From a bacterium (GTDB lineage: Bacteria > NPL-UPA2 > JAUVJM01): DNA of 64,000 nucleotides. Shown here piece after piece: positions 1 to 64,000 of the stretch. The first letter of the stretch is position 1. Every line of letters begins with the position of its first letter. The notes under the pieces are model-generated. The model saw only the letters and a list, made by a program, of their open reading frames with translations, was not told the origin of the DNA and did no database searches. The DNA lies in NCBI GenBank assembly GCA_030606215.1, contig JAUWGW010000007.1:1615-65614 (forward strand), written 5' to 3'. The position numbers and the translations under genes are program-made.

Positions 1-1
1 G

Positions 2-322
2 GTGCCTCTTGCAAGCGGATTTCTAACAGGCAAATTCCGCAAGGGCCATACCTTCCCTGACAATGACCATCGCTCGTCCATGTCCCGCGAAGAAATTGAT
101 TCCACTATAGGACGCGTTGAACGCCTGTGGCCCCTCGCCGGCCGACGCGGACAAACCATGGCACAACTGGCGCTTTCCTGGATTTTGAGCCACACTGAAG
201 TGAGCGTTGTCATTCCCGGCGCAAAAACAGTCCGGCAGGTTCGGGACAACGCTGCCGCGGGTGAGGCGCCGCTCTTGAATGACGAGGAAATGAGAACTGC
301 TGCCGAAGCAGTTGCCGGATAA
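2..322 (+). CDS. Aldo/keto reductase, C-terminal fragment (5' end lies outside the window)
   Basis: ORF open at the window edge. C-terminal AKR-like sequence (..IPGAKTVRQVRDNAAA..). Confidence 0.55.
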   Translation: MPLASGFLTGKFRKGHTFPDNDHRSSMSREEIDSTIGRVERLWPLAGRRGQTMAQLALSWILSHTEVSVVIPGAKTVRQVRDNAAAGEAPLLNDEEMRTAAEAVAG

Positions 323-407
323 ACTGGGTATTACGGATGAGACAAGATGTTAACCAGCTACTTTTCTCCGCTGGTGCGTATGGTAAAGATACCAGGAGGG
401 TACTACG

Positions 408-1598
408 ATGTCTCAACAAATAGGTAAGATTGGAATGGGAGTGATAGGTTGTGGAAGTATTGCAGAGATTGCTCATTTACCATCCATTGACAGGACACCA
501 GGTGTGGAGCTTATTGCAACGTGTGATACCGATGAGGCAAGGGCTCGGGAGGCAGCCGAAAAATGGGGTGCACATGCGTGGCATACTGATTATGAGAAAA
601 TGCTTGATGAACAGCACAATAATCTTGATGCAGTCATCATTGCCTCTCCACCCAATGTGCATTGTGAACAAGGGGTGGCAGTAGCAGAGGCAAAGTTACA
701 TCTAATTGTTGAAAAACCTCTGGCAGTTACTAATCGAGAGGCATGGGATATTGTTGAGGCATGTAAGAAAGCAGGCGTAAAACTAATGGTTGGATGCGAC
801 CGTCGCTTCTGGCTTCAAAATCAATGGGCAAAACAACTGGTTGAGGATGATGTAATTGGTAAAGTTATGATGGGGCGAGCTACTATGCATGAGCATGTTA
901 GATTTTATCAGGACAATTTTGCCAAGACTGACTTTCGCCTCAAACCAGAGATTGTAGGGGGGTCAGCAGTCTCAGATACAGGAGCACATGCAATTGATCT
1001 CCTGATATGGCTCCTGGGTAGCCGAGTAAAGCGTGTTGTGGGTGTAGCAAAACGGAATGTCCTGCCGGAGAGTTATTCCAAAGCCGACGATACAGCAGTT
1101 ATCATGATGGAGCATGAAAATGGCGCTTTTGGATATGTAAGCTGTAACCGATTTACACCTGCGGTTTCGCAATTCACTGAACTCTATGGGGATGAAGGTA
1201 CTATTATGACAACATCAGATGCAACCAACCCATATCAGACTGCACCGTTGGCTGTTTTTACAAATAGAGATTACGAGCACAATAAGATACCGGAGATCAT
1301 CCGTAAGTACCGATGGCCACAGATATTCTGGGCTGAGGATTTGATGACTCATCCTGTACAGAAACGGTGGGTATCTATCTACCCTCCACGTGAACCGAAC
1401 AACTACGACAGGCTATGTCAACATTTTCTTGATTGCCTTATCAATGATAAAAAGCCTCTGGTCAGCGGAGAGGATGGAGCACATGCTATTGAGGTTATGT
1501 GCGGGGTCTTCAAGTCTATGGAAACCGGAGGGTGGGTTGAGTTACCGCTGAAGGAGGAGGTAATACCACCTTTGTATAAGCCACGTAGAAAAAGATAA
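408..1598 (+). CDS. Gfo/Idh/MocA family NAD(P)-dependent oxidoreductase
   Basis: N-terminal Rossmann GxGxxG (IGMGVIGCGSIA). EKP motif (LHLIVEKPLA) typical of Gfo/Idh/MocA. RBS GGAGG upstream of the ATG. Confidence 0.8.
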   Translation: MSQQIGKIGMGVIGCGSIAEIAHLPSIDRTPGVELIATCDTDEARAREAAEKWGAHAWHTDYEKMLDEQHNNLDAVIIASPPNVHCEQGVAVAEAKLHLIVEKPLAVTNREAWDIVEACKKAGVKLMVGCDRRFWLQNQWAKQLVEDDVIGKVMMGRATMHEHVRFYQDNFAKTDFRLKPEIVGGSAVSDTGAHAIDLLIWLLGSRVKRVVGVAKRNVLPESYSKADDTAVIMMEHENGAFGYVSCNRFTPAVSQFTELYGDEGTIMTTSDATNPYQTAPLAVFTNRDYEHNKIPEIIRKYRWPQIFWAEDLMTHPVQKRWVSIYPPREPNNYDRLCQHFLDCLINDKKPLVSGEDGAHAIEVMCGVFKSMETGGWVELPLKEEVIPPLYKPRRKR

Positions 1599-1624
1599 CC
1601 AATATGATATAAGGAGGTTTTGTT

Positions 1625-2713
1625 ATGGCAGAGATTAGAATTGCGCTTATAGGAGTAGGCAATTGCACAAGTTCATTAGTTCAGGGAAGCTTTTACTATC
1701 AGAATTTTAAGATAAAGGAAGGTGAAATAATACCGGGATTAATGCATCCAGCATTAGGAGGATATAAAGTAAGTGATATAGTTCCTGTAGTTGCATTTGA
1801 CGTAGATGCTCGTAAGGTAGGTAAAGACTTATCTGAAGCAATCTGGGCTGCTCCCAATTGCACAGAGAAGTTTTCAGAAGTCCCCAATCTTGGAGTAAAG
1901 GTTTTAATGGGACCGGTATTGGACGGAGTGACAGAGCACTTAAAAAAGTATGTGGAAGTTTCATCCGAAAAAGAGATTGACGATGTTGATAAAACAGCGC
2001 AGATTTTGAAAGAAGCTAAAGTTGATGTTCTTGTGATTAACCTTCCCACTGCTTCAGAGGAAGCGAGCTGGTTTTATGCTGAGGCTGCCTTAAAAGCCGG
2101 GGCAGGCATTGTTAATGGTATCCCTGTGTTAATTGCCAACAATAAAGAGTTTGCTAAGAAAGCGGAAGAGAATAAAGTCCCCATAGTAGGAGATGACTAT
2201 AAGAGCCAACTTGGAGGAACAATCTTAGATAGAGACTTACTCAATCTCTGTATCCAGAGGGGAATAAAGATTGTTAAATCTTATCAGTTAAATTATACAG
2301 GAAATACAGACTGTTGGAATTTAATTGAGTGGGAAAGAGGTAAAACTAAACATGCTTCCAAAAAGAGAGGTGTAGATGCAGTAATGAAATATGAAGCCCC
2401 TTTTGATGTAAATGTTTCCCATTTAAAAGTGTTAAATGATGATAAGATTTGCCGAATAGAGATCTGGGGACAAAACTTTGGCGGGACGCCAATAAAATTA
2501 GAAGCAAAGCTTCATGTTGTGGATAGTCCAAATTCTGCAGGAGTAATGGTAGATGCTATAAGGTGCTGTAAGTTGGCTCTTGATAGAGGGATAGGTGGAG
2601 TATTGGAGAGTGCATCTTCCTACCTTATGAAAAGCGGACCAACTCAATATCCTTCAGATGAAGAAGCAAGAAAAGCAATGGATGAGTTTATTGAAAGAAA
2701 AAGGGAGCGGTGA
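1625..2713 (+). CDS. myo-inositol-1-phosphate (inositol-3-phosphate) synthase, bacterial/archaeal type
   Basis: N-terminus IALIGVGNCTSSLVQG is characteristic of MIPS. Length ~360 aa fits the short prokaryotic form. Strong RBS AAGGAGG. Confidence 0.7.
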   Translation: MAEIRIALIGVGNCTSSLVQGSFYYQNFKIKEGEIIPGLMHPALGGYKVSDIVPVVAFDVDARKVGKDLSEAIWAAPNCTEKFSEVPNLGVKVLMGPVLDGVTEHLKKYVEVSSEKEIDDVDKTAQILKEAKVDVLVINLPTASEEASWFYAEAALKAGAGIVNGIPVLIANNKEFAKKAEENKVPIVGDDYKSQLGGTILDRDLLNLCIQRGIKIVKSYQLNYTGNTDCWNLIEWERGKTKHASKKRGVDAVMKYEAPFDVNVSHLKVLNDDKICRIEIWGQNFGGTPIKLEAKLHVVDSPNSAGVMVDAIRCCKLALDRGIGGVLESASSYLMKSGPTQYPSDEEARKAMDEFIERKRER

Positions 2714-3617
2714 GGTGGATTTGATAATTCTTGGACATCTTGTAAAAGAAAAAATTATCTTTTCTGATGGGAGGGAAATGGGTCCGGTATTGGGTAGTCC
2801 GGTAGCATATGGCTCTGTAGCAGCAGCAAAATTGGGACTCAAGGTAGGTATTGTTACCAAAATAGGGAAGGATATGCCTGAAGTGCTGTTAAAAGTATTT
2901 AAAGAGGCAGGAGTTGATACTGAAGGACTTAGAATAGGTGATAATACTTCTACTAACTTCCTGATTTATGAAAAATCGGGAAAGAAAAGATTGGAGTTTT
3001 TGAAAAAAGCAAATGATATTACTTTCAAGGATATACCCGAAAAATATTTAAATTGTCCTGTCTTTCTAATCTGCCCGGTAGATTATGAAGTTCCATTTGA
3101 GCTTTTGCAAAAATTATCTTTTTTAAAGAAAGAGATGGCAGTCGATTTGGGTGGTTACGGAGGAGCTTCTTCCAGAGCGGATCGTTTCGCCGAAAAAGAG
3201 AAGTTATCATATCTAAAAAAGATAATCCCATTTTTTAAAATGGTTAAGGCAGGGAGAGAAGATTGTCAATGTTTGTTTGAGCAGGATTCAATAAATGAGA
3301 AAGAGATAGTTACTAAATTTATTGAATGGGGAGCAGAAATAGGTATAATTACCCTTGGCAATCAAGGAGCAATCGTGGCTATCAAGAGAGGTAGCTTTCA
3401 GGTTCCAGCCTTTCAATCTGAAGCTATTGATTGTACTGGTGCTGGTGATGTGTGGCACGCTGGTTTCTTGGTAGAATATTTAAGGAGTAAAGATGTGGAA
3501 AAATCAGCTTTATTTGCTTCTGCTACTGCCTCCTTAGTGATTGAGAAAACTGGTGGTGTATTCGCTTCCAGGATGCCTACTGCTGAGCAAGTGCATGAAA
3601 GGCAGAGACAATTCTAA
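2658..3617 (+). CDS. PfkB/ribokinase-family carbohydrate kinase (true start probably GTG near 2715, just after the upstream stop)
   Basis: C-terminal DCTGAGDVWHAGF matches the PfkB signature 2 motif (DTxGAGD). The ORF 5' end overlaps the MIPS gene, so a downstream start is likely. Confidence 0.7.
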   Translation: MKKQEKQWMSLLKEKGSGEVDLIILGHLVKEKIIFSDGREMGPVLGSPVAYGSVAAAKLGLKVGIVTKIGKDMPEVLLKVFKEAGVDTEGLRIGDNTSTNFLIYEKSGKKRLEFLKKANDITFKDIPEKYLNCPVFLICPVDYEVPFELLQKLSFLKKEMAVDLGGYGGASSRADRFAEKEKLSYLKKIIPFFKMVKAGREDCQCLFEQDSINEKEIVTKFIEWGAEIGIITLGNQGAIVAIKRGSFQVPAFQSEAIDCTGAGDVWHAGFLVEYLRSKDVEKSALFASATASLVIEKTGGVFASRMPTAEQVHERQRQF

Positions 3618-3666
3618 GAACAATGGAGAGTGATTGGTAAAAACATCTAAGAATTATTAGAATTCT

Positions 3667-4491
3667 ATGGTAAACAGGGCTAAAATAATAAAAGACCTTC
3701 AGAAAAAAGCCAGGATTATAAGGAGAGACATTATCCAAATGCTTTATGAAGCAGGTTCTGGTCACTGTGGGGGGTGTCTTTCCTCAACAGATATAGTAAC
3801 TGCTCTTTACTTTCATCATCTTTGTTATAAACCAGACAATCCAGATTGGCCAGAGAGAGATAGGTTTATTCTGTCTAAAGGTCACTGCGTTCCTCTTCTT
3901 TATGCAGTATTGGCAGAGGGTGGTTATTTCCCTAAAGGTGAACTGAAAACACTAAGAAAGATTGGCAGTCACTTACAAGGCCATCCTGATATGAGAAAGA
4001 CAAAAGGAGTGGAGGCTTCAACAGGCTCCTTAGGGCAAGGTTTATCCATAGCCTGTGGTATAGCTTTGGGTGGAAAAATGGATAAAAAAAGTTATACTGT
4101 ATATGCCCTTTTAGGTGATGGAGAGATACAGGAAGGTCAAGTTTGGGAAGCAGCGATGTTTGCTAACCATTATCATTTAGATAATATAGTAGCTATCATT
4201 GACCGAAATCGACTTCAGGTAGATGGACCAACAAATAAAATAATGACTATAGAGCCATTGGTAGACAAATGGAAGGCTTTCGGATGGAAGGTAATTACAA
4301 TTGACGGGCATGATATGAGTCAGATTTTAGATGCTTTAGAGAAAGCTAAAGAAACGAAAGATAGGCCAACTGTTGTAATTGCTAATACTATCAAAGGTAA
4401 GGGTGTGTCTTTTATGGAAAATCAAGTAAATTGGCATGGCAAAGCACCTAATAAAGAAGAAGCTGAAAAAGCGCTGTCAGAGTTAACTTAG
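3667..4491 (+). CDS. Transketolase, N-terminal (TPP-binding) subunit
   Basis: SGHCGG and GDGE motifs of the transketolase PP domain. Split-transketolase arrangement with the next ORF. Confidence 0.85.
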   Translation: MVNRAKIIKDLQKKARIIRRDIIQMLYEAGSGHCGGCLSSTDIVTALYFHHLCYKPDNPDWPERDRFILSKGHCVPLLYAVLAEGGYFPKGELKTLRKIGSHLQGHPDMRKTKGVEASTGSLGQGLSIACGIALGGKMDKKSYTVYALLGDGEIQEGQVWEAAMFANHYHLDNIVAIIDRNRLQVDGPTNKIMTIEPLVDKWKAFGWKVITIDGHDMSQILDALEKAKETKDRPTVVIANTIKGKGVSFMENQVNWHGKAPNKEEAEKALSELT

Positions 4492-4501
4492 AAGTTGCTG
4501 T

Positions 4502-5473
4502 GTGGATATTAAAATGAAATCTACAAGGGATGCTTATGGAGAAGCCTTAGTTGAATTGGGCAAGAGCAATAAAAATGTAGTGGTGCTGGATGCTGATGTA
4601 TCCAAGGCAACGAGAACAAAGAAATTTGCTGAGCAATTCCCTGGTAGATTTTTCAATTGTGGTTGTGCTGAACAGAATATGATGGGAGTAGCTGCTGGTC
4701 TCTCCCTTACAGGTAAGATCCCATTTGCTTCTACCTTCGCTGTATTTGCTACCTGTCGAGCATTGGATCAAGTGAGAAATACCATTGCCTATCCTCGGTT
4801 GAATGTTAAAATAGTCGCTACCCACGGAGGCATAACAGTCGGGGCCGATGGTCCGTCCCATCAGTCGTTAGAAGATATGGCTATTATGAGAGCAATTCCC
4901 AATATGATTGTAATAGTCCCTGCTGATGCTATTGAAACAAAAAAGGCTGTTAAGGAATCCGTTAAATATGAGGGGCCTATATACATTAGATTGGGAAGAG
5001 CAGAAGTACCTATAGTAACAAATAAGGATTCTCCCTTTGCCATTGGGGAGGCTAATGTCATACAAGAAGGAGATGATATTACCATTATTGCCTGTGGTAT
5101 TATGGTAGCTGTATCTTTAGAGGCAGCTCAACTATTAGAGAAAGAGGGAATAAAAGCTAAAGTTGTAAATATGCATACTATAAAACCGATTGATGAAGAT
5201 TTAATTATTAAAGTAGCTAGAGAAACAAAAGCTATAGTTGTAGCAGAAGAACATAATATCATTGGTGGACTTGGTAGTGCTGTTGCAGAGATATTGTGTA
5301 ATAAAATCCCCACACCGTTTGAACAGGTAGGAATGAGAGATACCTTTGCAGAATCCGGTAAACCGGAAGAATTACTGGCAAAGCATGGGTTAACAGCGAA
5401 TACGATAGTTGATGTAGCAAGAAAAGTTTTAAAGAGCCTGAAAGGTTGTTTGATTATAGAAAAAAAATCTTAA
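4502..5473 (+). CDS. Transketolase, C-terminal (pyrimidine-binding) subunit
   Basis: Pyr and C-terminal transketolase domain features. Immediately follows the N-terminal subunit. Confidence 0.85.
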   Translation: MDIKMKSTRDAYGEALVELGKSNKNVVVLDADVSKATRTKKFAEQFPGRFFNCGCAEQNMMGVAAGLSLTGKIPFASTFAVFATCRALDQVRNTIAYPRLNVKIVATHGGITVGADGPSHQSLEDMAIMRAIPNMIVIVPADAIETKKAVKESVKYEGPIYIRLGRAEVPIVTNKDSPFAIGEANVIQEGDDITIIACGIMVAVSLEAAQLLEKEGIKAKVVNMHTIKPIDEDLIIKVARETKAIVVAEEHNIIGGLGSAVAEILCNKIPTPFEQVGMRDTFAESGKPEELLAKHGLTANTIVDVARKVLKSLKGCLIIEKKS

Positions 5474-5676
5474 CCTATCGTATATCATTACTTAGTAGCA
5501 AGGGAAAGATTAATAAAAACTTTGGCTTATTTGATATTATAGGTGCGGATTATAAAAATTTCTCCAAATATTCGTTTATGTATATTGATATAGATAAAGG
5601 TAATCTATGCATGGATATTCCTAAACTTCTACGAGAAATAAGCTTTAATAAAATGAAGATGGGAGATAAAACATAG

Positions 5677-7896
5677 ATGAAAGAGAATAGAGAAAAAGTA
5701 TTTCCATATGGGACACATATTTACAGAGTCCCCAATTTACCCATTCCAGAATTAAAGAAAGATATGGTTCTTCTCAAAAGATTAGGCTTTAATATGGTCA
5801 AAATTCAAGAATCGTGGAGCCACGATGAAGTAAAAGAGGGAGAGGTGAACTTATCTGATGTAGAAGAATTGGTAAAAGAGGCAGAAAAACTTTCTCTTTT
5901 TGTTTGCTTAGGAATTACCATGGAGCAAGCACCAGCATGGCTCTGGAGAAAATATCCTGATTGCAGACTTGTTTATAACACTGGAGAACCACACAATGAC
6001 CCCACCCAGTATCTTCTCCCTGCAGATGGGAAACCCGGTCCTTGCTGGGACCATCCAGAAGCAAGAAACGCTGGCGAAAAATTTATAAAAGAATTGGTAA
6101 AGAAACTCGGAAAATACAAAAACATTATTACCTGGAATGTATGGCAGGAAGTTGAATTCCGGCCTATGTATCTCGGTAAATTAGGTTTCTGTTATTGTCC
6201 TCACACTCTGGCTAAATTCAGAAAATGGCTGAGGAAAAAATATGGTTCTTTAGAAAAACTCAATGACACATGGAAAACTTCCTATGGAGAATGGGAAGAA
6301 GTTGAACCACCAAGGTTTCATCCCTATGTCCATTCATGGATTGACTGGCGTTATTTTATGGATGATGTATATTTAGCAACTGCTATTAAATGGAAGGTAA
6401 GTGCATTTAAAGATAATGACCCACTAAAAAGACCGGTATTTTGCCACGTAGGCTCACCTACTACTGGTAGCGGAAAAGATTGGAGATATGCTAAAGAGGT
6501 AGATTTCTTCGGTTCTTCCTGTTATCCCGCATGGGACTCTCTGGGCAAATGGGATGCTGGGTTTCCCAGCACAGGTGGGACAATTTCCAAAGAAAAGGCT
6601 CTAAAAGCCGAGATGTGGAATAGCATCTCTTTACGCTTTGATTATATAAGAGGTGTATCTAAAGAGAAAGAGTTCTGGGCCGCAGAGTTTCAGGGCGGAC
6701 CGGCAGTTGGTTTTTTACATAAGGGCAGAACACCGACGAAGGAAGATATAAGGAGGTGGGTATTAACTGCTCTTTCAACTGGCATTTCCGGGCTTTCCTT
6801 CTGGAATCACAGAGTAGAAATCTCCTGGCAGGAAGCTTATGGTTTTGGTCTCCTACCATTAGAAGGAAATATAACCGACAGAGCAAAAGAAGCAGGAGAT
6901 TTAAGTAAGGCAATAAATAAATATGGTGAGTTTTTTAAAAAAAGTAATGTAGCAGAATCTCAAGCAGCCATCTTTATAAATGAAGACCTCTATCACTTCT
7001 GCGAAGGCACACCTATTACTTCCTGGGATACCTATAGTCTGACTAACAACCTCTCTTCTCATTTAACTCACACCATCAGAGGAATCTATAAGATGCTATG
7101 GGAAGAAGGAATCCTGGTAGATTTTGTTGAAGAAAAAGAAATTAAAACTGGTGAGATGGAAAAATACAAAGTTATTATTCTTCCCTTCCCTTTAGCAATA
7201 TCTGATGAATTGATGGAGAGGCTCAGAGATTATGTTAATAGTGGCGGCGTATTGATTTCAGAAGCTTGTCCAGGTAGGTATGATAAACATGGTTTTGCCC
7301 GTCCTGGAGAGATAAATAGTGTTGCTGAACAACTTTTCGGAGTACAACATAAGGATGTGATTTTGTGCCAGGAACCAGAAGAAAATCATTGGACGCCAAC
7401 GGAATGGAGCTACGGGGAAATCCTACTGCCAACAAGATTTACTGGAACAGGTGTTTTTAATGGGCATTCAGTCCTGGCGAATCTCTATGTAGAAAGTTTT
7501 TCTCTGAAGGAAGCAATTCCAATTCTACTGAATGGTGAGGACATAACTGGTGTGGTTAACCGCTATGGTAAAGGAAAAGTATATCTAATTGGAACATTTC
7601 TTGGTCATGCTGGTGCCACTTATGAAGACAAACCCACCCAGAACTTTATAGTGAAATTAATTACCGATGCAGGAGTCAAGCAGGAGAAATGCGGAAAATT
7701 ACTTAGACGAAAGCGTATTTTGAATGATAAAGAAGCATGGTTTTTAATTAATCCAACTGCTGATACTATATCTGAAGCCATAGACTTTAGAGATTTTGCT
7801 AAGGTTGAGGACTTATTAGAAAGTTCATTCAATAAAAATAAGTCTGTTGAAGTCCAGCCATTTTCTGTAAGAGTTATTATTCTCGGAAAAGAGTAA
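5677..7896 (+). CDS. GH42-like glycoside hydrolase (beta-galactosidase family)
   Basis: 739 aa. N-terminal TIM-barrel region resembles GH42 (..LKRLGFNMVKI..APAWL..). Overall trimerisation and C-terminal domain architecture fits. Confidence 0.55.
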   Translation: MKENREKVFPYGTHIYRVPNLPIPELKKDMVLLKRLGFNMVKIQESWSHDEVKEGEVNLSDVEELVKEAEKLSLFVCLGITMEQAPAWLWRKYPDCRLVYNTGEPHNDPTQYLLPADGKPGPCWDHPEARNAGEKFIKELVKKLGKYKNIITWNVWQEVEFRPMYLGKLGFCYCPHTLAKFRKWLRKKYGSLEKLNDTWKTSYGEWEEVEPPRFHPYVHSWIDWRYFMDDVYLATAIKWKVSAFKDNDPLKRPVFCHVGSPTTGSGKDWRYAKEVDFFGSSCYPAWDSLGKWDAGFPSTGGTISKEKALKAEMWNSISLRFDYIRGVSKEKEFWAAEFQGGPAVGFLHKGRTPTKEDIRRWVLTALSTGISGLSFWNHRVEISWQEAYGFGLLPLEGNITDRAKEAGDLSKAINKYGEFFKKSNVAESQAAIFINEDLYHFCEGTPITSWDTYSLTNNLSSHLTHTIRGIYKMLWEEGILVDFVEEKEIKTGEMEKYKVIILPFPLAISDELMERLRDYVNSGGVLISEACPGRYDKHGFARPGEINSVAEQLFGVQHKDVILCQEPEENHWTPTEWSYGEILLPTRFTGTGVFNGHSVLANLYVESFSLKEAIPILLNGEDITGVVNRYGKGKVYLIGTFLGHAGATYEDKPTQNFIVKLITDAGVKQEKCGKLLRRKRILNDKEAWFLINPTADTISEAIDFRDFAKVEDLLESSFNKNKSVEVQPFSVRVIILGKE

Positions 7897-7898
7897 AA

Positions 7899-9014
7899 AT
7901 GAAAGATATTCTTTCTAAGAAGGAAAGAGTGGAAAGAACCCTAAATTTTCTTCCTGTGGATAGAATAGCAATTCATGACCAGGTAAGCTACAATCCCGGT
8001 GTTATTTCCTTGTATACTGGTAAGAAAATAGAGGGTTTCAATTATTCTATTGAAGATATATGTGAGGCAATAAGAAAAACCCTGGATGCATGCTTTCCCG
8101 TTTTTGCACCGCGCGGGAAAGAGAAAGTGACAACCGAAGAGGGCTTTGTTATGCAGATGGATAACTGGACAAGCTGGGTAGTTAAACGCCCTTTCAATGA
8201 TACCAAAGGATTAAAAGAATTTTTCTTAAGGCGAATTGAAAAGATGAAGACTACCAAATTCAATGCTGGAGAAGAAAGGGAAGCTTACCGTGAAAAATTT
8301 CTGGACATACAGAAGCTGATAGGTGATACAGTGTTTATAGATTGGAGCGAAGTTGGGTTGTGTTCTTGCTGGTCAGCAGGGGGGATAGAATTATTTACTT
8401 ATTTATACTATGATGAGCCGGAGATTATTTCTAACTACATCCAAACATACTTAGAAAGGGAAATTAAAAGGGTCCATGCAATAGCAGATAGAGAGTTATC
8501 TTCAGTTATTTTAATTCCTGATGATTTAGCTTCCAAATCGGGCCCCATATTTAGCCCTGATTTTCTAAGAAAAGAATATTTTCCAAGATTAACTCATTTA
8601 GTGAAAGCCTGGCACAGTCATGGCTTTAAGGTGCTTTATCATAGCGATGGAAACTGGAAGATGCTTATTTCTGATTTTCTGAAATGTGGAGTAGATGGAT
8701 TTTATTGTCTTGAGCCTGCTGTTGGTATGGATATCATAGAATTGAAGAAAAAGTATCCAAAAGTAATTTGGGCAGGTGGACTTGATGGGGTTGACTTGAT
8801 GGAAAGAGGAAACCCTCAAGAGGTTAGAAAAGAAGTAAGAAGACAGATTGAGGAAACAGATGCTTTAAATACTGGAGGGCTTTTTCTTGGTACATCCAGT
8901 GAAATTAATCCTCCTATAAAGCCAGAGAATTACCAAGCAATGGTAGAAGAGGCAACTTCAATCTATAATAAGAATTTTTCTGAAGGAGAAAACGAGAAAT
9001 GGCAGAAAGATTAG
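7899..9014 (+). CDS. Uroporphyrinogen-decarboxylase (URO-D/MtaA) family protein
   Basis: N-terminal ..KERVERTLNFLPVDRIAI.. resembles the URO-D family N-terminus (..RVLAALNGEPVDRVPV..). Size is typical. Confidence 0.55.
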   Translation: MKDILSKKERVERTLNFLPVDRIAIHDQVSYNPGVISLYTGKKIEGFNYSIEDICEAIRKTLDACFPVFAPRGKEKVTTEEGFVMQMDNWTSWVVKRPFNDTKGLKEFFLRRIEKMKTTKFNAGEEREAYREKFLDIQKLIGDTVFIDWSEVGLCSCWSAGGIELFTYLYYDEPEIISNYIQTYLEREIKRVHAIADRELSSVILIPDDLASKSGPIFSPDFLRKEYFPRLTHLVKAWHSHGFKVLYHSDGNWKMLISDFLKCGVDGFYCLEPAVGMDIIELKKKYPKVIWAGGLDGVDLMERGNPQEVRKEVRRQIEETDALNTGGLFLGTSSEINPPIKPENYQAMVEEATSIYNKNFSEGENEKWQKD

Positions 9015-10288
9015 CGATTAATGGTGGAGAAAAGGTTATGCCAGATGATGTTAAGAAGGTTCGCTGGCCGGTAATTACTGATGAAGATAAAGAGGCAGTG
9101 ATGAGGGTATTGGATAGTGGGATTCTATTTGGTCCCTATGCCTCTGAGGTGGTTGCTTTACAGAAAGAGTTCGCAGATTATATTGGAACAAAATACTGCA
9201 TTGCCACAAATTCAGGAACAGCAGCTTTACATATGGCTGTGGCGGCAGCAGGTATCGGTCCAGGTGATGAAGTTATAACAAGTGCCTTTTCTTTCCTTGC
9301 ATCAGCTACCTGTATCTTGCATCATAATGCTATCCCGGTATTCGTTGATATAGATCCGGCTACTTACAACATTGACGCAGATAAGATTGAGGAAAAAATA
9401 GCGGAGAGAACAAAGGCAATAATTCCGGTGCATATCCACGGTCTACCTTGTGATATGGATAAGGTACTGGAGGTTGCCAAAAAACATAGTTTAGTGGTGA
9501 TTGAAGATGCCTGTCAATCTCATGGTGCAACTTACAAGGGAAAGAAAACAGGAAATTTTGGAGAGATGGCTACTTTCAGTCTAAATTCTACAAAGAATCT
9601 TCCAGGAGGAGAAGGAGGTTTGTTTGTTACAAATGATGAAGAGCTAAGAGCCAAAGCAAATATGACAAGGATGTTTGGTGAATATGTAAAGGAAGGGGAG
9701 GGCAGAAGTTATAAAGCCTACACCATGGGATGGATGTATAGAACTCAAGAGATGTCTGCTGCCCTTACAAGAAGTCAATTGAAGAGACTTAATCATTATA
9801 ATGAAATTTCGAGAAAGAATGGAGATTATCTCACACAAGAATTATCAAAAATAAAAGGGCTTATCCCTCCTGTTACACCCCAGGATAGAACCAATATCTA
9901 CCATAAATATAGAGTAAGACTTAACCCGAGAGCGCTCGGTATTAACATAGAATCAGTTAAATTTCGGGATTTGGTAATGAAAGCGCTAATTGCTGAAGGA
10001 GTGGATGTCGTTTTATGGCAGCATCATTCTCTCCCAGCAAATCCTTTATTCCAAGAAAGAGAAGGATATGGAAAAGGATGTCCATGGAGTTGTCCATATT
10101 ACGGGAAGGAGATTTCTTATAATGTAGAGAACTATCCGGAGATTAATAAACTCATTGAAAGTTCTCTGGTCGTTTGCTCTGAACCATACCCTATTTACTG
10201 TCAGAGTTTAGAGCTAATGAAGTATTATGTGGAAGGGTTCAGAAAAGTATTTGAAAATATTGAGGAAGTAATGGAACAAGGAATTTAG
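8999..10288 (+). CDS. DegT/DnrJ/EryC1/StrS-family PLP-dependent (sugar/cyclitol) aminotransferase
   Basis: ATNSGTAALHMAV motif near the N-terminus. Active-site lysine region FSLNSTKNL. Confidence 0.85.
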   Translation: MAERLAINGGEKVMPDDVKKVRWPVITDEDKEAVMRVLDSGILFGPYASEVVALQKEFADYIGTKYCIATNSGTAALHMAVAAAGIGPGDEVITSAFSFLASATCILHHNAIPVFVDIDPATYNIDADKIEEKIAERTKAIIPVHIHGLPCDMDKVLEVAKKHSLVVIEDACQSHGATYKGKKTGNFGEMATFSLNSTKNLPGGEGGLFVTNDEELRAKANMTRMFGEYVKEGEGRSYKAYTMGWMYRTQEMSAALTRSQLKRLNHYNEISRKNGDYLTQELSKIKGLIPPVTPQDRTNIYHKYRVRLNPRALGINIESVKFRDLVMKALIAEGVDVVLWQHHSLPANPLFQEREGYGKGCPWSCPYYGKEISYNVENYPEINKLIESSLVVCSEPYPIYCQSLELMKYYVEGFRKVFENIEEVMEQGI

Positions 10289-10334
10289 AAATGGTATCCG
10301 AAACTATCAGAAAGATTTATTGTAGGGAGGAACT

Positions 10335-11534
10335 GTGATGAGGGAACATACCTTCACGACGGTAGGAGAGGTAAAACGGAAGAAAGGAGAGATTCCAGAA
10401 ATAGGGATTGCAGTAATAGGATTCGGCTTTATGGGGAAGGCTCATCTCAATGCTTATAAGAAAATTCCTTATATCTATTGGCCTCCGGTGGTAAAGATTA
10501 ATTTAAAGAAGTTATGCGGAATTCCTGAGGAACAGGTTAAAGAGAATCAGATCAGGTATGGATTTAAAGAATACACCACTGATTGGAAAGAACTAATTAA
10601 AGATGAAGGTATTCAAGTTTTTGATAACTGTGGACCAACAAATCTACATAAAGAACCCTGCATAGAAGCAGCAAAAGCAGGTAAGAATATCTTTTGTGAA
10701 AAGCCTTTAGGGAGAAATGCAGGAGAAGCTAAGGAAATGCTGGATGCAGTTGAGAAAGTTGGGGTCAAGCATATGTGTGGGTTTAATTACCGTTTTGTTC
10801 CCGCAATCAGATTGGCGAAAGATCTGATTGAGAAAGGTGAATTAGGCCAGATTTATCATTTTAGAGCCCGTTATTTACAGGAATGGATTGCTGACCCTAA
10901 CTTTCCCTTTGTCTGGCGGTTAAGTAAGAAAGTATCCGGTAGTGGTGCTCTTGGTGATCTGGGAGCTCATTCTATAGATTTAGCAAGATTTCTCATAGGA
11001 GAACCAAAATCAGTTATGGGAATAACCAAAACATTTGTTAAGGAAAGACCAAAAGCAGAAGGTTCAAGAGAAAAGATGCCAGTTGATGTTGATGATGCAG
11101 TGGCAGTAGCTATTGAATTTGAAAATGGGGCAATAGGGACTTTAGAAGCTTCGCGTTTCTGTCCGGGTAAAAAGAGTCAGAATATATTTGAGATTAATGG
11201 TTCAAAAGGAAGTCTTTCCTGGGATATGTTACGCTTAAACGAGCTACAGTTCTATTCTACAAAAGATGAGGCTAAAGGTATAGGAGGAAGTAGAACAATT
11301 TCAGTAACAGAATCTTTCCACCCTTTTTATAAAGAATGGTGGCCACATGGTCATATCATTGGCTGGGAGCATACAACTATCCATGAAATAAAACACTTTT
11401 TAGAAGCGGTAGTTAAAGGAGAAGAGATATCTCCTTATGGAGCTACTTTTGAGGATGGTTATAAGTGTGCGGTTATCTGTGATGCTATTTTAGAATCAGC
11501 AGAAACCGGAAAAAGAATAGAAATCGGATATTGA
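10335..11534 (+). CDS. Gfo/Idh/MocA family oxidoreductase (inositol-dehydrogenase-like)
   Basis: GIAVIGFGFMGKAH Rossmann motif. CEKPLG motif. Confidence 0.8.
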   Translation: MMREHTFTTVGEVKRKKGEIPEIGIAVIGFGFMGKAHLNAYKKIPYIYWPPVVKINLKKLCGIPEEQVKENQIRYGFKEYTTDWKELIKDEGIQVFDNCGPTNLHKEPCIEAAKAGKNIFCEKPLGRNAGEAKEMLDAVEKVGVKHMCGFNYRFVPAIRLAKDLIEKGELGQIYHFRARYLQEWIADPNFPFVWRLSKKVSGSGALGDLGAHSIDLARFLIGEPKSVMGITKTFVKERPKAEGSREKMPVDVDDAVAVAIEFENGAIGTLEASRFCPGKKSQNIFEINGSKGSLSWDMLRLNELQFYSTKDEAKGIGGSRTISVTESFHPFYKEWWPHGHIIGWEHTTIHEIKHFLEAVVKGEEISPYGATFEDGYKCAVICDAILESAETGKRIEIGY

Positions 11535-12769
11535 GAATGAAATCTGAATTAAGTTCACGGGAGCGGTTATTAGGTACTATCAACAGAGAAGAAGTGGACC
11601 ATATTCCTCTTTATTGCTGGTGTTTTGGTTTTACGGCACCTAAACATTTACGCTGGAAGAAAGACGGTAAGGAAGTAGAACATTGGTATACAATGAGATT
11701 GGAACATATCCATGCCCTTCCTCAAGCCTGGGATATTTCTGATGATTTTAAAAGGGTGAAGACGTGGCTGAATTTGGGAATTGATGATATACTGGACGTT
11801 TCTTTTCCATGGAGTATTCATCCAGAGGTTAAAATAAGAGATTGGAATGAAGAAAATATTCTTTGCAGAATTTATGAGACACCAGAAGGAGAGATTCTTC
11901 AGAAAGTTAAGAAGACAGAAGAGAAAATTCCTCCCGGTTGGGTAATCCAGCCAGATAAGCCAAAATTATTTGAAGATTTCAATCTTCCGAGAAGTACAAA
12001 GTTTCCAGTTACAATGAGAGAAGACCTCTCAAAGCTAAAGTATCTATTATGCAAACCAGGTAAAAAGCAGATTGAGGATTATAAAGAAAGAATATCCCTG
12101 GTTAAAAAGTTTGCAGAAAAGAACGGAGTTTTTGTCCAGGGATGGAGTGCTTTTGGGATGGATGCTGTTATATGGCTTATGGGAGTAGAAAATGCAATTA
12201 TGGCTGCAATGACAAAACCAGAGTTTTTTCAGGAATTAGTAGATACTATTTATGATTTTGACCTGATGCGAACAGAAATGATGCTTGATTTCGGGGAAGT
12301 TGATATGATTGTACAGAGGGGATGGTATAGCTCTACTGATTTCTGGTCTCCGGAATTATTCAAAAAATATGTTCTTCCTAACTTGAAGAAACTTGTAAAA
12401 CTGGTGCATGAGAAAGGTTTAAAATTTGGTTATGTAATGACTACAGGAGTTATGGATATGCTTGAGGATTTATCTGAATCCGGAATTGATCTCTTATATT
12501 TTGTTGATCCTGAACAGGATAAACTTGATTTGAAGATCTTCAAAGAAAAATTGAATGGTAGGTTTGCAGTAGCTGGTGGCATAAATAGCAGTATTACCTT
12601 AGGTAGAGGGGAAAAAGAAGAAATAGAGAGCAAGGTGAAAGGTGCAATGGAAATTTTTGGTAAAAAAGGGTTCATTCTTTCTCCTGTAGATGCGCTTTTC
12701 CCGGATACTCCCTCGGAAAAAGTAAAGGTTATGATTGATACATGGAGAGAAATAAATGATTTCCAATGA
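11531..12769 (+). CDS. URO-D-like family protein (second copy)
   Basis: N-terminus ..RERLLGTINREEVDHIPLY.. matches the URO-D family entry motif. Weak overall. Confidence 0.4.
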   Translation: MRMKSELSSRERLLGTINREEVDHIPLYCWCFGFTAPKHLRWKKDGKEVEHWYTMRLEHIHALPQAWDISDDFKRVKTWLNLGIDDILDVSFPWSIHPEVKIRDWNEENILCRIYETPEGEILQKVKKTEEKIPPGWVIQPDKPKLFEDFNLPRSTKFPVTMREDLSKLKYLLCKPGKKQIEDYKERISLVKKFAEKNGVFVQGWSAFGMDAVIWLMGVENAIMAAMTKPEFFQELVDTIYDFDLMRTEMMLDFGEVDMIVQRGWYSSTDFWSPELFKKYVLPNLKKLVKLVHEKGLKFGYVMTTGVMDMLEDLSESGIDLLYFVDPEQDKLDLKIFKEKLNGRFAVAGGINSSITLGRGEKEEIESKVKGAMEIFGKKGFILSPVDALFPDTPSEKVKVMIDTWREINDFQ

Positions 12770-14207
12770 AAGACCAAAGGTTGGGCTCCTTTTACTCACT
12801 GCTGAATGGTTCACCCAGATAGGAGCAAGCAAAGGTTATTATAAGGAACTTCCCAAATTGATTGATGAGGATGCTATTAAAATAAATAAAATCCTGAAAG
12901 AAGAGCTAAACATAGTTAATCCAGGAATAGTAAACTCCAGGGAAAAGGTTAAGAAAGCGACAGAACTTTTTAAGAGAGAAAATATTGACCTGTTAATCAT
13001 CTGCTATCTTACCTGGGGAGAGGATAGATTAATAATTGAAGTCATAGAAAAACTCTCAGGAATCCCTATTCTTCTCTGGTGTTATTCTCCTTTTCAAAAA
13101 CTTCCTGAAACAATGAATATGCTTGACCTTTTCAGGAGTAGTGGACCTGTTGGAACAGTCCAGGCAAGTGGACCTTTAAAAAGGATGGGAAAAAGTTTCG
13201 GTTTTGCTTTTGGCTCATACAAAAACAAAGAGACTATTAGAAAAATAGTTGATTATAGCAAAGCAGCAAAATTAGCAAAAGACCTCAAGAAAGTAACTGT
13301 TGGGCTCCTGCCTTATAGATGTGATGCAATGACAGGGACGTATGTTGATGAATTCAGATTGAAGAAAGAGATTGGGCCAGAGATAAGATATATTTCAGTT
13401 AAGGAGTATTATTCAATCAGTCAGGAAATTCCCGCGAAAAAAATAGAAGAATATGTAAAAGAGCTAAAAGAGAATTACAAGATCTCTGGAGTAAATGACA
13501 GAGCTCTATTTAAAGGTGCAAGAGCCTCATTGGGATTGGCTGAAGTTGTAAATAGATTCGGATTGGATGCTTTAGCTATTCAGGATTTAGCAGAGGAACT
13601 TCATAAAACAATTGGTCTCAGGCCTTGTCTCTATGTACCTTCTCTGTTTGAAAAAGCAGTAGTAAGTATGGAAGCAGAAATAGGAGGAGCAGTTGCCCTT
13701 TTAATCTTAAAGAAACTGACTGATAAGCCACCTATGTATACAGAAATCTTTACATTTGACGAAGAAGAGAATACCATTTTAGCAGGTCATGCTGGCATCC
13801 ATGATGTAAATTTAGCGGAGAAAAGAGCTGATATAGCAATTACGCCTGATGCCGAATATATGGAAACAGAGCTTGAGACATGCTGGATGCAGTTCAGAGC
13901 TAAAGGGGGAGAAGTAACTTTACTCAGCCTATTCTGTGATGTAGATAAATTCAAAATGGTAATTTCTTCGGGAAATGCTCTGAGTGGTAAGGAAAAACTC
14001 CACGGCTCGCCTCATATCTATATTAAACTAAAAACCCCCTTAAAAGAATTTTTTGAAAAAATAGTCAAAACTGGAATGACACAGCACTGGGCAATTGTCC
14101 ATGAAAATGTGGTTAATCAATTAGAATACTTAGCTGATATCCTTAACCTGGATAAACTTATTATAGAAGAGTGGAACCTATTGAGATATCCTGGTTCAAA
14201 TAGATAA
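12756..14207 (+). CDS. L-arabinose/L-fucose isomerase family protein
   Basis: N-terminal pattern (VGLLLLTAEWF..IDLLIICYLTWG) resembles the AraA/FucI N-terminal domain. ~480 aa. Confidence 0.5.
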   Translation: MISNERPKVGLLLLTAEWFTQIGASKGYYKELPKLIDEDAIKINKILKEELNIVNPGIVNSREKVKKATELFKRENIDLLIICYLTWGEDRLIIEVIEKLSGIPILLWCYSPFQKLPETMNMLDLFRSSGPVGTVQASGPLKRMGKSFGFAFGSYKNKETIRKIVDYSKAAKLAKDLKKVTVGLLPYRCDAMTGTYVDEFRLKKEIGPEIRYISVKEYYSISQEIPAKKIEEYVKELKENYKISGVNDRALFKGARASLGLAEVVNRFGLDALAIQDLAEELHKTIGLRPCLYVPSLFEKAVVSMEAEIGGAVALLILKKLTDKPPMYTEIFTFDEEENTILAGHAGIHDVNLAEKRADIAITPDAEYMETELETCWMQFRAKGGEVTLLSLFCDVDKFKMVISSGNALSGKEKLHGSPHIYIKLKTPLKEFFEKIVKTGMTQHWAIVHENVVNQLEYLADILNLDKLIIEEWNLLRYPGSNR

Positions 14208-14269
14208 CACACAACTAAAAATTGTAACTGAGATGAAAAGTAAAAAAGGAGTAAAAAAGGAGTTTGTAA

Positions 14270-14297
14270 TTGACATATGTATAATTAGGTGTATAAT
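14270..14297 (+). promoter_or_regulatory. Near-consensus sigma70-type promoter (TTGACA, 16 nt spacer, TATAAT) with tandem TGTATAATT direct repeats (14278-14286 and 14290-14298) upstream of mazE
   Basis: Motifs read directly from the sequence. Positioned 20-45 nt upstream of the antitoxin ATG. Confidence 0.5.
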
Positions 14298-14317
14298 TTA
14301 TACAGGAGGTGTTGTGC

Positions 14318-14539
14318 ATGAAAAGGCTTAATATAACTATACCTAATACTTTAGCTGAAAGAATGAAGGACGTTCCTAATAAGAGCGGTCTTATTACTGA
14401 GGCTTTACAGGAAAAACTCCGGAGGATTGAGAAGGAAAAGTTAGATAGACTTTTAGTAGAAGGATATAGAGCAACGAGAAAGGAAGATAAAGCGATGGAT
14501 GAGGGATGGGAGAAAATAACTCTTGAAGGATGGAAATAG
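14318..14539 (+). CDS. mazE: Antitoxin of a MazEF/PemIK-type type II TA system (RHH/MazE-like)
   Basis: Small acidic protein directly upstream of, and translationally coupled (TAGATGG) to, a PemK/MazF toxin. The 14318 ATG follows GGAGG; the ORF-track GTG start at 14309 is less likely. Confidence 0.55.
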   Translation: MKRLNITIPNTLAERMKDVPNKSGLITEALQEKLRRIEKEKLDRLLVEGYRATRKEDKAMDEGWEKITLEGWK

Positions 14540-14884
14540 ATGGATTTTCCTGAAAGGGGTGAAATCTACCTTGTTTCCATGGAACCTGTGATTGGTTCAG
14601 AGACAGGTAAGACCAGACCCGCCTTGGTAATCTCCAATAATAGAAATAATGAGTTTGCTGATACAGTTACCGTTCTTCCCATTACTTCCAAAACGGCAAA
14701 AGTCTATCCATTTGAGGTGCTTCTGCATAAGGAAGAATCAGGACTGCACAAAGATTCCAAAATCAAATGCAATCAGATTAGGACATTGGATAATAAGAGA
14801 CTTATCAAATGTTTAGGCTATCTGACGAATTCGAAATTAATGGAGGCAGAAAAAGCTCTTTTGATTCATTTAGAGATTGGCTAA
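14540..14884 (+). CDS. mazF: PemK/MazF-family endoribonuclease toxin
   Basis: RGEIYLV..GSE..GKTRPALVIS..VLPITS signature of MazF/PemK. Confidence 0.85.
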   Translation: MDFPERGEIYLVSMEPVIGSETGKTRPALVISNNRNNEFADTVTVLPITSKTAKVYPFEVLLHKEESGLHKDSKIKCNQIRTLDNKRLIKCLGYLTNSKLMEAEKALLIHLEIG

Positions 14885-15509
14885 TTATTTACTTATGATT
14901 CATGGTATCTACGCTATAATTGATTTGAAACTTGTTCGAGGAGACCTTTGTGAGGTAACAGGAGATATTATTGAGGGGGGGGCAGGTATTATTCAACTTC
15001 GGGCGAAGGAAGCTTCTACAAAAGAATTTTTGGAAGCAGGGGCTGAGGTGAAGAAACTCTGTGAAGGGGAAGTGCTCTTTATCATAAATGACAGGGTGGA
15101 CGTTGCACTTGCGCTTGATTCAGATGGGGTGCATCTCGGGCAGGATGATATGCCTGCAAATGTTGCAAGGGATATTCTCGGTAGTGGAAAGATAATCGGG
15201 TGTTCAGTTCATTCTATTGAAGAAGCAAGAATGGCGAATGAGGAAAGTCCAGATTATATCGGAGTAGGTTCTGTATTTTTCACAAGCACGAAAACAGGTG
15301 TTTCTCCCGTTGGAATAGAGCTGATTAGAAAAATAAAAGAGGAGATTGATATACCTGTTGTCGCGATAGGCGGGATAAATGAAGGGAATATTGCTGAGGT
15401 TATTTCTGCGGGAGCTGACGCAGTAGCTGTTTGCTCTGCAATCCTCTCTTCGGATGATGTTAGAGCGGCAACAGAGGGACTTGTATCAATTTTTAAGAAA
15501 GCCTCATAA
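14877..15509 (+). CDS. thiE: Thiamine-phosphate synthase (probable true start at 14895, MIHGIYAIID..)
   Basis: YAIID.., GAGIIQLRAKE.. and C-terminal GADAVAV motifs of ThiE. Confidence 0.85.
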   Translation: MANYLLMIHGIYAIIDLKLVRGDLCEVTGDIIEGGAGIIQLRAKEASTKEFLEAGAEVKKLCEGEVLFIINDRVDVALALDSDGVHLGQDDMPANVARDILGSGKIIGCSVHSIEEARMANEESPDYIGVGSVFFTSTKTGVSPVGIELIRKIKEEIDIPVVAIGGINEGNIAEVISAGADAVAVCSAILSSDDVRAATEGLVSIFKKAS

Positions 15510-15585
15510 ATGAGGCGACTACATCTTAATAACGTTCTGTAGTTGCTCGATTTATCGAGCTAAGGAGTTTATACTTGGAGAAGAA

Positions 15586-16893
15586 ATGACTCAGATTCTT
15601 TCTGCAAGACGCGGCAATATAACCCGGGAAATGAAGCGGGTGGCAAAGAATGAGAAGGCGGCACTTGATAAAATTATCCAGGGGTTAACAGATGGGACTT
15701 TAATCATACTTGCTAATAGAAACCATAAAGGAGTTACTCCCATTGGAATTGGAAAGGGGCTCAGAACCAAGGTAAATACAAATATAGGGACATCGCAGGA
15801 TAAGGTTTCTCTCAGAGAAGAACTTAAAAAGTTAAAGGTTGCAATAAAAGCGGGAACTGATACTGTGATGGACCTGAGCACAGGTGGAAATCTTGATAGA
15901 ATCAGGAGAAAAATTCTTGAGAATTGCTCTCTTCCGCTTGGAACGGTTCCGGTTTACCAAGCTGCAGTGGAGGCTGCGAGGAAGAAGAAAGCATTGGCAA
16001 ATATGGAGAAAGACGATATATTTTCTGTTATAGAGAAGCAGGTATCTGAAGGTGTAGATTTTGTAACTGTTCACTGCGGGTTGACAAGGGATGCTCTTGA
16101 ACGAATAAGGAGGGAAGGCAGGATTACGAATGTTGTAAGTCGTGGCGGGGCATTCCTCATTGAGTGGATGATATACAGGGACAAGGAAAACCCGCTTTAT
16201 GAGGATTATGACCGCCTGCTTGAAATAGCAAAGAAGTACGATGCTGTCTTGAGTCTTGGCGATGGTATGAGACCCGGGTGTATTGCTGATGCTACTGACA
16301 GAGCCCAGGTTCAGGAGTTAATCCTTCTCGGTGAACTTGCCGGGATGGCACTTGAAGCGGGAGTTCAGGTAATGATTGAGGGCCCCGGGCATATACCAGT
16401 TCATGAAATCCAGGCAAATGTCCTCCTTGAAAAATCACTCTGTCACGGCGCACCATTTTATGTGCTGGGTCCTCTTGTAACTGATATCGCACCTGGATAC
16501 GACCATATAACTTCAGCTATAGGTGGAGCAATTGCCGCGTCCAGCGGGGCTGATTTCCTCTGCTATGTAACTCCTTCGGAGCATCTTAGACTGCCAACAA
16601 CAGAAGATGTTAGGGAAGGGGTAATTGCAACGAGAATTGCCGCACATGCGGCTGATATTGCAAAAGGAGTTCCCGGAGCATTTCAAAAGGACCTTGAACT
16701 TTCAAGAATGCGCGAGAAGAGAAACTGGAGCAAACAATTAAAATTTGCTATTGACCCTGTGAGAGCACGGAGGTACAGAAGAGAGGATTTGCCTCACAAC
16801 GGAGATGTCTGCACAATGTGCGGACAGTACTGCGCTATCAAGAAAGTGGAAGCTTTCTTCCGGCAGCATAAACGAAGGAGAGTAAAGTCATAG
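15586..16893 (+). CDS. thiC: Phosphomethylpyrimidine synthase
   Basis: Full-length ThiC-like sequence including the C-terminal CxxCxxxxC cluster (CTMCGQYCA). Confidence 0.9.
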   Translation: MTQILSARRGNITREMKRVAKNEKAALDKIIQGLTDGTLIILANRNHKGVTPIGIGKGLRTKVNTNIGTSQDKVSLREELKKLKVAIKAGTDTVMDLSTGGNLDRIRRKILENCSLPLGTVPVYQAAVEAARKKKALANMEKDDIFSVIEKQVSEGVDFVTVHCGLTRDALERIRREGRITNVVSRGGAFLIEWMIYRDKENPLYEDYDRLLEIAKKYDAVLSLGDGMRPGCIADATDRAQVQELILLGELAGMALEAGVQVMIEGPGHIPVHEIQANVLLEKSLCHGAPFYVLGPLVTDIAPGYDHITSAIGGAIAASSGADFLCYVTPSEHLRLPTTEDVREGVIATRIAAHAADIAKGVPGAFQKDLELSRMREKRNWSKQLKFAIDPVRARRYRREDLPHNGDVCTMCGQYCAIKKVEAFFRQHKRRRVKS

Positions 16894-18391
16894 CAAGTAT
16901 CAGCTTGGCAAAGATATCTCCGTAGCGTGTATAGAATGTTTTTCTTGATGCGGGGGAAAGTTCTCCAATTAGAACACCAACTCTGTTATAGTCCAGATTT
17001 TTTTCTATCGTGCCTATCGGATTGATTACCCGGGACACTCCTGAATTACCTACTCTTACAAAATAGGTATGGTTCTCCACTGCGCGAAAAGTTGCAATGC
17101 TTGCATGCTGGTAGTGGGAGGTTTTACTGTGAGACCAGGCATCGTTTGTTATATTGACGAGGAAATCTGCTCCCTCATTAACAAATCTGCGTGTTAAATC
17201 TCCGAATATTCCTTCAAAACAGATTAAAACGGAAAACTTTGCGCTTTTGCGAAAATTCCCTCTTCCGGGGATTTCAAAAATTGTATACTTTTCTCCAGGT
17301 GTAAAATCTCCTGCCTCTTGAAGCAAATATTCAAGTAGTTTGCTGTGCCTCCAGAATGGGAAATATTCTCCGGCGGGGACAAGATGGATTTTATCGTACC
17401 TGCCCAGTAGTTTACTGGATGGCGAGATAAGAAAAGCGCTGTTGTAGTCTTTCCCATCACTGCTATATGGAGCACCTGTAAGTAGATACGCGTCAGTTTC
17501 CTTCAAAACCTGTTGAATCTTTCTTCTGAGCCGCTTGTCTCCCTCCTTAATCCTCCCCCCAACTGCAGTCTCGGGCCAGATTATCAAATCAGGATTTTCA
17601 AGTCCTGCTTCGAAACTGAGTGTAGTTAACTTTTCCATTATCATTGAAGAATTTTCATACCATTGGCAATCTGTGCTAAAGTTTGGCTGGATAAGAGCTA
17701 CTCTTATGGGTTCCCTATCTGTCTGAAGGGGTCTTTTTATCATCAGACTACCGTAGGAAATGCACAACCCTAATGCAATCCCAACTACTACCATGATTCT
17801 CAAAGCGCTCTTGGGTCTGTGGAAAGATTTGAAGGCGAGAGCAATGCCAGTGTTGACAAATACAATCAGGAAACTCACGCCGAATACTCCTGTGAATTCT
17901 GCCGTCTGGATAACAGGGAGAAACTTATATTGCGAGTAGCCGAGACTATTCCATGGAAATCCGAGAAAACCGAGAGACCGAATATACTCAAGAGAAGTCC
18001 ACAAGAGTGGTGCAATCCACATCAAAGCTAACGGATTTCTTCCCTTAAGAAATTTGTTTAATCCTAAACAGAAAAAAGCAGGGTAGAAAGAAAGGAGGAA
18101 AACAACAAGTGGCAAAGCCAGTGGATGGTATACGTGCGTCCAGTAGAGCGAGCCGATATTCCAGATAATTCCACATAGGTACCCGAGGAGAAAAGAGTTT
18201 CGCGGGGTTTCTCCTGCAACTCCAAGAAGTAGAGGCACAAGACAAAACCACGCGACTACTTCAAGGTTCAAAAGAGGAAAGGGAAGTATGAGAAGGATTC
18301 CTGAAAACAAAAAGGGGACGGTATAGAACCGTCCCTTTTTTTCACTCCGCATCCGCTGAAGTTGTCCCGGTGATGGTGACAGGTGTGCCAA
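16838..18391 (-). CDS. lnt: Apolipoprotein N-acyltransferase
   Basis: N-terminal polytopic membrane domain plus C-terminal CN-hydrolase domain. 517 aa. Confidence 0.8.
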   Translation of the reverse strand: MAHLSPSPGQLQRMRSEKKGRFYTVPFLFSGILLILPFPLLNLEVVAWFCLVPLLLGVAGETPRNSFLLGYLCGIIWNIGSLYWTHVYHPLALPLVVFLLSFYPAFFCLGLNKFLKGRNPLALMWIAPLLWTSLEYIRSLGFLGFPWNSLGYSQYKFLPVIQTAEFTGVFGVSFLIVFVNTGIALAFKSFHRPKSALRIMVVVGIALGLCISYGSLMIKRPLQTDREPIRVALIQPNFSTDCQWYENSSMIMEKLTTLSFEAGLENPDLIIWPETAVGGRIKEGDKRLRRKIQQVLKETDAYLLTGAPYSSDGKDYNSAFLISPSSKLLGRYDKIHLVPAGEYFPFWRHSKLLEYLLQEAGDFTPGEKYTIFEIPGRGNFRKSAKFSVLICFEGIFGDLTRRFVNEGADFLVNITNDAWSHSKTSHYQHASIATFRAVENHTYFVRVGNSGVSRVINPIGTIEKNLDYNRVGVLIGELSPASRKTFYTRYGDIFAKLILAMTLLSFVYAAGRKLPLS

Positions 18392-19529
18392 CAGGTACGA
18401 GCTTATATAACTCTTCTACATCTCTGTTGTACAATCGGATACAACCGCGCGAGGAATGTTCCCCAACAGTCTCCGGTTGTGTTGTTCCATGAATCCCGTA
18501 GCCAAGTTTATCCAGTCCCATCCAGCATACTCCAAGTATGTTCTTTGGGTGTCCATAAGGATAAATACCATCTTCAGCGTACCATACAGGTTTCAACTGT
18601 TTGTTGACAATCTTGAATGTGCCGGTTGGTGTGCTTCCGAATTTACCTGTTCCGATGGGATATTCTTTGAAGAATCTCCCATTCAACTTAAGAGTCAGTT
18701 TATTTGAATCCGCATCCACATAAATTTCAAAATTCCCGGGAGTAATTTTCAATCTTTTCCCAAATGAGAGTATTACCCCTTTAAGCCTGTTCGCTTGTTT
18801 TATGAGAGCAACGGTGGTGTTAAACTCTTTAGCAATTTTCTCAAGTGTATCACCTTTTTTCACTTCATATATTATGCTGTCTCCTGTGGTTATAGGTGAG
18901 AAAATCAGTTTTATGTCCATAGCTCCAAGTTTTTCTTTTGCTTTTTCAACAATCGGATTTTCTGGATAGGACAGAAGCACTTCTTCATACCTTTTCCTTG
19001 CATCCTCCCATTTTTTGAGTTGCTGGAGGCAGTTCCCGGAACTTACCAGGACTTCAGGAATTACATCAGAATCTCCAAATTCAGATAGTATCCTGTTGTA
19101 GGAACTAATAGCTTTATCATACTCTCCCGCAATTTCTTCTAAGTGTGTGAGCTCATATAAACTTGCAGGATAATATTCACTGTCAGGTTTACCACTGATG
19201 ACTTTCTTCCACAAAACCTTTGCTTTTGAAGGAGCCCCGAGATTATTCAAACAGACTCCACGCAGATAGGCAATCGTCCTCTTGTGAAAACGTGGGTATT
19301 CTTTTGAGGTTTTTTCAAAAATATCGAGTGCGTCTTCAAATTTCTTTTCAGAATAGAGGGATTTCCCTTTTTCAAATCTCTCTTCAACTTTCCTCCCAAT
19401 GGCAATCCTGAGAAAGCTCCCTGCCACAATACCAGCAACAATTAAAAGAACCAGTATTCGTTCCGCCCTTCTGCCTGTGGTGCGTTTTTTCACTTGTTGT
19501 TTAGTAGATTTACCCTTTCTCTTTGCCAA
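18342..19529 (-). CDS. L,D-transpeptidase (YkuD domain) with N-terminal TM anchor, TPR repeats and a LysM domain
   Basis: YkuD catalytic motif HGT..SRGCIRL. LysM (YEVKKGDTLEKIAKEF). TPR-like repeats. Confidence 0.75.
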   Translation of the reverse strand: MAKRKGKSTKQQVKKRTTGRRAERILVLLIVAGIVAGSFLRIAIGRKVEERFEKGKSLYSEKKFEDALDIFEKTSKEYPRFHKRTIAYLRGVCLNNLGAPSKAKVLWKKVISGKPDSEYYPASLYELTHLEEIAGEYDKAISSYNRILSEFGDSDVIPEVLVSSGNCLQQLKKWEDARKRYEEVLLSYPENPIVEKAKEKLGAMDIKLIFSPITTGDSIIYEVKKGDTLEKIAKEFNTTVALIKQANRLKGVILSFGKRLKITPGNFEIYVDADSNKLTLKLNGRFFKEYPIGTGKFGSTPTGTFKIVNKQLKPVWYAEDGIYPYGHPKNILGVCWMGLDKLGYGIHGTTQPETVGEHSSRGCIRLYNRDVEELYKLVPVGTPVTITGTTSADAE

Positions 19530-20283
19530 TTTGCCTCCTCCTTATAGCGTAAATGCACACGCAACTGAATACTATGGTGGCACCTGCCACAACCTGTGTC
19601 CATGGCATTTTCATATTCCATAAATACATGGAATCTGCCCGGAAAAATTCTATTCCAGACCTGAGTACTGAATACATAATAGCATACAGCAAAAAAATGG
19701 AGCCGTCAGCCATTTTTTTCATTCTCAGTCTGTAAAGCAGAAGGAAGATTGAGAGATTTCCCACTATTTCATAAAGCTGTGTTGGGTGTAAAGGGACATT
19801 TACCGGAGCCATTGATTGAGGATTTCTGAATATGACTGCCCACGGAAGAGTGGTTTCCTTCCCGAAACAACAACCATTAAGAAAACATCCAACTCTCCCT
19901 ATAGCTTGTGCCAGGATGATGGCAGGGGCTCCTGCATCAGCAAATTTCCAGAAGGGAATACCCCTCCTCTTTGTAAACCATATTCCTGCGAGGAATCCTC
20001 CAAGAATTCCTCCATGAAAAGCGAGCCCTCCCTGCCATATTTTAACAATATCCAGGGGATGTTCCAGGAAACAATCAATGTGCAGAATTACATAATATAA
20101 TCTGGCTCCGAGAATGCCGCTTATGATTGCAAGAGAAGCAAAATCAATCATACATTCAGAACCGAGTCCTTTCCTCCTGGTTTCATTCTTTGCCAGATAA
20201 ATAGCGATGAGGAAAGCAGTCGCTATCATCACGCCATAGAGGCGAATTGTAATTGGACCAAGTTTAAGAAGAACTGGATACAT
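19510..20283 (-). CDS. lgt: Prolipoprotein diacylglyceryl transferase
   Basis: Lgt-like N-terminus and a conserved G-rich loop (GGLAFHGGILGG). Confidence 0.85.
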   Translation of the reverse strand: MYPVLLKLGPITIRLYGVMIATAFLIAIYLAKNETRRKGLGSECMIDFASLAIISGILGARLYYVILHIDCFLEHPLDIVKIWQGGLAFHGGILGGFLAGIWFTKRRGIPFWKFADAGAPAIILAQAIGRVGCFLNGCCFGKETTLPWAVIFRNPQSMAPVNVPLHPTQLYEIVGNLSIFLLLYRLRMKKMADGSIFLLYAIMYSVLRSGIEFFRADSMYLWNMKMPWTQVVAGATIVFSCVCIYAIRRRQIGKEKG

Positions 20284-21094
20284 TTTCTCTCACAATGAGA
20301 ACTTTTGCAGGGCATTTCTCCACTGCTTTTGCAATCTTCTCCATATTATCTGAATGGATATGCGGGAGATTACCATCCATTGTAATTGCCTGAGGTGCGA
20401 CCTTTGCACATATCCCACAGCCGAAACAACCGACATTACAGATTTCCCTCACATCTTTCCCTCTATCTTTTGAAACGCATGCCACATACGCTTTTGTCTC
20501 TCTTGGAATAAGCTGAATGATATTTCCTGGACATACTTTCACGCAGAGCCCACATCCCGTGCATGCATCCTCATCCACGACAGGCAAGCAATTCTCATCC
20601 ATTTTAAGCGCACCAAAAGGGCAGGCATCAACACATGACCCAAACCCTAAACATCCATATGGACATCTCTTACCGCCACCCTGGAGGAGAGAGGCGGCAA
20701 GACAATTATTAATCCCTTGATAGATAAATTTTTCTTCTACTTTGTTCTTTCCTCCTCTGCAGCAGACTACAGCTACCTGTGGCACGGATTCTTCCAATTC
20801 GGCTCCCATTACTTCGGCTAATTTCATGTTGACCTCATTCCCGCCGGCAATACAGGCGTTTACAGGCGCTTTCCCGCTCACTACTGCAGCTGCATAAGCC
20901 TGACATCCCGGAAATCCACATGCGCCACAATTTGTTCCGGGAAGTACTTGCATCACTTCTTCTTCATGTCTGTCCACTGCGACGCCAAACTTCTTCGCTG
21001 CAATACCAAGACCTATCCCGAGAATTAACCCGATACCCGCAAGACTTAGAATTGCCAGAAATGCAGTCATCTTTCCCTCAGTAGTTTGGCACAT
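20264..21094 (-). CDS. rnfB: Rnf complex subunit B (Fe-S)
   Basis: N-terminal TM helix, CGACGFPGC cluster motif and two 4Fe-4S ferredoxin motifs. Confidence 0.8.
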   Translation of the reverse strand: MCQTTEGKMTAFLAILSLAGIGLILGIGLGIAAKKFGVAVDRHEEEVMQVLPGTNCGACGFPGCQAYAAAVVSGKAPVNACIAGGNEVNMKLAEVMGAELEESVPQVAVVCCRGGKNKVEEKFIYQGINNCLAASLLQGGGKRCPYGCLGFGSCVDACPFGALKMDENCLPVVDEDACTGCGLCVKVCPGNIIQLIPRETKAYVACVSKDRGKDVREICNVGCFGCGICAKVAPQAITMDGNLPHIHSDNMEKIAKAVEKCPAKVLIVRENVSSSS

Positions 21095-21795
21095 ATAGTT
21101 ACCATATGAACCCAGAGACTGCTTCTATTAGTAATCAGTCTGGCAGAATGCAGGTTTCGTAGAAATTCTTGAGGAGTATTGAAACTGTTTAGCTCCACAT
21201 ATGCCCTTCCTACCTCAGAGTTTAAATGAGCATCACTTCCTACCACCATGGCAAATCCATTCTCTCGTGCTAAGCTCAATGCTTTTTGGTTGTCTTTTAC
21301 ATATATATTTCTTGAGTTAAATACTTCTATAATATCTACTCTTTTTACCTCGTCCTTGTGCGCAAGAGCGGGGTTTATGAGCCTCTCCAGAGCATCCTTC
21401 TTTATCTTAGATTTCCTAAAAGAGCCAAAAGGATGAGGGATTCCAACCAGCCCCCCTTGAACTTTTATCCGCTCAATAGTTTCCTCCAGAGGCAGTTGCG
21501 GAGGGATTGCCTCCTCCAGGAAATAACCCATAATTTCCCCTTCCTGAGTGTCAATTTCTTCCCCTACAATCACCTTGAAATCAGGAGGAGCTAATTTCTT
21601 TAATGCCAGAGCTCCCTCAATAGTATTATGGTCGGTAATGGCTACTCCGGTCAGCCCTCTTTTAGCACAAGTTGAAATTATGGCTTTTTCTGACAGGAGA
21701 CTATCCGGGGAATAACGAGTATGGACATGCATATCTATCTTAAGCATAAGTTGTACTTTCACCAATATAATATTATCCCTGCTGTTATCGCCCAC
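21067..21795 (-). CDS. PHP-domain metal-dependent phosphoesterase
   Basis: MHVHTRYSPDS.. and ..DHNT.. PHP motifs. Confidence 0.6.
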   Translation of the reverse strand: MGDNSRDNIILVKVQLMLKIDMHVHTRYSPDSLLSEKAIISTCAKRGLTGVAITDHNTIEGALALKKLAPPDFKVIVGEEIDTQEGEIMGYFLEEAIPPQLPLEETIERIKVQGGLVGIPHPFGSFRKSKIKKDALERLINPALAHKDEVKRVDIIEVFNSRNIYVKDNQKALSLARENGFAMVVGSDAHLNSEVGRAYVELNSFNTPQEFLRNLHSARLITNRSSLWVHMVTICAKLLRER

Positions 21796-22637
21796 AAAAT
21801 GATATCAATCATCAAAGGCTTATCTGTAACTAAAATATCTTCCGGCTTTCCGCCTGTTCCCTTTTGGTGAATGAGATACAGGTATCTGAAAATGCCATAC
21901 AGGACAAAAGGAACGGTAAACACAAGGTTCCTGGTGCCAAACTTTCCTATTGTTTTTTCAGACATGGTATACAGGGCATAAGCCACCACAGTTGAAGCAG
22001 TAACTACTGAGATCATCTGATCTAACAGATAAGAACTATATTCCGCCAGAACCTGTCTATGATTTTGTGCTCCCCCCTCCAGCTCTACCACTTCATATCT
22101 TCTCTTACTCAATCCTAAGAAGAGAGAGAGAAGAATTGTGCAGATTATTAGCCAGGAGGAAATCTCTACATTAATGACCACTGCGCCAGCCACAACCCTG
22201 AGTACAAAACCACAGGCAATAGTGAAAACATCTAAAATGACTATGCGCTTCAGTAGAAAAGAGTAGGCTAATTGGAGTAGGAAATAAGCCAGAGTAACCA
22301 GGAAAAAAGACGGGCTTAAGTAATAGGACGCTGCTAACAAAGGAGGTATTAAAATTGTCAGAGTGAGCACAGCATGGGAAATTTTAAGCCTTCCTGAAGC
22401 AATTGGTCTATGAGATTTATCCGGATGGCGTCTGTCCTGTTTTAAATCAGAAAGGTCGTTGAGAATGTAGATTGAGCCGGAAAGAAGGCAGAAAATAAAA
22501 AATGCAAATGTTACTTTGAAGAGCAAGGGGAAATTGAAAATGTTTTGAGAAAACAAAATTCCGGCGAAGATGAAGAGGTTCTTCGTCCACTGTTTAGGAC
22601 GAAGGCTTTCCCATACACAGACAAGAAAATTCATCAT
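21759..22637 (-). CDS. UbiA-family prenyltransferase, decaprenyl-phosphate phosphoribosyltransferase (DPPR synthase)-like
   Basis: NDLSDLKQDRRHPDKSHRPIASG motif (NDxxDxxxDRxHPxKxxRPIAsG signature of DPPR-synthase-like UbiA members). ~8 TM helices. Confidence 0.7.
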   Translation of the reverse strand: MMNFLVCVWESLRPKQWTKNLFIFAGILFSQNIFNFPLLFKVTFAFFIFCLLSGSIYILNDLSDLKQDRRHPDKSHRPIASGRLKISHAVLTLTILIPPLLAASYYLSPSFFLVTLAYFLLQLAYSFLLKRIVILDVFTIACGFVLRVVAGAVVINVEISSWLIICTILLSLFLGLSKRRYEVVELEGGAQNHRQVLAEYSSYLLDQMISVVTASTVVAYALYTMSEKTIGKFGTRNLVFTVPFVLYGIFRYLYLIHQKGTGGKPEDILVTDKPLMIDIILWAITAGIILYW

Positions 22638-22653
22638 TCTCTCCTAATGTAAA

Positions 22654-22696
22654 CCAGTGAACCGTGTGTCATTCTGAACGAAGTGAAGAATCTCAT
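22654..22696. repeat. GTCATTCTGA-family intergenic repeat (copy 1), between the epimerase stop and the UbiA start
   Basis: ccagtgaaccgtgtgtcattctgaacgaagtgaagaatctcat; extended similarity to copy 3. Confidence 0.5.
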
Positions 22697-23727
22697 AGGA
22701 ATTTTTTAAACAATGTCAGTATCCCCTGTTTCCATGGGACGCGATGTGTAACACCTGACCCCGTAATCTCATGAGTGTGCTCAAGATAGTGTCTATACGA
22801 TCTTATCAAAGATTCTGCATTGCTATACCGTGGTGTCCAGCCGAGTATTCTTTCAGCTTTCTCTATTGAAACAAAGGAATCCTTATCTGCGGTTCCATAA
22901 ACCCATTTATAGAGGGGCGAAACTCTAATTATCCAGAACAGTTCAAGTAAAGGCTTTACGACCCAGGAAGGCACAGGAAAAACATGAGCGCCGGTTTTAG
23001 CATAGTCACACAACGCTCCAACATCTTCCAATACAGTACCAAATTCTTTAGCTCCTGCATTGAAGGTATCGTTAACCTTTTCTTCCGGCAGTGTCATCAT
23101 TAAATAAACCGCATCCACTAAATCGTCAACCTCCAACAATTGATAGCGATTTTTCCCACTCCCTATAATCGGAATTTTTTTCCCACTCCTGACCCAATCA
23201 TACAGAATCTGGAATACACCGAGCCTGCCCATCCCGATGAAAGTTTTTGGCCGAACTACAGGGATGCACAACCCCTTCTGCCTGTATTCTTCGCATATCT
23301 TTTCCGCCTCAATCTTACTTTCTCCGTATGGGCCTACCCCAACAAGCGGGTCATTTTCGTAAATAGGGTGTTTCTCAGGGACGCCGTATACAGCAGTTGA
23401 AGATATAAGAACAACTCTCTTTATACCATTCTTTACAGCAGATTCAAAGACACATCTTGTGCCTCCGACATTTGTGCTGAAGATGTCTTTTTTCTTCCAC
23501 AATGGTAAAGCTGCTGCAGTATGTATAACAACATCTGCATTTGCAAGTATTTTATCCAGAGATTCAAAGTCCCGAACATCAGTGTTGAAATACTTAATAT
23601 TATCAGGATATTCCGCAGGGTCTATTGGCGCAATATCAATAACAAGAATCTCATCAAACTTCTCAGCAAACCTGTTACACAGGTGAAAACCTAAAAATCC
23701 TGCTCCTCCAGTTACAGCAAGCTTCAA
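22693..23727 (-). CDS. NAD-dependent epimerase/dehydratase (extended SDR)
   Basis: VTGGAGFLG Rossmann motif. YxxxK region. Confidence 0.75.
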   Translation of the reverse strand: MKLAVTGGAGFLGFHLCNRFAEKFDEILVIDIAPIDPAEYPDNIKYFNTDVRDFESLDKILANADVVIHTAAALPLWKKKDIFSTNVGGTRCVFESAVKNGIKRVVLISSTAVYGVPEKHPIYENDPLVGVGPYGESKIEAEKICEEYRQKGLCIPVVRPKTFIGMGRLGVFQILYDWVRSGKKIPIIGSGKNRYQLLEVDDLVDAVYLMMTLPEEKVNDTFNAGAKEFGTVLEDVGALCDYAKTGAHVFPVPSWVVKPLLELFWIIRVSPLYKWVYGTADKDSFVSIEKAERILGWTPRYSNAESLIRSYRHYLEHTHEITGSGVTHRVPWKQGILTLFKKFL

Positions 23728-23748
23728 GATAAATCCTCCTCATGATTT

Positions 23749-24351
23749 TTAATGTGGCACAATGCCTGCAAATCCGAAGAATGCCATGGACATAAGTCCT
23801 GCAGTTATGAAAGCGATTGCTGCCCCCTTAAAACTTTCAGGAACATTGGCAAGTTCAAGTCTTTCCCTGATACCTGACATTAGGAGCATTGCAATTGTAA
23901 ATCCAACCCCTGCTCCAAACCCGTGAACAACACTTTTCAGGAAGCTTAGCTCGGCCACCTCTCCGTTGTGGAAGAACATATTTATATTTAAAACAGCAAC
24001 GCCCAGGACCGCACAGTTTGTTGTAATAAGCGGCAGGTAGATTCCAAGCGCTCTGTAAAGCGCAGGACTCAGTTTCTGAATTACAATCTCTACAAACTGA
24101 ACGAAACTTGCTATTACAAGGATAAATGCAATGGTCCTCAAGAATTCAAGATTGTATGGAAGAAGAATATAACGGTATACAAGCCATGTTACAGAAGATG
24201 CAAGAGTCATTACAAATATGACAGCCATCCCCATACCGATTGCCGGCTCAGTCCTTTTTGATACACCAATATATGGACAGAGTCCCAGGAATCTTGAAAG
24301 GACGAAATTGTTGACGAAAACTGCGCTGACAAATATTAAGACAATCTCCAT
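23749..24351 (-). CDS. rnfA: Rnf complex subunit A
   Basis: ~200 aa polytopic protein of the Rnf-Nqr family, in the D-G-E-A gene order. Confidence 0.8.
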
Positions 24352-24371
24352 CCTATCTCCTTCGCTGGCAT

Positions 24372-24956
24372 TTATCTCTTTCTCTTCATCTGTTTAAGTG
24401 CAAGAATAAACCCTATTGTGAGAAAAGCTCCTGGAGGAAGGAGCATAAGAGCAACCGGCTCAAATTCGGTTGATATGCTCACCCCAAAAATCTTCCCCGA
24501 GCCCAGTGCTTCCCTTATAATTGAAATAATGAGCAAGCCTGCCGTAAATCCAAAACCCATACCCAGCCCGTCCACAACTGCTCTCGCAGGAGAATTTCTT
24601 GAAGCAAATGCTTCTGCCCTTCCAAGAATTATGCAGTTAACGACAATCAGCGGGATGAATATACCAAGCTGCCTGTTTAGCTCTGGTAAATAGGCAGAAA
24701 GTATACGTTCCACAATTACTACAAATGTGGCGATGATGATAATGAAACACGGAATCCTCATTCTTTGAGGGAAAAGTTTCCTCGTGATAGAGATTGTCAG
24801 GTTTGATGAAACAAGCACAAAGGTTGTTGCAATTCCCATCCCGAGACCATTCGCGAATGAAGTTGAAACAGCCAATGTCGGACACAAGCCAAGCATCAGC
24901 ACAAATACAGGATTTTCTTTGAATAGCCCTTTTAAAAATTCTCTCAACATATTCAT
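24372..24956 (-). CDS. rnfE: Rnf complex subunit E (start taken at MNMLREF; the ORF-track extension to 25004 runs over an intergenic repeat)
   Basis: Rnf-Nqr family membrane protein adjacent to rnfA. Confidence 0.8.
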
Positions 24957-24968
24957 AACACCGTATTT

Positions 24969-25004
24969 GTCATTGCGAGGAGTGGAGCGACGAAGCAATC
25001 TCAT
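24969..25004. repeat. GTCATT..GA..GAAG.AATCTCAT-family repeat (copy 2), between the rnfG stop and the rnfE start
   Basis: gtcattgcgaggagtggagcgacgaagcaatctcat. Confidence 0.45.
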
Positions 25005-25605
25005 CTATTTTCTCTCTCACAGAATCAATAACAGCCTTTGAGGAAATTGTTGCGCCGGTAATTGCCTCCATCTTCTCTGTGTGCAGGTCCTCTGACTTTT
25101 TCCCGGCAAATTGTTTTTGGAACCATGGTTTTTTATCCACTCTTACTTTCTTCACATCTCTCCGGAAAATATCCCTGATGGTTTTGCCTGAAGGAACTTC
25201 CTCAATTCTTGCTCCAAGACCTGGGGTTTCCTGCTGGCTCAGGATTTTAAGTCCTGTAATTTCCCCCTCGGGAGTTATACCGACCATAGTCCTTATAGTA
25301 CTGCTGTAACCTTTCCCCTCAGCAATAAAGGCTATTCCCACTATCTTTTCTCTATCTCCGGATTCATACCCGATGTAATAAAAGATGTCCCGCTTTTTCA
25401 CAGGCTCAAAGACTTTTGCAGTCGGAAGAACCTCAAGCAGGGCTTTCTGCTTTTCCTCCTCCAGGACTTTCTTCCTTCTCTCCTCAGTAACATTATAAAC
25501 AATGGCAAGTGAACCTGCTGAAAATGCCGCTACAACCATCAATATAATTCCAAACCTCACTATGTCACGCATTTCCATATCTTCTCGGCTTGGCATACCT
25601 ATCAA
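24970..25605 (-). CDS. rnfG: Rnf complex subunit G (FMN-binding)
   Basis: N-terminal TM helix plus FMN-binding domain with the TGATISS motif. Confidence 0.75.
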   Translation of the reverse strand: MIGMPSREDMEMRDIVRFGIILMVVAAFSAGSLAIVYNVTEERRKKVLEEEKQKALLEVLPTAKVFEPVKKRDIFYYIGYESGDREKIVGIAFIAEGKGYSSTIRTMVGITPEGEITGLKILSQQETPGLGARIEEVPSGKTIRDIFRRDVKKVRVDKKPWFQKQFAGKKSEDLHTEKMEAITGATISSKAVIDSVREKIDEIASSLHSSQ

Positions 25606-26599
25606 TCATAGGAGTAGCCGCATTCATCAGAAGAATTGCAAATGAAACTCCTTCAGGATAACCTGCATACAGACGGATTATAGCGGTGAGGAACCCGCAT
25701 CCGAGTCCGAAGATAATTTTCCCTTCGCCAGTCATTGGGGATGTTACCATATCAGTAGCCATGAAAAATGCTCCGAGAATTGCTCCTCCTGAAAAAATGT
25801 GAAAAAGAACATTTCCGTGGAAAGGTTTGCTTGCTCCAGGAATCCAGAGGAGCCATGCAAAAACTGCTAAACTCCCGAGGAAACTTAAAGGAATATGCCA
25901 GCTAATTATACCCTTTACGAGGAGAAAGATTGCTCCAATAATGAGGAGCAAAGCGGCAGTTTCTCCAATGCATCCCCCAATATTACCTGTAAATAGTCTA
26001 AGTAAAGTATCCGAAGAATGCAAATCATTGAGGTGCTGAGAAGCTAATACTTTTACATTTTCCGCTGCATTTGGGTCAGAAAGCGTACGGTTTGCATCAA
26101 GCCATGCGGTTAGAGGAGTTGCTGACGTAATTCCATCTATTGAAATAATTCCAGCTCTCGGGGTTGCCCATCCTGTCGTCATATATCTACTGTAGGAAAG
26201 AAGAAGAAAAACCCGTCCACCGAGTGCAGGATTGAATATATTATGCCCAAGCCCTCCAAATGTCTGTTTCACAACACTGATAGCAAAGGCTGAGCCAAGA
26301 GCAGGCAGCCATAACGGTATATCCTGCGGTAGATTCAACGCAAGGAGTAAACCTGTAAGAAAAGCGCTCCCATCAGAAATTGCAACTGGCTTCTTCCTTA
26401 ACCATAAAATAATTGCTTCGGTGATGATAGCTGAAAGTATACTTACGCCGATAATTTGAAGCACCTTAACTCCAAAGAAATAAACTGCTCCGACTATAGC
26501 CGGAAGGAGTGCCAGAGACACTGACCACATAATCTTATTAACTGTTACCCCGGAACTCAAATGCGGGGCAGGGGATACAATGAACTTCTGCTCTCTCAC
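25565..26599 (-). CDS. rnfD: Rnf complex subunit D
   Basis: NqrB/RnfD-family polytopic protein, with the conserved Thr near the C-terminus (..DMVTSP..). Confidence 0.8.
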   Translation of the reverse strand: MREQKFIVSPAPHLSSGVTVNKIMWSVSLALLPAIVGAVYFFGVKVLQIIGVSILSAIITEAIILWLRKKPVAISDGSAFLTGLLLALNLPQDIPLWLPALGSAFAISVVKQTFGGLGHNIFNPALGGRVFLLLSYSRYMTTGWATPRAGIISIDGITSATPLTAWLDANRTLSDPNAAENVKVLASQHLNDLHSSDTLLRLFTGNIGGCIGETAALLLIIGAIFLLVKGIISWHIPLSFLGSLAVFAWLLWIPGASKPFHGNVLFHIFSGGAILGAFFMATDMVTSPMTGEGKIIFGLGCGFLTAIIRLYAGYPEGVSFAILLMNAATPMIDRYAKPRRYGNA

Positions 26600-26721
26600 A
26601 GGAGACTCCTTATTCGGCAGAATAAGCTTTGGAATTCTAATATAGTAGAATATACTCTCCTGCCAGCCTGGTCAAGACAAAAAAGGTTGCATTGGATGAG
26701 GGGAAGTTGTAATCTACCAAT

Positions 26722-27741
26722 ATGAATAAACTGAGGCATATAACATCACTCTCCAGAGTTTTTCTAAACTATAAAAGAGGGAAAACTTGCCTCCGCTCAC
26801 TTCCAATCAGACTCTGGATAGAAACATCAAGTATCTGCAACTTGAGGTGTGTTATGTGTTTGAACAGAGCTCTTCCCAAGAGTGAGAAAGGACTTATGGA
26901 TTTTGGTTTATTCAGAAAAATTATAGATGAGGCAAAATCTTATGTCTATGACGTTTACCTGCATCATCGCGGCGAATCGTTAATTCATCCGGAGTTTCCA
27001 GAGATGATTGAGTATGCTAAGAAATCAGGTCTCAGAGTGAAGTTCCACACAAATGGAACACTTATGACCCCGGAGCTTTCGCTAAAAATACTTGAGGCAG
27101 GTCCTGACCTTGTTTCCTTCTCAGTAGATGGATTTACGAAGGAAGTTTATGAAAAGATCAGAGTGGGTGCAAATTTTGTTGGAACAGTTAATAATATTTC
27201 TTATTTTCTAAAATTAAAAAGGGAGAAGGGTTTAAATAAACCATATACGATAATTGAGGAGATTGAGTTTCCTGAGGTTATTGCTTCTTCTTATGAAGAT
27301 AGGAAGAAGTTTACGGAATATTTCAGGAAACTGGGGCTTGATGAAATAATCTTTAAAAAACTTTACAACTGGGCAGGTTACCTTGGCGAACCGAGTGGTG
27401 AGAGAACATATACAACGTGCACATTTTTGTGGTATTCCTGCGTGATTTTCTGGGATGGAACTGTTTCACCATGCCCGCAGGATTATTACGGGAAGATAAA
27501 GCTCGGGAATATCAAACATAATTCTCTGAGAGAGATATGGAATGGTACAGAGTATGTATCGCTCAGAAAACAGATGCTGAGGGATGTTGAAAAGCTTATC
27601 CCCTGTAATAAATGCGACAGACTCTGCAGGAAGAAAATAGCAGGCATCCCTTTCCAATATCTTATCTCCTACCTGAATGATAACATCATTGGTTACGGGA
27701 AACTGAGGAAAATATTCGGCTCCTATGAGAGAAATGAGTAG
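26722..27741 (+). CDS. Radical SAM protein with C-terminal SPASM-like Cys-rich domain
   Basis: CNLRCVMC (CxxxCxxC). Downstream cysteine clusters (..SPCPQDYYG.., CNKCDRLC). Confidence 0.75.
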   Translation: MNKLRHITSLSRVFLNYKRGKTCLRSLPIRLWIETSSICNLRCVMCLNRALPKSEKGLMDFGLFRKIIDEAKSYVYDVYLHHRGESLIHPEFPEMIEYAKKSGLRVKFHTNGTLMTPELSLKILEAGPDLVSFSVDGFTKEVYEKIRVGANFVGTVNNISYFLKLKREKGLNKPYTIIEEIEFPEVIASSYEDRKKFTEYFRKLGLDEIIFKKLYNWAGYLGEPSGERTYTTCTFLWYSCVIFWDGTVSPCPQDYYGKIKLGNIKHNSLREIWNGTEYVSLRKQMLRDVEKLIPCNKCDRLCRKKIAGIPFQYLISYLNDNIIGYGKLRKIFGSYERNE

Positions 27742-28453
27742 AAAAGTTAAATCAGTGTTGAAACAGCAGAAGATAAAAATGATTCTTTCATACATCGGCG
27801 ATACTTCAGAAAAAAAATGTCTTGATATCGGAAGTGGCAGTGGAATTATCAGTCTTATCCTTCGGGAGAATGGTGGTGATTGGGCAAGCGCTGAGACGGA
27901 AGGAGAAGGCATGGATTCTATCAGGAAGGCAGTTGGAGAAAATGTTTATAAAATAGATGGTCAGTCTACTCCTTTTGGAGAAAGAAGTTTTGATATAGTT
28001 GTAATAGTTGATTTTCTTGAACACATTGATACTGATAGAGAATTTGTCGTAGAACTTTACCGGATAATGAAATATGGAGGGATTCTCATCATAAATGTGC
28101 CGCATCTCAGGAGATGTGCGCCCATCCCGGCGCTTCGTAATCTGATAGGACTAACCGATGAGAAACATGGGCATGTGCGCCCGGGGTATACACTTACGAT
28201 GCTAAAGAATTTGCTTGGTAAGGAATTTGAGATAGTGAGACACTCAGTGTATGTAAAGTTTTTTTCTGAACTCATTGAAACTGTAATTAATTTTGCGGGT
28301 AAAGGTGAGAAGAGGGAAGAGGTAACTGAAAAAGGACTTACGTTCAGGCTATATTCAATAATATATCCTTTCCTTTGCTTAATTTCAAAACTTGATTATC
28401 TCTTTTTTTTCACAAGAGGCGCGCGTTTGATTGTAGAAGCAAGGAAATGCTAG
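27725..28453 (+). CDS. Class I SAM-dependent methyltransferase
   Basis: LDIGSGSGII motif I. Acidic motif II. Confidence 0.7.
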   Translation: MREMSRKVKSVLKQQKIKMILSYIGDTSEKKCLDIGSGSGIISLILRENGGDWASAETEGEGMDSIRKAVGENVYKIDGQSTPFGERSFDIVVIVDFLEHIDTDREFVVELYRIMKYGGILIINVPHLRRCAPIPALRNLIGLTDEKHGHVRPGYTLTMLKNLLGKEFEIVRHSVYVKFFSELIETVINFAGKGEKREEVTEKGLTFRLYSIIYPFLCLISKLDYLFFFTRGARLIVEARKC

Positions 28454-29379
28454 CCCTTTTTCTTATAATACATTACTGTTTTTTCAAATCCTTCTTCAAG
28501 TGTATGGTCTGGCTTCCAGTTAATTTCTTGCCCGGCTTTTCCCGCATCGAGTGATATGCGTTCTACTTCTCCCGTTTTTGCATCTGCATACAGAGGTGGT
28601 TTATTGAAACCGATAATCCTTTTCAGCAATTTAAAAAGTTCAACGACTGAAGTTTCTCTACCGGTACCGAGATTGTAAATTTCCCCGTTTCCTTTTTCCA
28701 TACAGAGGATATTTGCAGAAGCCACGTCTTCTACATACACATAATCCCTTGTTTGTTTTCCTGTGCCAAATATTGTAGGGGATTCCCCCTGGAGCATTTT
28801 ACCGGTAAAGATAGCTACTACACCTGCTTCACCATGTGGATTTTGTCTTGGACCGTAGACATTTGCGTAGCGCAGGACTGTATATTTCAATCCTGCGTTA
28901 TGCGAGTAAAGGTAGAGATAATGTTCCACAGCATGTTTTGAAACTCCGTAAGGCGATAGTGGATTAACGGGATATGTTTCATCTACAGGGAGAGAGTCCG
29001 GCTCTCCATAAATTGCTCCTCCAGTAGATATATAGATAAATTTTTTCACCCCATTTGCTAAAGCTTCTTCTATCAGGTTTATACTGCCGATGACATTTGA
29101 CTTCAGGTCAAAAATTGGGTTACTTACTGATTTGCGGACATCAATTTGAGCGGCATGATGACTTACATAATCAGGTTTTTCGACCTCAAAAATTTCCTTC
29201 ACTTTTTCTCTATCACAGATATCTGCAAGATAGAATTTTGCATCCGGATTGATGTTCTCCTTGAGTCCTGTTGAAAGGTTATCCAAGACCACCACACTGT
29301 ACCCTTCCTTCAAAAGTCTGTCTACAACATTTGAACCTATGAAACCTGCTCCGCCTGTCACCAGCACCTTTTTAGTCAT
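28450..29379 (-). CDS. NAD-dependent nucleotide-sugar epimerase (GalE-like)
   Basis: VTGGAGFIGSN, YxxxK (YGVSK). Confidence 0.8.
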   Translation of the reverse strand: MTKKVLVTGGAGFIGSNVVDRLLKEGYSVVVLDNLSTGLKENINPDAKFYLADICDREKVKEIFEVEKPDYVSHHAAQIDVRKSVSNPIFDLKSNVIGSINLIEEALANGVKKFIYISTGGAIYGEPDSLPVDETYPVNPLSPYGVSKHAVEHYLYLYSHNAGLKYTVLRYANVYGPRQNPHGEAGVVAIFTGKMLQGESPTIFGTGKQTRDYVYVEDVASANILCMEKGNGEIYNLGTGRETSVVELFKLLKRIIGFNKPPLYADAKTGEVERISLDAGKAGQEINWKPDHTLEEGFEKTVMYYKKKG

Positions 29380-29392
29380 AATTTTTCCCTCC

Positions 29393-30463
29393 TCATAACC
29401 ATGGGCTGAGGTAAGATTTTAGCCTTTCTTCCATCTTTTCTTTACTGAAGTATTTCAGTCTTTTTCCCTGTTTCCTGATAACTTTTTCCCTCAAGTTTTT
29501 TCCATTGAGCAGTAAATCTGCCATCTCTGCAATTTCTGCAAAATTTTTCTTTTTAACAAGAATTCCAGCATCTCCGAGAGTTTGAGGAACAGCAGCCCCT
29601 TTATATGCCATAATCGGTATTTCAAAATGCATTGCTTCAAGAAGTGGGAGACAAAAACCTTCATGCTCACTCATACAAATGAAAATATCAGCCAGACTAT
29701 AATAGGCTATTAAATCGTCAAAGTTAACATGCCCGAGTAGATATACAGTCTTCAAACCGAGCTGAAGTGTAAGAGACCTCAAATAATCAAAATACATTTC
29801 TGTGCCTGCGTATGAGCCGATGAGAAACAGTCTTGAATCAGGGTTGATAAACTTGTTGTAATAGTTGAAGACAAGAATTACATCCTCAAACTTCTTGTTC
29901 GGGACGAAACGACCTACGAATATAAAATGCTTGATATGAGACTGGTTATATACTGCTGTTGTATATGGATTTGGGCGCCTGGCGAAGAGTTGCCTGTCCA
30001 TGGTTAACGGAAGAACATCTGTATTCTCAAAACCCATGTCAACCAGCTCCTGGCGATTGTAGTCTGAATCTGCGAGGGAGAGCTCTGGAATATGGGCAAA
30101 AGAACGCAATTCCTTCCTTCCTTCTTCCAGTTCCTGTGCAATTCTATCATTTACCACCCTTAGATATCTTGCGGGGGTGATGTTGTGGTAGATAAGGATT
30201 TTTCTATCCGGAATAGAGCAAAAATACTCATTTACGGGTGAAGCTGTTGAGAAATGGAGTATTGTCAGATTCTCCTTTGAACTGCGCTCCTTGTGAAGGT
30301 GAAAATCGAAGCATTCTCTTCTCACTCGTGGATTTATATGTCTTGAGACTGAGTAGATTTCCGATGTAAAGCCCCAGGACCTGAGAATTTTCTGAATCAA
30401 TTTTGCCTGGATGCTGATTGCATCCCCGTAACTCATACCTGCAACAAGCTGATGTATTTCCAT
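29393..30463 (-). CDS. Glycosyltransferase family 4 (GT-B); start at MEIHQ.., the longer ORF overlaps the upstream GT
   Basis: EGFCLPLLEAM motif of the GT4/GT1 C-terminal domain. Confidence 0.8.
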   Translation of the reverse strand: MEIHQLVAGMSYGDAISIQAKLIQKILRSWGFTSEIYSVSRHINPRVRRECFDFHLHKERSSKENLTILHFSTASPVNEYFCSIPDRKILIYHNITPARYLRVVNDRIAQELEEGRKELRSFAHIPELSLADSDYNRQELVDMGFENTDVLPLTMDRQLFARRPNPYTTAVYNQSHIKHFIFVGRFVPNKKFEDVILVFNYYNKFINPDSRLFLIGSYAGTEMYFDYLRSLTLQLGLKTVYLLGHVNFDDLIAYYSLADIFICMSEHEGFCLPLLEAMHFEIPIMAYKGAAVPQTLGDAGILVKKKNFAEIAEMADLLLNGKNLREKVIRKQGKRLKYFSKEKMEERLKSYLSPWL

Positions 30464-30464
30464 T

Positions 30465-31631
30465 TTAAAACTTTTCCAGTGCGTTCTTGAACCTTTCAAT
30501 AACTTTTTCCCAGCTATAATTTTCCTTAACATATTTTTTCCCATTGATGCCCATTTTAAGTCTCGCATCAGGATTATTGAGAAAAAAGTTTATACATTCC
30601 TCAAACTCAAAATAGGTATCAAAATAAAGACCTCCATTACTTTTCTGGCAGTGGAATTGTGTAACGGCACAGCTTGCATTGACAAGAACAGGGACTCCGG
30701 CAAGCCATGATTCCATTATTGTAATTGAAAGGCTTTCATTAACTGAAGGTTGACACAGAAAAGTTGCAGAGGCATGTGCGGCGTATTTGTCCTCTATTGA
30801 AACATAACCCAGATCTATTATATCCTGAGAATCTCCTGAGATTGCCACATCTCCGCTCCCGATAAGGACAAGCTTAAGTTTATTTCTGTTATATCTTTTA
30901 TACATATTGAAGTAGTTGATAAGAAGCGGCGTATTTTTTCCTCCTTCTCTTCTCCCGGCATATAGACAGAAATCATCTTTAATATCATACCTCCTTCTGA
31001 ACCGTTCAGCCGAAGCGTCTTTCCTTTCGTCAAAACCAAGAGCAACGATTGCAATTTTTCTCTCGCTGAGATTATATAACTTTTTCCCCAGTTCTCTCTC
31101 AGGAGGGGTGCTGAACATAATACCTCTGAATCTTTGAAACATATCTTTGAAAATTTCAAGGTAAGCATATACTTCATCGTGAAGGGTTGGTATTAGGAGA
31201 GATTTTTCAGGGCACACTTTTGAACCATTGATTGTAGTCCCGAACATGTATGGTATGAAGATAAAATAGTCATAATCACCACAATTTCTTTCAATGTACG
31301 AATACATAGAACTGCTATTAACACTTTCCTTCGCCCAGGTCAACTGGTCTTCATATGAAACTTTCTCCTTGGCAATAATCCTGTTCTGTATCTTGAGGAA
31401 TGTGATTGTATTTCGCTCATCAACTTTAAATCTTCTTACCGTTATACTGTTAATCTCTTCCTTGCCCGGAGGATAGTAGTTTTCCCAGCCAAAATGGTCC
31501 CTTGCGCATGTTGTGAGAATCTCAACGGAAAAGTTTGCCTCTTTCAAACGCTCTGCAAGCCATTCAATATGAATTGCGGCTCCCCCTGCCGCATCAATTC
31601 CGTACCTCGGACATATGAAAGCAATTCTCAC
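30465..31631 (-). CDS. Glycosyltransferase family 4 (GT-B)
   Basis: ESLSITIMESWLAGVPV motif. Confidence 0.8.
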   Translation of the reverse strand: MRIAFICPRYGIDAAGGAAIHIEWLAERLKEANFSVEILTTCARDHFGWENYYPPGKEEINSITVRRFKVDERNTITFLKIQNRIIAKEKVSYEDQLTWAKESVNSSSMYSYIERNCGDYDYFIFIPYMFGTTINGSKVCPEKSLLIPTLHDEVYAYLEIFKDMFQRFRGIMFSTPPERELGKKLYNLSERKIAIVALGFDERKDASAERFRRRYDIKDDFCLYAGRREGGKNTPLLINYFNMYKRYNRNKLKLVLIGSGDVAISGDSQDIIDLGYVSIEDKYAAHASATFLCQPSVNESLSITIMESWLAGVPVLVNASCAVTQFHCQKSNGGLYFDTYFEFEECINFFLNNPDARLKMGINGKKYVKENYSWEKVIERFKNALEKF

Positions 31632-32104
31632 TGCCTTTCCTTTCGCTTCAAAATAGAAATTTCTTTCTCAAGCTCCACTATCCTGTCATATAATCCTTTG
31701 ACAAGTTGGACGATATGTCTGTTGAAATCAATCTGTTGGTTGAAAACACCCCTCGTATGAAACCTCAGAAACCGCCTGATAAATTCTTTCACTGCGAGCA
31801 CAATATGTCCGAGTATGGGACGGTTCAGGAACGGTGGGATACCGAATTTATAATGTTCTATATCTATGTTGCAGAGGACCTCGGCTGTCTTGATATAGTG
31901 TCTCGTGAAATCTGCGTGTTCAGGTGTATCACCAATTTTCAGTTTCTCTGCTTCGGCAAGTTTTTCGCTGGATAGAATTCCTTCTCTTTTCTTCTTTTCA
32001 ATATTCGCGCGAATTTCCTCCATTAACTCCTCAACATTTATGTCAGTATCCTTTATCTCAAAGGTCTCTTCCATCGTATTTATACCTCCAATTCCCATCT
32101 GCAT
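31628..32104 (-). CDS. Hypothetical coiled-coil protein downstream of wzt
   Basis: ORF with operon context only. No recognisable domain. Confidence 0.35.
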   Translation of the reverse strand: MQMGIGGINTMEETFEIKDTDINVEELMEEIRANIEKKKREGILSSEKLAEAEKLKIGDTPEHADFTRHYIKTAEVLCNIDIEHYKFGIPPFLNRPILGHIVLAVKEFIRRFLRFHTRGVFNQQIDFNRHIVQLVKGLYDRIVELEKEISILKRKERQ

Positions 32105-33261
32105 GGTAATTTAAGAAAACCATCTTCCTCGCGGAGATTTTCCACTTCTATCTGATGTGTGAAATCAAGGTGGTGATACTGTATTCTGTGGTCCTGTGAG
32201 TGGAGAGAAAAATTGAAGAAGAAAGCCCCTTTGAAAAGGGTAAGGCGCTCGATTGTAAGTTTTATTTTTCCCTCACCCTCAATGTGGTCTATAGGATAGT
32301 TTTCAAGTTTGGTGTTCGTCCCGAAGAAGTTTTTGCCATCCTGGCCATGGATAGAAATGCCAAAGACCGGGGAATCAACTCGCTTGGGTGCGAGGTAACT
32401 TATCTCCATAATCACAGGCTGCCCTGTGAAAAAGCGTTTTTCTTCTTTGCCGCCGCTTCTTAGAAAACGCACACCTGTAATAAAAGCTTCTTTTGTTCCC
32501 CATTCTCTTGGTCTTAAACGTTCATCTCTCTCCTGAACCATTTTCCTGTACAATCTCAGAACGTCTCTTGGTCTGCCTTCCTCCCTGACATGTCCCTGCT
32601 CAAGAAGAATTACGCGACTGCAGACTTCTTCAACAAGTTCAAGAGCGTGTGACACGAAGAGGATTGTTTTTCCTCTTTTCTGAAAATCTTCTATCCTTCT
32701 GAGACATTTCTTCTGAAAATGTTCGTCTCCGACAGCAAGCACTTCATCAATCAATAATATGTCGGGGTCAACTTCAACTGCAATTGCAAAGCCAAGCCTG
32801 ACATACATACCGGAAGAGAAATGTTTCACAGGCATGTTTATAAACTTTTCAAGCTCGGAAAATTCGACTATTGCCTTATACCTTTCATCCATCTCTTTTT
32901 TCGAAAAACCGAGTATTGACCCGTTGAGATAGATATTCTCCCGCCCGCTCAAATCTCCGTGAAAACCAGCTCCGAGTTCAAGGAGTGTTGCAACGGAACC
33001 CTGGACTTTTACCTCTCCTGAGGTCGGTTTCAATATCCCGGCGATAATTCCAAGCAGTGTGCTTTTGCCCGAACCATTCTCTCCTATAACGCCGACAGTT
33101 TCTCCCTTCTGAATTTCAAAACTGACATCCTCAAGAGCGTGAAAGGCTTTGAAAGGTTCCCTCCTTTTCAGCCAGTCCATTATTGCCCCTTTGAAAGTTG
33201 GTTCTTTCCCCCGCTGAATAAGATAGTTTTTTGAAACGCCTTTAATACTTATAACGATCAT
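32080..33261 (-). CDS. wzt: Polysaccharide (O-antigen/teichoic-type) ABC exporter ATP-binding protein with C-terminal substrate-binding extension
   Basis: Walker A (GENGSGKST), ABC signature (LSGGM-like FSSGM), Walker B (LLIDE). ~150 aa C-terminal extra domain. Confidence 0.8.
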   Translation of the reverse strand: MIVISIKGVSKNYLIQRGKEPTFKGAIMDWLKRREPFKAFHALEDVSFEIQKGETVGVIGENGSGKSTLLGIIAGILKPTSGEVKVQGSVATLLELGAGFHGDLSGRENIYLNGSILGFSKKEMDERYKAIVEFSELEKFINMPVKHFSSGMYVRLGFAIAVEVDPDILLIDEVLAVGDEHFQKKCLRRIEDFQKRGKTILFVSHALELVEEVCSRVILLEQGHVREEGRPRDVLRLYRKMVQERDERLRPREWGTKEAFITGVRFLRSGGKEEKRFFTGQPVIMEISYLAPKRVDSPVFGISIHGQDGKNFFGTNTKLENYPIDHIEGEGKIKLTIERLTLFKGAFFFNFSLHSQDHRIQYHHLDFTHQIEVENLREEDGFLKLPCRWELEV

Positions 33262-33279
33262 TATTCTGCGCTCCGCATT

Positions 33280-34089
33280 TCAAAGTTGATCCACAATTAT
33301 TCCTTCCACCTTAATCAAAAAGCGATATCCAGCTATAAGTACTGCTATTGAGATTACAAGTGGTATATATATAAGTTGAGGGGGAGGGAAGTTACCGTGA
33401 TAAAGAATGCTTTGATAACTTACAATTATACATGCCATCGGATTAAGGAAATACAGTAAACGCAGATGCTCCGGGACAACAAGTGTGTATGGATAGATGA
33501 CAGGCGTGAGGAAAAAGCCGGCGAACAGAATAACCTGCAGCATATGTTCCACATCACGGAATAGGACATTCAAGGAGCTGATAAAGAAGGATAACCCGCA
33601 TGCAAGCATAAGTTCGATAAGAATCAGAAGCGGGAGCATTAGGAGACAGATTCCGGAGGGATTTTCCCATCCGGAAGGGATTTTCCACATTATGAGCAGA
33701 GTGAAAACCACTACAAGTGAAAGGATAAAGTTCACGAGGTTAGTCAGCACGGCTGAGACTGGCAAAATAATTCTTGGGAAATAAACTTTCTTTACGAGAC
33801 TGACATTCCCTACGAAGGAAGTTGCCGAGTCGCTGATTGAGCCGGCAAAGAAGTTCCATGAAAAAAGACCAACTACCAAATATGCTGCGTAATTCTCTAT
33901 ACCTGCCTTCCGCCATCCTGTGAAAACACTTGAGAAGACAGCCCAGTAAACCAGGGTCATAAGAAGTGGATTGAGAAGCGACCAGAGAAAGCCCAGGGAA
34001 GAACTTTTGTATCTGACCTTGAGATGTCTTGTAACAAGATTTTTTACAAGTTCACGCCGCTTTAATAATTCATGCCACTGTCCAGGCAT
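33280..34089 (-). CDS. wzm: ABC-2 type polysaccharide exporter permease
   Basis: 6-TM ABC-2 permease immediately upstream of wzt. Confidence 0.7.
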   Translation of the reverse strand: MPGQWHELLKRRELVKNLVTRHLKVRYKSSSLGFLWSLLNPLLMTLVYWAVFSSVFTGWRKAGIENYAAYLVVGLFSWNFFAGSISDSATSFVGNVSLVKKVYFPRIILPVSAVLTNLVNFILSLVVVFTLLIMWKIPSGWENPSGICLLMLPLLILIELMLACGLSFFISSLNVLFRDVEHMLQVILFAGFFLTPVIYPYTLVVPEHLRLLYFLNPMACIIVSYQSILYHGNFPPPQLIYIPLVISIAVLIAGYRFLIKVEGIIVDQL

Positions 34090-35081
34090 ATTTCCACCTT
34101 TTCCATAACTTCAGATACTCCAATCTCTTTCATACATTTGATACTCTTGCATTTTTTTCGCCAGCAGCCGGAGCATGGCATTTTCTTCCATACCACAAAA
34201 TTTCTCTCCCCATAGGGACCGTTACGCGCGGGGTCCGTTGGGCCATATAATCCTATTACCCTTTTACCGAGAGCAGCTGCCAGATGTAAGGGGCCTGTAT
34301 CTGAACCGATAAAAAGTTCACATTTGTCAAGTAAAGCAATCAGTTGAGAAAGGTTCATACCGTTTGCAATGACTATATCTTCTCTGCGGAATTTCTCCGC
34401 AGGTTTCTCTTCACCAGGTCCTGCAGTAATCACAATCGTAGTATCAGCAAACTTCTTAACGATTTCCCGGGAAAGGTGTGCATAATTCTCAATCGGCCAT
34501 TTCTTCGTCTCCCACGTGACACCTGGATGCATTATTACTATTCTCTTATTATAAACATTTCTTGATTTCAGGAAATCATCTATATATCTTTTTGCAGACT
34601 CCTCAACCGGGACCTTAAATAATATATCCCCTGCATCTGCTTCCAGCTCCCTGGCAAAGCCCAGGTTTCGTTCAATGATGTGAGAGCCCTCTTCGGTAAC
34701 CTTCCGGTTTGTGAAAAATGTGCTTATTGCCTCAACCCTGAAACTTCCTCTTTTGAAACCCATCCGCCATCGGCAGCCGCTGAGAAATGTGACAATACCC
34801 CCCTTGAGATTTCCCTGTAAATCAATAATTATATCATACTTCTTACTTCTTATTTTTCCAATGAATTTTATGAAGGAAAGAAAGTTTTTGAAAACCCCTT
34901 CTCTTTCAAAGACAATTATTTCATCCACAGAAGGATGATTCTTAATTAAACCTGAAAATCTTTTCTCAATCGCCCAGCCAATATGAGTATCCGGATATTT
35001 TCTCCGCAATATATTCACAAGTGGCAGAGTATGGATAACATCTCCCAGAGAACTAAGCTTTAATATAAGAATGCTCTTCAC
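34062..35081 (-). CDS. Glycosyltransferase family 9 (LPS heptosyltransferase)
   Basis: N-terminus ILILKLSSLGDVIHTLP typical of the GT9 WaaC/WaaF family. Confidence 0.8.
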   Translation of the reverse strand: MKSILILKLSSLGDVIHTLPLVNILRRKYPDTHIGWAIEKRFSGLIKNHPSVDEIIVFEREGVFKNFLSFIKFIGKIRSKKYDIIIDLQGNLKGGIVTFLSGCRWRMGFKRGSFRVEAISTFFTNRKVTEEGSHIIERNLGFARELEADAGDILFKVPVEESAKRYIDDFLKSRNVYNKRIVIMHPGVTWETKKWPIENYAHLSREIVKKFADTTIVITAGPGEEKPAEKFRREDIVIANGMNLSQLIALLDKCELFIGSDTGPLHLAAALGKRVIGLYGPTDPARNGPYGERNFVVWKKMPCSGCWRKKCKSIKCMKEIGVSEVMEKVEICLDSGMNY

Positions 35082-36235
35082 TGAATATTTGCCTTCAAAT
35101 TCTTGTTTATAAGAAGTGCGAGCCCCATCATAATATATACCATCATCACTACTTCAGAATCCCCGAAGTTAAATTCAACAAGGCCATTTATGAGAAAACC
35201 GATAAATGCGGAGAAAATACCAAGCATGAGAGCTTTCTCATAAGAATTTTTATCTTTAATCCTGTGAAACGTGTGGAATGATAATTTGATAAAGACAATC
35301 ATCCACCAGAGAAATGCTATAAACCCGATAGGTCCCATCTCTGCAAGTATTTGCAGAGGTGTACTGTGGAGGTGATCACGCCTGTGTTCAATCCCAGAGT
35401 TATAGTGATACATAACACTGCCAACATTATCTATCCCAACTCCCATTGGATGGTCTCTCAATATTGATGGTGTAATCTCCCACATTGCAAGTCTCCCACC
35501 CCGCACCGGTGAAAACTCATCCTTCAGATTCATAAGCCTGTCTTTCGCTGGCTGGAAAAGCGCGAGAATTGCCACTGCGGCACAAATTACAGTTAAAATC
35601 ATTTTCCTGGACCTAATCCATCCCTGAATACCGAGTACAAACATGAGTGATATCCAGGAACCGCGTTTGAAATTGAGGATTTCAGCGGCAATCATAAGCA
35701 TGAGAGCAATTGACAGGAGCACTTTTATCTTCCTTTCTTCCCGGTAAAGCAGGATTGCCGTTGTAATTCCAATAATAATGAGAAGCTGGCCTGCCTCACT
35801 CATACTTCCAGCCAGCACAGGGTCAGAGCCCTGGGTGATTTTTGATAGGCGGTTAACTATCGTGAAAAGTGATAAAATTGAAGTCCCGCAAATAAGAGTT
35901 CTCACAAGCGTCCTGATTTTGTGAGATGCTACATTATTCAGAATGAGGTAGATAATGAGAATAAGACCATAAGTCCTGAAACCAATCAGACTGTTTTTAA
36001 CATCTACGCCCCAGAATGAACTAAGAAAAGCAACCACTACAAAAGCTAAAACCGGCAGATCCAACGGGGTTTTCTGCCAGTGAAATTCTTTACCTAAAAT
36101 CATCTTCACAATCCACCCAATTAAGCCAAGAACAAATACTCCCTCTGAAACAGCTATTGATAGAGGCAAAGTAAAAGCAAACAGGATGAGCGATATATAT
36201 ATATAATTGTCAAAGTGTCTTGTCAATCTTTTCAT
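35078..36235 (-). CDS. O-antigen ligase/polymerase-family (Wzy_C-like) membrane protein
   Basis: ~12 TM helices with a periplasmic loop; ligase-like by cluster context. Confidence 0.55.
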   Translation of the reverse strand: MKRLTRHFDNYIYISLILFAFTLPLSIAVSEGVFVLGLIGWIVKMILGKEFHWQKTPLDLPVLAFVVVAFLSSFWGVDVKNSLIGFRTYGLILIIYLILNNVASHKIRTLVRTLICGTSILSLFTIVNRLSKITQGSDPVLAGSMSEAGQLLIIIGITTAILLYREERKIKVLLSIALMLMIAAEILNFKRGSWISLMFVLGIQGWIRSRKMILTVICAAVAILALFQPAKDRLMNLKDEFSPVRGGRLAMWEITPSILRDHPMGVGIDNVGSVMYHYNSGIEHRRDHLHSTPLQILAEMGPIGFIAFLWWMIVFIKLSFHTFHRIKDKNSYEKALMLGIFSAFIGFLINGLVEFNFGDSEVVMMVYIMMGLALLINKNLKANIQ

Positions 36236-37004
36236 TACTTAATCCTGTCTTTTGTAGTTCCCACAGCTTGGAATATTTCAAGAAAACATAAAATGAAGAA
36301 GCGGCTGCAATTATCAATCCCGGGATACCATCTTTGAATCCACCCCTGATTGCATATCCTGTGATAAACCTTATAATAGGGCGAAGGAGAATCTGGAAGG
36401 GATGAAATACTTTTCCATGTTTTGCCATTTCCTCCGCTGAGATTGAAGAAAATTTATTCAGAGTTTGCAACTGGTCAAAAATGTTCTCATAGGTAAAATG
36501 CCACAGGTCTTGCTCCAAATATTTAACCCGCCCTCCGGATACCTCAACTTTCTCATGCGGTTCAACACCTCCTATACGCCCTTTCACCCTTCTGAACAGG
36601 CGAAGTTTGTAGTCAGGATACCATTCACCATGCTTGATCCATCTTCCGAGATAATAGACGAGCCTTGGGAAATAAAATCCGTCATACTCTCCGCTATCTT
36701 CAGAGAGTCCCTTTTTTATTTCCTCAATCAATCCGGGCGACAACCTTTCATCAGCATCAATCAATAAGACCCAGTCATATTTTGTACTGCTTAGCGCAAA
36801 ACTTTTCTGGTCAATCTGTCCTTTCCACTCTCGCTGCATTATCTTATCAGTGAATTCTCTGCATATGTTTACGGTCTTATCACTGCTGAATGAATCCACA
36901 ATAATGATTTCATCAACCCATGCAACTGATTTGAGACAGTCACGGATATTTTTCTCCTCATTATATGTAACAATACATACTGAAACGGAGAATTTACCTG
37001 CCAT
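36210..37004 (-). CDS. Glycosyltransferase family 2
   Basis: VSVCIVTYNEE.. and DxD (IDADE) motifs. Confidence 0.75.
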   Translation of the reverse strand: MAGKFSVSVCIVTYNEEKNIRDCLKSVAWVDEIIIVDSFSSDKTVNICREFTDKIMQREWKGQIDQKSFALSSTKYDWVLLIDADERLSPGLIEEIKKGLSEDSGEYDGFYFPRLVYYLGRWIKHGEWYPDYKLRLFRRVKGRIGGVEPHEKVEVSGGRVKYLEQDLWHFTYENIFDQLQTLNKFSSISAEEMAKHGKVFHPFQILLRPIIRFITGYAIRGGFKDGIPGLIIAAASSFYVFLKYSKLWELQKTGLSNEKIDKTL

Positions 37005-38040
37005 CTCTTAATTTTTCCTCCGCTGAGAGAAGAACCTCTTCCACCTGAATTTCTTTAAAACACCTGTAATCTCCGCGCGGGCATTTTCTGGAAAAACATG
37101 GACTGCAATCAACTCTCTTGTAGAAAACAGTATGCTCTTCACCTCGTGGACCTGTTCTTGCAGGGTCAGTGGAGCCAAATATTGCCACAACAGGGGTTTT
37201 AACTGCAGTAGCTATGTGCATAGTCCCGCTGTCATTTGTAATGAGAAGTTTGCACATACTGAGTAATGCTCCGAGCTGACGCAGGCTTGTCTTTCCCGCA
37301 AGATTGACACACTTCTCTTTCATATATCTACAAATCTCATCTGTGATTTTCTCTTCCTTAGATGTCCCAAAAAGTAAAATTTTTACAGATTGTTTTTTAA
37401 TCAGTTCATCTCCCACATCTGCAAAATTTCTCGGGAACCATCTTTTCGCAGGTCCGAATGTTGCCCCTGGATTAATTCCAATCAATCTGTCAACGCTTTT
37501 GATTTTGTTTTCTTCAAGAAGTCTCTTAGCTTCTTCCTTTTCTTGTTGAGTTACAACCCATACAAGTTCATGATTTACGGATTCCCTTTTTGAATCATGA
37601 AAGTCCTCAATAAGATGAAGGTAGTAGTTTACCTGATGTTCCCTGAGTAACTTCCTGGTAGGTTCCAGAGCGCAAGTCAACAGGAATCCTCTTGCATCTC
37701 TTCTATAGCCGAGAGTTTCTTCCGCTCCTGAAATGCGAAAAAAAAGGGCCGATGAAAAGGAATTTGGAAAAAGGATTGCCCTGTCATATTTGTCTTTTCT
37801 GAGCTTAAAAGCTTTTAACCAGTAGAATAAATTATTCTTCTCGGGTAATATGATTATTTCATCAACAGCAGGATTGTGGAGGAAACAATCACTCACGCTC
37901 CTTCTGGCGAGAAGTGAGATATGTGCTCCGGGATACTTTTCTCTCAACGCAGTCAGCGCAGGAGTTGAGAGAACAGCATCTCCAATCCAGTTAGGCGCTC
38001 TTACAATTATCTTATTTTCTATCTTTGAATTGCATCTCAT
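36994..38040 (-). CDS. Glycosyltransferase family 9 (LPS heptosyltransferase II-like)
   Basis: IIVRAPNWIGDAVLSTPAL N-terminus. C-terminal GT-B nucleotide-binding region. Confidence 0.8.
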   Translation of the reverse strand: MRCNSKIENKIIVRAPNWIGDAVLSTPALTALREKYPGAHISLLARRSVSDCFLHNPAVDEIIILPEKNNLFYWLKAFKLRKDKYDRAILFPNSFSSALFFRISGAEETLGYRRDARGFLLTCALEPTRKLLREHQVNYYLHLIEDFHDSKRESVNHELVWVVTQQEKEEAKRLLEENKIKSVDRLIGINPGATFGPAKRWFPRNFADVGDELIKKQSVKILLFGTSKEEKITDEICRYMKEKCVNLAGKTSLRQLGALLSMCKLLITNDSGTMHIATAVKTPVVAIFGSTDPARTGPRGEEHTVFYKRVDCSPCFSRKCPRGDYRCFKEIQVEEVLLSAEEKLRDGR

Positions 38041-39787
38041 ATAGCCGCTTGTACACTTCCCCTCGTTTAATCAACTCTTCATGAATGCCAGATTCCACAA
38101 TTCTGTCCTTGTCAAGGACTATGATTTTGTTTGCATGCTTTATGGTGGAAAGTCTGTGCGCAATTACAAATACTGTTCTATCCTTCATAAGATTATTTAT
38201 TGCTCCCTGTATCATCTCTTCAGATTCGGAATCCAGCGATGATGTTGCCTCATCAAGTATCAAAATCGCAGGGTCTTTAAGCACAGCTCGCGCAATAGTA
38301 ATTCTCTGTCGTTCGCCTCCAGAGAGGAGAACGCCACGGTCTCCGATGACTGTATCATATCCGTTTGACAGGTTCATTACAAAGCTATGGGCATTTGCCG
38401 CTTTAGCTGCTCGGATAATTTCTTCCTCTGAAATATTCGCATTCCCGTAGCAGATATTGTTTGCCACAGTGTCATTGAATAAAATGACCTCTTGAGTCAC
38501 TATGCCAATCTGAGCTCTCAGGGATTTGATTGTTACCTCTTTTATGTCCTTCCCGTCAATAGTTATTGAGCCCGAGAGACAATCGTAGAATCGTGGAATG
38601 AGATTCACGAGAGTTGTTTTCCCAACACCACTTGTCCCAACGATGGCTATAATCTCTCCTACTCTGGCTTTGAGGTTTATGTCAGTAAGCACATTTCTCC
38701 CTTTTGTATATGCAAAAGATACATTGTCGAAGCTTATTTCCCCTCCTAATCGTGGAACATCCAAAGCCCCTTCACATTCTACGACCTCAGGTTGAATATC
38801 AAGTATTTCAAAAATCCTCATTGATGCGGCTTTTGCCTGCTGCATCATATTGTTAACTCTGGTCAGATTCTTGCAAGGTGCATACAGGCAGAAAACTGCC
38901 CCGAGGAATGTGACGAAGTCACCAGATGTCATAGAACCAGCTCCTGGCATGACCCTGTAGCCGGCATAGAGCAGTATGGCTGCTATTCCAACTGCGGCTA
39001 AAAATTCCATCACCGGGGATGAAACTAAATAAATACGCGCAGACTTCATCGTTATCTGGAAGAATTTCTTAGTTTCCCCAAAGAATCTCTTCCTCTCATA
39101 CTCTTCCATCCCGAAAGCCTGAACAACCCTGATTCCTGAAAGAGTTTCCTGAAGTATAGAAGTGATATCGGCAATTCTCACCTGAGCTTCTCCGGTAAAT
39201 TTTCTTACCTTCTCACCAAGTTTCTTAATCAAAACTGCAACTGGTGGGAATATGACCAGAGACACAATCGCAAGACCGGTATTTAGATAGAAAATAAAAA
39301 TGAGAAATCCTAAGATTGTTACAGGTTCACGAATAAGACTTGCCAAGGATTCTGTTATGCTCTGCTGAATGACATTGATATCGTTGGTGAATCTTGATAT
39401 TAACTCCCCGGTTTTTCGTCGTGTGAAGAAACCGGGGCTCAAACCTGTAACATTGTGGTATAGGTCATTCCGCAGGTCATTTACCACTTTCTGTGCAACG
39501 AAGTGCATGAGATAAGTCTGCCCGTACCCTGCAAGCCCTTTCATGGAGACTATTGCCAAAACGAAAATTGCAAGGAATTTGACGCAAACAGTCCTTTCAG
39601 CTGTGAACTCTGCTTTCAGGAATGGGATTTCAACAGTGACTATTTTCTCTGGAGTGAATATCCTGTCGATAATAGGTTTCAGCGTCCATATTGAAATGAC
39701 TGAAAAGAGAGCGAAGAAAATCATACAGATGAAAGCAAAAGCTAATTGCCGTTTATAACGACTTATATAACTGAAAAGCCTTTTCAA
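38012..39787 (-). CDS. msbA: Lipid A export ABC transporter, fused permease/ATPase
   Basis: 6-TM domain plus NBD with Walker A (GTSGVGKTT), signature LSGGERQR, Walker B ILILDEATS. Confidence 0.85.
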   Translation of the reverse strand: MKRLFSYISRYKRQLAFAFICMIFFALFSVISIWTLKPIIDRIFTPEKIVTVEIPFLKAEFTAERTVCVKFLAIFVLAIVSMKGLAGYGQTYLMHFVAQKVVNDLRNDLYHNVTGLSPGFFTRRKTGELISRFTNDINVIQQSITESLASLIREPVTILGFLIFIFYLNTGLAIVSLVIFPPVAVLIKKLGEKVRKFTGEAQVRIADITSILQETLSGIRVVQAFGMEEYERKRFFGETKKFFQITMKSARIYLVSSPVMEFLAAVGIAAILLYAGYRVMPGAGSMTSGDFVTFLGAVFCLYAPCKNLTRVNNMMQQAKAASMRIFEILDIQPEVVECEGALDVPRLGGEISFDNVSFAYTKGRNVLTDINLKARVGEIIAIVGTSGVGKTTLVNLIPRFYDCLSGSITIDGKDIKEVTIKSLRAQIGIVTQEVILFNDTVANNICYGNANISEEEIIRAAKAANAHSFVMNLSNGYDTVIGDRGVLLSGGERQRITIARAVLKDPAILILDEATSSLDSESEEMIQGAINNLMKDRTVFVIAHRLSTIKHANKIIVLDKDRIVESGIHEELIKRGEVYKRLYEMQFKDRK

Positions 39788-39810
39788 CTTTATTTCCCCG
39801 TGTCTTTCCC

Positions 39811-40704
39811 TCAGGCAGAGCAGAATTTACAAATCGGCACTTTGTCAAACTCTCCTCTCAGGTGAAACTGTCTTATTTCTTTTAGACACTTCCCCTTCCA
39901 TACATCTGCGATTGTGTTCTCACAGACATTCCCTAAAACGATCTGGCCATCATAATCGACACAGCATAAGGCGACTTCACCGTTCCAGAGAATTGTCAGC
40001 TTTGACCATAGACGAAAACATGGTAGTTTCCTAACAGCAGGAGATTTTTTGAAGTTGCGTAGATTTCCCCAATTATGGACTTTTCCTATTGAAACATTAT
40101 CAACCCTTCTTCTCCAGTAATGAAGAAATTTATTTTTTGCCTTGGTATCACTACTAAGATCTAAGCAGGAAATTGAAACTTGCGGCTTTTTAAAATGTTT
40201 CTTTTGTCTCATTTCCATGAATTCATTTATGTTTCTTTGTACTTCATCAAAGCTTAACCCACGCCGTGTAGTTTCATACAGGTTCTTGTCAATTCCGTCA
40301 AAGCTAATTTTCAACTTATCAAGTCCACTATTCAGAATTCTTTCAGCCATATCACCGGTTAGCAAAGATCCGTTCGTAAATATCTTGACCTCTGCGATAC
40401 CGAGCCTTTTGGCATGTTTTATCCGATCTGGCAGGTCATCTACAAGGAGCGCCTCACCAAAATTATGGAGATGAACTGAGTGAACTTTGTGCTTTGCGCA
40501 TTCGTTAACCACTTTTTCAAACAGTTCCCAGCTCATAATTCCTATTTTTCGTGTCATCCTGTCTCTTGTGCACATTGTGCAGTTCGAGTTGCATGCATTA
40601 GTTGTTTCAATCTCAACAGTGCGAGGGAATTTCCATATAGCGCTTGCCACTCCACCTGAAACAGTAAAAAACGTTTTTTCTAATAGAGGAAACTTATTAT
40701 GCAT
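39811..40704 (-). CDS. Radical SAM protein with SPASM-like C-terminal domain (paralog of 26722-27741)
   Basis: CNSNCTMC (CxxxCxxC). C-terminal clusters (CCVDYDGQ.., CKFCSA). Collinear motif similarity to the 26722 ORF. Confidence 0.75.
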   Translation of the reverse strand: MHNKFPLLEKTFFTVSGGVASAIWKFPRTVEIETTNACNSNCTMCTRDRMTRKIGIMSWELFEKVVNECAKHKVHSVHLHNFGEALLVDDLPDRIKHAKRLGIAEVKIFTNGSLLTGDMAERILNSGLDKLKISFDGIDKNLYETTRRGLSFDEVQRNINEFMEMRQKKHFKKPQVSISCLDLSSDTKAKNKFLHYWRRRVDNVSIGKVHNWGNLRNFKKSPAVRKLPCFRLWSKLTILWNGEVALCCVDYDGQIVLGNVCENTIADVWKGKCLKEIRQFHLRGEFDKVPICKFCSA

Positions 40705-40722
40705 ATTGTATATGATTCCGCG

Positions 40723-41583
40723 TTATTTCCCAAGTACAAACAGCATTTTATTGCCAAATTTCGTTTTGTCATAAAGAAAAGTCAGTAAGGGGTTGGGACT
40801 TCGGCTTAGAGTAGTCCAATACAGGATTTGCAGTCCTGCTGATGCTGCAAGTCTTCTGAAAGTCGCAGAGTTAAATTCATACAGATGTTCAGGCATTGAA
40901 AAATGGCACCAGGGATGCTTTTTTAGACGGTATCTGCTCAAAAAATTCTTAACTCTAATATCTATCCCTGCAACATTTGGCAGTTCCACAAAGATATATC
41001 CGTTACTTTTTATGAGACGGTAGAGGTAACGGAGTGTTCCCAGTGGGTCTGGCATGTGCTCAAGAACATGCCACAGAGTAACAATGTCAAACTGTCCAGC
41101 ATGAAAATTCATTTCTTCCAGTTTGCCTGCTCTGACATCTATATGCAGGGTTTCCTGCGCCCACTTTATTGTTTTCTGCGATATATCTATGCCTGTGGCT
41201 GAGAAACCAAGCCCGGCTGCTTCCTGGACAAAGAAGCCTAACCCGCACCCGACATCAAGCAGATTGCCCGAGGATTTATATCGCTGGACATATTTTAACC
41301 TGCGCTGGATTTGAAAGTACTGGTTGGTTTTCTTAAAACGGGTGAAGTCAAACTGAGCAAGGTCAAATTCCTTATACCATGCGTAGTCAAGATCGTTGTT
41401 TAGTTTCTCATAATCTTCCGGTGCTGGCGCCGGGTGGCGATAGAGCAGACCACAGTTACGGCATTGCATAAGGTTATTTATTTCCTGCCTGGCTATTTGA
41501 ATTGTATCACTTACCTTGCAAAGCGGGCACCGCCCAATGAGCTGGGTCATATCAGTTTCCAGCGTTGATGGAGCCAGAACCAC
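40723..41583 (-). CDS. Class I SAM-dependent methyltransferase with N-terminal zinc-ribbon
   Basis: CPLC..CRNC N-terminal ribbon. LLDVGCGLGFF motif I. Confidence 0.7.
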   Translation of the reverse strand: MVLAPSTLETDMTQLIGRCPLCKVSDTIQIARQEINNLMQCRNCGLLYRHPAPAPEDYEKLNNDLDYAWYKEFDLAQFDFTRFKKTNQYFQIQRRLKYVQRYKSSGNLLDVGCGLGFFVQEAAGLGFSATGIDISQKTIKWAQETLHIDVRAGKLEEMNFHAGQFDIVTLWHVLEHMPDPLGTLRYLYRLIKSNGYIFVELPNVAGIDIRVKNFLSRYRLKKHPWCHFSMPEHLYEFNSATFRRLAASAGLQILYWTTLSRSPNPLLTFLYDKTKFGNKMLFVLGK

Positions 41584-42437
41584 TGTGCAGGGAAGCGCCT
41601 GACATAGCTCTCGATAATCCTGGTTAGCCTGGCTGTATTCATATATATGTCTTCTTCTCTGTTGCCTGTAGAGGAAAGTTCAAGTACGGGTTCAATTATC
41701 ACCGCATGCTTATCACCCGGCTCCCGCAGTGAAAACATCGGGACAATGCCTGCTCCCGTCCTCATGGCAAGAACTACAGGACCTGTTGCAGTTCCTGCAG
41801 GATGATTGAAGAAGTCTACGAATACACCTCCCCGAAGTTCTCGCTGGTCACCGAGCATACACACAATTTCATTCTGTCGCAAGCGCTTTAATAATTCAGT
41901 TGTCGCTTTTTTTCTTGGTAGAGCGGGGACGACACCTATGCCGAGATGTTCAAGACAGGAATGGAAAATTTCAGCAATCTGTTCAACTTCAGGGTCACGC
42001 ATAATGAAACTGAAAGGGTATCCCTCAGCCGCAAGTCTTGCCCCTAACAAACCGAAATTCCCTAAATGAGCGCTAAAACCGATGACACCTTTACCCTTCT
42101 TCAGAGCAGATTCAAGATTTTCTTTCCCTTCCAATCTTATAAGCTTTCTTATCTCGCGGCGAGAGAATCGGATAGAACTTGTTGCCTCACATAATCCCTT
42201 CCCGAGATTTATATAAGTCTCGCGGGCAATTGCTGCGAGTTCTGACTGATTCATCCTGTTACCGAATGCAAGTTTCAAGTTATCCAGTGTAATTTTATGA
42301 TACCTTCCGGAAAGGAAATACGCGAGCTGCCCCAAAGATTTACCGGAGAGCTGTACTCCTCTCCATGGTAGGAGACCTATAATTTTCATCACGGAATGCA
42401 TAGCAAGAATTGAGGCGAGACGGTCAATTTTTCTCAT
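41547..42437 (-). CDS. lpxL: Lipid A biosynthesis (Kdo2-lipid IVA) secondary acyltransferase, LpxL/HtrB family
   Basis: LPLAT-superfamily architecture and HtrB-like N-terminus. Sits next to lpxK. Confidence 0.7.
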   Translation of the reverse strand: MRKIDRLASILAMHSVMKIIGLLPWRGVQLSGKSLGQLAYFLSGRYHKITLDNLKLAFGNRMNQSELAAIARETYINLGKGLCEATSSIRFSRREIRKLIRLEGKENLESALKKGKGVIGFSAHLGNFGLLGARLAAEGYPFSFIMRDPEVEQIAEIFHSCLEHLGIGVVPALPRKKATTELLKRLRQNEIVCMLGDQRELRGGVFVDFFNHPAGTATGPVVLAMRTGAGIVPMFSLREPGDKHAVIIEPVLELSSTGNREEDIYMNTARLTRIIESYVRRFPAQWFWLHQRWKLI

Positions 42438-43504
42438 CGTTCACACTTCCATCTTTTAAGAATTTCTTTTCCACGAATAATTTTCAACTCAATAATAAGA
42501 GCGAGAATATTCCCATCGCAGATTCCTTCCAGCCGCATGGCGTCTTTCTGGGTGGTGATAATTGTTTCTACTCCTTTTTGCTGTGCGAGACGGCGGATTT
42601 TATCAATTTCCCTGAGTGAATATCTGTGATGGTCGAGGAAGCGAAAAGAATCCCGCACATTAGCTCCGAGCTCCTTTAATGTTTTCTCAAAAGATTGTGG
42701 ATTTCCAATGCTGGAGAGAGCAAAAATATCCTTACCTGTAAGAAAATTCAATTCAAGATGTTTCCCTGTTGCAATATCCTGGAGGCGCACAGGGGAATGT
42801 ATGCTCTCTATAATTGGAGCGGTTGGATTGATTGCTCTTAGTTCCTGCTTTAAGTTTTCAAGGTTGTTAGACTCGTCAGTATGTGTAAGCAGGAAAAGAT
42901 TTGCCCGCTTCAGTTTGTTCTTTGGTTCCCTGAGAGTCCCTCTCGGTAGAAGATGACCATTCCCGAAAGGGCAGATTGCATTGATAACTGCTATATTTAG
43001 GTCTCTCTTCAAAGCTAAATATTGATACCCATCATCAAGAATAATCGCATCACAACCGTACTTATTTATAGCGAGGTTTCCTGTGAGAAAACGGTTTTTC
43101 CCAACGAGCACAGCTACTCCTGGCAGATTCTTTGCGAGTAACTGTGGTTCATCTCCTCCTTCTTCACTCCCGAGCAGAATTGTCTTACCATCCGAAACAA
43201 CGCCGAAACTGGCCGTCCTTTTTGTAGGTTTTCTCCTGTAACCTCTGCTCAGGATAGCTACCCTGCACCCCCGGGTTGTAAGTATCTTAGCGAGCATTTC
43301 TACCGCAGGAGTTTTTCCTGTTCCTCCAAGCACAATATTGCCTACACTTATCACAGGGCGCTGTAATCCTTTTTTTCTCCTCGTGAAATGCCGTACAGTA
43401 ATAGCGAAAAGGTAGATTTTTGAGAGGGCCCATAGTGATATGTGAAAAATTCGGTTTTCACTTATGCGCAACAGAAACTGTGAAGATTTCTCACAAATAT
43501 TCAT
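42434..43504 (-). CDS. lpxK: Tetraacyldisaccharide 4'-kinase
   Basis: P-loop VISVGNIVLGGTGKTP characteristic of LpxK. Confidence 0.85.
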   Translation of the reverse strand: MNICEKSSQFLLRISENRIFHISLWALSKIYLFAITVRHFTRRKKGLQRPVISVGNIVLGGTGKTPAVEMLAKILTTRGCRVAILSRGYRRKPTKRTASFGVVSDGKTILLGSEEGGDEPQLLAKNLPGVAVLVGKNRFLTGNLAINKYGCDAIILDDGYQYLALKRDLNIAVINAICPFGNGHLLPRGTLREPKNKLKRANLFLLTHTDESNNLENLKQELRAINPTAPIIESIHSPVRLQDIATGKHLELNFLTGKDIFALSSIGNPQSFEKTLKELGANVRDSFRFLDHHRYSLREIDKIRRLAQQKGVETIITTQKDAMRLEGICDGNILALIIELKIIRGKEILKRWKCER

Positions 43505-43508
43505 TTAT

Positions 43509-44318
43509 CTACATTGTGATAATTTCAGGTTCTCCATCTGTAACAATAATTGTATGCTCAAAATGTGCTGATGGTTGTCCGTCGCGGGTAACCGCCGTCC
43601 AGTTATCCTCTTGGACTTCAACTTCAAAAGTCCCCATATTGACCATCGGTTCAATAGCGAGAACCATACCAGGTTTCAGCCTTGGCCCTTGCTTTGGCTT
43701 ACCAAAATTTGGAATCTGTGGTTCTTCATGGAGGTTGCTTCCGATACCATGTCCAACAAAGTCGCGTACCACTGAGAATCCATTCTTTTCCACATGGGAT
43801 TGGACGGCATGTGATATATCTGATAGTCTATTACCTGCCCTGACTTTTTCTATACCTTTGAATAGAGCTTCCCTGGTAACTCTTAGTAGTTTATGAATAT
43901 CTGAGCTTATTTCTCCGACAGCTACTGTGATTGCTGAGTCACCAAAGAAACCTTTATACTCAACGCCAATATCCACGCTTATAATATCTCCTTCTTTTAC
44001 AACTCTGAATCCAGGGATTCCATGAACAATTTCTTCATTGATAGACGCGCAGATTGTTGCTGGAAAACCTTTATACCCCTTAAAAGCTGGAGTTCCTCCT
44101 CTTTTCCTGATCATTTCCTCTGCAATTTTGTCAAGTTCCGCAGTCGTTACACCCGGCTTTATAAGTTTTGTTAGTTTCTTAAGAACTTCAGCTACAATTC
44201 TGCTACTGGCACGTATTAACTTAAGTTCTTCCTCAGAATGGATGATAATCATGGTTAAAAGAGGATTTCGATTGCTTTGTAGGGACATGCTCTGACACAA
44301 AGCCCGCAGGCAATGCAT
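43509..44318 (-). CDS. map: Methionine aminopeptidase, type I
   Basis: Pita-bread fold motifs (..DIGVEYKGFFGD.., HGIGSNLHEEP). Confidence 0.9.
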   Translation of the reverse strand: MHCLRALCQSMSLQSNRNPLLTMIIIHSEEELKLIRASSRIVAEVLKKLTKLIKPGVTTAELDKIAEEMIRKRGGTPAFKGYKGFPATICASINEEIVHGIPGFRVVKEGDIISVDIGVEYKGFFGDSAITVAVGEISSDIHKLLRVTREALFKGIEKVRAGNRLSDISHAVQSHVEKNGFSVVRDFVGHGIGSNLHEEPQIPNFGKPKQGPRLKPGMVLAIEPMVNMGTFEVEVQEDNWTAVTRDGQPSAHFEHTIIVTDGEPEIITM

Positions 44319-44662
44319 CGCTCTTTCTCAAAGGAGATAAGATGTTTTTCTCTGTCAAGTACGAAAGCGCCTGCAGGGCAGAGCGGGATACAAGCTGTGC
44401 AGTGTATACATTTATCCTGGTGCCAGAGGACATCTTGTGCAAGAGGTTGCATTCCAACCCCGAGTTGAGAGAGGTAGTTGAGACCTTTTTCTAAAGCTTT
44501 TCTCTCCCCGCTTATCTCCACCACAAGTCTTCCTTCCTCACGCGGGGTTACTGTAGCCTGAAGTATATTAATCATCAAATCATAATCTCTTATCAACTGG
44601 TATGTTATAGGTTGTTCTACTAACTCTGGAGGAAAACGCAGGACAAGTCTTTTTTTCGTCAT
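44255..44662 (-). CDS. NIL-domain 4Fe-4S ferredoxin (MA1822-like homocysteine-synthesis partner)
   Basis: N-terminal NIL-like domain followed by two CxxCxxCxxxCP motifs. Confidence 0.75.
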   Translation of the reverse strand: MTKKRLVLRFPPELVEQPITYQLIRDYDLMINILQATVTPREEGRLVVEISGERKALEKGLNYLSQLGVGMQPLAQDVLWHQDKCIHCTACIPLCPAGAFVLDREKHLISFEKERCIACGLCVRACPYKAIEILF

Positions 44663-45819
44663 CGTTCTGCCCCCGGGAGAAATGCAACAGGTTCACTCAG
44701 CAAGAATTCTCCCTTTTCTATCCATTGTTTCAGAATATCTGCGATATCCCTTGCCCGCGCATAACTTGAAAGTCCGCCGGCAGGGATTTCCTTCCCTTCA
44801 ATAGTTATTTTCCCTTCCCTGAGCTCGTGATAATTCACTGTGCCAAGGATTTTGTCTTTGCCCTGCGGATAATCTTTGCTATAGTCTACAACCTGTGCAT
44901 GAATATCCTCATCACTCACAGCAGTATACTCAGCCATTTTTTCATCAAGAATTGGTATTGCTACTCCTATACCTAAAGTCAATGTTACTCCATAGCCTGT
45001 AAAACTTGCGCCGCGTATCCATTCAAGCGACATTTCTTTAAGATTCCCCGTAACTGCGAGCGTCCCTGCTGGAGCCCGGGGGAGACCATTTTTGTCACGG
45101 GGAACGTCCGGATTGTGTTGAGTTCCTGCTCCCCAGACATAACCCTGCGCTCCACCAAGGAATATTCGTGTTCCAACACCGATGGTTCTGTAGAGAGGGT
45201 CATTCAAAAGAGGGCTTAATTGACCGGCGCTACAGTAATTGGCATTTCCCATACGAGGTTGAAGAATTCCCATATATGTGTAAATCACTCTATCTGATTT
45301 GTTGACAGCTACATTATAGTTCTGATAAGCATTTCTGGGATTTGTAAGAATTGCCTGCGGAATGTCCCGTATCGTGATAGTTTTTTCAATTTCGCGGTTT
45401 GGATAACAGTTAGTGCCGTAGGCGAGACCTTTCAGCTTCACAGGTCTACCTGCAACAAGGTCTTCAATTACATGACCTCCGCCGTAGCGAAATTCGCCGG
45501 GGAAAACTTTGTTCTCAGGGTCATCTTCAGAAAGTTCTGTCGCTCCGAGGTAGACATCTACAGCTGCCAGTCCTGTATACGCCGGGACATTGTTCAGCCA
45601 CACTTTGCGAAATTTGATTCTCGGTTTTGAGTGCCCGAGGTTCAGAAAAACACCTGAGGAACACATCGGACCAAAAGTCCCGGTTGTAACAACATCCACT
45701 TCCCGAGAAGCTTTTTTTACACCTTTAGTCTTTACAATTTCAATCATCTCTTCGGCAGTTACAACTACAACCTCACCCATGGCTATTTTCTGATTAATTT
45801 GTGAATATGTCTTTGGCAT
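44659..45819 (-). CDS. DUF39/COG1900 homocysteine biosynthesis protein (MA1821-like, no CBS domains)
   Basis: 386 aa. N-terminal region matches the DUF39 family (..VDVVTTGTFGPMCSSG..). Translationally coupled to the NIL-ferredoxin gene. Confidence 0.7.
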   Translation of the reverse strand: MPKTYSQINQKIAMGEVVVVTAEEMIEIVKTKGVKKASREVDVVTTGTFGPMCSSGVFLNLGHSKPRIKFRKVWLNNVPAYTGLAAVDVYLGATELSEDDPENKVFPGEFRYGGGHVIEDLVAGRPVKLKGLAYGTNCYPNREIEKTITIRDIPQAILTNPRNAYQNYNVAVNKSDRVIYTYMGILQPRMGNANYCSAGQLSPLLNDPLYRTIGVGTRIFLGGAQGYVWGAGTQHNPDVPRDKNGLPRAPAGTLAVTGNLKEMSLEWIRGASFTGYGVTLTLGIGVAIPILDEKMAEYTAVSDEDIHAQVVDYSKDYPQGKDKILGTVNYHELREGKITIEGKEIPAGGLSSYARARDIADILKQWIEKGEFLLSEPVAFLPGAER

Positions 45820-46584
45820 TTAGCGCTCCTTCAGTCTTATCTTTCCCCATATTCCAAGTTTATCCCCGAAAATGATGACAACACCTCTCACACCATTTAT
45901 TGAGCGGGCAAAATCTACGGCTTTTTCAATGTCAGAATGGCTCTTCACAAGATTGCAGGTAGCGGTTGCTGCAGCATCAGCAAGGATTGCTGAAGGAGAA
46001 TAAATTACTACTGCGTCAGCGTTGCCAAAACTTAAAGAATGACCAACTGTTCCAGAAGAAGTGCATATGCCCAGAGGAGTCTCATCAGGTTCTATTTCCA
46101 GAGCTATCTGTTGGGTGAATATTGAATCTCCTGCATATATTGCTACAACCCTCCTGCAGTGAGATTTAAGGAAAATGTCTCCACCGTTTTCCACAATAAT
46201 TTCACTGGATTCAGAAAGTAAATTTTCACCTACATATTGTGCAATTGCTCCTGCGACAGTTGCCATCGGACCAACACCCGCTTTACATGATTCAGAAATC
46301 ATATCCTTAATAATGCGAGGAGCTCCTTCCTCGATATCTACCGGAGACAGACTCTTCAAAAATTCCCCCCTCTTTCTTATATAGCTTTCAATCTCCTGTC
46401 TATAGCGTATGACAGATGTAAGTGCCTGTTTCTTTAAATTTTCGAAGTTTTGTGGGAGACATCCCCGCCTCGCCGGCGGGCGGGTCCTGATGTCGAGTGA
46501 AATCAGGAGGTCAGTTTCTTTTTCACATATGGTGAAAGTTCCCAATCCCCCTGTCCCAACCCAGCTTCTATAAGTCTTATTCAT
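45820..46584 (-). CDS. UPF0280/COG2122 (ApbE-superfamily-like) protein
   Basis: Gly/Ala-rich ApbE-like core (GPMATVAGAIAQ.., GICTSSGTVGHS). Abuts the DUF39 gene. Confidence 0.5.
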   Translation of the reverse strand: MNKTYRSWVGTGGLGTFTICEKETDLLISLDIRTRPPARRGCLPQNFENLKKQALTSVIRYRQEIESYIRKRGEFLKSLSPVDIEEGAPRIIKDMISESCKAGVGPMATVAGAIAQYVGENLLSESSEIIVENGGDIFLKSHCRRVVAIYAGDSIFTQQIALEIEPDETPLGICTSSGTVGHSLSFGNADAVVIYSPSAILADAAATATCNLVKSHSDIEKAVDFARSINGVRGVVIIFGDKLGIWGKIRLKER

Positions 46585-46627
46585 CCTTAACGATAATGGT
46601 ATGTCAAAGTTGAGAGTTAGTCAATAG
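46558..46627. repeat. Copy A of a ~70 bp imperfect direct repeat: first 8 codons plus upstream promoter region of the COG2122 gene
   Basis: ~85% identical to 49298-49366 by manual alignment. Confidence 0.6.
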
Positions 46628-46717
46628 AAAAGGCGGTGATTGTGGATAGTTATGGATAATTAAAAGGAGCAACAAACAATTGACACCATACTCCCAAAGC
46701 GGTATTATTGAGCAGAG

Positions 46718-46945
46718 ATGAAATGTAGTATTGAAGGATGCCCAGGTGAGTACGAGGGACGAAAGATTGTACATACTGTGCGGTTTCAAGGAAAGGTGGT
46801 TGTTATTGACCATGTCCCAGCAAAAGTCTGCTCAGTATGTGGGGATACACTGCTGAATCTAAAAACTACGCAGCGAATCGAGGGGATGTTACAGAAAACA
46901 ACCAAGCCGGAGGCAGAAGTTCCACTCTACGAATATGCTAAATAG
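46718..46945 (+). CDS. YgiT-type (MqsA N-terminal-like) zinc-ribbon protein, solo
   Basis: CPxC...CxxCG pattern with ..VVIDHVPAKVCSVCGDTLL.. reminiscent of the MqsA N-terminal zinc finger. No HTH domain. Confidence 0.5.
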   Translation: MKCSIEGCPGEYEGRKIVHTVRFQGKVVVIDHVPAKVCSVCGDTLLNLKTTQRIEGMLQKTTKPEAEVPLYEYAK

Positions 46946-47080
46946 GGATGACCTTGGCCATTTCGCCTTTTTGGGCTCCAGAAGCGAAGTTTTTGGCTAG
47001 AATAAGCCATGGCAAACTCAGAGCAAAATTTGACGATTCAAAGAATTTCTTTAAGTAGATGGTTGGAGGGGCAGAGCGTC

Positions 47081-47413
47081 ATGAAAACACGCGGTTTTCT
47101 AATTATTGTTTGTTTCGTTTTTCTCTTGGCCTCCTGCGGACCGAAGCCGGAAAAAACTATAATCGGTAAATGGGAGAGAATAGGAGATTCCAAGACTATC
47201 GAGTTCTTTAAAGATGGCACCGTAAGCATTGTTAAAGGGGAAATGTGTGCGGGTGGAGACTACAAGTTCATTAGTGCCAAGCGAATAAGGCTTGAGTTGG
47301 GTGGTGTATGGGCGTTGATTGGCCCTATCATCTACAACGTCTCTATCGTCCAAGACAAACTCATTTTGACCACTGCTGACGGGGAGTCTTCTGAATATCA
47401 AAAAGTCAAATGA
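47081..47413 (+). CDS. Small lipoprotein (signal peptide with lipobox LLASC)
   Basis: MKTRGFLIIVCFVFLLASCGP N-terminus. The ORF-track start at 47009 is probably too far upstream. Confidence 0.5.
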   Translation: MKTRGFLIIVCFVFLLASCGPKPEKTIIGKWERIGDSKTIEFFKDGTVSIVKGEMCAGGDYKFISAKRIRLELGGVWALIGPIIYNVSIVQDKLILTTADGESSEYQKVK

Positions 47414-47853
47414 ACCTATTTAAGAATTTACTTTCCGAGCTCGAAGGCAAGCTCAAAAATCACGGCTCATTTATCCTTCTTCCTGGGGAATCTATTAATG
47501 ACATCGTTAATCGGTTCGGTGTTTCTTCTGAACCTGGAGTTTATATAATCTACGGTTGTGCTTCTAAGAAAGAGAAAGTTATTTATATCGGTAGTAGTGG
47601 ACGTATAAAACAAGACGGGTCATTTGGGAAACAAACACTCAAAAAGCGTCTTACAATGAAGCAATGCGGAGAATATCGAAGAAAATTCTTCGGAAACATT
47701 CTTGCAAAGGGGAAATATTCCAAACTTCTTTTTAAGTGGTTCATTACTTTCGATTCATGCAATAAATTGCTCCCAGCTAACATTGAAGGCGATTTAATGC
47801 AAGCTTATTATGATGATTTTAAATGTCTTCCGGAATACAACAAATCATATTGA
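47410..47853 (+). CDS. GIY-YIG-domain protein (putative small nuclease)
   Basis: PGVYIIYG..(9 aa)..VIYIGSSGRI matches the GIY/YIG spacing. Start overlaps the lipoprotein stop (ATGA). Confidence 0.4.
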   Translation: MNLFKNLLSELEGKLKNHGSFILLPGESINDIVNRFGVSSEPGVYIIYGCASKKEKVIYIGSSGRIKQDGSFGKQTLKKRLTMKQCGEYRRKFFGNILAKGKYSKLLFKWFITFDSCNKLLPANIEGDLMQAYYDDFKCLPEYNKSY

Positions 47854-47939
47854 GTAAAGTTTATTGGCCTAACTGGCCCACCCAACATCCTGTGAAAAAG
47901 AGCTTGTGGCGCAACTTATAAAAATTTCTCATTTTATCC

Positions 47940-47967
47940 TTGACAAAAACGCTGTGCGGTGTATAAT
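47940..47967 (+). promoter_or_regulatory. Sigma70-type promoter TTGACA-16-TATAAT with tandem TGTATAA repeats (47960-47966 and 47974-47980) upstream of vapB
   Basis: Read directly from the sequence. RBS AGGAGGTGA follows at 47981-47989. Confidence 0.5.
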
Positions 47968-47994
47968 GTAGGATGTATAAAGGAGGTGAGAACC

Positions 47995-48252
47995 ATGGGT
48001 AATTTACATCGGACTCAAATCTACATTGAGGAAGATCAAATGCACCAGCTCAAACTTGAAGCAGAGAGAGAACACCTCGCTGTGTCTAAATTAATCCGCC
48101 ATGCGATCGACCGGCTCTTAAAAACAAGGGCCAACAATATTGACTGGGACAGGGACCCTCTCACCAAAGCCATTGGCAAGATTAAACTCACGGTAACTAA
48201 CGCCGCTGTGGATCACGACCACTATTTATACGGGCGGAGAAAAAGGAGATGA
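47995..48252 (+). CDS. vapB: VapB-type antitoxin (RHH/CopG-like)
   Basis: Small protein with N-terminal ..TQIYIEEDQ..L..LIRHAIDRLL consistent with a ribbon-helix-helix. Directly upstream of the PIN toxin. Confidence 0.5.
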   Translation: MGNLHRTQIYIEEDQMHQLKLEAEREHLAVSKLIRHAIDRLLKTRANNIDWDRDPLTKAIGKIKLTVTNAAVDHDHYLYGRRKRR

Positions 48253-48255
48253 TTT

Positions 48256-48663
48256 ATGGAAAAGGTATTTGTAGACACCAGTGGTTGGGTAGCCCTCTTT
48301 GTAGCAAATGATAAAGATCATAAAAAGGCAGCTCCCATTTTTGATGACCTTAAGCGGTTAAAGGTGCTCATTTATACCTCGGACTATGTCATTGATGAAA
48401 CCATTACAACCATTTTGGCAAGAGGAAACCACAAACAATCTGTCTTTGCAGGCAAAGTTCTCCTCACAAGTGAAATCATCAAGATAGTGCATATTTTCCC
48501 AGACTATTTTCAAAGTGCCTGGAAACTTTACCAAAAGTACAAGGATAAAAATTTTAGTTTCACAGATGTTACCTCCTTCACAGTAATGAAGGATCTCAAT
48601 ATCAACAGGGCTTTTGCTTTCGATAGAGAATTTATACAGGCGGGAATCGAACTGATAGGATAA
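48256..48663 (+). CDS. vapC: PIN-domain toxin
   Basis: VFVDTSGWVALF N-terminal acidic motif. Conserved downstream acidic residues (..DETIT.., ..FTDVTSF..). Confidence 0.85.
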   Translation: MEKVFVDTSGWVALFVANDKDHKKAAPIFDDLKRLKVLIYTSDYVIDETITTILARGNHKQSVFAGKVLLTSEIIKIVHIFPDYFQSAWKLYQKYKDKNFSFTDVTSFTVMKDLNINRAFAFDREFIQAGIELIG

Positions 48664-48668
48664 TCTCT

Positions 48669-49013
48669 ATGAGCTTTTGGAACTATTTTGTCGGAGAAGC
48701 ATACTGTCTCTACGACGCTTGCAAGGATAAAAAGATAAAAGTCTGTACGGCTAATTCTCTGAAAGAATTTTTCAAAGATCTGAAAAAGACCAAACGCATT
48801 AAGTGGCAAATAATAAAGAATCCTTCCTACATAAACAGTAAACCTTTTTGCAAGAGCCCTGGCAGGATGACATGGAAGAAATTTTCGAAATGTATTGGGG
48901 AGGGGCACCAGAAACGCTGCCCATTTTTGGGATATGTATTAGCAGATAAAGAAGAATTTATTGCTGCAGTAAAGGCAATAGAAAATAGCCCAAGAGAAAA
49001 AAAGACCCGATAA
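48669..49013 (+). CDS. Hypothetical Cys-rich small protein
   Basis: ORF only. Six Cys, no recognisable domain. Confidence 0.3.
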   Translation: MSFWNYFVGEAYCLYDACKDKKIKVCTANSLKEFFKDLKKTKRIKWQIIKNPSYINSKPFCKSPGRMTWKKFSKCIGEGHQKRCPFLGYVLADKEEFIAAVKAIENSPREKKTR

Positions 49014-49297
49014 ACTCACATATTTAGCCTTATTCAGAATTTTGCTCCACCCCGATGATAAAAACCCGCCTCTTCGGAGGGTCACCGATGAGGCGACCCT
49101 TTCAAATTTGCCATACACAGCCATTTCTCGACCCTGTTAGACCAGAGTATGTAGGTAAACTCTCTCCTGAAAGTGCAGACCCCCTCTCAGAGCCCGAATT
49201 TTTATCACCATAAATTCCCCTTCTAACTCTATTTTTGCCAGTTTTGCATAGAGAAGTTGGAGCAAATGGTATTCTAATATGGAAAGGGAATTAGGAA

Positions 49298-49366
49298 GAC
49301 CAGTTTCTATAAGTTTTATTCATGATAACGATAATAATATGTCAAAATTGAGGGTTGGTCAAGCGG
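49298..49366. repeat. Copy B of the ~70 bp direct repeat. On the minus strand it carries a truncated duplicate of the COG2122 gene start (MNKTYRNWSS*)
   Basis: Aligned by eye to 46558-46627. The minus-strand reading gives 8 identical codons, then a stop. Confidence 0.6.
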
Positions 49367-49453
49367 GTAATAAAAATTTCTTGCAATTCAAGTAAAACCA
49401 CTCTAAAATCAGAATTTAGAATTCGGTCTTCGGGTTTCGGTAAAGGTAGATAC

Positions 49454-49537
49454 CCAGTAAACGCCGTGTCATTCTGACCCTGAGTGAAGGGGAAGAATCT
49501 ACAAGAGATTCTTTGTCGCGTTGCTCCTCAGAATGAC
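49454..49537. repeat. GTCATTCTGA-family intergenic repeat (copy 3) with its inverted partner. Forms a long imperfect hairpin: gtcattctga..gaagaatct / agattctt..tcagaatgac
   Basis: Outer 10-bp and inner 8-bp complementary arms read from the sequence. Confidence 0.55.
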
Positions 49538-49582
49538 AGATTGGGACGCATTTGCTGAATGTTTACGTGAGGGTTTATTCAG

Positions 49583-50701
49583 ATGAAAGCAGTATTGGTG
49601 TTAGAAGATGGCAGCACATTTCACGGTCTCTCAGCAGGAGTAGTCGGAGAGAAGGTAGGAGAGGTTATTTTAAATACTGCTGTTGTTGGGTATCAGGAGA
49701 TTATGACAGATCCGGCAAATGCCGGTAAGATTTTGGTTTTGACATATCCCTTGATAGGTAATTATGGTGTAGCCAAAAAATTTTCCGAGTCCGGGAAATG
49801 CTGGTTATCTGCACTGGTTATAAAAGAAAACAGCAACATGTATTCCAATTGGCAAGCAGAGGATACTTTTAGCAATTTCTTGAAGAAAGAAGGTCTTGTT
49901 GCAATGAGTGAAGTTGATACAAGGACATTAACTGTTAAGATCAGGGATAGCGGTCAGATGCTTGGAATAGTTTCAAGTCAAGAGGTAAAGAAAAGTGCCC
50001 TGCTTAAGAAACTGAAAGACTATAAAAGAGAAATGAAAAGAGATTTTATAAAAGATATCTCTGTAAAAAGGATTAAACAAATTAAGGGGAATCCTTCAGG
50101 CCCAAGAATAGCCATACTAAATTTGGGAATCTTGAATAGTTTTCTTGAACAATTAAGGGAGCTTGGATGCAATCTTACATTGTTACCCTATAACACTGAT
50201 GCAGACAAAATTCTTGGATTGAATCCCGACGGTTTAATTATTTCTAATGGGCCGGAGGAAGATGAGGCAATTTCTAAAATTGTAGTGGTAGTTCAGAAAC
50301 TCCTCGGGAAAATTCCCATTTTAGGTATTTCTACCGGATGTGAAATTATTTATCTTGCTTTGGGAGGAAAGCTTAAAAAGATGAAGATAGGTCACCATGG
50401 CTTAAATTATCCGGTGCGCTCACCCGAATCATATAAAGGTGATATCACAGTTCAGAACCATTCATATGCTTTAGATGAGAATTCTTACCCATACCTATCT
50501 CTTCCCCAAATCCCCCTACCCCCTTTACAAAAGGGGGAGAAAGGGATTAAAATTACCCTGCGGAATGTCAATGATAACTCTATTGAGGAGATAGAGAGTC
50601 TACCGTTAAAGTTTATCTCCGCCCAGTACTATCCGGTAAGTCCCGGGTCTGGAGAGGTGAATGAATTATTCATAAGGTTTTTGAAGTATGCCAAAGCGTA
50701 A
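49583..50701 (+). CDS. carA: Carbamoyl-phosphate synthase small subunit homolog with substituted glutaminase catalytic triad
   Basis: Collinear with E. coli CarA. The nucleophile-elbow motif GICLGHQ reads GISTGCE, and the C-terminal FQGHPE reads AQYYPV. Confidence 0.85.
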
Positions 50702-53700
50702 AGATATAAAGAAGATTTTAATGATAGGCTCTGGTCCTATTATTATAGGACAGGCTTGTGAATTTGATTATTCTGGTTCTCAAGCCTGTAAGGCTTTAAG
50801 AGAAGAAGGTTACTTTACAATCCTTATAAATAGTAATCCGGCTACCATTATGACAGACCCTGACATGGCAGATGTGACATATGTTGAGCCGCTTACAGTA
50901 GAAGTTATTACTGAGATAATAAAAAAGGAGAGACCTGATGCCATTCTACCTACATTGGGTGGTCAGACAGGGTTGAACCTTGCCTATTTTTTGATGAGGG
51001 AAGGTATTCTAAAAAAGTATGGGGTAGAGTCTATAGGGGCCAGTGTTGAGGCTATCTCAAGAGCTGAAGATAGAGAACTATTCAAAAAGGCAATGCGAGA
51101 GATAAACATAGACACTCCAAAAAGCGGCATTGCTACAAATCTAAGTTCCGGTGTAAAGATTGGACTTGAAATAGGGTTCCCATTAATTTTGAGGCCTGCG
51201 TACTGTTTGGGAGGAAGCGGTGGTTCTACTGCTTATAATAAGGAGGAATTGGAGGAGTTTTTGGTAAAGGGACTTGAGATAAGCCCGGTCCATCAGGTGT
51301 TGGTTGAACAATCTGTATTAGGGTGGAAAGAAATAGAGTACGAGGTAATGAGAGACTGTGTTGATAATGTTATTATGATTACTTCTATGGAGAATGTTGA
51401 TCCAATGGGGGTGCATACCGGTGATAGTATTGTAGTTGCGCCATCCCAGAGTGTAAGCATGAATGAGTACTCAAATTTTGTGAATCTATCCAGAAGGATT
51501 ATAAGGAAGATCGGTGTAGCGGGAGGGGGTGCAAATATTCAATTTGGCCAGAATCCGGATAATGGACACATTGTGATTATAGAGGTTAATCCGAGACTTT
51601 CAAGGAGTTCAGCCTTGGCGTCCAAAGCTACGGGTTTCCCTATTGCAAGGGTTGCTACAAAGTTGGCTGTTGGCTTGACTCTCCCTGAAGTTCTAAATCA
51701 GATTACGGGAAAGACAACATCGTTCTTTGAGCCGACGGTTGATTACTGCGTATTTAAGATCTGTAGATTTACTTTTGAAAAATTTCCTCAGGCTCAAAGG
51801 GTTTTAAACACATCTATGAAGGCAGTTGGTGAGGCAATGTCTATTGGCAGGAATTTCAGGGAAGCGCTTCAGAAGGGAATAAGGTCTACTGAAACAGGTA
51901 GGTCTGGACTGGGTTCAGACGGAAAAGACAAAATTACGGATGAGGTGTTAGAATCAGCATCAGAGGATTTGATTGAGGAAATAAAGAAAAAAATAAGGAT
52001 TCCCAGCGATGAGAGGTTATTTTATATCAGGTATGGTATTAAACTTGGATTAACAGTTGATGAGATTTATGAGCTCTCAAAAATTGACAGGTGGTTTATA
52101 AATAATATGAGGCAGATTGTAGAATTGGAGGAAGAGATAAAAAAGTTCAGGATTAAGGATTCAGGATCCCGAATCCCACCGGAGTTGCTCAGGAGGGCGA
52201 AGATGAACGGTTTCTCAGATGCACAGCTTGCTTATCTGCTAAATTCAACGGAGAGAAAAGTTCGTTCCTTACGAAAAAAGCACAATATAGAGGCAGTTTA
52301 TAAATTGGTAGATACATGTGGAGGGGAATTTAAAGCGAGCAAACCTTACTATTATTCTACATATGAGACCAGGAACGAGAGTGAGCCCTCTCAAAATAAG
52401 AAAGTTCTTATCCTCGGAGGTGGACCTAATAGAATAGGGCAGGGGATAGAATTTGATTATTGTTGTTGCCATGCTTCCTTTGCTTTGAAGGAAGAAGGAG
52501 TTGAAAGCATTATGGTAAATTGCAATCCGGAGACTGTCTCTACAGATTATGATACTTCAGACAAGTTGTATTTTGAACCTTTGACAGTTGAGGATGTATT
52601 AAATATTGTAGACATTGAAAAACCTTTCGGTGTAATAGTTCAATTCGGAGGTCAGACTCCTTTGAACATATCCGGGGAACTCGCGAAGGCGGGAGTGAAA
52701 ATCTTGGGGACCAGCCCTGATTCTATAGACAGAGCAGAGAATAGAAAAAGATTTCAACGGACGCTCAAACAATTGCAACTCATTCAGCCTGATAATGGGA
52801 TAGCAGGCTCGTTCGAAGGAGCAAGGAAGATTGCTGGAAGAATAGGATATCCGGTAGTGGTAAGACCTTCTTATGTCCTCGGTGGTAGAGCTATGGAGAT
52901 AGTCTATGATGACGAGGACTTAAATGGTTTCATGGAGAAGGCTGTAGAGGCATCTCCTGAGCGTCCAATTCTTATTGACAAGTTTTTGGAGGATGCGATT
53001 GAGGTCGATGTGGACGCAATTGCAGATGGCAGGAAGTGCGTGATAGGCGGGATTATGGAGCACATTGAGGAGGCAGGAATACATTCTGGCGACAGTGCAA
53101 TGGTCATTCCTCCATATACGCTGGGTAAAGATATAATAGAAGTTATAAGGGATAATACATACTTGCTTGCAAAGGAATTGAATGTAAAGGGATTTTTGAA
53201 TATCCAGTATGCTGTCAAGAATAATGTAGTCTATGTCTTAGAAGTGAATCCAAGAGCAAGCAGAACAATCCCGTTTGTGAGTAAGGCAATAGGAGTTCCT
53301 CTGGCAAAGTTAGCAACCAAGATAATGCTCGGGAGGACACTCGAAGAATTGGGTTTTATGAAGGAAAAGGAAATAGAGCACGTGGCGGTGAAAGAATCCG
53401 TATTTCCTTTTATAAGGTTTCCTGGTGTAGACGCAGTTCTCGGACCGGAGATGAAATCGACGGGGGAGGTCATGGGAATTGATTCTACATTCGGTGTAGC
53501 TTATGCGAAGAGCCAGATAGCTGCCGGGCAAAAGTTGCCGAAGAAAGGAAATGTATTTGTAAGCGTGAAAAACCAGGATAAGAGAAGTATAGTTTTCATT
53601 GCTAAGAAGCTTGTTGATCTTGGCTTCAGGATTATGGCGACTTCGGGTACGGCAGATGTCCTTAAGAAGAATGATATAGAAACAAAAGTCCTTCCTAAAC

Positions 53701-53957
53701 TTCATGAAGGGAGACCCAATATCATTGATTTAATAAAAGATGGCAAGGTAGAACTTATGATAAACACTCCTGCGGGAAAAGCAACTAAGGAAGATGAAAC
53801 AAAGATAAGGTCTCATGCGATTCTCTATGGTGTTCCTCTTATAACCACGATTGCTGGTGCTGAGGCTACTGTCAACGGAATTGAGAATCTGGTTAACAGG
53901 AAAAAGATGGGTGTGAAATCGTTACAGAAATATCATGAGCCAGTGAAAAATTCTTGA
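50688..53957 (+). CDS. carB: Carbamoyl-phosphate synthase large subunit
   Basis: 1089 aa with duplicated ATP-grasp halves, oligomerisation and MGS-like domains. Confidence 0.95.
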
Positions 53958-53982
53958 CATAAAACTGACTGTGTGGTATTTT
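53954..53982 (+). promoter_or_regulatory. Putative promoter TTGACA-17-TGgTATTTT (extended -10) for the small basic protein gene
   Basis: Read from the sequence. Overlaps the carB stop codon. Confidence 0.4.
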
Positions 53983-54024
53983 TTAAGACGGGGAATGAAG
54001 GTTTTTGAAAAGGAGGTGAGATAG

Positions 54025-54189
54025 ATGGCGCAGAAGGTAGCAAGAGTTAGGATTAAAAAAGAGCCGGGCTACCTGTATTTTGTCGACAAAGACGGGGATA
54101 TTTCCAGGGCAAAGATGGCTCGGGGTGGACGGAAGAAGAAAAAGAAAGTTGTAAAGAAAGCGAAGAAGGCGAAAAAGAGAAGAAGATAA
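54025..54189 (+). CDS. Small (54 aa) highly basic Lys-rich protein, unannotated in the ORF track
   Basis: ATG preceded by AAGGAGGTGA. Translation MAQKVARVRIKKEPGYLYFVDKDGDISRAKMARGGRKKKKKVVKKAKKAKKRRR. Has its own promoter-like motif and an intrinsic terminator. Confidence 0.45.
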   Translation: MAQKVARVRIKKEPGYLYFVDKDGDISRAKMARGGRKKKKKVVKKAKKAKKRRR

Positions 54190-54198
54190 ATCATTTTT

Positions 54199-54241
54199 AG
54201 AGGCAGTTAGGAAAGGTGTCCAACTGCCTCTAATTTTTTTG
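54199..54241 (+). terminator. Rho-independent terminator (10-bp stem agaggcagtt/aactgcctct followed by aattttttt)
   Basis: Perfect inverted repeat followed by a T7 run on the plus strand only. Confidence 0.6.
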
Positions 54242-54254
54242 CAATTTCAGTGGA

Positions 54255-54794
54255 TTATTTTACCACGACTAGATCCTTCAACCGCTTAAAGGTTTCTTCT
54301 CCTATACCGGGGACATTTTTCAATTCTTCCACAGATGTGAATGGACCATGTGTATTTCTATAATTGATGATATCGCTGGAGCGAACTTCCCCGATATGGG
54401 GGAGTGTCCTCAACTCTTCCCCGGTTGCTTTATTTATATTTATCTTTCTCTGATAGCTTCTGGATGCAGAACTGCCTTTAACCGAAACAACAATCTTCTG
54501 ACCATCTTTGAGAAAGGCAGCTCTGTTAATAGCGTCTAAATCTGCATCTGGTCTCAGCATGGCTCTCACCAGGACATCTTCAACGCGCGCTCCCTTCTCC
54601 AGTTTATAGACGCCAGGTTTCCAGACCGCACCACTTACATCAACACAGATAATCTCACTTTCCTCCAGAGATTCACCTATAACCTGTGGTGTTACAGGAG
54701 GTGTTGTGAAGCTGCGGTGATATAAGACCACAAGACCACAGATTGATGCACCTATCAGAAAGAGAACAATCCCTCTTTCCTGCTTTGTCAGCAT
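54255..54794 (-). CDS. comEA: ComEA-family DNA-binding competence protein (SLBB + helix-hairpin-helix)
   Basis: N-terminal TM helix, SLBB-like region, C-terminal HhH motifs (..INKATGEELRTLPHIG.., ..LKNVPGIGEETFKRL..). Confidence 0.8.
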   Translation of the reverse strand: MLTKQERGIVLFLIGASICGLVVLYHRSFTTPPVTPQVIGESLEESEIICVDVSGAVWKPGVYKLEKGARVEDVLVRAMLRPDADLDAINRAAFLKDGQKIVVSVKGSSASRSYQRKININKATGEELRTLPHIGEVRSSDIINYRNTHGPFTSVEELKNVPGIGEETFKRLKDLVVVK

Positions 54795-54810
54795 ATCATC
54801 AATTTATGTT

Positions 54811-54909
54811 TTATCTTTTCTTCTTGTGAGCAGCACAAAATTTGGATTTGCCAGATGCTTTATTCTTACATCTCTTTCCTGCTGCAGTTTTTGCGGCACA
54901 TCTTGCCAT
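54811..54909 (-). CDS. Candidate 32-aa Lys/Cys-rich peptide (MARCAAKTAAGKRCKNKASGKSKFCAAHKKKR)
   Basis: Strong RBS GGGAGGTGA 6 nt upstream of the ATG. C-x9-C-x10-C-x2-H spacing. Not in the ORF track because it is under 60 aa. Confidence 0.3.
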   Translation of the reverse strand: MARCAAKTAAGKRCKNKASGKSKFCAAHKKKR

Positions 54910-54978
54910 TCAACTCACCTCCCTTTTTTTAAAAGTGTAACACACCACTCCATCAGATGCAAACAAAATTATCTCATG

Positions 54979-56565
54979 TCAAACATCATTTCCTTTTTCT
55001 TCAAGGTATTCTTCTTCGATGTTGACAGCCCAAATATTGTCCTTAGTTTTAATATCATTGATGGTATTCTCTACAGCTACCATTGCGGAGAGCATAGAGT
55101 GGTCCTGATTGTTGTATCTATGCATGCCATTCCTGCCGATCAGGAACAGGTTTTCAAATTTATTCAAGTAATTTTGCAAAACATCAAAGTTGTCGTAACT
55201 TCCGGAATAGACCGGATAAGTTTTTGGAGTTCTGATTACTACGCTATCCAGCGCATCTTTTTTTTCAATCATATCTATCTTTTCCAGTTCATCTATCGCA
55301 AATTTTGTAAACTCTTCATCCGGCATGCTCCATAATTCATCACCTTCATTGCAGATATATTCAAGCCCTATCCATACCTTGCTATTGTCTTTAACCAGGT
55401 ATGGTGACCAGTTACTGTAAATTTGGATCCTGGCAAGCTTAACATCACTTTCTTGTACATAGATCCAGTTATCTGGAATCATACCTCCTATTGTCTTTGT
55501 TTTGGATTTGTTTTTTATCTTTAGCTTGTTGAGTAGAAGTCCTACTGTAATGAAGTCTCTGTACGTTAAACCATTGGCAACTTCCTTAACATTCTGCGGC
55601 ACATCACCAAAGGAATTTATTAGATCTCTAATTGGCATCGTCGAAAATAAATAATCTACTGTCATGCTTTTTGTCTCGCCGCTTTTTCCATCCATAACCC
55701 TTACATCAATCACTTTATTATTTCTGTGCTCGACTCCTACCACCTTATGTCTTAGACATATTTCGCCATCCTTTTTCATTATTAAATTTGCCACCTCTTC
55801 CCACAACTGCCCTGGTCCATATTTAGGATAAAGAAATTGTCTGATTAGAGATGTTTCGACTTTCTTCTGAGAGACATCTTCGGCCTTCACAAATAATCCT
55901 CTAATTGAATCTTGAATTGCCCTGCTTATGGATAAACCTTTAATGCGCTGCTTCCCCCATTTTGGGTCTATCCTGCTGCAGGGGATTCCCCATACCTTCT
56001 CCGTGTAATTTTCGAAGAAAACCGAATACAATTTCTTACCGAAGCGATTTATAAAGAAATCCTCCAATGTTTTCTCTTCTCTGATAGGGAAAACCCTTGC
56101 CTTGACATAGCTCATTGCTATTTCCAGAACATTAACTATTCCAAGATTCAAAAGGGTATTCATATTTAATGAAATGGGATAATCAAAGAATTTTCTGGAA
56201 AAGAAAATCCTGGAAATTCTTCCGCGAAGTAACATTACGTTGTCTTCCTTTTCCGGGTCCGGCCCATTTTCGGCTAACGGTATCTTTCTATTAAGAATTA
56301 AATCATCTCTGGATGGTTTCCCTTGTAATGGAAATATATTTTGCCACCACATCATAACCCTGTCTGATTTGGAAAAAAATCTATGCCCACCGATATCAAT
56401 TCTATTTCCCCTGTGATTTACTGTCTTAGATATGCCGCCGATACTATCTGTCATCTCATATATTATCGGCTTAATATCAGTTTTAGCCAGCAGCTCATAG
56501 GCTGCTGTCAATCCGGCCGGTCCAGCACCAATAATTACGGCTATCCTTTCCATGTTTTTCTCCAC
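54979..56565 (-). CDS. FAD/NAD(P)-binding oxidoreductase (amine-oxidase/PPO/UGM-like superfamily). Start probably at MERIAVIIG (56553)
   Basis: [13 protein letters not shown] dinucleotide-binding motif followed by ..[15 protein letters not shown]. Confidence 0.7.
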
Positions 56566-56618
56566 GGGGTTATATTACAGGCTGAAACCTGCCAATGCAA
56601 GAATTTTACCAATTCTGA

Positions 56619-59102
56619 TTGACATGCTCGGCGGAGGTAGGATATACTTCTCGTCATACTGTGGAGAGAGAGCCTGTGACCAAATCGTCCAGAATAGTCA
56701 TTCACCTTCTGATAACAATTCTAACAGGGATATTGTTGGGATTATTTTTCTGGAGCTGCAAATATAATGAATATCCTTCCTTTATTGAGATTTGCAGAAA
56801 GCTTGCTGAAGTTGGGGGAGTTCAAAGAGCCGCCATTCGGGGCATTTTCTCTCTTGGTGTGTTGTGGCTGTTTGCGTCATCGCTGCTAAGATACTTGAGG
56901 AGAGAAACCTTCTATGTTACATCAGGTAAAGTAGTCAAATCGTTCTTTCCGTTTTTCCTGCTCTTTCTGCTTTTCATAAAGCGATGGCCTGGTGTTCATT
57001 CCGACTTTATAATAATTGCTTTTATCTTTTCCTTTTCTTTGGCTGCGGGATTTCTGGCATCTCTATTCATACAGTTTGGAAGGTTTCACCTGCATGACAA
57101 GGTTTTCAAGATTATACTACTGTTTCTAATAGTTCTGGCGTCTACCTGGTTTATACATATTGTCCTTATCGCTTTTAATGACTTTAGATTTATATGTGAA
57201 GATTTTGCGGTATTTGATACCTCAATACATAGCGTACTGCGCGGCCAATGCCTCCGCTCATCTCTCCATCTTTACAAATCGCAATTGGGTTGCCACTTCT
57301 CCCCCATATTATTTCTCATTGCGCCATTTTATCTTATCTATAATAATCCAAGGACATTGATTTTCTTCCAGGTTGTTCCTGTATTATCAGCGGCTTTCAT
57401 TGTCTATCTCATTGCGAAGGAAAGATTGAGAAATCCCTTGCTTGCATTCTGCTTCGGAACCGGGTATCTTTTGCTGCCGCATGTCCATGCAGTAGCTTTT
57501 AACGAATTTCATGCCGCCAACATGATTCCTCCATTTGTCCTGTTGACATTCTATTTTCTCATGAGAAGAAATTTCAAAGCCTACTGGCTTTCTCTTCTCT
57601 TGATGATTTCCTGCAGGGAAGAGCTCTTCTTTACCGGAGCAACCATTGGAATCATAGCTTTCTTCTTCCCGTGGAAAACTGCTCATGAGAGAGCACAGAA
57701 CAGACGTATTGGGTTAGTCACTTTTTTTGTATGTTCTATTCTGGGTATAATAGCTGTGAAATATCTCATCCCATTTTATGCCGGCAATTTAGGAAAGGGG
57801 CATCCAAATTACCCTCTGTTTGACTGGCTTGGGAAAACACCAAAAGAGATGGTTGCCACTTTATTCTGCCATCCTGGTGAAATTCTCAAGTTTCTCTTCT
57901 TTGATGAGAGGTGGGGACTTTACAGGTGGAGAAGTCTGTGTTTTGCATTCCTTCCGATGATATTACTTCCTTTCTTTGGCAGGATGACGTTCTTACTGCC
58001 ACTTGTATCCGTCGGAGTGCTTCTGATGAGTCAGAGCCACTACTTATTCCGTCTTTCCATGCACTATTCCGCAGGTGTTTCACCTTCTGTTGCCATCTCA
58101 GCTATTTTTGGTGCAGGCTGCCTCATTAGTTTCTCAAAAGGTTCATCAAAACTTAAGAGGAAGATAGTTGGGTTTTTGGGACCGGGGTCGGCAATGTCAA
58201 TGATTGGAATTGGGTTGCTCGCTTCCTGTCTTATGTATAGCTGCTTTTTCGGCTATCTTCCTTTTTCCAGGGATTTTGATGAAAGGGGAAATGTTTTCTA
58301 TGGACCGGTGGAAAGGCCTTTTAGGAAGAATCTAAAAATAAGTGATGAGTCAAGAGTTGTGTTGGACTGTATAAAGATGATTCCTAAGGATGCTTCAGTA
58401 TGCACACAATTGAGAATTGGTCACCATCTTGGCCACCATCCAAACTTCCAGCGCTTCTGGGGATATAATGAACATGTGTCCGGTCCTGATAGACGCGACT
58501 ATGTTCTACTGAATACCCGGTGGAAAGTCAGGTCATCGGACCTGATACAACTTCTGCATGCGGGAGAATATGGAGTCCTTAGATATAAAGACGGGGTATT
58601 GCTTCTCAAATCAAACTATCCTACAGAGAAAAATGAATGGGCCTACAGGGAGATATTTCTCACCTATGATGGTCATCTTCTCATTTCAACAGGATGTCCT
58701 GAGGTTCCTGACTCTGAGGCAATTGATGGCAGAGCCAGGTTTGCGTCGCCGGGGAAGGATGAGTTCAAGTATGTCGCCCTGAGCAGGTACAGGGAATGTT
58801 TTAAGGGTAACTACAGAATTGATTTTTTCGCGAAAACTGACGTTTTAACTCCTGAGACGATAGCCAGGATAGATTGCATAAGGAAAAAGGGAGTTATCAC
58901 TGTTACTGGACGGGATATTAAAGGTACAGATTTTAAGGAGGTGGGAAAATACAAACGTTTCAGTCTGTCTTTCGAGTTGCCACTAACTACAGTATTGCAG
59001 TTCCGCGTCAGGTATTTGGGGGGAGCCAATCTATGGGTGGACCGAATTCAGTTTGAATCGGATGCCATGAGCCTTGAGCGAGCATACAGGCGGCTTAAAT
59101 GA
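56619..59102 (+). CDS. Large polytopic membrane protein with C-terminal soluble domain (GT-C-like / DUF2079-like?)
   Basis: 827 aa. More than 12 predicted TM segments in the N-terminal 500 aa, hydrophilic C-terminal ~300 aa. Function inferred only from architecture and neighbours. Confidence 0.45.
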   Translation: MTCSAEVGYTSRHTVEREPVTKSSRIVIHLLITILTGILLGLFFWSCKYNEYPSFIEICRKLAEVGGVQRAAIRGIFSLGVLWLFASSLLRYLRRETFYVTSGKVVKSFFPFFLLFLLFIKRWPGVHSDFIIIAFIFSFSLAAGFLASLFIQFGRFHLHDKVFKIILLFLIVLASTWFIHIVLIAFNDFRFICEDFAVFDTSIHSVLRGQCLRSSLHLYKSQLGCHFSPILFLIAPFYLIYNNPRTLIFFQVVPVLSAAFIVYLIAKERLRNPLLAFCFGTGYLLLPHVHAVAFNEFHAANMIPPFVLLTFYFLMRRNFKAYWLSLLLMISCREELFFTGATIGIIAFFFPWKTAHERAQNRRIGLVTFFVCSILGIIAVKYLIPFYAGNLGKGHPNYPLFDWLGKTPKEMVATLFCHPGEILKFLFFDERWGLYRWRSLCFAFLPMILLPFFGRMTFLLPLVSVGVLLMSQSHYLFRLSMHYSAGVSPSVAISAIFGAGCLISFSKGSSKLKRKIVGFLGPGSAMSMIGIGLLASCLMYSCFFGYLPFSRDFDERGNVFYGPVERPFRKNLKISDESRVVLDCIKMIPKDASVCTQLRIGHHLGHHPNFQRFWGYNEHVSGPDRRDYVLLNTRWKVRSSDLIQLLHAGEYGVLRYKDGVLLLKSNYPTEKNEWAYREIFLTYDGHLLISTGCPEVPDSEAIDGRARFASPGKDEFKYVALSRYRECFKGNYRIDFFAKTDVLTPETIARIDCIRKKGVITVTGRDIKGTDFKEVGKYKRFSLSFELPLTTVLQFRVRYLGGANLWVDRIQFESDAMSLERAYRRLK

Positions 59103-59112
59103 CAGCTTTGTT

Positions 59113-59139
59113 GTCATTGTGAATGAAGTGAATCAATCT
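59113..59139. repeat. GTCATT..GA..GAAGTGAA..AATCT-family repeat (copy 4), preceded by the small inverted pair atgaca/tgtcat
   Basis: gtcattgtgaatgaagtgaatcaatct in the intergenic region 59103-59156. Confidence 0.45.
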
Positions 59140-59156
59140 TAGAGGAGGGAAAAATT

Positions 59157-59573
59157 ATGGCAGAAGAAATTTCTCAGGAAAAAGAAAAACCCAGGATGCA
59201 TGGTTGTTTGAAGGGATGTTTAATCTTTCTGGGAGTATGTGTATTGGCATTCGTTGTAATGGTGGGTGTTGTCTATTACAAAGGGGAAGCCATTAAGACG
59301 TGGGCTGTTGAAAGGACGTTTGATACAATAGAGACAAGGTTTATGGATAATCTCCCGGAAGGTGTTGACAAAGAAGAAGTCAAGGAAACGCTGGAGCGTT
59401 TAAAAATAGTGGTCATTGAGGGGGAACTTTCAAGGAACGAAGTGAAAAAAATGCTGTCTGAATTTGAACGAGCGATGGAAGATGAGAAACTGGATGCTGA
59501 TGAAATCAATCATCTCCTTGAGGTAATTAATGAAGCTATAGAGCAAGGTTTCCCTGAAACAAGTTCAATATAG
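59157..59573 (+). CDS. Hypothetical membrane-anchored protein
   Basis: Single N-terminal TM helix, acidic C-terminal region. RBS GGAGG. Confidence 0.4.
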   Translation: MAEEISQEKEKPRMHGCLKGCLIFLGVCVLAFVVMVGVVYYKGEAIKTWAVERTFDTIETRFMDNLPEGVDKEEVKETLERLKIVVIEGELSRNEVKKMLSEFERAMEDEKLDADEINHLLEVINEAIEQGFPETSSI

Positions 59574-59574
59574 T

Positions 59575-60453
59575 ATGGAGGTTGGTGAAATGGAAGATAC
59601 GATAACTGCTGTAGTGCCTGTGTATAATGAAGAGGAGGCATTACGAGAAGTAATTGAAAAATTAAAGGTTGTGTTAAGCCAGGGCCAGTTCAAGTATGAA
59701 ATTATTGTAGTTGATGACGGTTCCAGTGATGGGACTTCCGAGATCTTAAGCAAGATTGATGGGATTCAGGTAGTTACTCACCCAACCAACTCGGGATATG
59801 GTAAAGCGTTGAAAACAGGTATAAGTCGTGCGAAAGGAAATTGGATCCTCATCATTGATGCTGATGGAAGCTATGAGGCAGGAGATGTGCCTGAGTTATT
59901 GGAACGCAGGAAGGAATGCGACATGGTGATTGGTTTAAGAAGAGGGAGAAAAACTTATGATTCACTTCTGAGAAAGCCGGCAAAGTGGTTTCTTAATAAA
60001 CTTGCAGGTTATCTCGCTGGAATAAACATTCCTGATTTGAATTCAGGATTGAGGGTGTTTAGAAAAGACCTCGCTCTCAAGTTCTGGCATCTTTTCCCGG
60101 ACCGTTTCTCTTTTACTACTACATTGACAATGTGTTTTTTAGCCAGCGGCCATACTATAGAATATGTAAACATAAATTACCTGAAGAGAATTGGCAAATC
60201 AAAGATCATGCCATCTAACTTTTTACAGTTCATAAACCTTGTGATTAGACTTGTGATCTATTTTGAACCGCTGAAAATTTTTGTTCCGGTGAGTCTTATT
60301 ATTTTCCTGCTCGGGGTCTTTTTTGCGCTTTATAGTTTTTTCTATCTTGATAGAATCATGGATGTTACGGTGGTAGTGCTTCTCCTTACATCCTTACAGA
60401 TCTTTTTCTTCGGGCTGCTTGCTGAACTAATAGTTAAAAGGTCGAGCAAATAG
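59575..60453 (+). CDS. GT2-family polyprenyl-phosphate sugar synthase (DPM1/GtrB/ArnC-like) with C-terminal TM helices
   Basis: VVPVYNEEE.., VVDDGSSDGT, DADG (DxD) motifs. Two C-terminal TM segments. Confidence 0.8.
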   Translation: MEVGEMEDTITAVVPVYNEEEALREVIEKLKVVLSQGQFKYEIIVVDDGSSDGTSEILSKIDGIQVVTHPTNSGYGKALKTGISRAKGNWILIIDADGSYEAGDVPELLERRKECDMVIGLRRGRKTYDSLLRKPAKWFLNKLAGYLAGINIPDLNSGLRVFRKDLALKFWHLFPDRFSFTTTLTMCFLASGHTIEYVNINYLKRIGKSKIMPSNFLQFINLVIRLVIYFEPLKIFVPVSLIIFLLGVFFALYSFFYLDRIMDVTVVVLLLTSLQIFFFGLLAELIVKRSSK

Positions 60454-62150
60454 TGGGATATAATTCCGAGCTACGCAATGTATATGCCATAAAGGCTCTG
60501 TCTCAGATAAATCGCCTCCTTGGTCTTCAGGACCGAAATTCGTTTTCTCCTACCTACGGATGTTTTCATCGTGACTACTGGTTGTATAAAACCTCTGATT
60601 TTCCAGATGCTGTGCGGCAGTTTGGTGTTCATGCATTAGCCATGGTTTACAAATATGACTTTCCAGAGAACATTTACAGAGGGAATCAAAGAGTGAGGGA
60701 TTGGGCGATTGCAGGACTTAGCTTCTGGACAAATATCCAGCATAAAGACGGCTCTTTTGATGAATTTTATCCTTATGAGCGGGGTTGGGTTGGACCAACA
60801 GCGTTTACTACCTTTGCATGTATTGAAGCTTATCAGATATTAAAGGATGAAATTCCAAAAGATGCGAGCAGAAACATAATTTCAGCTATCCGTCGAGCAG
60901 CCTGTTTCATAGCTCGGGGTGAGGCAGAAAAGGATGACCTTGCCAACCACCACGCTATGGCTTGCCTGGCACTATGGAAAGCATATGAGCTTCTGTCAGA
61001 TGACAATCTGAGAATTGGTTTTGATAAGGCGTGGAAGAATTTCCTTTCTTATCACAATAGTGAAGAGGGATGGTCACGGGAATATGATGGAGTTGACCCG
61101 GGCTATCTTTCAGCTACCGTCTCATTCCTTGGCAAGATTTATCAGACAAATCCTGCCACGGAAATACTTGATGTGCTTCACCAGTCAGTTAAATTCTGCA
61201 GTTTTTTTCTTTACCCGGATGGTTTTTATGGCGGAAGTCTCGGCAGCCGTAACACGCTGCATTTTTATCCTCATGGTTTTGAAATTCTGGCGGGTAAGAT
61301 TCCGCTGGCAGCGTCAATTGCGGAAGCAGGGCTGCGCGCATTGGCTGAAGGGAAATTGGTGCCGCCTGAGATTATGTCCGACAGATATGTTTTTTATCGT
61401 GTGCCTGAATTTTTGCAAGCTTATCTGGATTATTCACCAAGACCGGTTGAATTGTCTCCTTTACCTTACGAAGAAACTTCTTTTGTTCATTATTTTCCTG
61501 GGGCAGGCATCTTCGTCGCTGCCAGAGACAAAAATTATATAGTTGCCAACCTTTCTAAGGGAGGCGTGGTCAAAATCTTTGACCGTGAGCGTAAAAAGAT
61601 ACTCCTTAATGATTGTGGGATAATTGGGTGTTTATCCAACGGTAAAGCTGTGACATCGCAGTGGATAGACTTAGGATACTCACGCAGTGTGGATGGTATG
61701 AGTTGGGAGGTAACCGGTTATATGAATGAGGTGCCATCAAATAAACTGTTGACTCCCTTAAAGAATATAGTTTTCAGGATGGTGCTGGTAGCTTTAGGGT
61801 GGAATCCTCGTCTATCCCACATACTTAAAGGCAGGATTCGCAGTGCACTCATTCTTGGCTGCCGTAGAGCGCCGGTTTGGTTCAAGCGCTCTTTCTCCAT
61901 GAATGGTAATGGGGTGGTAATAACAAATGAATTGAATCTGGAGGGTAATGCGCGGTTTCAAACATTATCGATAGGTGGAGAATTCTCTGTGCGTTATGTT
62001 CCACAAAGCAGGTATTTTCAAAGTCAGGAACTTTGTTCTCCAAACGGGGAGCTGAACCGGGAAGAGATAGATAGATTTAACAGAAGTAAGACAATAAAGG
62101 TAAATTGTGTGCTGGCACCTGATACTACTTTGCATTGGACAATTAGATGA
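60453..62150 (+). CDS. Hypothetical 565-aa protein (no recognised domain; possibly a glycan-active alpha/alpha-barrel-like enzyme)
   Basis: Long ORF in operon context between the GT2 and UPF0104 genes. ATGA overlap with the GT2 stop. Confidence 0.4.
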   Translation: MGYNSELRNVYAIKALSQINRLLGLQDRNSFSPTYGCFHRDYWLYKTSDFPDAVRQFGVHALAMVYKYDFPENIYRGNQRVRDWAIAGLSFWTNIQHKDGSFDEFYPYERGWVGPTAFTTFACIEAYQILKDEIPKDASRNIISAIRRAACFIARGEAEKDDLANHHAMACLALWKAYELLSDDNLRIGFDKAWKNFLSYHNSEEGWSREYDGVDPGYLSATVSFLGKIYQTNPATEILDVLHQSVKFCSFFLYPDGFYGGSLGSRNTLHFYPHGFEILAGKIPLAASIAEAGLRALAEGKLVPPEIMSDRYVFYRVPEFLQAYLDYSPRPVELSPLPYEETSFVHYFPGAGIFVAARDKNYIVANLSKGGVVKIFDRERKKILLNDCGIIGCLSNGKAVTSQWIDLGYSRSVDGMSWEVTGYMNEVPSNKLLTPLKNIVFRMVLVALGWNPRLSHILKGRIRSALILGCRRAPVWFKRSFSMNGNGVVITNELNLEGNARFQTLSIGGEFSVRYVPQSRYFQSQELCSPNGELNREEIDRFNRSKTIKVNCVLAPDTTLHWTIR

Positions 62151-63082
62151 TGGAGTTATCAAAACTTAGCGGGTGGAGACAGCGTAAAACGGTAGTGCGT
62201 GGCATAGTGCTATTTGCACTAACAGCCGGGATATTCCTTTTGTTGTTCAGGCGAATTAATCTGAGGTTGGTTCTTTCAACACTGAAAGAAATTTCGCCTG
62301 TTTACCTTGGATTGGCAACATTACTTACTTTATCTTTTCCTGTAATATCAGCACTGCGTTGGCAGATGATTCTAAGAACTATGGGACACAAAGTTGCATT
62401 CACTCGCTGCCTGCTAATCATTGTTGGTGTTTGGCCGATAAGTGCCATCTCGCCATCCAGAATAGGGGATCTTCTTAAGGTATATAGTCTGCGGCAGAGT
62501 GTTGATGCTTTGACGGTAACCGGCAGTGTGATTGCGGAACGTACCTTTGATATAATAGTGCTGGCCAGTCTTGCTCTATTCGGTGGTATCTTTTTTCGAA
62601 ACACGTATATAGTTTCCATATCAGCGGCTGTGTTTCTTCTTATCATCGTGGGTTTTCTACTCATACGTATTGACTTTCCCTTCCCCGGGAAAAAGAAGAT
62701 TCAGGTGAGAATCAATGAGCTATTCAATTCACTGCGGAAGATTGGCAAGAATTCAGGAGTACTTATTTTGATTATACTGCTAACAGTTGTCAATTGGTTT
62801 TCTTCAATTGTGCAGACAAAGGTTTTGTTTGAAGGAGTGGGAGCTAATGTTCCCTTGGGCTTCACTTTAGCGGCGCTGCCCGTGGCAATCTTTATAGGAC
62901 TACTTCCGATAACCATTGCGGGGATGGGGACAAGGGATGCGGCAATGATATCCTTATTTTCCGCTTTTGCAAGCAGTCATGAGACGCTTGCAGTAGCACT
63001 ACTTTACTCGTTTTTTGGTTACTGGCTTATGTCCATCATTGGCCTGCCGTTTATAAGAAAAGCACTGCAATTCAGGCGGTGA
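62147..63082 (+). CDS. UPF0104 / lysylphosphatidylglycerol-synthase-TM-like flippase-family membrane protein
   Basis: ~8 TM helices. N-terminal pattern (..RRINLRLVLSTLKE..) typical of UPF0104 proteins that pair with GT2 enzymes. ATGA overlap with the upstream stop. Confidence 0.6.
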   Translation: MMELSKLSGWRQRKTVVRGIVLFALTAGIFLLLFRRINLRLVLSTLKEISPVYLGLATLLTLSFPVISALRWQMILRTMGHKVAFTRCLLIIVGVWPISAISPSRIGDLLKVYSLRQSVDALTVTGSVIAERTFDIIVLASLALFGGIFFRNTYIVSISAAVFLLIIVGFLLIRIDFPFPGKKKIQVRINELFNSLRKIGKNSGVLILIILLTVVNWFSSIVQTKVLFEGVGANVPLGFTLAALPVAIFIGLLPITIAGMGTRDAAMISLFSAFASSHETLAVALLYSFFGYWLMSIIGLPFIRKALQFRR

Positions 63083-63118
63083 TAAGATATGGAACAGCTT
63101 TCACATCTTTCTATTCTT

Positions 63119-63991
63119 TTAGTCTGCAGTCTGTTCTAAAGATATCCATCCAGAAGGTTCCCCTTTTTCTTCAATCTTTGATATTAAGGATTCCAACCCA
63201 TCCGGGATTGGAGTGATAGTCATCTCATTGAAGGTAATTTGTGATTTTTCTCCCGCATCCTGAGACTTAAGTTCTACCCTGATTCTATTAACATTCCGTG
63301 ACAGGTTCATCTCAACCTCGTGGGAGAAGTTGCCTTTGGCATCTACATATGCGTAGGGGTGGGGCTTGTCCCCACCATGGGCGACCGCAAGGGTCGCCCC
63401 TACGCCGCACAACTCCTTACGTTCTGAGATGTCAAGTATAGTTATTGTTCCTCTGGAGCGGGGTTTACCAGTGCCAGTGATATGGAAACGATACATTCCT
63501 TTTGCAAGGTCTAAAGAGGTTGGGAGCTTTTTCTTGATTTCTATGGACCAGGACAATTCCTCCTGAGTTTTATCCCTGCCTTCGGCAGGCGGGAACCCAT
63601 GAACAAGATACCTGTAGAGTCCTCTCCCCAATGGCGGGTGCGCAATAGCACCCCTATTGTGTTTCCCCACACAATTTGTACTCGTATTCCAGGGGATAGG
63701 GGAGGGAGTATCAAAATGTGTCTTCATCCATCCAGCGCTGACAAATATCCAGAGAATAGTGAGTGCCATTCCTGTGAACATGAACCTCATTCTTCCTCTG
63801 CCCTCTTTGAGCAGTAAAAGCACCCAGAACAGGGCGAGCAATGCAAAACTCACAGTTACTGCCCCAACATGTGTCCATGGGAAATTGTGGAAGCTTCTGC
63901 CAAATCCAGGGAGGTGAAAACAGACAGTGCGAAATCTCTGCTCTAATAGTGGCAGATGACGGATTGGAAGTCCGAGCCCACCGGGGTTCAC
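63119..63991 (-). CDS. Hypothetical membrane-anchored protein
   Basis: ORF with one TM segment (VTVSFALLALFWVLLLL). No recognised domain. Confidence 0.35.
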   Translation of the reverse strand: MNPGGLGLPIRHLPLLEQRFRTVCFHLPGFGRSFHNFPWTHVGAVTVSFALLALFWVLLLLKEGRGRMRFMFTGMALTILWIFVSAGWMKTHFDTPSPIPWNTSTNCVGKHNRGAIAHPPLGRGLYRYLVHGFPPAEGRDKTQEELSWSIEIKKKLPTSLDLAKGMYRFHITGTGKPRSRGTITILDISERKELCGVGATLAVAHGGDKPHPYAYVDAKGNFSHEVEMNLSRNVNRIRVELKSQDAGEKSQITFNEMTITPIPDGLESLISKIEEKGEPSGWISLEQTAD

Positions 63992-64000
63992 GATAAAAAA

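What the first reader, a model, noticed from the sequence alone, without database searches (positions are those of the whole stretch)
49583..50701. CarA homolog with all three glutaminase triad residues substituted (ammonia-dependent CPSase?)
The ORF aligns gap-free with E. coli CarA through the amidotransferase core. The nucleophile elbow G-I-C-L-G-H-Q reads G-I-S-T-G-C-E (Cys269 to Ser), and the C-terminal F-Q-G-H-P-E reads A-Q-Y-Y-P-V (His353 to Tyr, Glu355 to Val). A ~25 aa Pro-rich insert (..[23 protein letters not shown]..) also lies between these motifs. carB immediately downstream looks complete. Loss of Cys, His and Glu together predicts no glutamine hydrolysis. The small subunit would then serve only as a structural/allosteric partner and the enzyme would use free ammonia, as in vertebrate CPS I (Cys to Ser), which is rarely described in bacteria. 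The DUF39 and Rnf genes elsewhere in the window suggest an anaerobe, a lifestyle in which free ammonia is plausibly available (inference).
Basis: partly seen in the sequence, partly recalled or inferred. Interest (0 to 1): 0.75.

Follow-up and report, generated by a model that had tools for sequence, protein, structure and literature searches.

The report
Bacterial CPS with dead glutaminase subunit
The small subunit of this bacterium's carbamoyl-phosphate synthetase has lost every residue needed to split glutamine, and so have over a hundred close relatives whose large subunits changed with it, so this lineage probably makes arginine and pyrimidine precursors from free ammonia, which textbooks attribute only to the vertebrate liver enzyme.

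Summary
ORF 49583-50701 is a full-length CarA homolog overlapping a complete carB by 14 nt. Ser replaces Cys269, Tyr replaces His353 and Glu355 is absent.

It is not a one-off. All 120 closest homologs (60-87% identical, mostly labelled Omnitrophota) lack the triad. They share conserved replacements of residues that are invariant or nearly so in 70 canonical CarAs: S47A/T, G243E, Q273E, G313S and P360F. Position 293 is also bulky, as in human CPS1, where that change plugs the old tunnel.

CarB partnered with such CarAs forms one monophyletic lineage. It keeps all catalytic and allosteric residues checked but has Cys232->Thr at the ammonia-tunnel gate and Arg265->Val/Thr. Related dead carA-carB pairs sit inside pyrimidine operons. 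PyrG on a clade contig keeps its own triad.

Best reading (confidence about 0.65): the small subunit is a pseudo-glutaminase kept as a structural or tunnel subunit, and the enzyme uses free ammonia. This would be an independent bacterial analogue of CPS I.

I could not test whether the same genome also has a canonical carA, and there is no biochemistry. I found no published description, and databases label these proteins "glutamine-hydrolyzing".

Novelty: new variant of a known kind. Interest 0.68.

The parts
49583..50701 (+). carA-like gene: CPS small subunit, 372 aa, with a catalytically dead glutaminase domain
   Evidence: ORF. Pfam PF00988 and PF00117. TIGR01368 329.9 bits. AlphaFold model pLDDT 85, TM 0.86 to E. 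coli CarA.
49595..49972 (+). N-terminal CPSase small-chain domain (aa 5-130), which forms the interface with CarB. Carries clade-specific changes F32L, T37V, Y48N, Q51K, D69F, and S47->A (E. coli numbering).
50126..50644 (+). Class-I glutamine-amidotransferase-like domain (aa 182-354) without a catalytic triad
50243..50263 (+). S-N-G-P-E-E-D in place of the canonical S-N-G-P-G-D-P. G243->E is seen in 120/120 clade members against G in 70/70 canonical CarAs; P245->D in 119/120.
50324..50344 (+). Nucleophile elbow G-I-S-T-G-C-E. Ser250 (TCT, 50330-50332) replaces Cys269 and Glu254 replaces Gln273.
50393..50413 (+). H-H-G-L-N-Y-P. Leu274 occupies E. coli position 293, which is Ala or Gly in 70/70 canonical CarAs and Val/Leu/Ile in 100/120 clade members. 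This is the position where Gln318 blocks the ancestral tunnel in human CPS1.
50453..50470 (+). Q-N-H-S-Y-A. Asn311 and His312 are kept; Gly313->Ser in 119/120 clade members.
50486..50545 (+). Lineage-specific Pro-rich loop insert (aa 302-321), predicted disordered. Contains the palindrome CCCCCTTTACAAAAGGGGG (50519-50537). Not part of the conserved phenomenon.
50621..50653 (+). [11 protein letters not shown] in place of Q-Y-H-P-E-A-S-P-G-P-H. His353->Tyr, Glu355 absent. The tunnel-wall residues Pro360/His361 are Ser/Gly here and Phe/Asp in most of the clade.
50688..53957 (+). carB: complete CPS large subunit (1089 aa), overlapping carA by 14 nt. All catalytic and allosteric residues checked are conserved.
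51381..51383 (+). CarB Thr232 in place of the gate residue Cys232, part of the triangular gate A314-A251-C232 at the end of the ammonia tunnel
51480..51482 (+). CarB Val265 in place of Arg265. Arg is found in every canonical-partnered CarB that could be read at this position (38/38 and 32/32).

Best explanation
carA (49583-50701) and carB (50688-53957) encode a heterodimeric carbamoyl-phosphate synthetase whose small subunit is a pseudo-glutaminase. It keeps the CarA fold and the CarB-binding N-domain but cannot hydrolyse glutamine. The nucleophile Cys, the general base His and the Glu are gone, and several residues of the glutamine pocket are replaced.

CarB is a fully competent, allosterically regulated synthetase. 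It therefore has to take NH3 from the cell's free ammonia/ammonium pool (inferred).

The small subunit is retained under purifying selection. The likely reason is that it stabilises CarB and forms part of the ammonia path (inferred).

The path itself appears re-engineered. Position 293 is bulky, as in human CPS1, where that change plugs the old tunnel. The CarB gate residue Cys232 is Thr. The three residues at the subunit interface, CarA Pro360/His361 and CarB Arg265, are all replaced. From my recollection of Kim & Raushel 2004, mutating those three residues opens a hole in the tunnel wall. That suggests a lateral entry for external ammonia (speculative).

The state is ancestral to a whole lineage: an Omnitrophota-dominated clade plus deeper relatives. 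It supplies carbamoyl phosphate for pyrimidine and arginine synthesis. Using NH3 directly would save the ATP that glutamine synthetase spends per nitrogen atom, which is plausible for energy-limited anaerobes (inference).
For: Shown by tools:
- All three triad residues are lost in the query.
- None of the 120 closest homologs has the triad. At position 269, 100 have Ser, 14 Ala and 2 Gly, with single Gln, Thr, Val and Cys. At 353, 107 have Tyr. Residue 355 is deleted in all 120.
- Residues conserved in 70 canonical CarAs are replaced clade-wide: S47 (70/70), G243 (70/70), Q273 (69/70), G313 (67/70) and P360 (69/69).
- The GATase-like domain stays conserved, with mean pairwise identity 0.67 against 0.70 for the N-domain. 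All homologs are intact ORFs.
- The model is confident and has the CarA fold.
- CarB is complete. R129, R169, E215, H243, Q285, E299, N301, R303 and their counterparts in the second half are invariant, as are most ornithine and UMP/IMP site residues.
- CarBs partnered with this kind of CarA form one clade in an NJ tree.
- All 19 CarBs read from that lineage have T232 with V265 (18) or T265 (1). By contrast 67 of 70 canonical-partnered CarBs have C232/R265, and all 70 have R265.
- carA overlaps carB by 14 nt. carB follows in every related locus long enough to show it.
- Deeper members of the lineage lie in pyrimidine operons, L087 and L092.
- PyrG on the same contig as clade member P0059 keeps GICLGMQ and QFHPE, so glutamine amidotransfer in general is not abandoned.

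From papers:
- Cys269 and His353 are essential for glutamine hydrolysis (PMC6245113).
- CPS1 cannot use glutamine because of Cys->Ser, and its old tunnel is blocked at the Gly293 equivalent (PMC4655335).
- A314-A251-C232 form the tunnel gate (PMC8674909).
- Omnitrophota genomes encode complete arginine and nucleotide pathways.
Against: - There is no biochemical measurement.
- E. coli CPS uses ammonia only at very high, probably unphysiological concentrations (PMC6245113), so an ammonia-dependent bacterial enzyme needs adaptations that I can only guess at.
- I could not check whether the same genome also holds a canonical carA. Two MAGs labelled Omnitrophota do carry canonical carAB (L008, L031), and L008 has two carB genes, so CPS paralogy exists in this phylum.
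- The association between the CarA and CarB changes is one evolutionary event. It cannot be separated statistically from shared ancestry.
- Three independent Cys->Gly losses (L089, L090, L166) lack the C232T and R265V changes, so those changes are not required for losing the nucleophile.
- No ammonium transporter is seen in the window.
- The roles I assign to S47, G243, Q273, G313, P360, H361 and R265 rest on my recollection of the E. coli structural and mutagenesis papers. I could not retrieve those papers.
Confidence: 0.65

Rival explanations
1. Paralog model. The genome also has a canonical, active carA (or a whole second carAB). The dead CarA is then an alternative or regulatory small subunit, for example one used when ammonium is plentiful, so the organism as a whole still makes carbamoyl phosphate from glutamine.
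For: Canonical carAB occurs in two MAGs labelled Omnitrophota (L008, L031). L008 has a canonical carA followed by two full-length carB genes, so CPS duplication happens in the phylum. Both dead and canonical types are found under Planctomycetota labels. Some bacteria are known to have separate arginine- and pyrimidine-specific CPSs (general knowledge).
Against: No second CarA-like ORF lies in the 64-kb window. None lies within +/-6-10 kb of any of the 160 loci examined, including 24 triad-less ones. The dead carA is translationally coupled to carB, and in L087 and L092 it sits inside the pyr operon where the working CPS genes belong. Its CarB has diverged together with it, at 62% identity to L008 CarB, and has changes at the tunnel gate that a glutamine-fed tunnel would be expected to conserve. 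No assembly appeared twice in the genome scan, but that scan was not exhaustive.
Confidence: 0.15
2. Rewired hydrolase model. The domain still hydrolyses glutamine, or another amide, using Ser250 as nucleophile with different helper residues such as Glu225/Glu254 or the Tyr pair. Nitrogen would still arrive through the internal tunnel.
For: Ser is the commonest residue at position 269 (100/120), and the pocket substitutions are highly conserved rather than random. Asn311 and His312 are invariant. Ser-based amidases exist in other folds (general knowledge).
Against: About 17% of clade members have Ala, Gly, Gln, Thr or Val at position 269, and deeper members of the same lineage have Gly or Ala. 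Such variation would not be tolerated at a catalytic nucleophile. His272 next to it is Cys, Ser, Ala or Gly in the query and its nearest relatives. The E. coli C269S enzyme, which is the best structural match, was made as a glutaminase-dead mutant. Residues that hold glutamine (S47, G243, Q273, G313) are replaced, two of them by acidic side chains that should repel the substrate's carboxylate (roles recalled from memory). Bulky residue 293 and Thr232 suggest the old tunnel is altered.
Confidence: 0.07
3. Ligand-sensor model, which is compatible with ammonia use. The remodelled, more acidic pocket (Glu225, Glu254, Ser294, Tyr349/350) binds a small molecule and allosterically tunes CarB. Candidates are NH4+ itself or an amine such as ornithine or a polyamine. 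An alternative form of this model has the pocket recruiting and deprotonating NH4+, in the manner of Amt channels.
For: The pocket substitutions are almost invariant (G243E 120/120, G313S 119/120, Q273E 106/120, H353Y 107/120). That implies selection for a new property rather than mere loss. In E. coli, glutamine binding to the C269S subunit still signals to the large subunit (recalled from Rubino et al. 1986, not retrieved).
Against: There is no direct evidence for a ligand. Deeper members of the same lineage (L088, L091) lack G243E and Q273E yet have also lost the nucleophile, so the acidic pocket is a later addition and not the basis of the system. Bulky residue 293 may disconnect the pocket from the tunnel.
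Confidence: 0.12
4. Decay or artefact. The gene is a degenerating pseudogene, or the substitutions are sequencing or assembly errors.
For: Cys (TGT) to Ser (TCT) is a single-base change.
Against: The ORF is intact and coupled to carB. An identical protein was assembled independently in a Logan run. All 120 homologs at 60-87% identity are full-length with the same state, and the domain is 67% identical on average. The AlphaFold model is confident.
Confidence: 0.01

Closest known systems
E. coli CarA-CarB (glutamine-dependent CPS II, EC 6.3.5.5; PDB 1jdb, 1c30)
   Same: Same two-gene operon, same domain architecture in both subunits and same fold (TM 0.86). CarB is 54% identical with all catalytic and allosteric residues checked conserved. 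CarA scores above the TIGR01368 cut-off.
   Different: There is no Cys-His-Glu triad. S47, G243, Q273, G313, P360 and H361 of CarA are replaced, as are C232 and R265 of CarB. Position 293 is bulky. It is therefore not expected to hydrolyse glutamine.
Vertebrate CPS I (ammonia-dependent, EC 6.3.4.16; human CPS1, PDB 5dot/5dou)
   Same: A CPS with a retained but inactive glutaminase-like domain in which Ser replaces the catalytic Cys. A bulky residue sits at the Gly293 equivalent, which blocks the ancestral tunnel in CPS1. External ammonia is presumed to enter by another route (PMC4655335). Structural match TM about 0.81.
   Different: The origin is independent and bacterial. There are two separate subunits, not one 1500-aa chain. 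All three triad residues are lost, whereas PMC4655335 attributes human CPS1's defect to the Cys->Ser change alone. The gate Cys is changed to Thr here but kept in CPS1 as Cys648. The ornithine and UMP/IMP allosteric residues are those of bacterial CPS II, so nothing points to N-acetylglutamate dependence. The role is biosynthetic (pyr/arg operons), not ureagenesis.
Engineered E. coli CPS mutants: C269S; small-subunit G359F; and the 'perforated tunnel' triple mutant (small-subunit P360A/H361A plus large-subunit R265A; Kim & Raushel 2004, listed as CR80 in PMC6245113; content recalled, not read)
   Same: The natural protein combines the C269S change with changes at exactly the three residues of the perforation mutant: P360->F/S, H361->D/G and R265->V.
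   Different: These are natural, conserved and co-inherited, not laboratory lesions. Their effect on the tunnel in this protein is unknown.
Other ammonia-using routes to carbamoyl phosphate in prokaryotes: carbamate-kinase-like CPS of Pyrococcus/Thermococcus and the 41-kDa CPS of Methanobrevibacter smithii (PMC6022934)
   Same: Ammonia rather than glutamine would be the nitrogen source.
   Different: Those systems lack a CarA subunit altogether or use a different fold. Here the full CarAB architecture is kept, with a dead CarA.
Glutamine-dependent versus ammonia-dependent forms of other amidotransferases, such as the NAD synthetase family (PMC3376133, listed, not read)
   Same: The theme of lineages switching between glutamine and free ammonia as nitrogen donor.
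   Different: As I recall it, the ammonia-dependent NAD synthetases simply lack the glutaminase domain. Here the domain is retained and remodelled.

Membership tests
CarA / CPS small subunit (Pfam PF00988 + PF00117; NCBIfam TIGR01368) | N-terminal CPSase small-chain domain | tested here: met
   PF00988, 149.6 bits, aa 5-130, full profile length.
CarA / CPS small subunit (Pfam PF00988 + PF00117; NCBIfam TIGR01368) | C-terminal class-I glutamine amidotransferase fold | tested here: met
   PF00117, 101.8 bits. AlphaFold model TM 0.86 to E. coli CarA.
CarA / CPS small subunit (Pfam PF00988 + PF00117; NCBIfam TIGR01368) | Whole-protein score above the curated equivalog cut-off | tested here: met
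   TIGR01368, 329.9 bits against a cut-off of 307.35; NF009475, 299.2 against 221.
CarA / CPS small subunit (Pfam PF00988 + PF00117; NCBIfam TIGR01368) | Encoded next to, and partnered with, carB | tested here: met
   14-nt overlap with a complete carB. The same arrangement is seen in related loci.
Glutamine-hydrolysing CPS (CPS II, EC 6.3.5.5) | Catalytic triad Cys269-His353-Glu355 in the small subunit | tested here: not met
   Ser, Tyr and absent in the query. The triad is absent in all 120 closest homologs and present in every canonical CarA of the 70-protein panel that could be read at those positions.
Glutamine-hydrolysing CPS (CPS II, EC 6.3.5.5) | Conserved glutamine-pocket residues (S47, G243, Q273, G313; roles recalled from the E. 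coli structures) | tested here: not met
   Ala, Glu, Glu and Ser in the query. Conserved in 67-70 of 70 canonical CarAs.
Glutamine-hydrolysing CPS (CPS II, EC 6.3.5.5) | Glutamine-dependent carbamoyl-phosphate synthesis | not testable with these tools
   Needs an enzyme assay.
Glutamine-hydrolysing CPS (CPS II, EC 6.3.5.5) | Large subunit with two ATP-grasp catalytic sites and an ornithine/UMP-IMP allosteric domain | tested here: met
   PRK05294, 1621.8 bits. All catalytic residues checked are invariant and the allosteric residues are largely conserved.
Ammonia-dependent CPS I (EC 6.3.4.16) | Inactive glutaminase-like domain with the catalytic Cys replaced | tested here: met
   Ser250 at the Cys269 position. 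CPS1 has Ser294 there (PMC4655335).
Ammonia-dependent CPS I (EC 6.3.4.16) | Single fused polypeptide of about 1500 aa, of metazoan mitochondrial lineage | tested here: not met
   Two separate genes of 372 and 1089 aa. The CarB groups with bacterial CarBs in the NJ tree. Any resemblance is therefore convergent.
Ammonia-dependent CPS I (EC 6.3.4.16) | Obligatory activation by N-acetylglutamate | not testable with these tools
Ammonia-dependent CPS I (EC 6.3.4.16) | Uses only free ammonia as nitrogen donor | not testable with these tools
   Inferred from loss of the triad. Needs an enzyme assay.

The most novel reading that the evidence does not exclude
An ancient, diverse bacterial lineage (Omnitrophota and related uncultivated anaerobes) independently evolved a dedicated ammonia-dependent carbamoyl-phosphate synthetase. 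It did so by killing the glutaminase, plugging the old tunnel at position 293 and opening a new lateral ammonia inlet at the CarA-CarB interface. The inlet would lie at CarA residues 360/361 and CarB residue 265, with a re-tuned gate (C232T). In the Omnitrophota clade the vestigial pocket may have been turned into an acidic/aromatic NH4+ recruitment site (Glu225, Glu254, Ser294, Tyr349/350). If so, it is a natural counterpart of Raushel's perforated-tunnel mutant and a convergent twin of vertebrate CPS I. It would also mean that the rule 'all bacterial CPSs use glutamine' is wrong for a whole phylum-level group.
Probability: 0.3. Interest if true: 0.85.

Novelty: new variant of a known kind. 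Interest (0 to 1): 0.68.

Why it matters
[quoted passage not shown] They also state that every CPS type except vertebrate CPS1 uses glutamine (PMC4655335). A conserved, clade-wide bacterial CarAB with a dead glutaminase would be a natural exception.

It would matter in four ways.

1. It offers an independent evolutionary replay of the CPS II to CPS I transition, in a simple two-subunit enzyme that can be expressed in E. coli.
2. It provides natural variants at exactly the tunnel-gate and tunnel-wall residues studied by mutagenesis, so it can be used to test how external ammonia reaches the carboxyphosphate site.
3. It changes how nitrogen and energy budgets are modelled for Omnitrophota and related ultra-small anaerobes, because direct NH3 use saves the glutamine-synthetase ATP.
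4. It exposes a systematic annotation error. These proteins pass the TIGR01368 cut-off and are named 'glutamine-hydrolyzing carbamoyl-phosphate synthase small subunit' in public records.

More broadly, about half of the 150 nearest 50%-identity cluster representatives lack the triad. Triad-less CarA may therefore be common in uncultivated bacteria.

Tried and rejected
- **Second canonical carA in the same genome.** I could not test this. The tools give at most +/-10 kb around a hit. No assembly appeared twice, but that is not conclusive. The complete-genome Omnitrophota preprint and its supplement do not mention carA, carB, K01955 or K01956.
- **Regulatory RNA upstream of carA.** Rfam found nothing at gathering thresholds over the whole window, or at E<=1 over 48900-49700. 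The promoter and terminator scans were uninformative. A hairpin at 49467-49538 is only marginally better than shuffles (z = -2.1).
- **The Pro-rich insert as a functional element or mobile repeat.** Its palindrome occurs once in the window. Only the nearest homolog shares the insert, and it is predicted disordered. I rejected it as part of the mechanism.
- **G352->Y as a meaningful substitution.** Rejected. Tyr is the usual canonical residue.
- **L008's second carB as ancestor of the dead-CarA lineage.** The NJ tree places it as sister. However, it is a long branch, 52-56% identical to everything, with C232 and Q265. I treat this as unreliable.
- **An adjacent class-II amidotransferase as alternative ammonia donor.** The gene after carB in L085 is a divergent PurF-like protein (207 bits, cut-off 350). 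It does not recur in the window or in the other dead-carA loci whose gene tables I saw, so I rejected it.
- **Retrieving the primary E. coli tunnel papers.** PMC2748306 and PMC11147029 are not held, so the roles of several residues are cited from memory.
- **Taxonomic labels from cluster look-ups.** Mostly empty. The organism is assigned to Omnitrophota only from the names carried by homologs.
- **Measuring pocket geometry in the AlphaFold model.** Coordinates are not exposed to scripts.
Full report

Yes. The ORF listing gives an ORF at exactly 49583..50701 (+), 372 aa. It is followed by a 1089-aa ORF at 50688..53957 that overlaps it by 14 nt.

Pfam finds the CPSase small-chain domain (aa 5-130) and a class-I GATase domain (aa 182-354) in the first ORF, and all CarB domains in the second. 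NCBIfam scores them at 329.9 bits for TIGR01368 (cut-off 307.35) and 1621.8 bits for PRK05294 (cut-off 599).

In the phmmer alignment to PDB chains, G-I-S-T-G-C-E lies opposite E. coli G-I-C-L-G-H-Q. The single best PDB match is 1c30, the engineered C269S mutant.

MAFFT with E. coli CarA, taken from NC_000913, aligns A-Q-Y-Y-P-V with F-Q-G-H-P-E. The DNA shows the Ser codon TCT at 50330-50332 and CAG TAC TAT CCG at 50624-50635.

- Tyr352 is the normal canonical residue (Y in 54/70).
- Glu355 is better described as deleted.
- The insert is about 14-17 aa, is shared only with the nearest homolog, and is the only disordered part of the AlphaFold model.

**2. It is a clade, not an accident.**

The word-indexed search of 5.8 billion proteins returned 120 best hits at 60-87% identity. 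All are 356-389 aa. Those that carry a name are labelled Omnitrophica/Omnitrophota, one is labelled Ratteibacteria, and the rest are simply 'bacterium'. An identical protein was assembled independently in a Logan run.

None of the 120 has the triad. At position 269, 100 have Ser, 14 Ala and 2 Gly, with single Gln, Thr, Val and Cys. At position 353, 107 have Tyr, 6 Asn, 4 Asp, 2 Cys and 1 Ser. Residue 355 is deleted in all.

I compared them with a panel of 70 canonical CarAs from the genome scan. The clade has near-invariant replacements of residues conserved in that panel:

| Position | Canonical panel | Clade |
|---|---|---|
| S47 | 70/70 | A or T |
| G243 | 70/70 | E, 120/120 |
| P245 | 69/70 | D, 119/120 |
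| Q273 | 69/70 | E, 106/120 |
| G313 | 67/70 | S, 119/120 |
| P360 | 69/69 | F, 99/120 |
| 293 | Ala or Gly, 70/70 | Val/Leu/Ile, 100/120 |

Mean pairwise identity within the clade is 0.67 for the GATase-like domain and 0.70 for the N-domain. In canonical CarAs the values are 0.56 and 0.49. The dead domain is therefore still under strong constraint, though relatively a little less than in active enzymes.

The model built from a 29-sequence alignment is confident (pLDDT 85.3, pTM 0.88). It matches E. coli CarA at TM 0.86 and the N-terminal moiety of human CPS1 at about 0.81.

**3. How far does it extend?**

The exhaustive phmmer search of 1.84 billion 50%-identity representatives collapses the clade to one full-length cluster (P0061, 515 bits) plus fragments. 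The next hit, P0123, scores 317 bits at 48% identity and still has Ser/Tyr/Tyr.

Only 74 of the 150 best representatives have Cys-His-Glu. Most of the others have Gly at position 269.

I fetched contigs for seven such representatives. Each is followed directly by carB:
- P0123 (L087) and P0277 (L092) lie inside pyrimidine operons, with pyrR-pyrB-pyrC upstream and pyrK-pyrD-pyrF downstream.
- L089 is in a Firmicutes-style pyr operon.
- L090 is in an arginine cluster (argB...argD-carA-carB-argF).

In GTDB species representatives, five genomes carry close relatives (L003-L007). All are triad-less, and all are followed by carB. The other 75 loci are canonical, including two MAGs labelled Omnitrophota (L008, L031).

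The metagenome scan added ten more clade loci. Six of them reach into carB.

**4. The partner CarB changed too.**

An alignment of CarBs shows that those partnered with the dead CarA keep every catalytic residue I checked in both ATP-grasp halves, and nearly all ornithine and UMP/IMP site residues. They carry a small set of lineage-specific substitutions.

Two stand out. Cys232->Thr changes one of the three residues of the triangular gate A314-A251-C232 at the end of the ammonia tunnel (PMC8674909). The other is Arg265->Val.

Across all carA-carB pairs in hand:
- 67 of 70 canonical pairs have C232/R265, and all 70 have R265.
- All 19 pairs of the dead lineage that could be read have T232, with V265 in 18 and T265 in 1.

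In an NJ tree of CarB these form one monophyletic group: the query clade plus L087, L092, L083, L091 and L088. This is therefore one ancient event, not many. The correlation cannot be separated from shared ancestry.

Three other triad-less CarAs (L089, L090, L166; all Cys->Gly) fall elsewhere. They keep C232 and R/K265. They are independent and probably younger losses.

Within the dead lineage the order of events appears to be:
1. Loss of the nucleophile together with CarB C232T and R265V/T.
2. G243E.
3. H353Y, Ser at position 269 and Q273E in the Omnitrophota clade.

**5. What it most likely does.**

Cys269 and His353 are essential for glutamine hydrolysis through a thioester (PMC6245113). 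In human CPS1, replacing the Cys by Ser explains the inability to use glutamine (PMC4655335). Here all three triad residues and several pocket residues are gone. The nucleophile position tolerates Ala and Gly. Glutaminase activity is therefore very unlikely.

CarB is intact and regulated, and the operon contexts are biosynthetic. Published surveys report complete arginine and nucleotide pathways in Omnitrophota. The enzyme should therefore be the cell's carbamoyl-phosphate source, and the remaining nitrogen donor is free ammonia.

The organism has not given up glutamine amidotransfer in general. PyrG on the same contig as clade member P0059 keeps GICLGMQ and QFHPE. TrpG and HisH are reported as present in 174-176 of 176 complete genomes.

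The window encodes an Rnf complex and the anaerobe-type homocysteine enzyme HcyBio. That fits an anaerobic habitat.

The route of ammonia is inferred, not shown.
- CarA 360/361 and CarB 265 are, as I recall, the three residues whose replacement perforates the tunnel wall (Kim & Raushel 2004, content not retrieved).
- Together with C232T, this suggests that the old path from the dead pocket is closed and a lateral inlet at the subunit interface is used. This parallels the alternative tunnel proposed for CPS1.

I put 0.65 on 'pseudo-glutaminase plus ammonia-dependent CPS' and about 0.3 on the specific inlet model.

**6. Rivals.**

The main rival is that the same genome also has a canonical carA. 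I could not test it. No second CarA-like ORF lies in the window or in any of the 160 fetched loci. However, canonical carAB exists in two MAGs labelled Omnitrophota, and L008 even has two carB genes.

A rewired Ser hydrolase is unlikely, because position 269 varies and the pocket has changed. A ligand-sensing or NH4+-recruiting pocket is compatible with the main model, and the near-invariance of the new acidic residues hints at it. Pseudogene or artefact is excluded.

**7. Comparison with what is known, and novelty.**

By sequence and fold the protein is a member of the CarA family. It fails the defining catalytic feature of glutamine-hydrolysing CPS, so it should not be filed as EC 6.3.5.5.

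It works like CPS I but is not a member of that family. It has separate subunits, a bacterial origin, CPS II-type allosteric residues, a more complete loss of the triad and a changed gate residue.

Five full-text searches found no description of a bacterial triad-less CarA. Every 'inactive glutaminase' hit concerns vertebrate CPS1. Reviews state that bacterial CPSs are glutamine-dependent. Public records name these proteins 'glutamine-hydrolyzing'.

I rate it a new variant of a known kind, with interest 0.68. A CPS specialist would be surprised, and the hypothesis can be tested directly by expressing two genes in an E. coli carAB mutant. The missing genome census and the lack of biochemistry keep the score below the top range.

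Noticed in passing
P0121-P0269; L089 6001-7107, L090 6001-7074, L166 3372-4547: Triad-less CarA is not confined to the query's lineage. Only 74 of the 150 nearest 50%-identity representatives have Cys-His-Glu, and most of the others have Gly at the nucleophile position (GIGLGHQ). Three of them (L089 in a pyr operon, L090 in an arg cluster, L166) are independent losses whose CarB keeps C232 and R/K265.
   Followed up: partly
L008 7077-16374: A MAG labelled Omnitrophota (UBA10183) has a canonical carA followed by two full-length carB genes in tandem, then a DUF1846/PRK13663 gene. The second carB scores 1511 bits to PRK05294, is 52-56% identical to all other CarBs, and has C232 and Q265. DUF1846 also lies downstream of carB in L085.
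   Followed up: partly
L088 9011-9946: In the Planctomycetota-labelled branch of the dead-CarA lineage, the gene just upstream of carA is a stand-alone GMP synthase ATP-pyrophosphatase domain (guaA_Cterm, 326 bits) with no GATase domain. This may be another amidotransferase separated from its glutaminase.
   Followed up: no
window 50519-50537: A perfect palindrome, CCCCCTTT-ACA-AAAGGGGG, encodes the query-specific part of the Pro-rich insert in carA. It occurs once in the window, and 5 of 100 shuffles give at least one match. Its origin is unknown (slippage or a small insertion).
   Followed up: partly
window 49467-49538: Nested inverted repeats form a long hairpin about 45 nt upstream of the carA start (11-nt outer arms, 8-nt inner arms). 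Folding 49455-49590 gives MFE -41.4 kcal/mol and z = -2.1. There is no Rfam match. It could be a leader or attenuator, or a REP-like element.
   Followed up: partly
window 47959-48663: A ribbon-helix-helix / PIN-domain pair (a putative VapBC-type toxin-antitoxin) lies upstream of carA. It is preceded by two small ORFs without Pfam matches (47009-47853).
   Followed up: no
window 44255-46584: HcyBio (formerly DUF39, 524 bits) sits with its NIL-ferredoxin partner and an upstream 254-aa ORF that has no Pfam hit. This is the methanogen/anaerobe-type homocysteine biosynthesis module.
   Followed up: no
window 7899-14207 and 60453-62150: Two URO-D-like genes are interleaved with a DegT-type aminotransferase and a GFO/IDH/MocA oxidoreductase. 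They are followed by a 483-aa ORF (12756-14207) with no Pfam match. A 565-aa ORF at 60453-62150 also has no Pfam match.
   Followed up: no
L085 14649-16055: A divergent PurF-like class-II amidotransferase directly follows carB in clade member P0059's contig, and is followed by glmS. It scores 207 bits to TIGR01134, below the 350 cut-off, and only the GATase_7 domain is on record. It does not recur in the window or in the other dead-carA loci whose gene tables were seen.
   Followed up: partly
L003, L004, L005 (record titles): GTDB species representatives carrying the clade's carAB are titled 'Clostridia bacterium' and 'Thermodesulfobacteriota bacterium' at NCBI, whereas named homologs are labelled Omnitrophota. 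This is likely automated mislabelling of MAGs.
   Followed up: no
P0017, P0045, P0059, P0064, P0278, P0300 (names): Triad-less proteins are named 'glutamine-hydrolyzing carbamoyl-phosphate synthase small subunit' in NCBI records. The query itself passes the TIGR01368 equivalog cut-off. This is a systematic functional over-annotation.
   Followed up: yes
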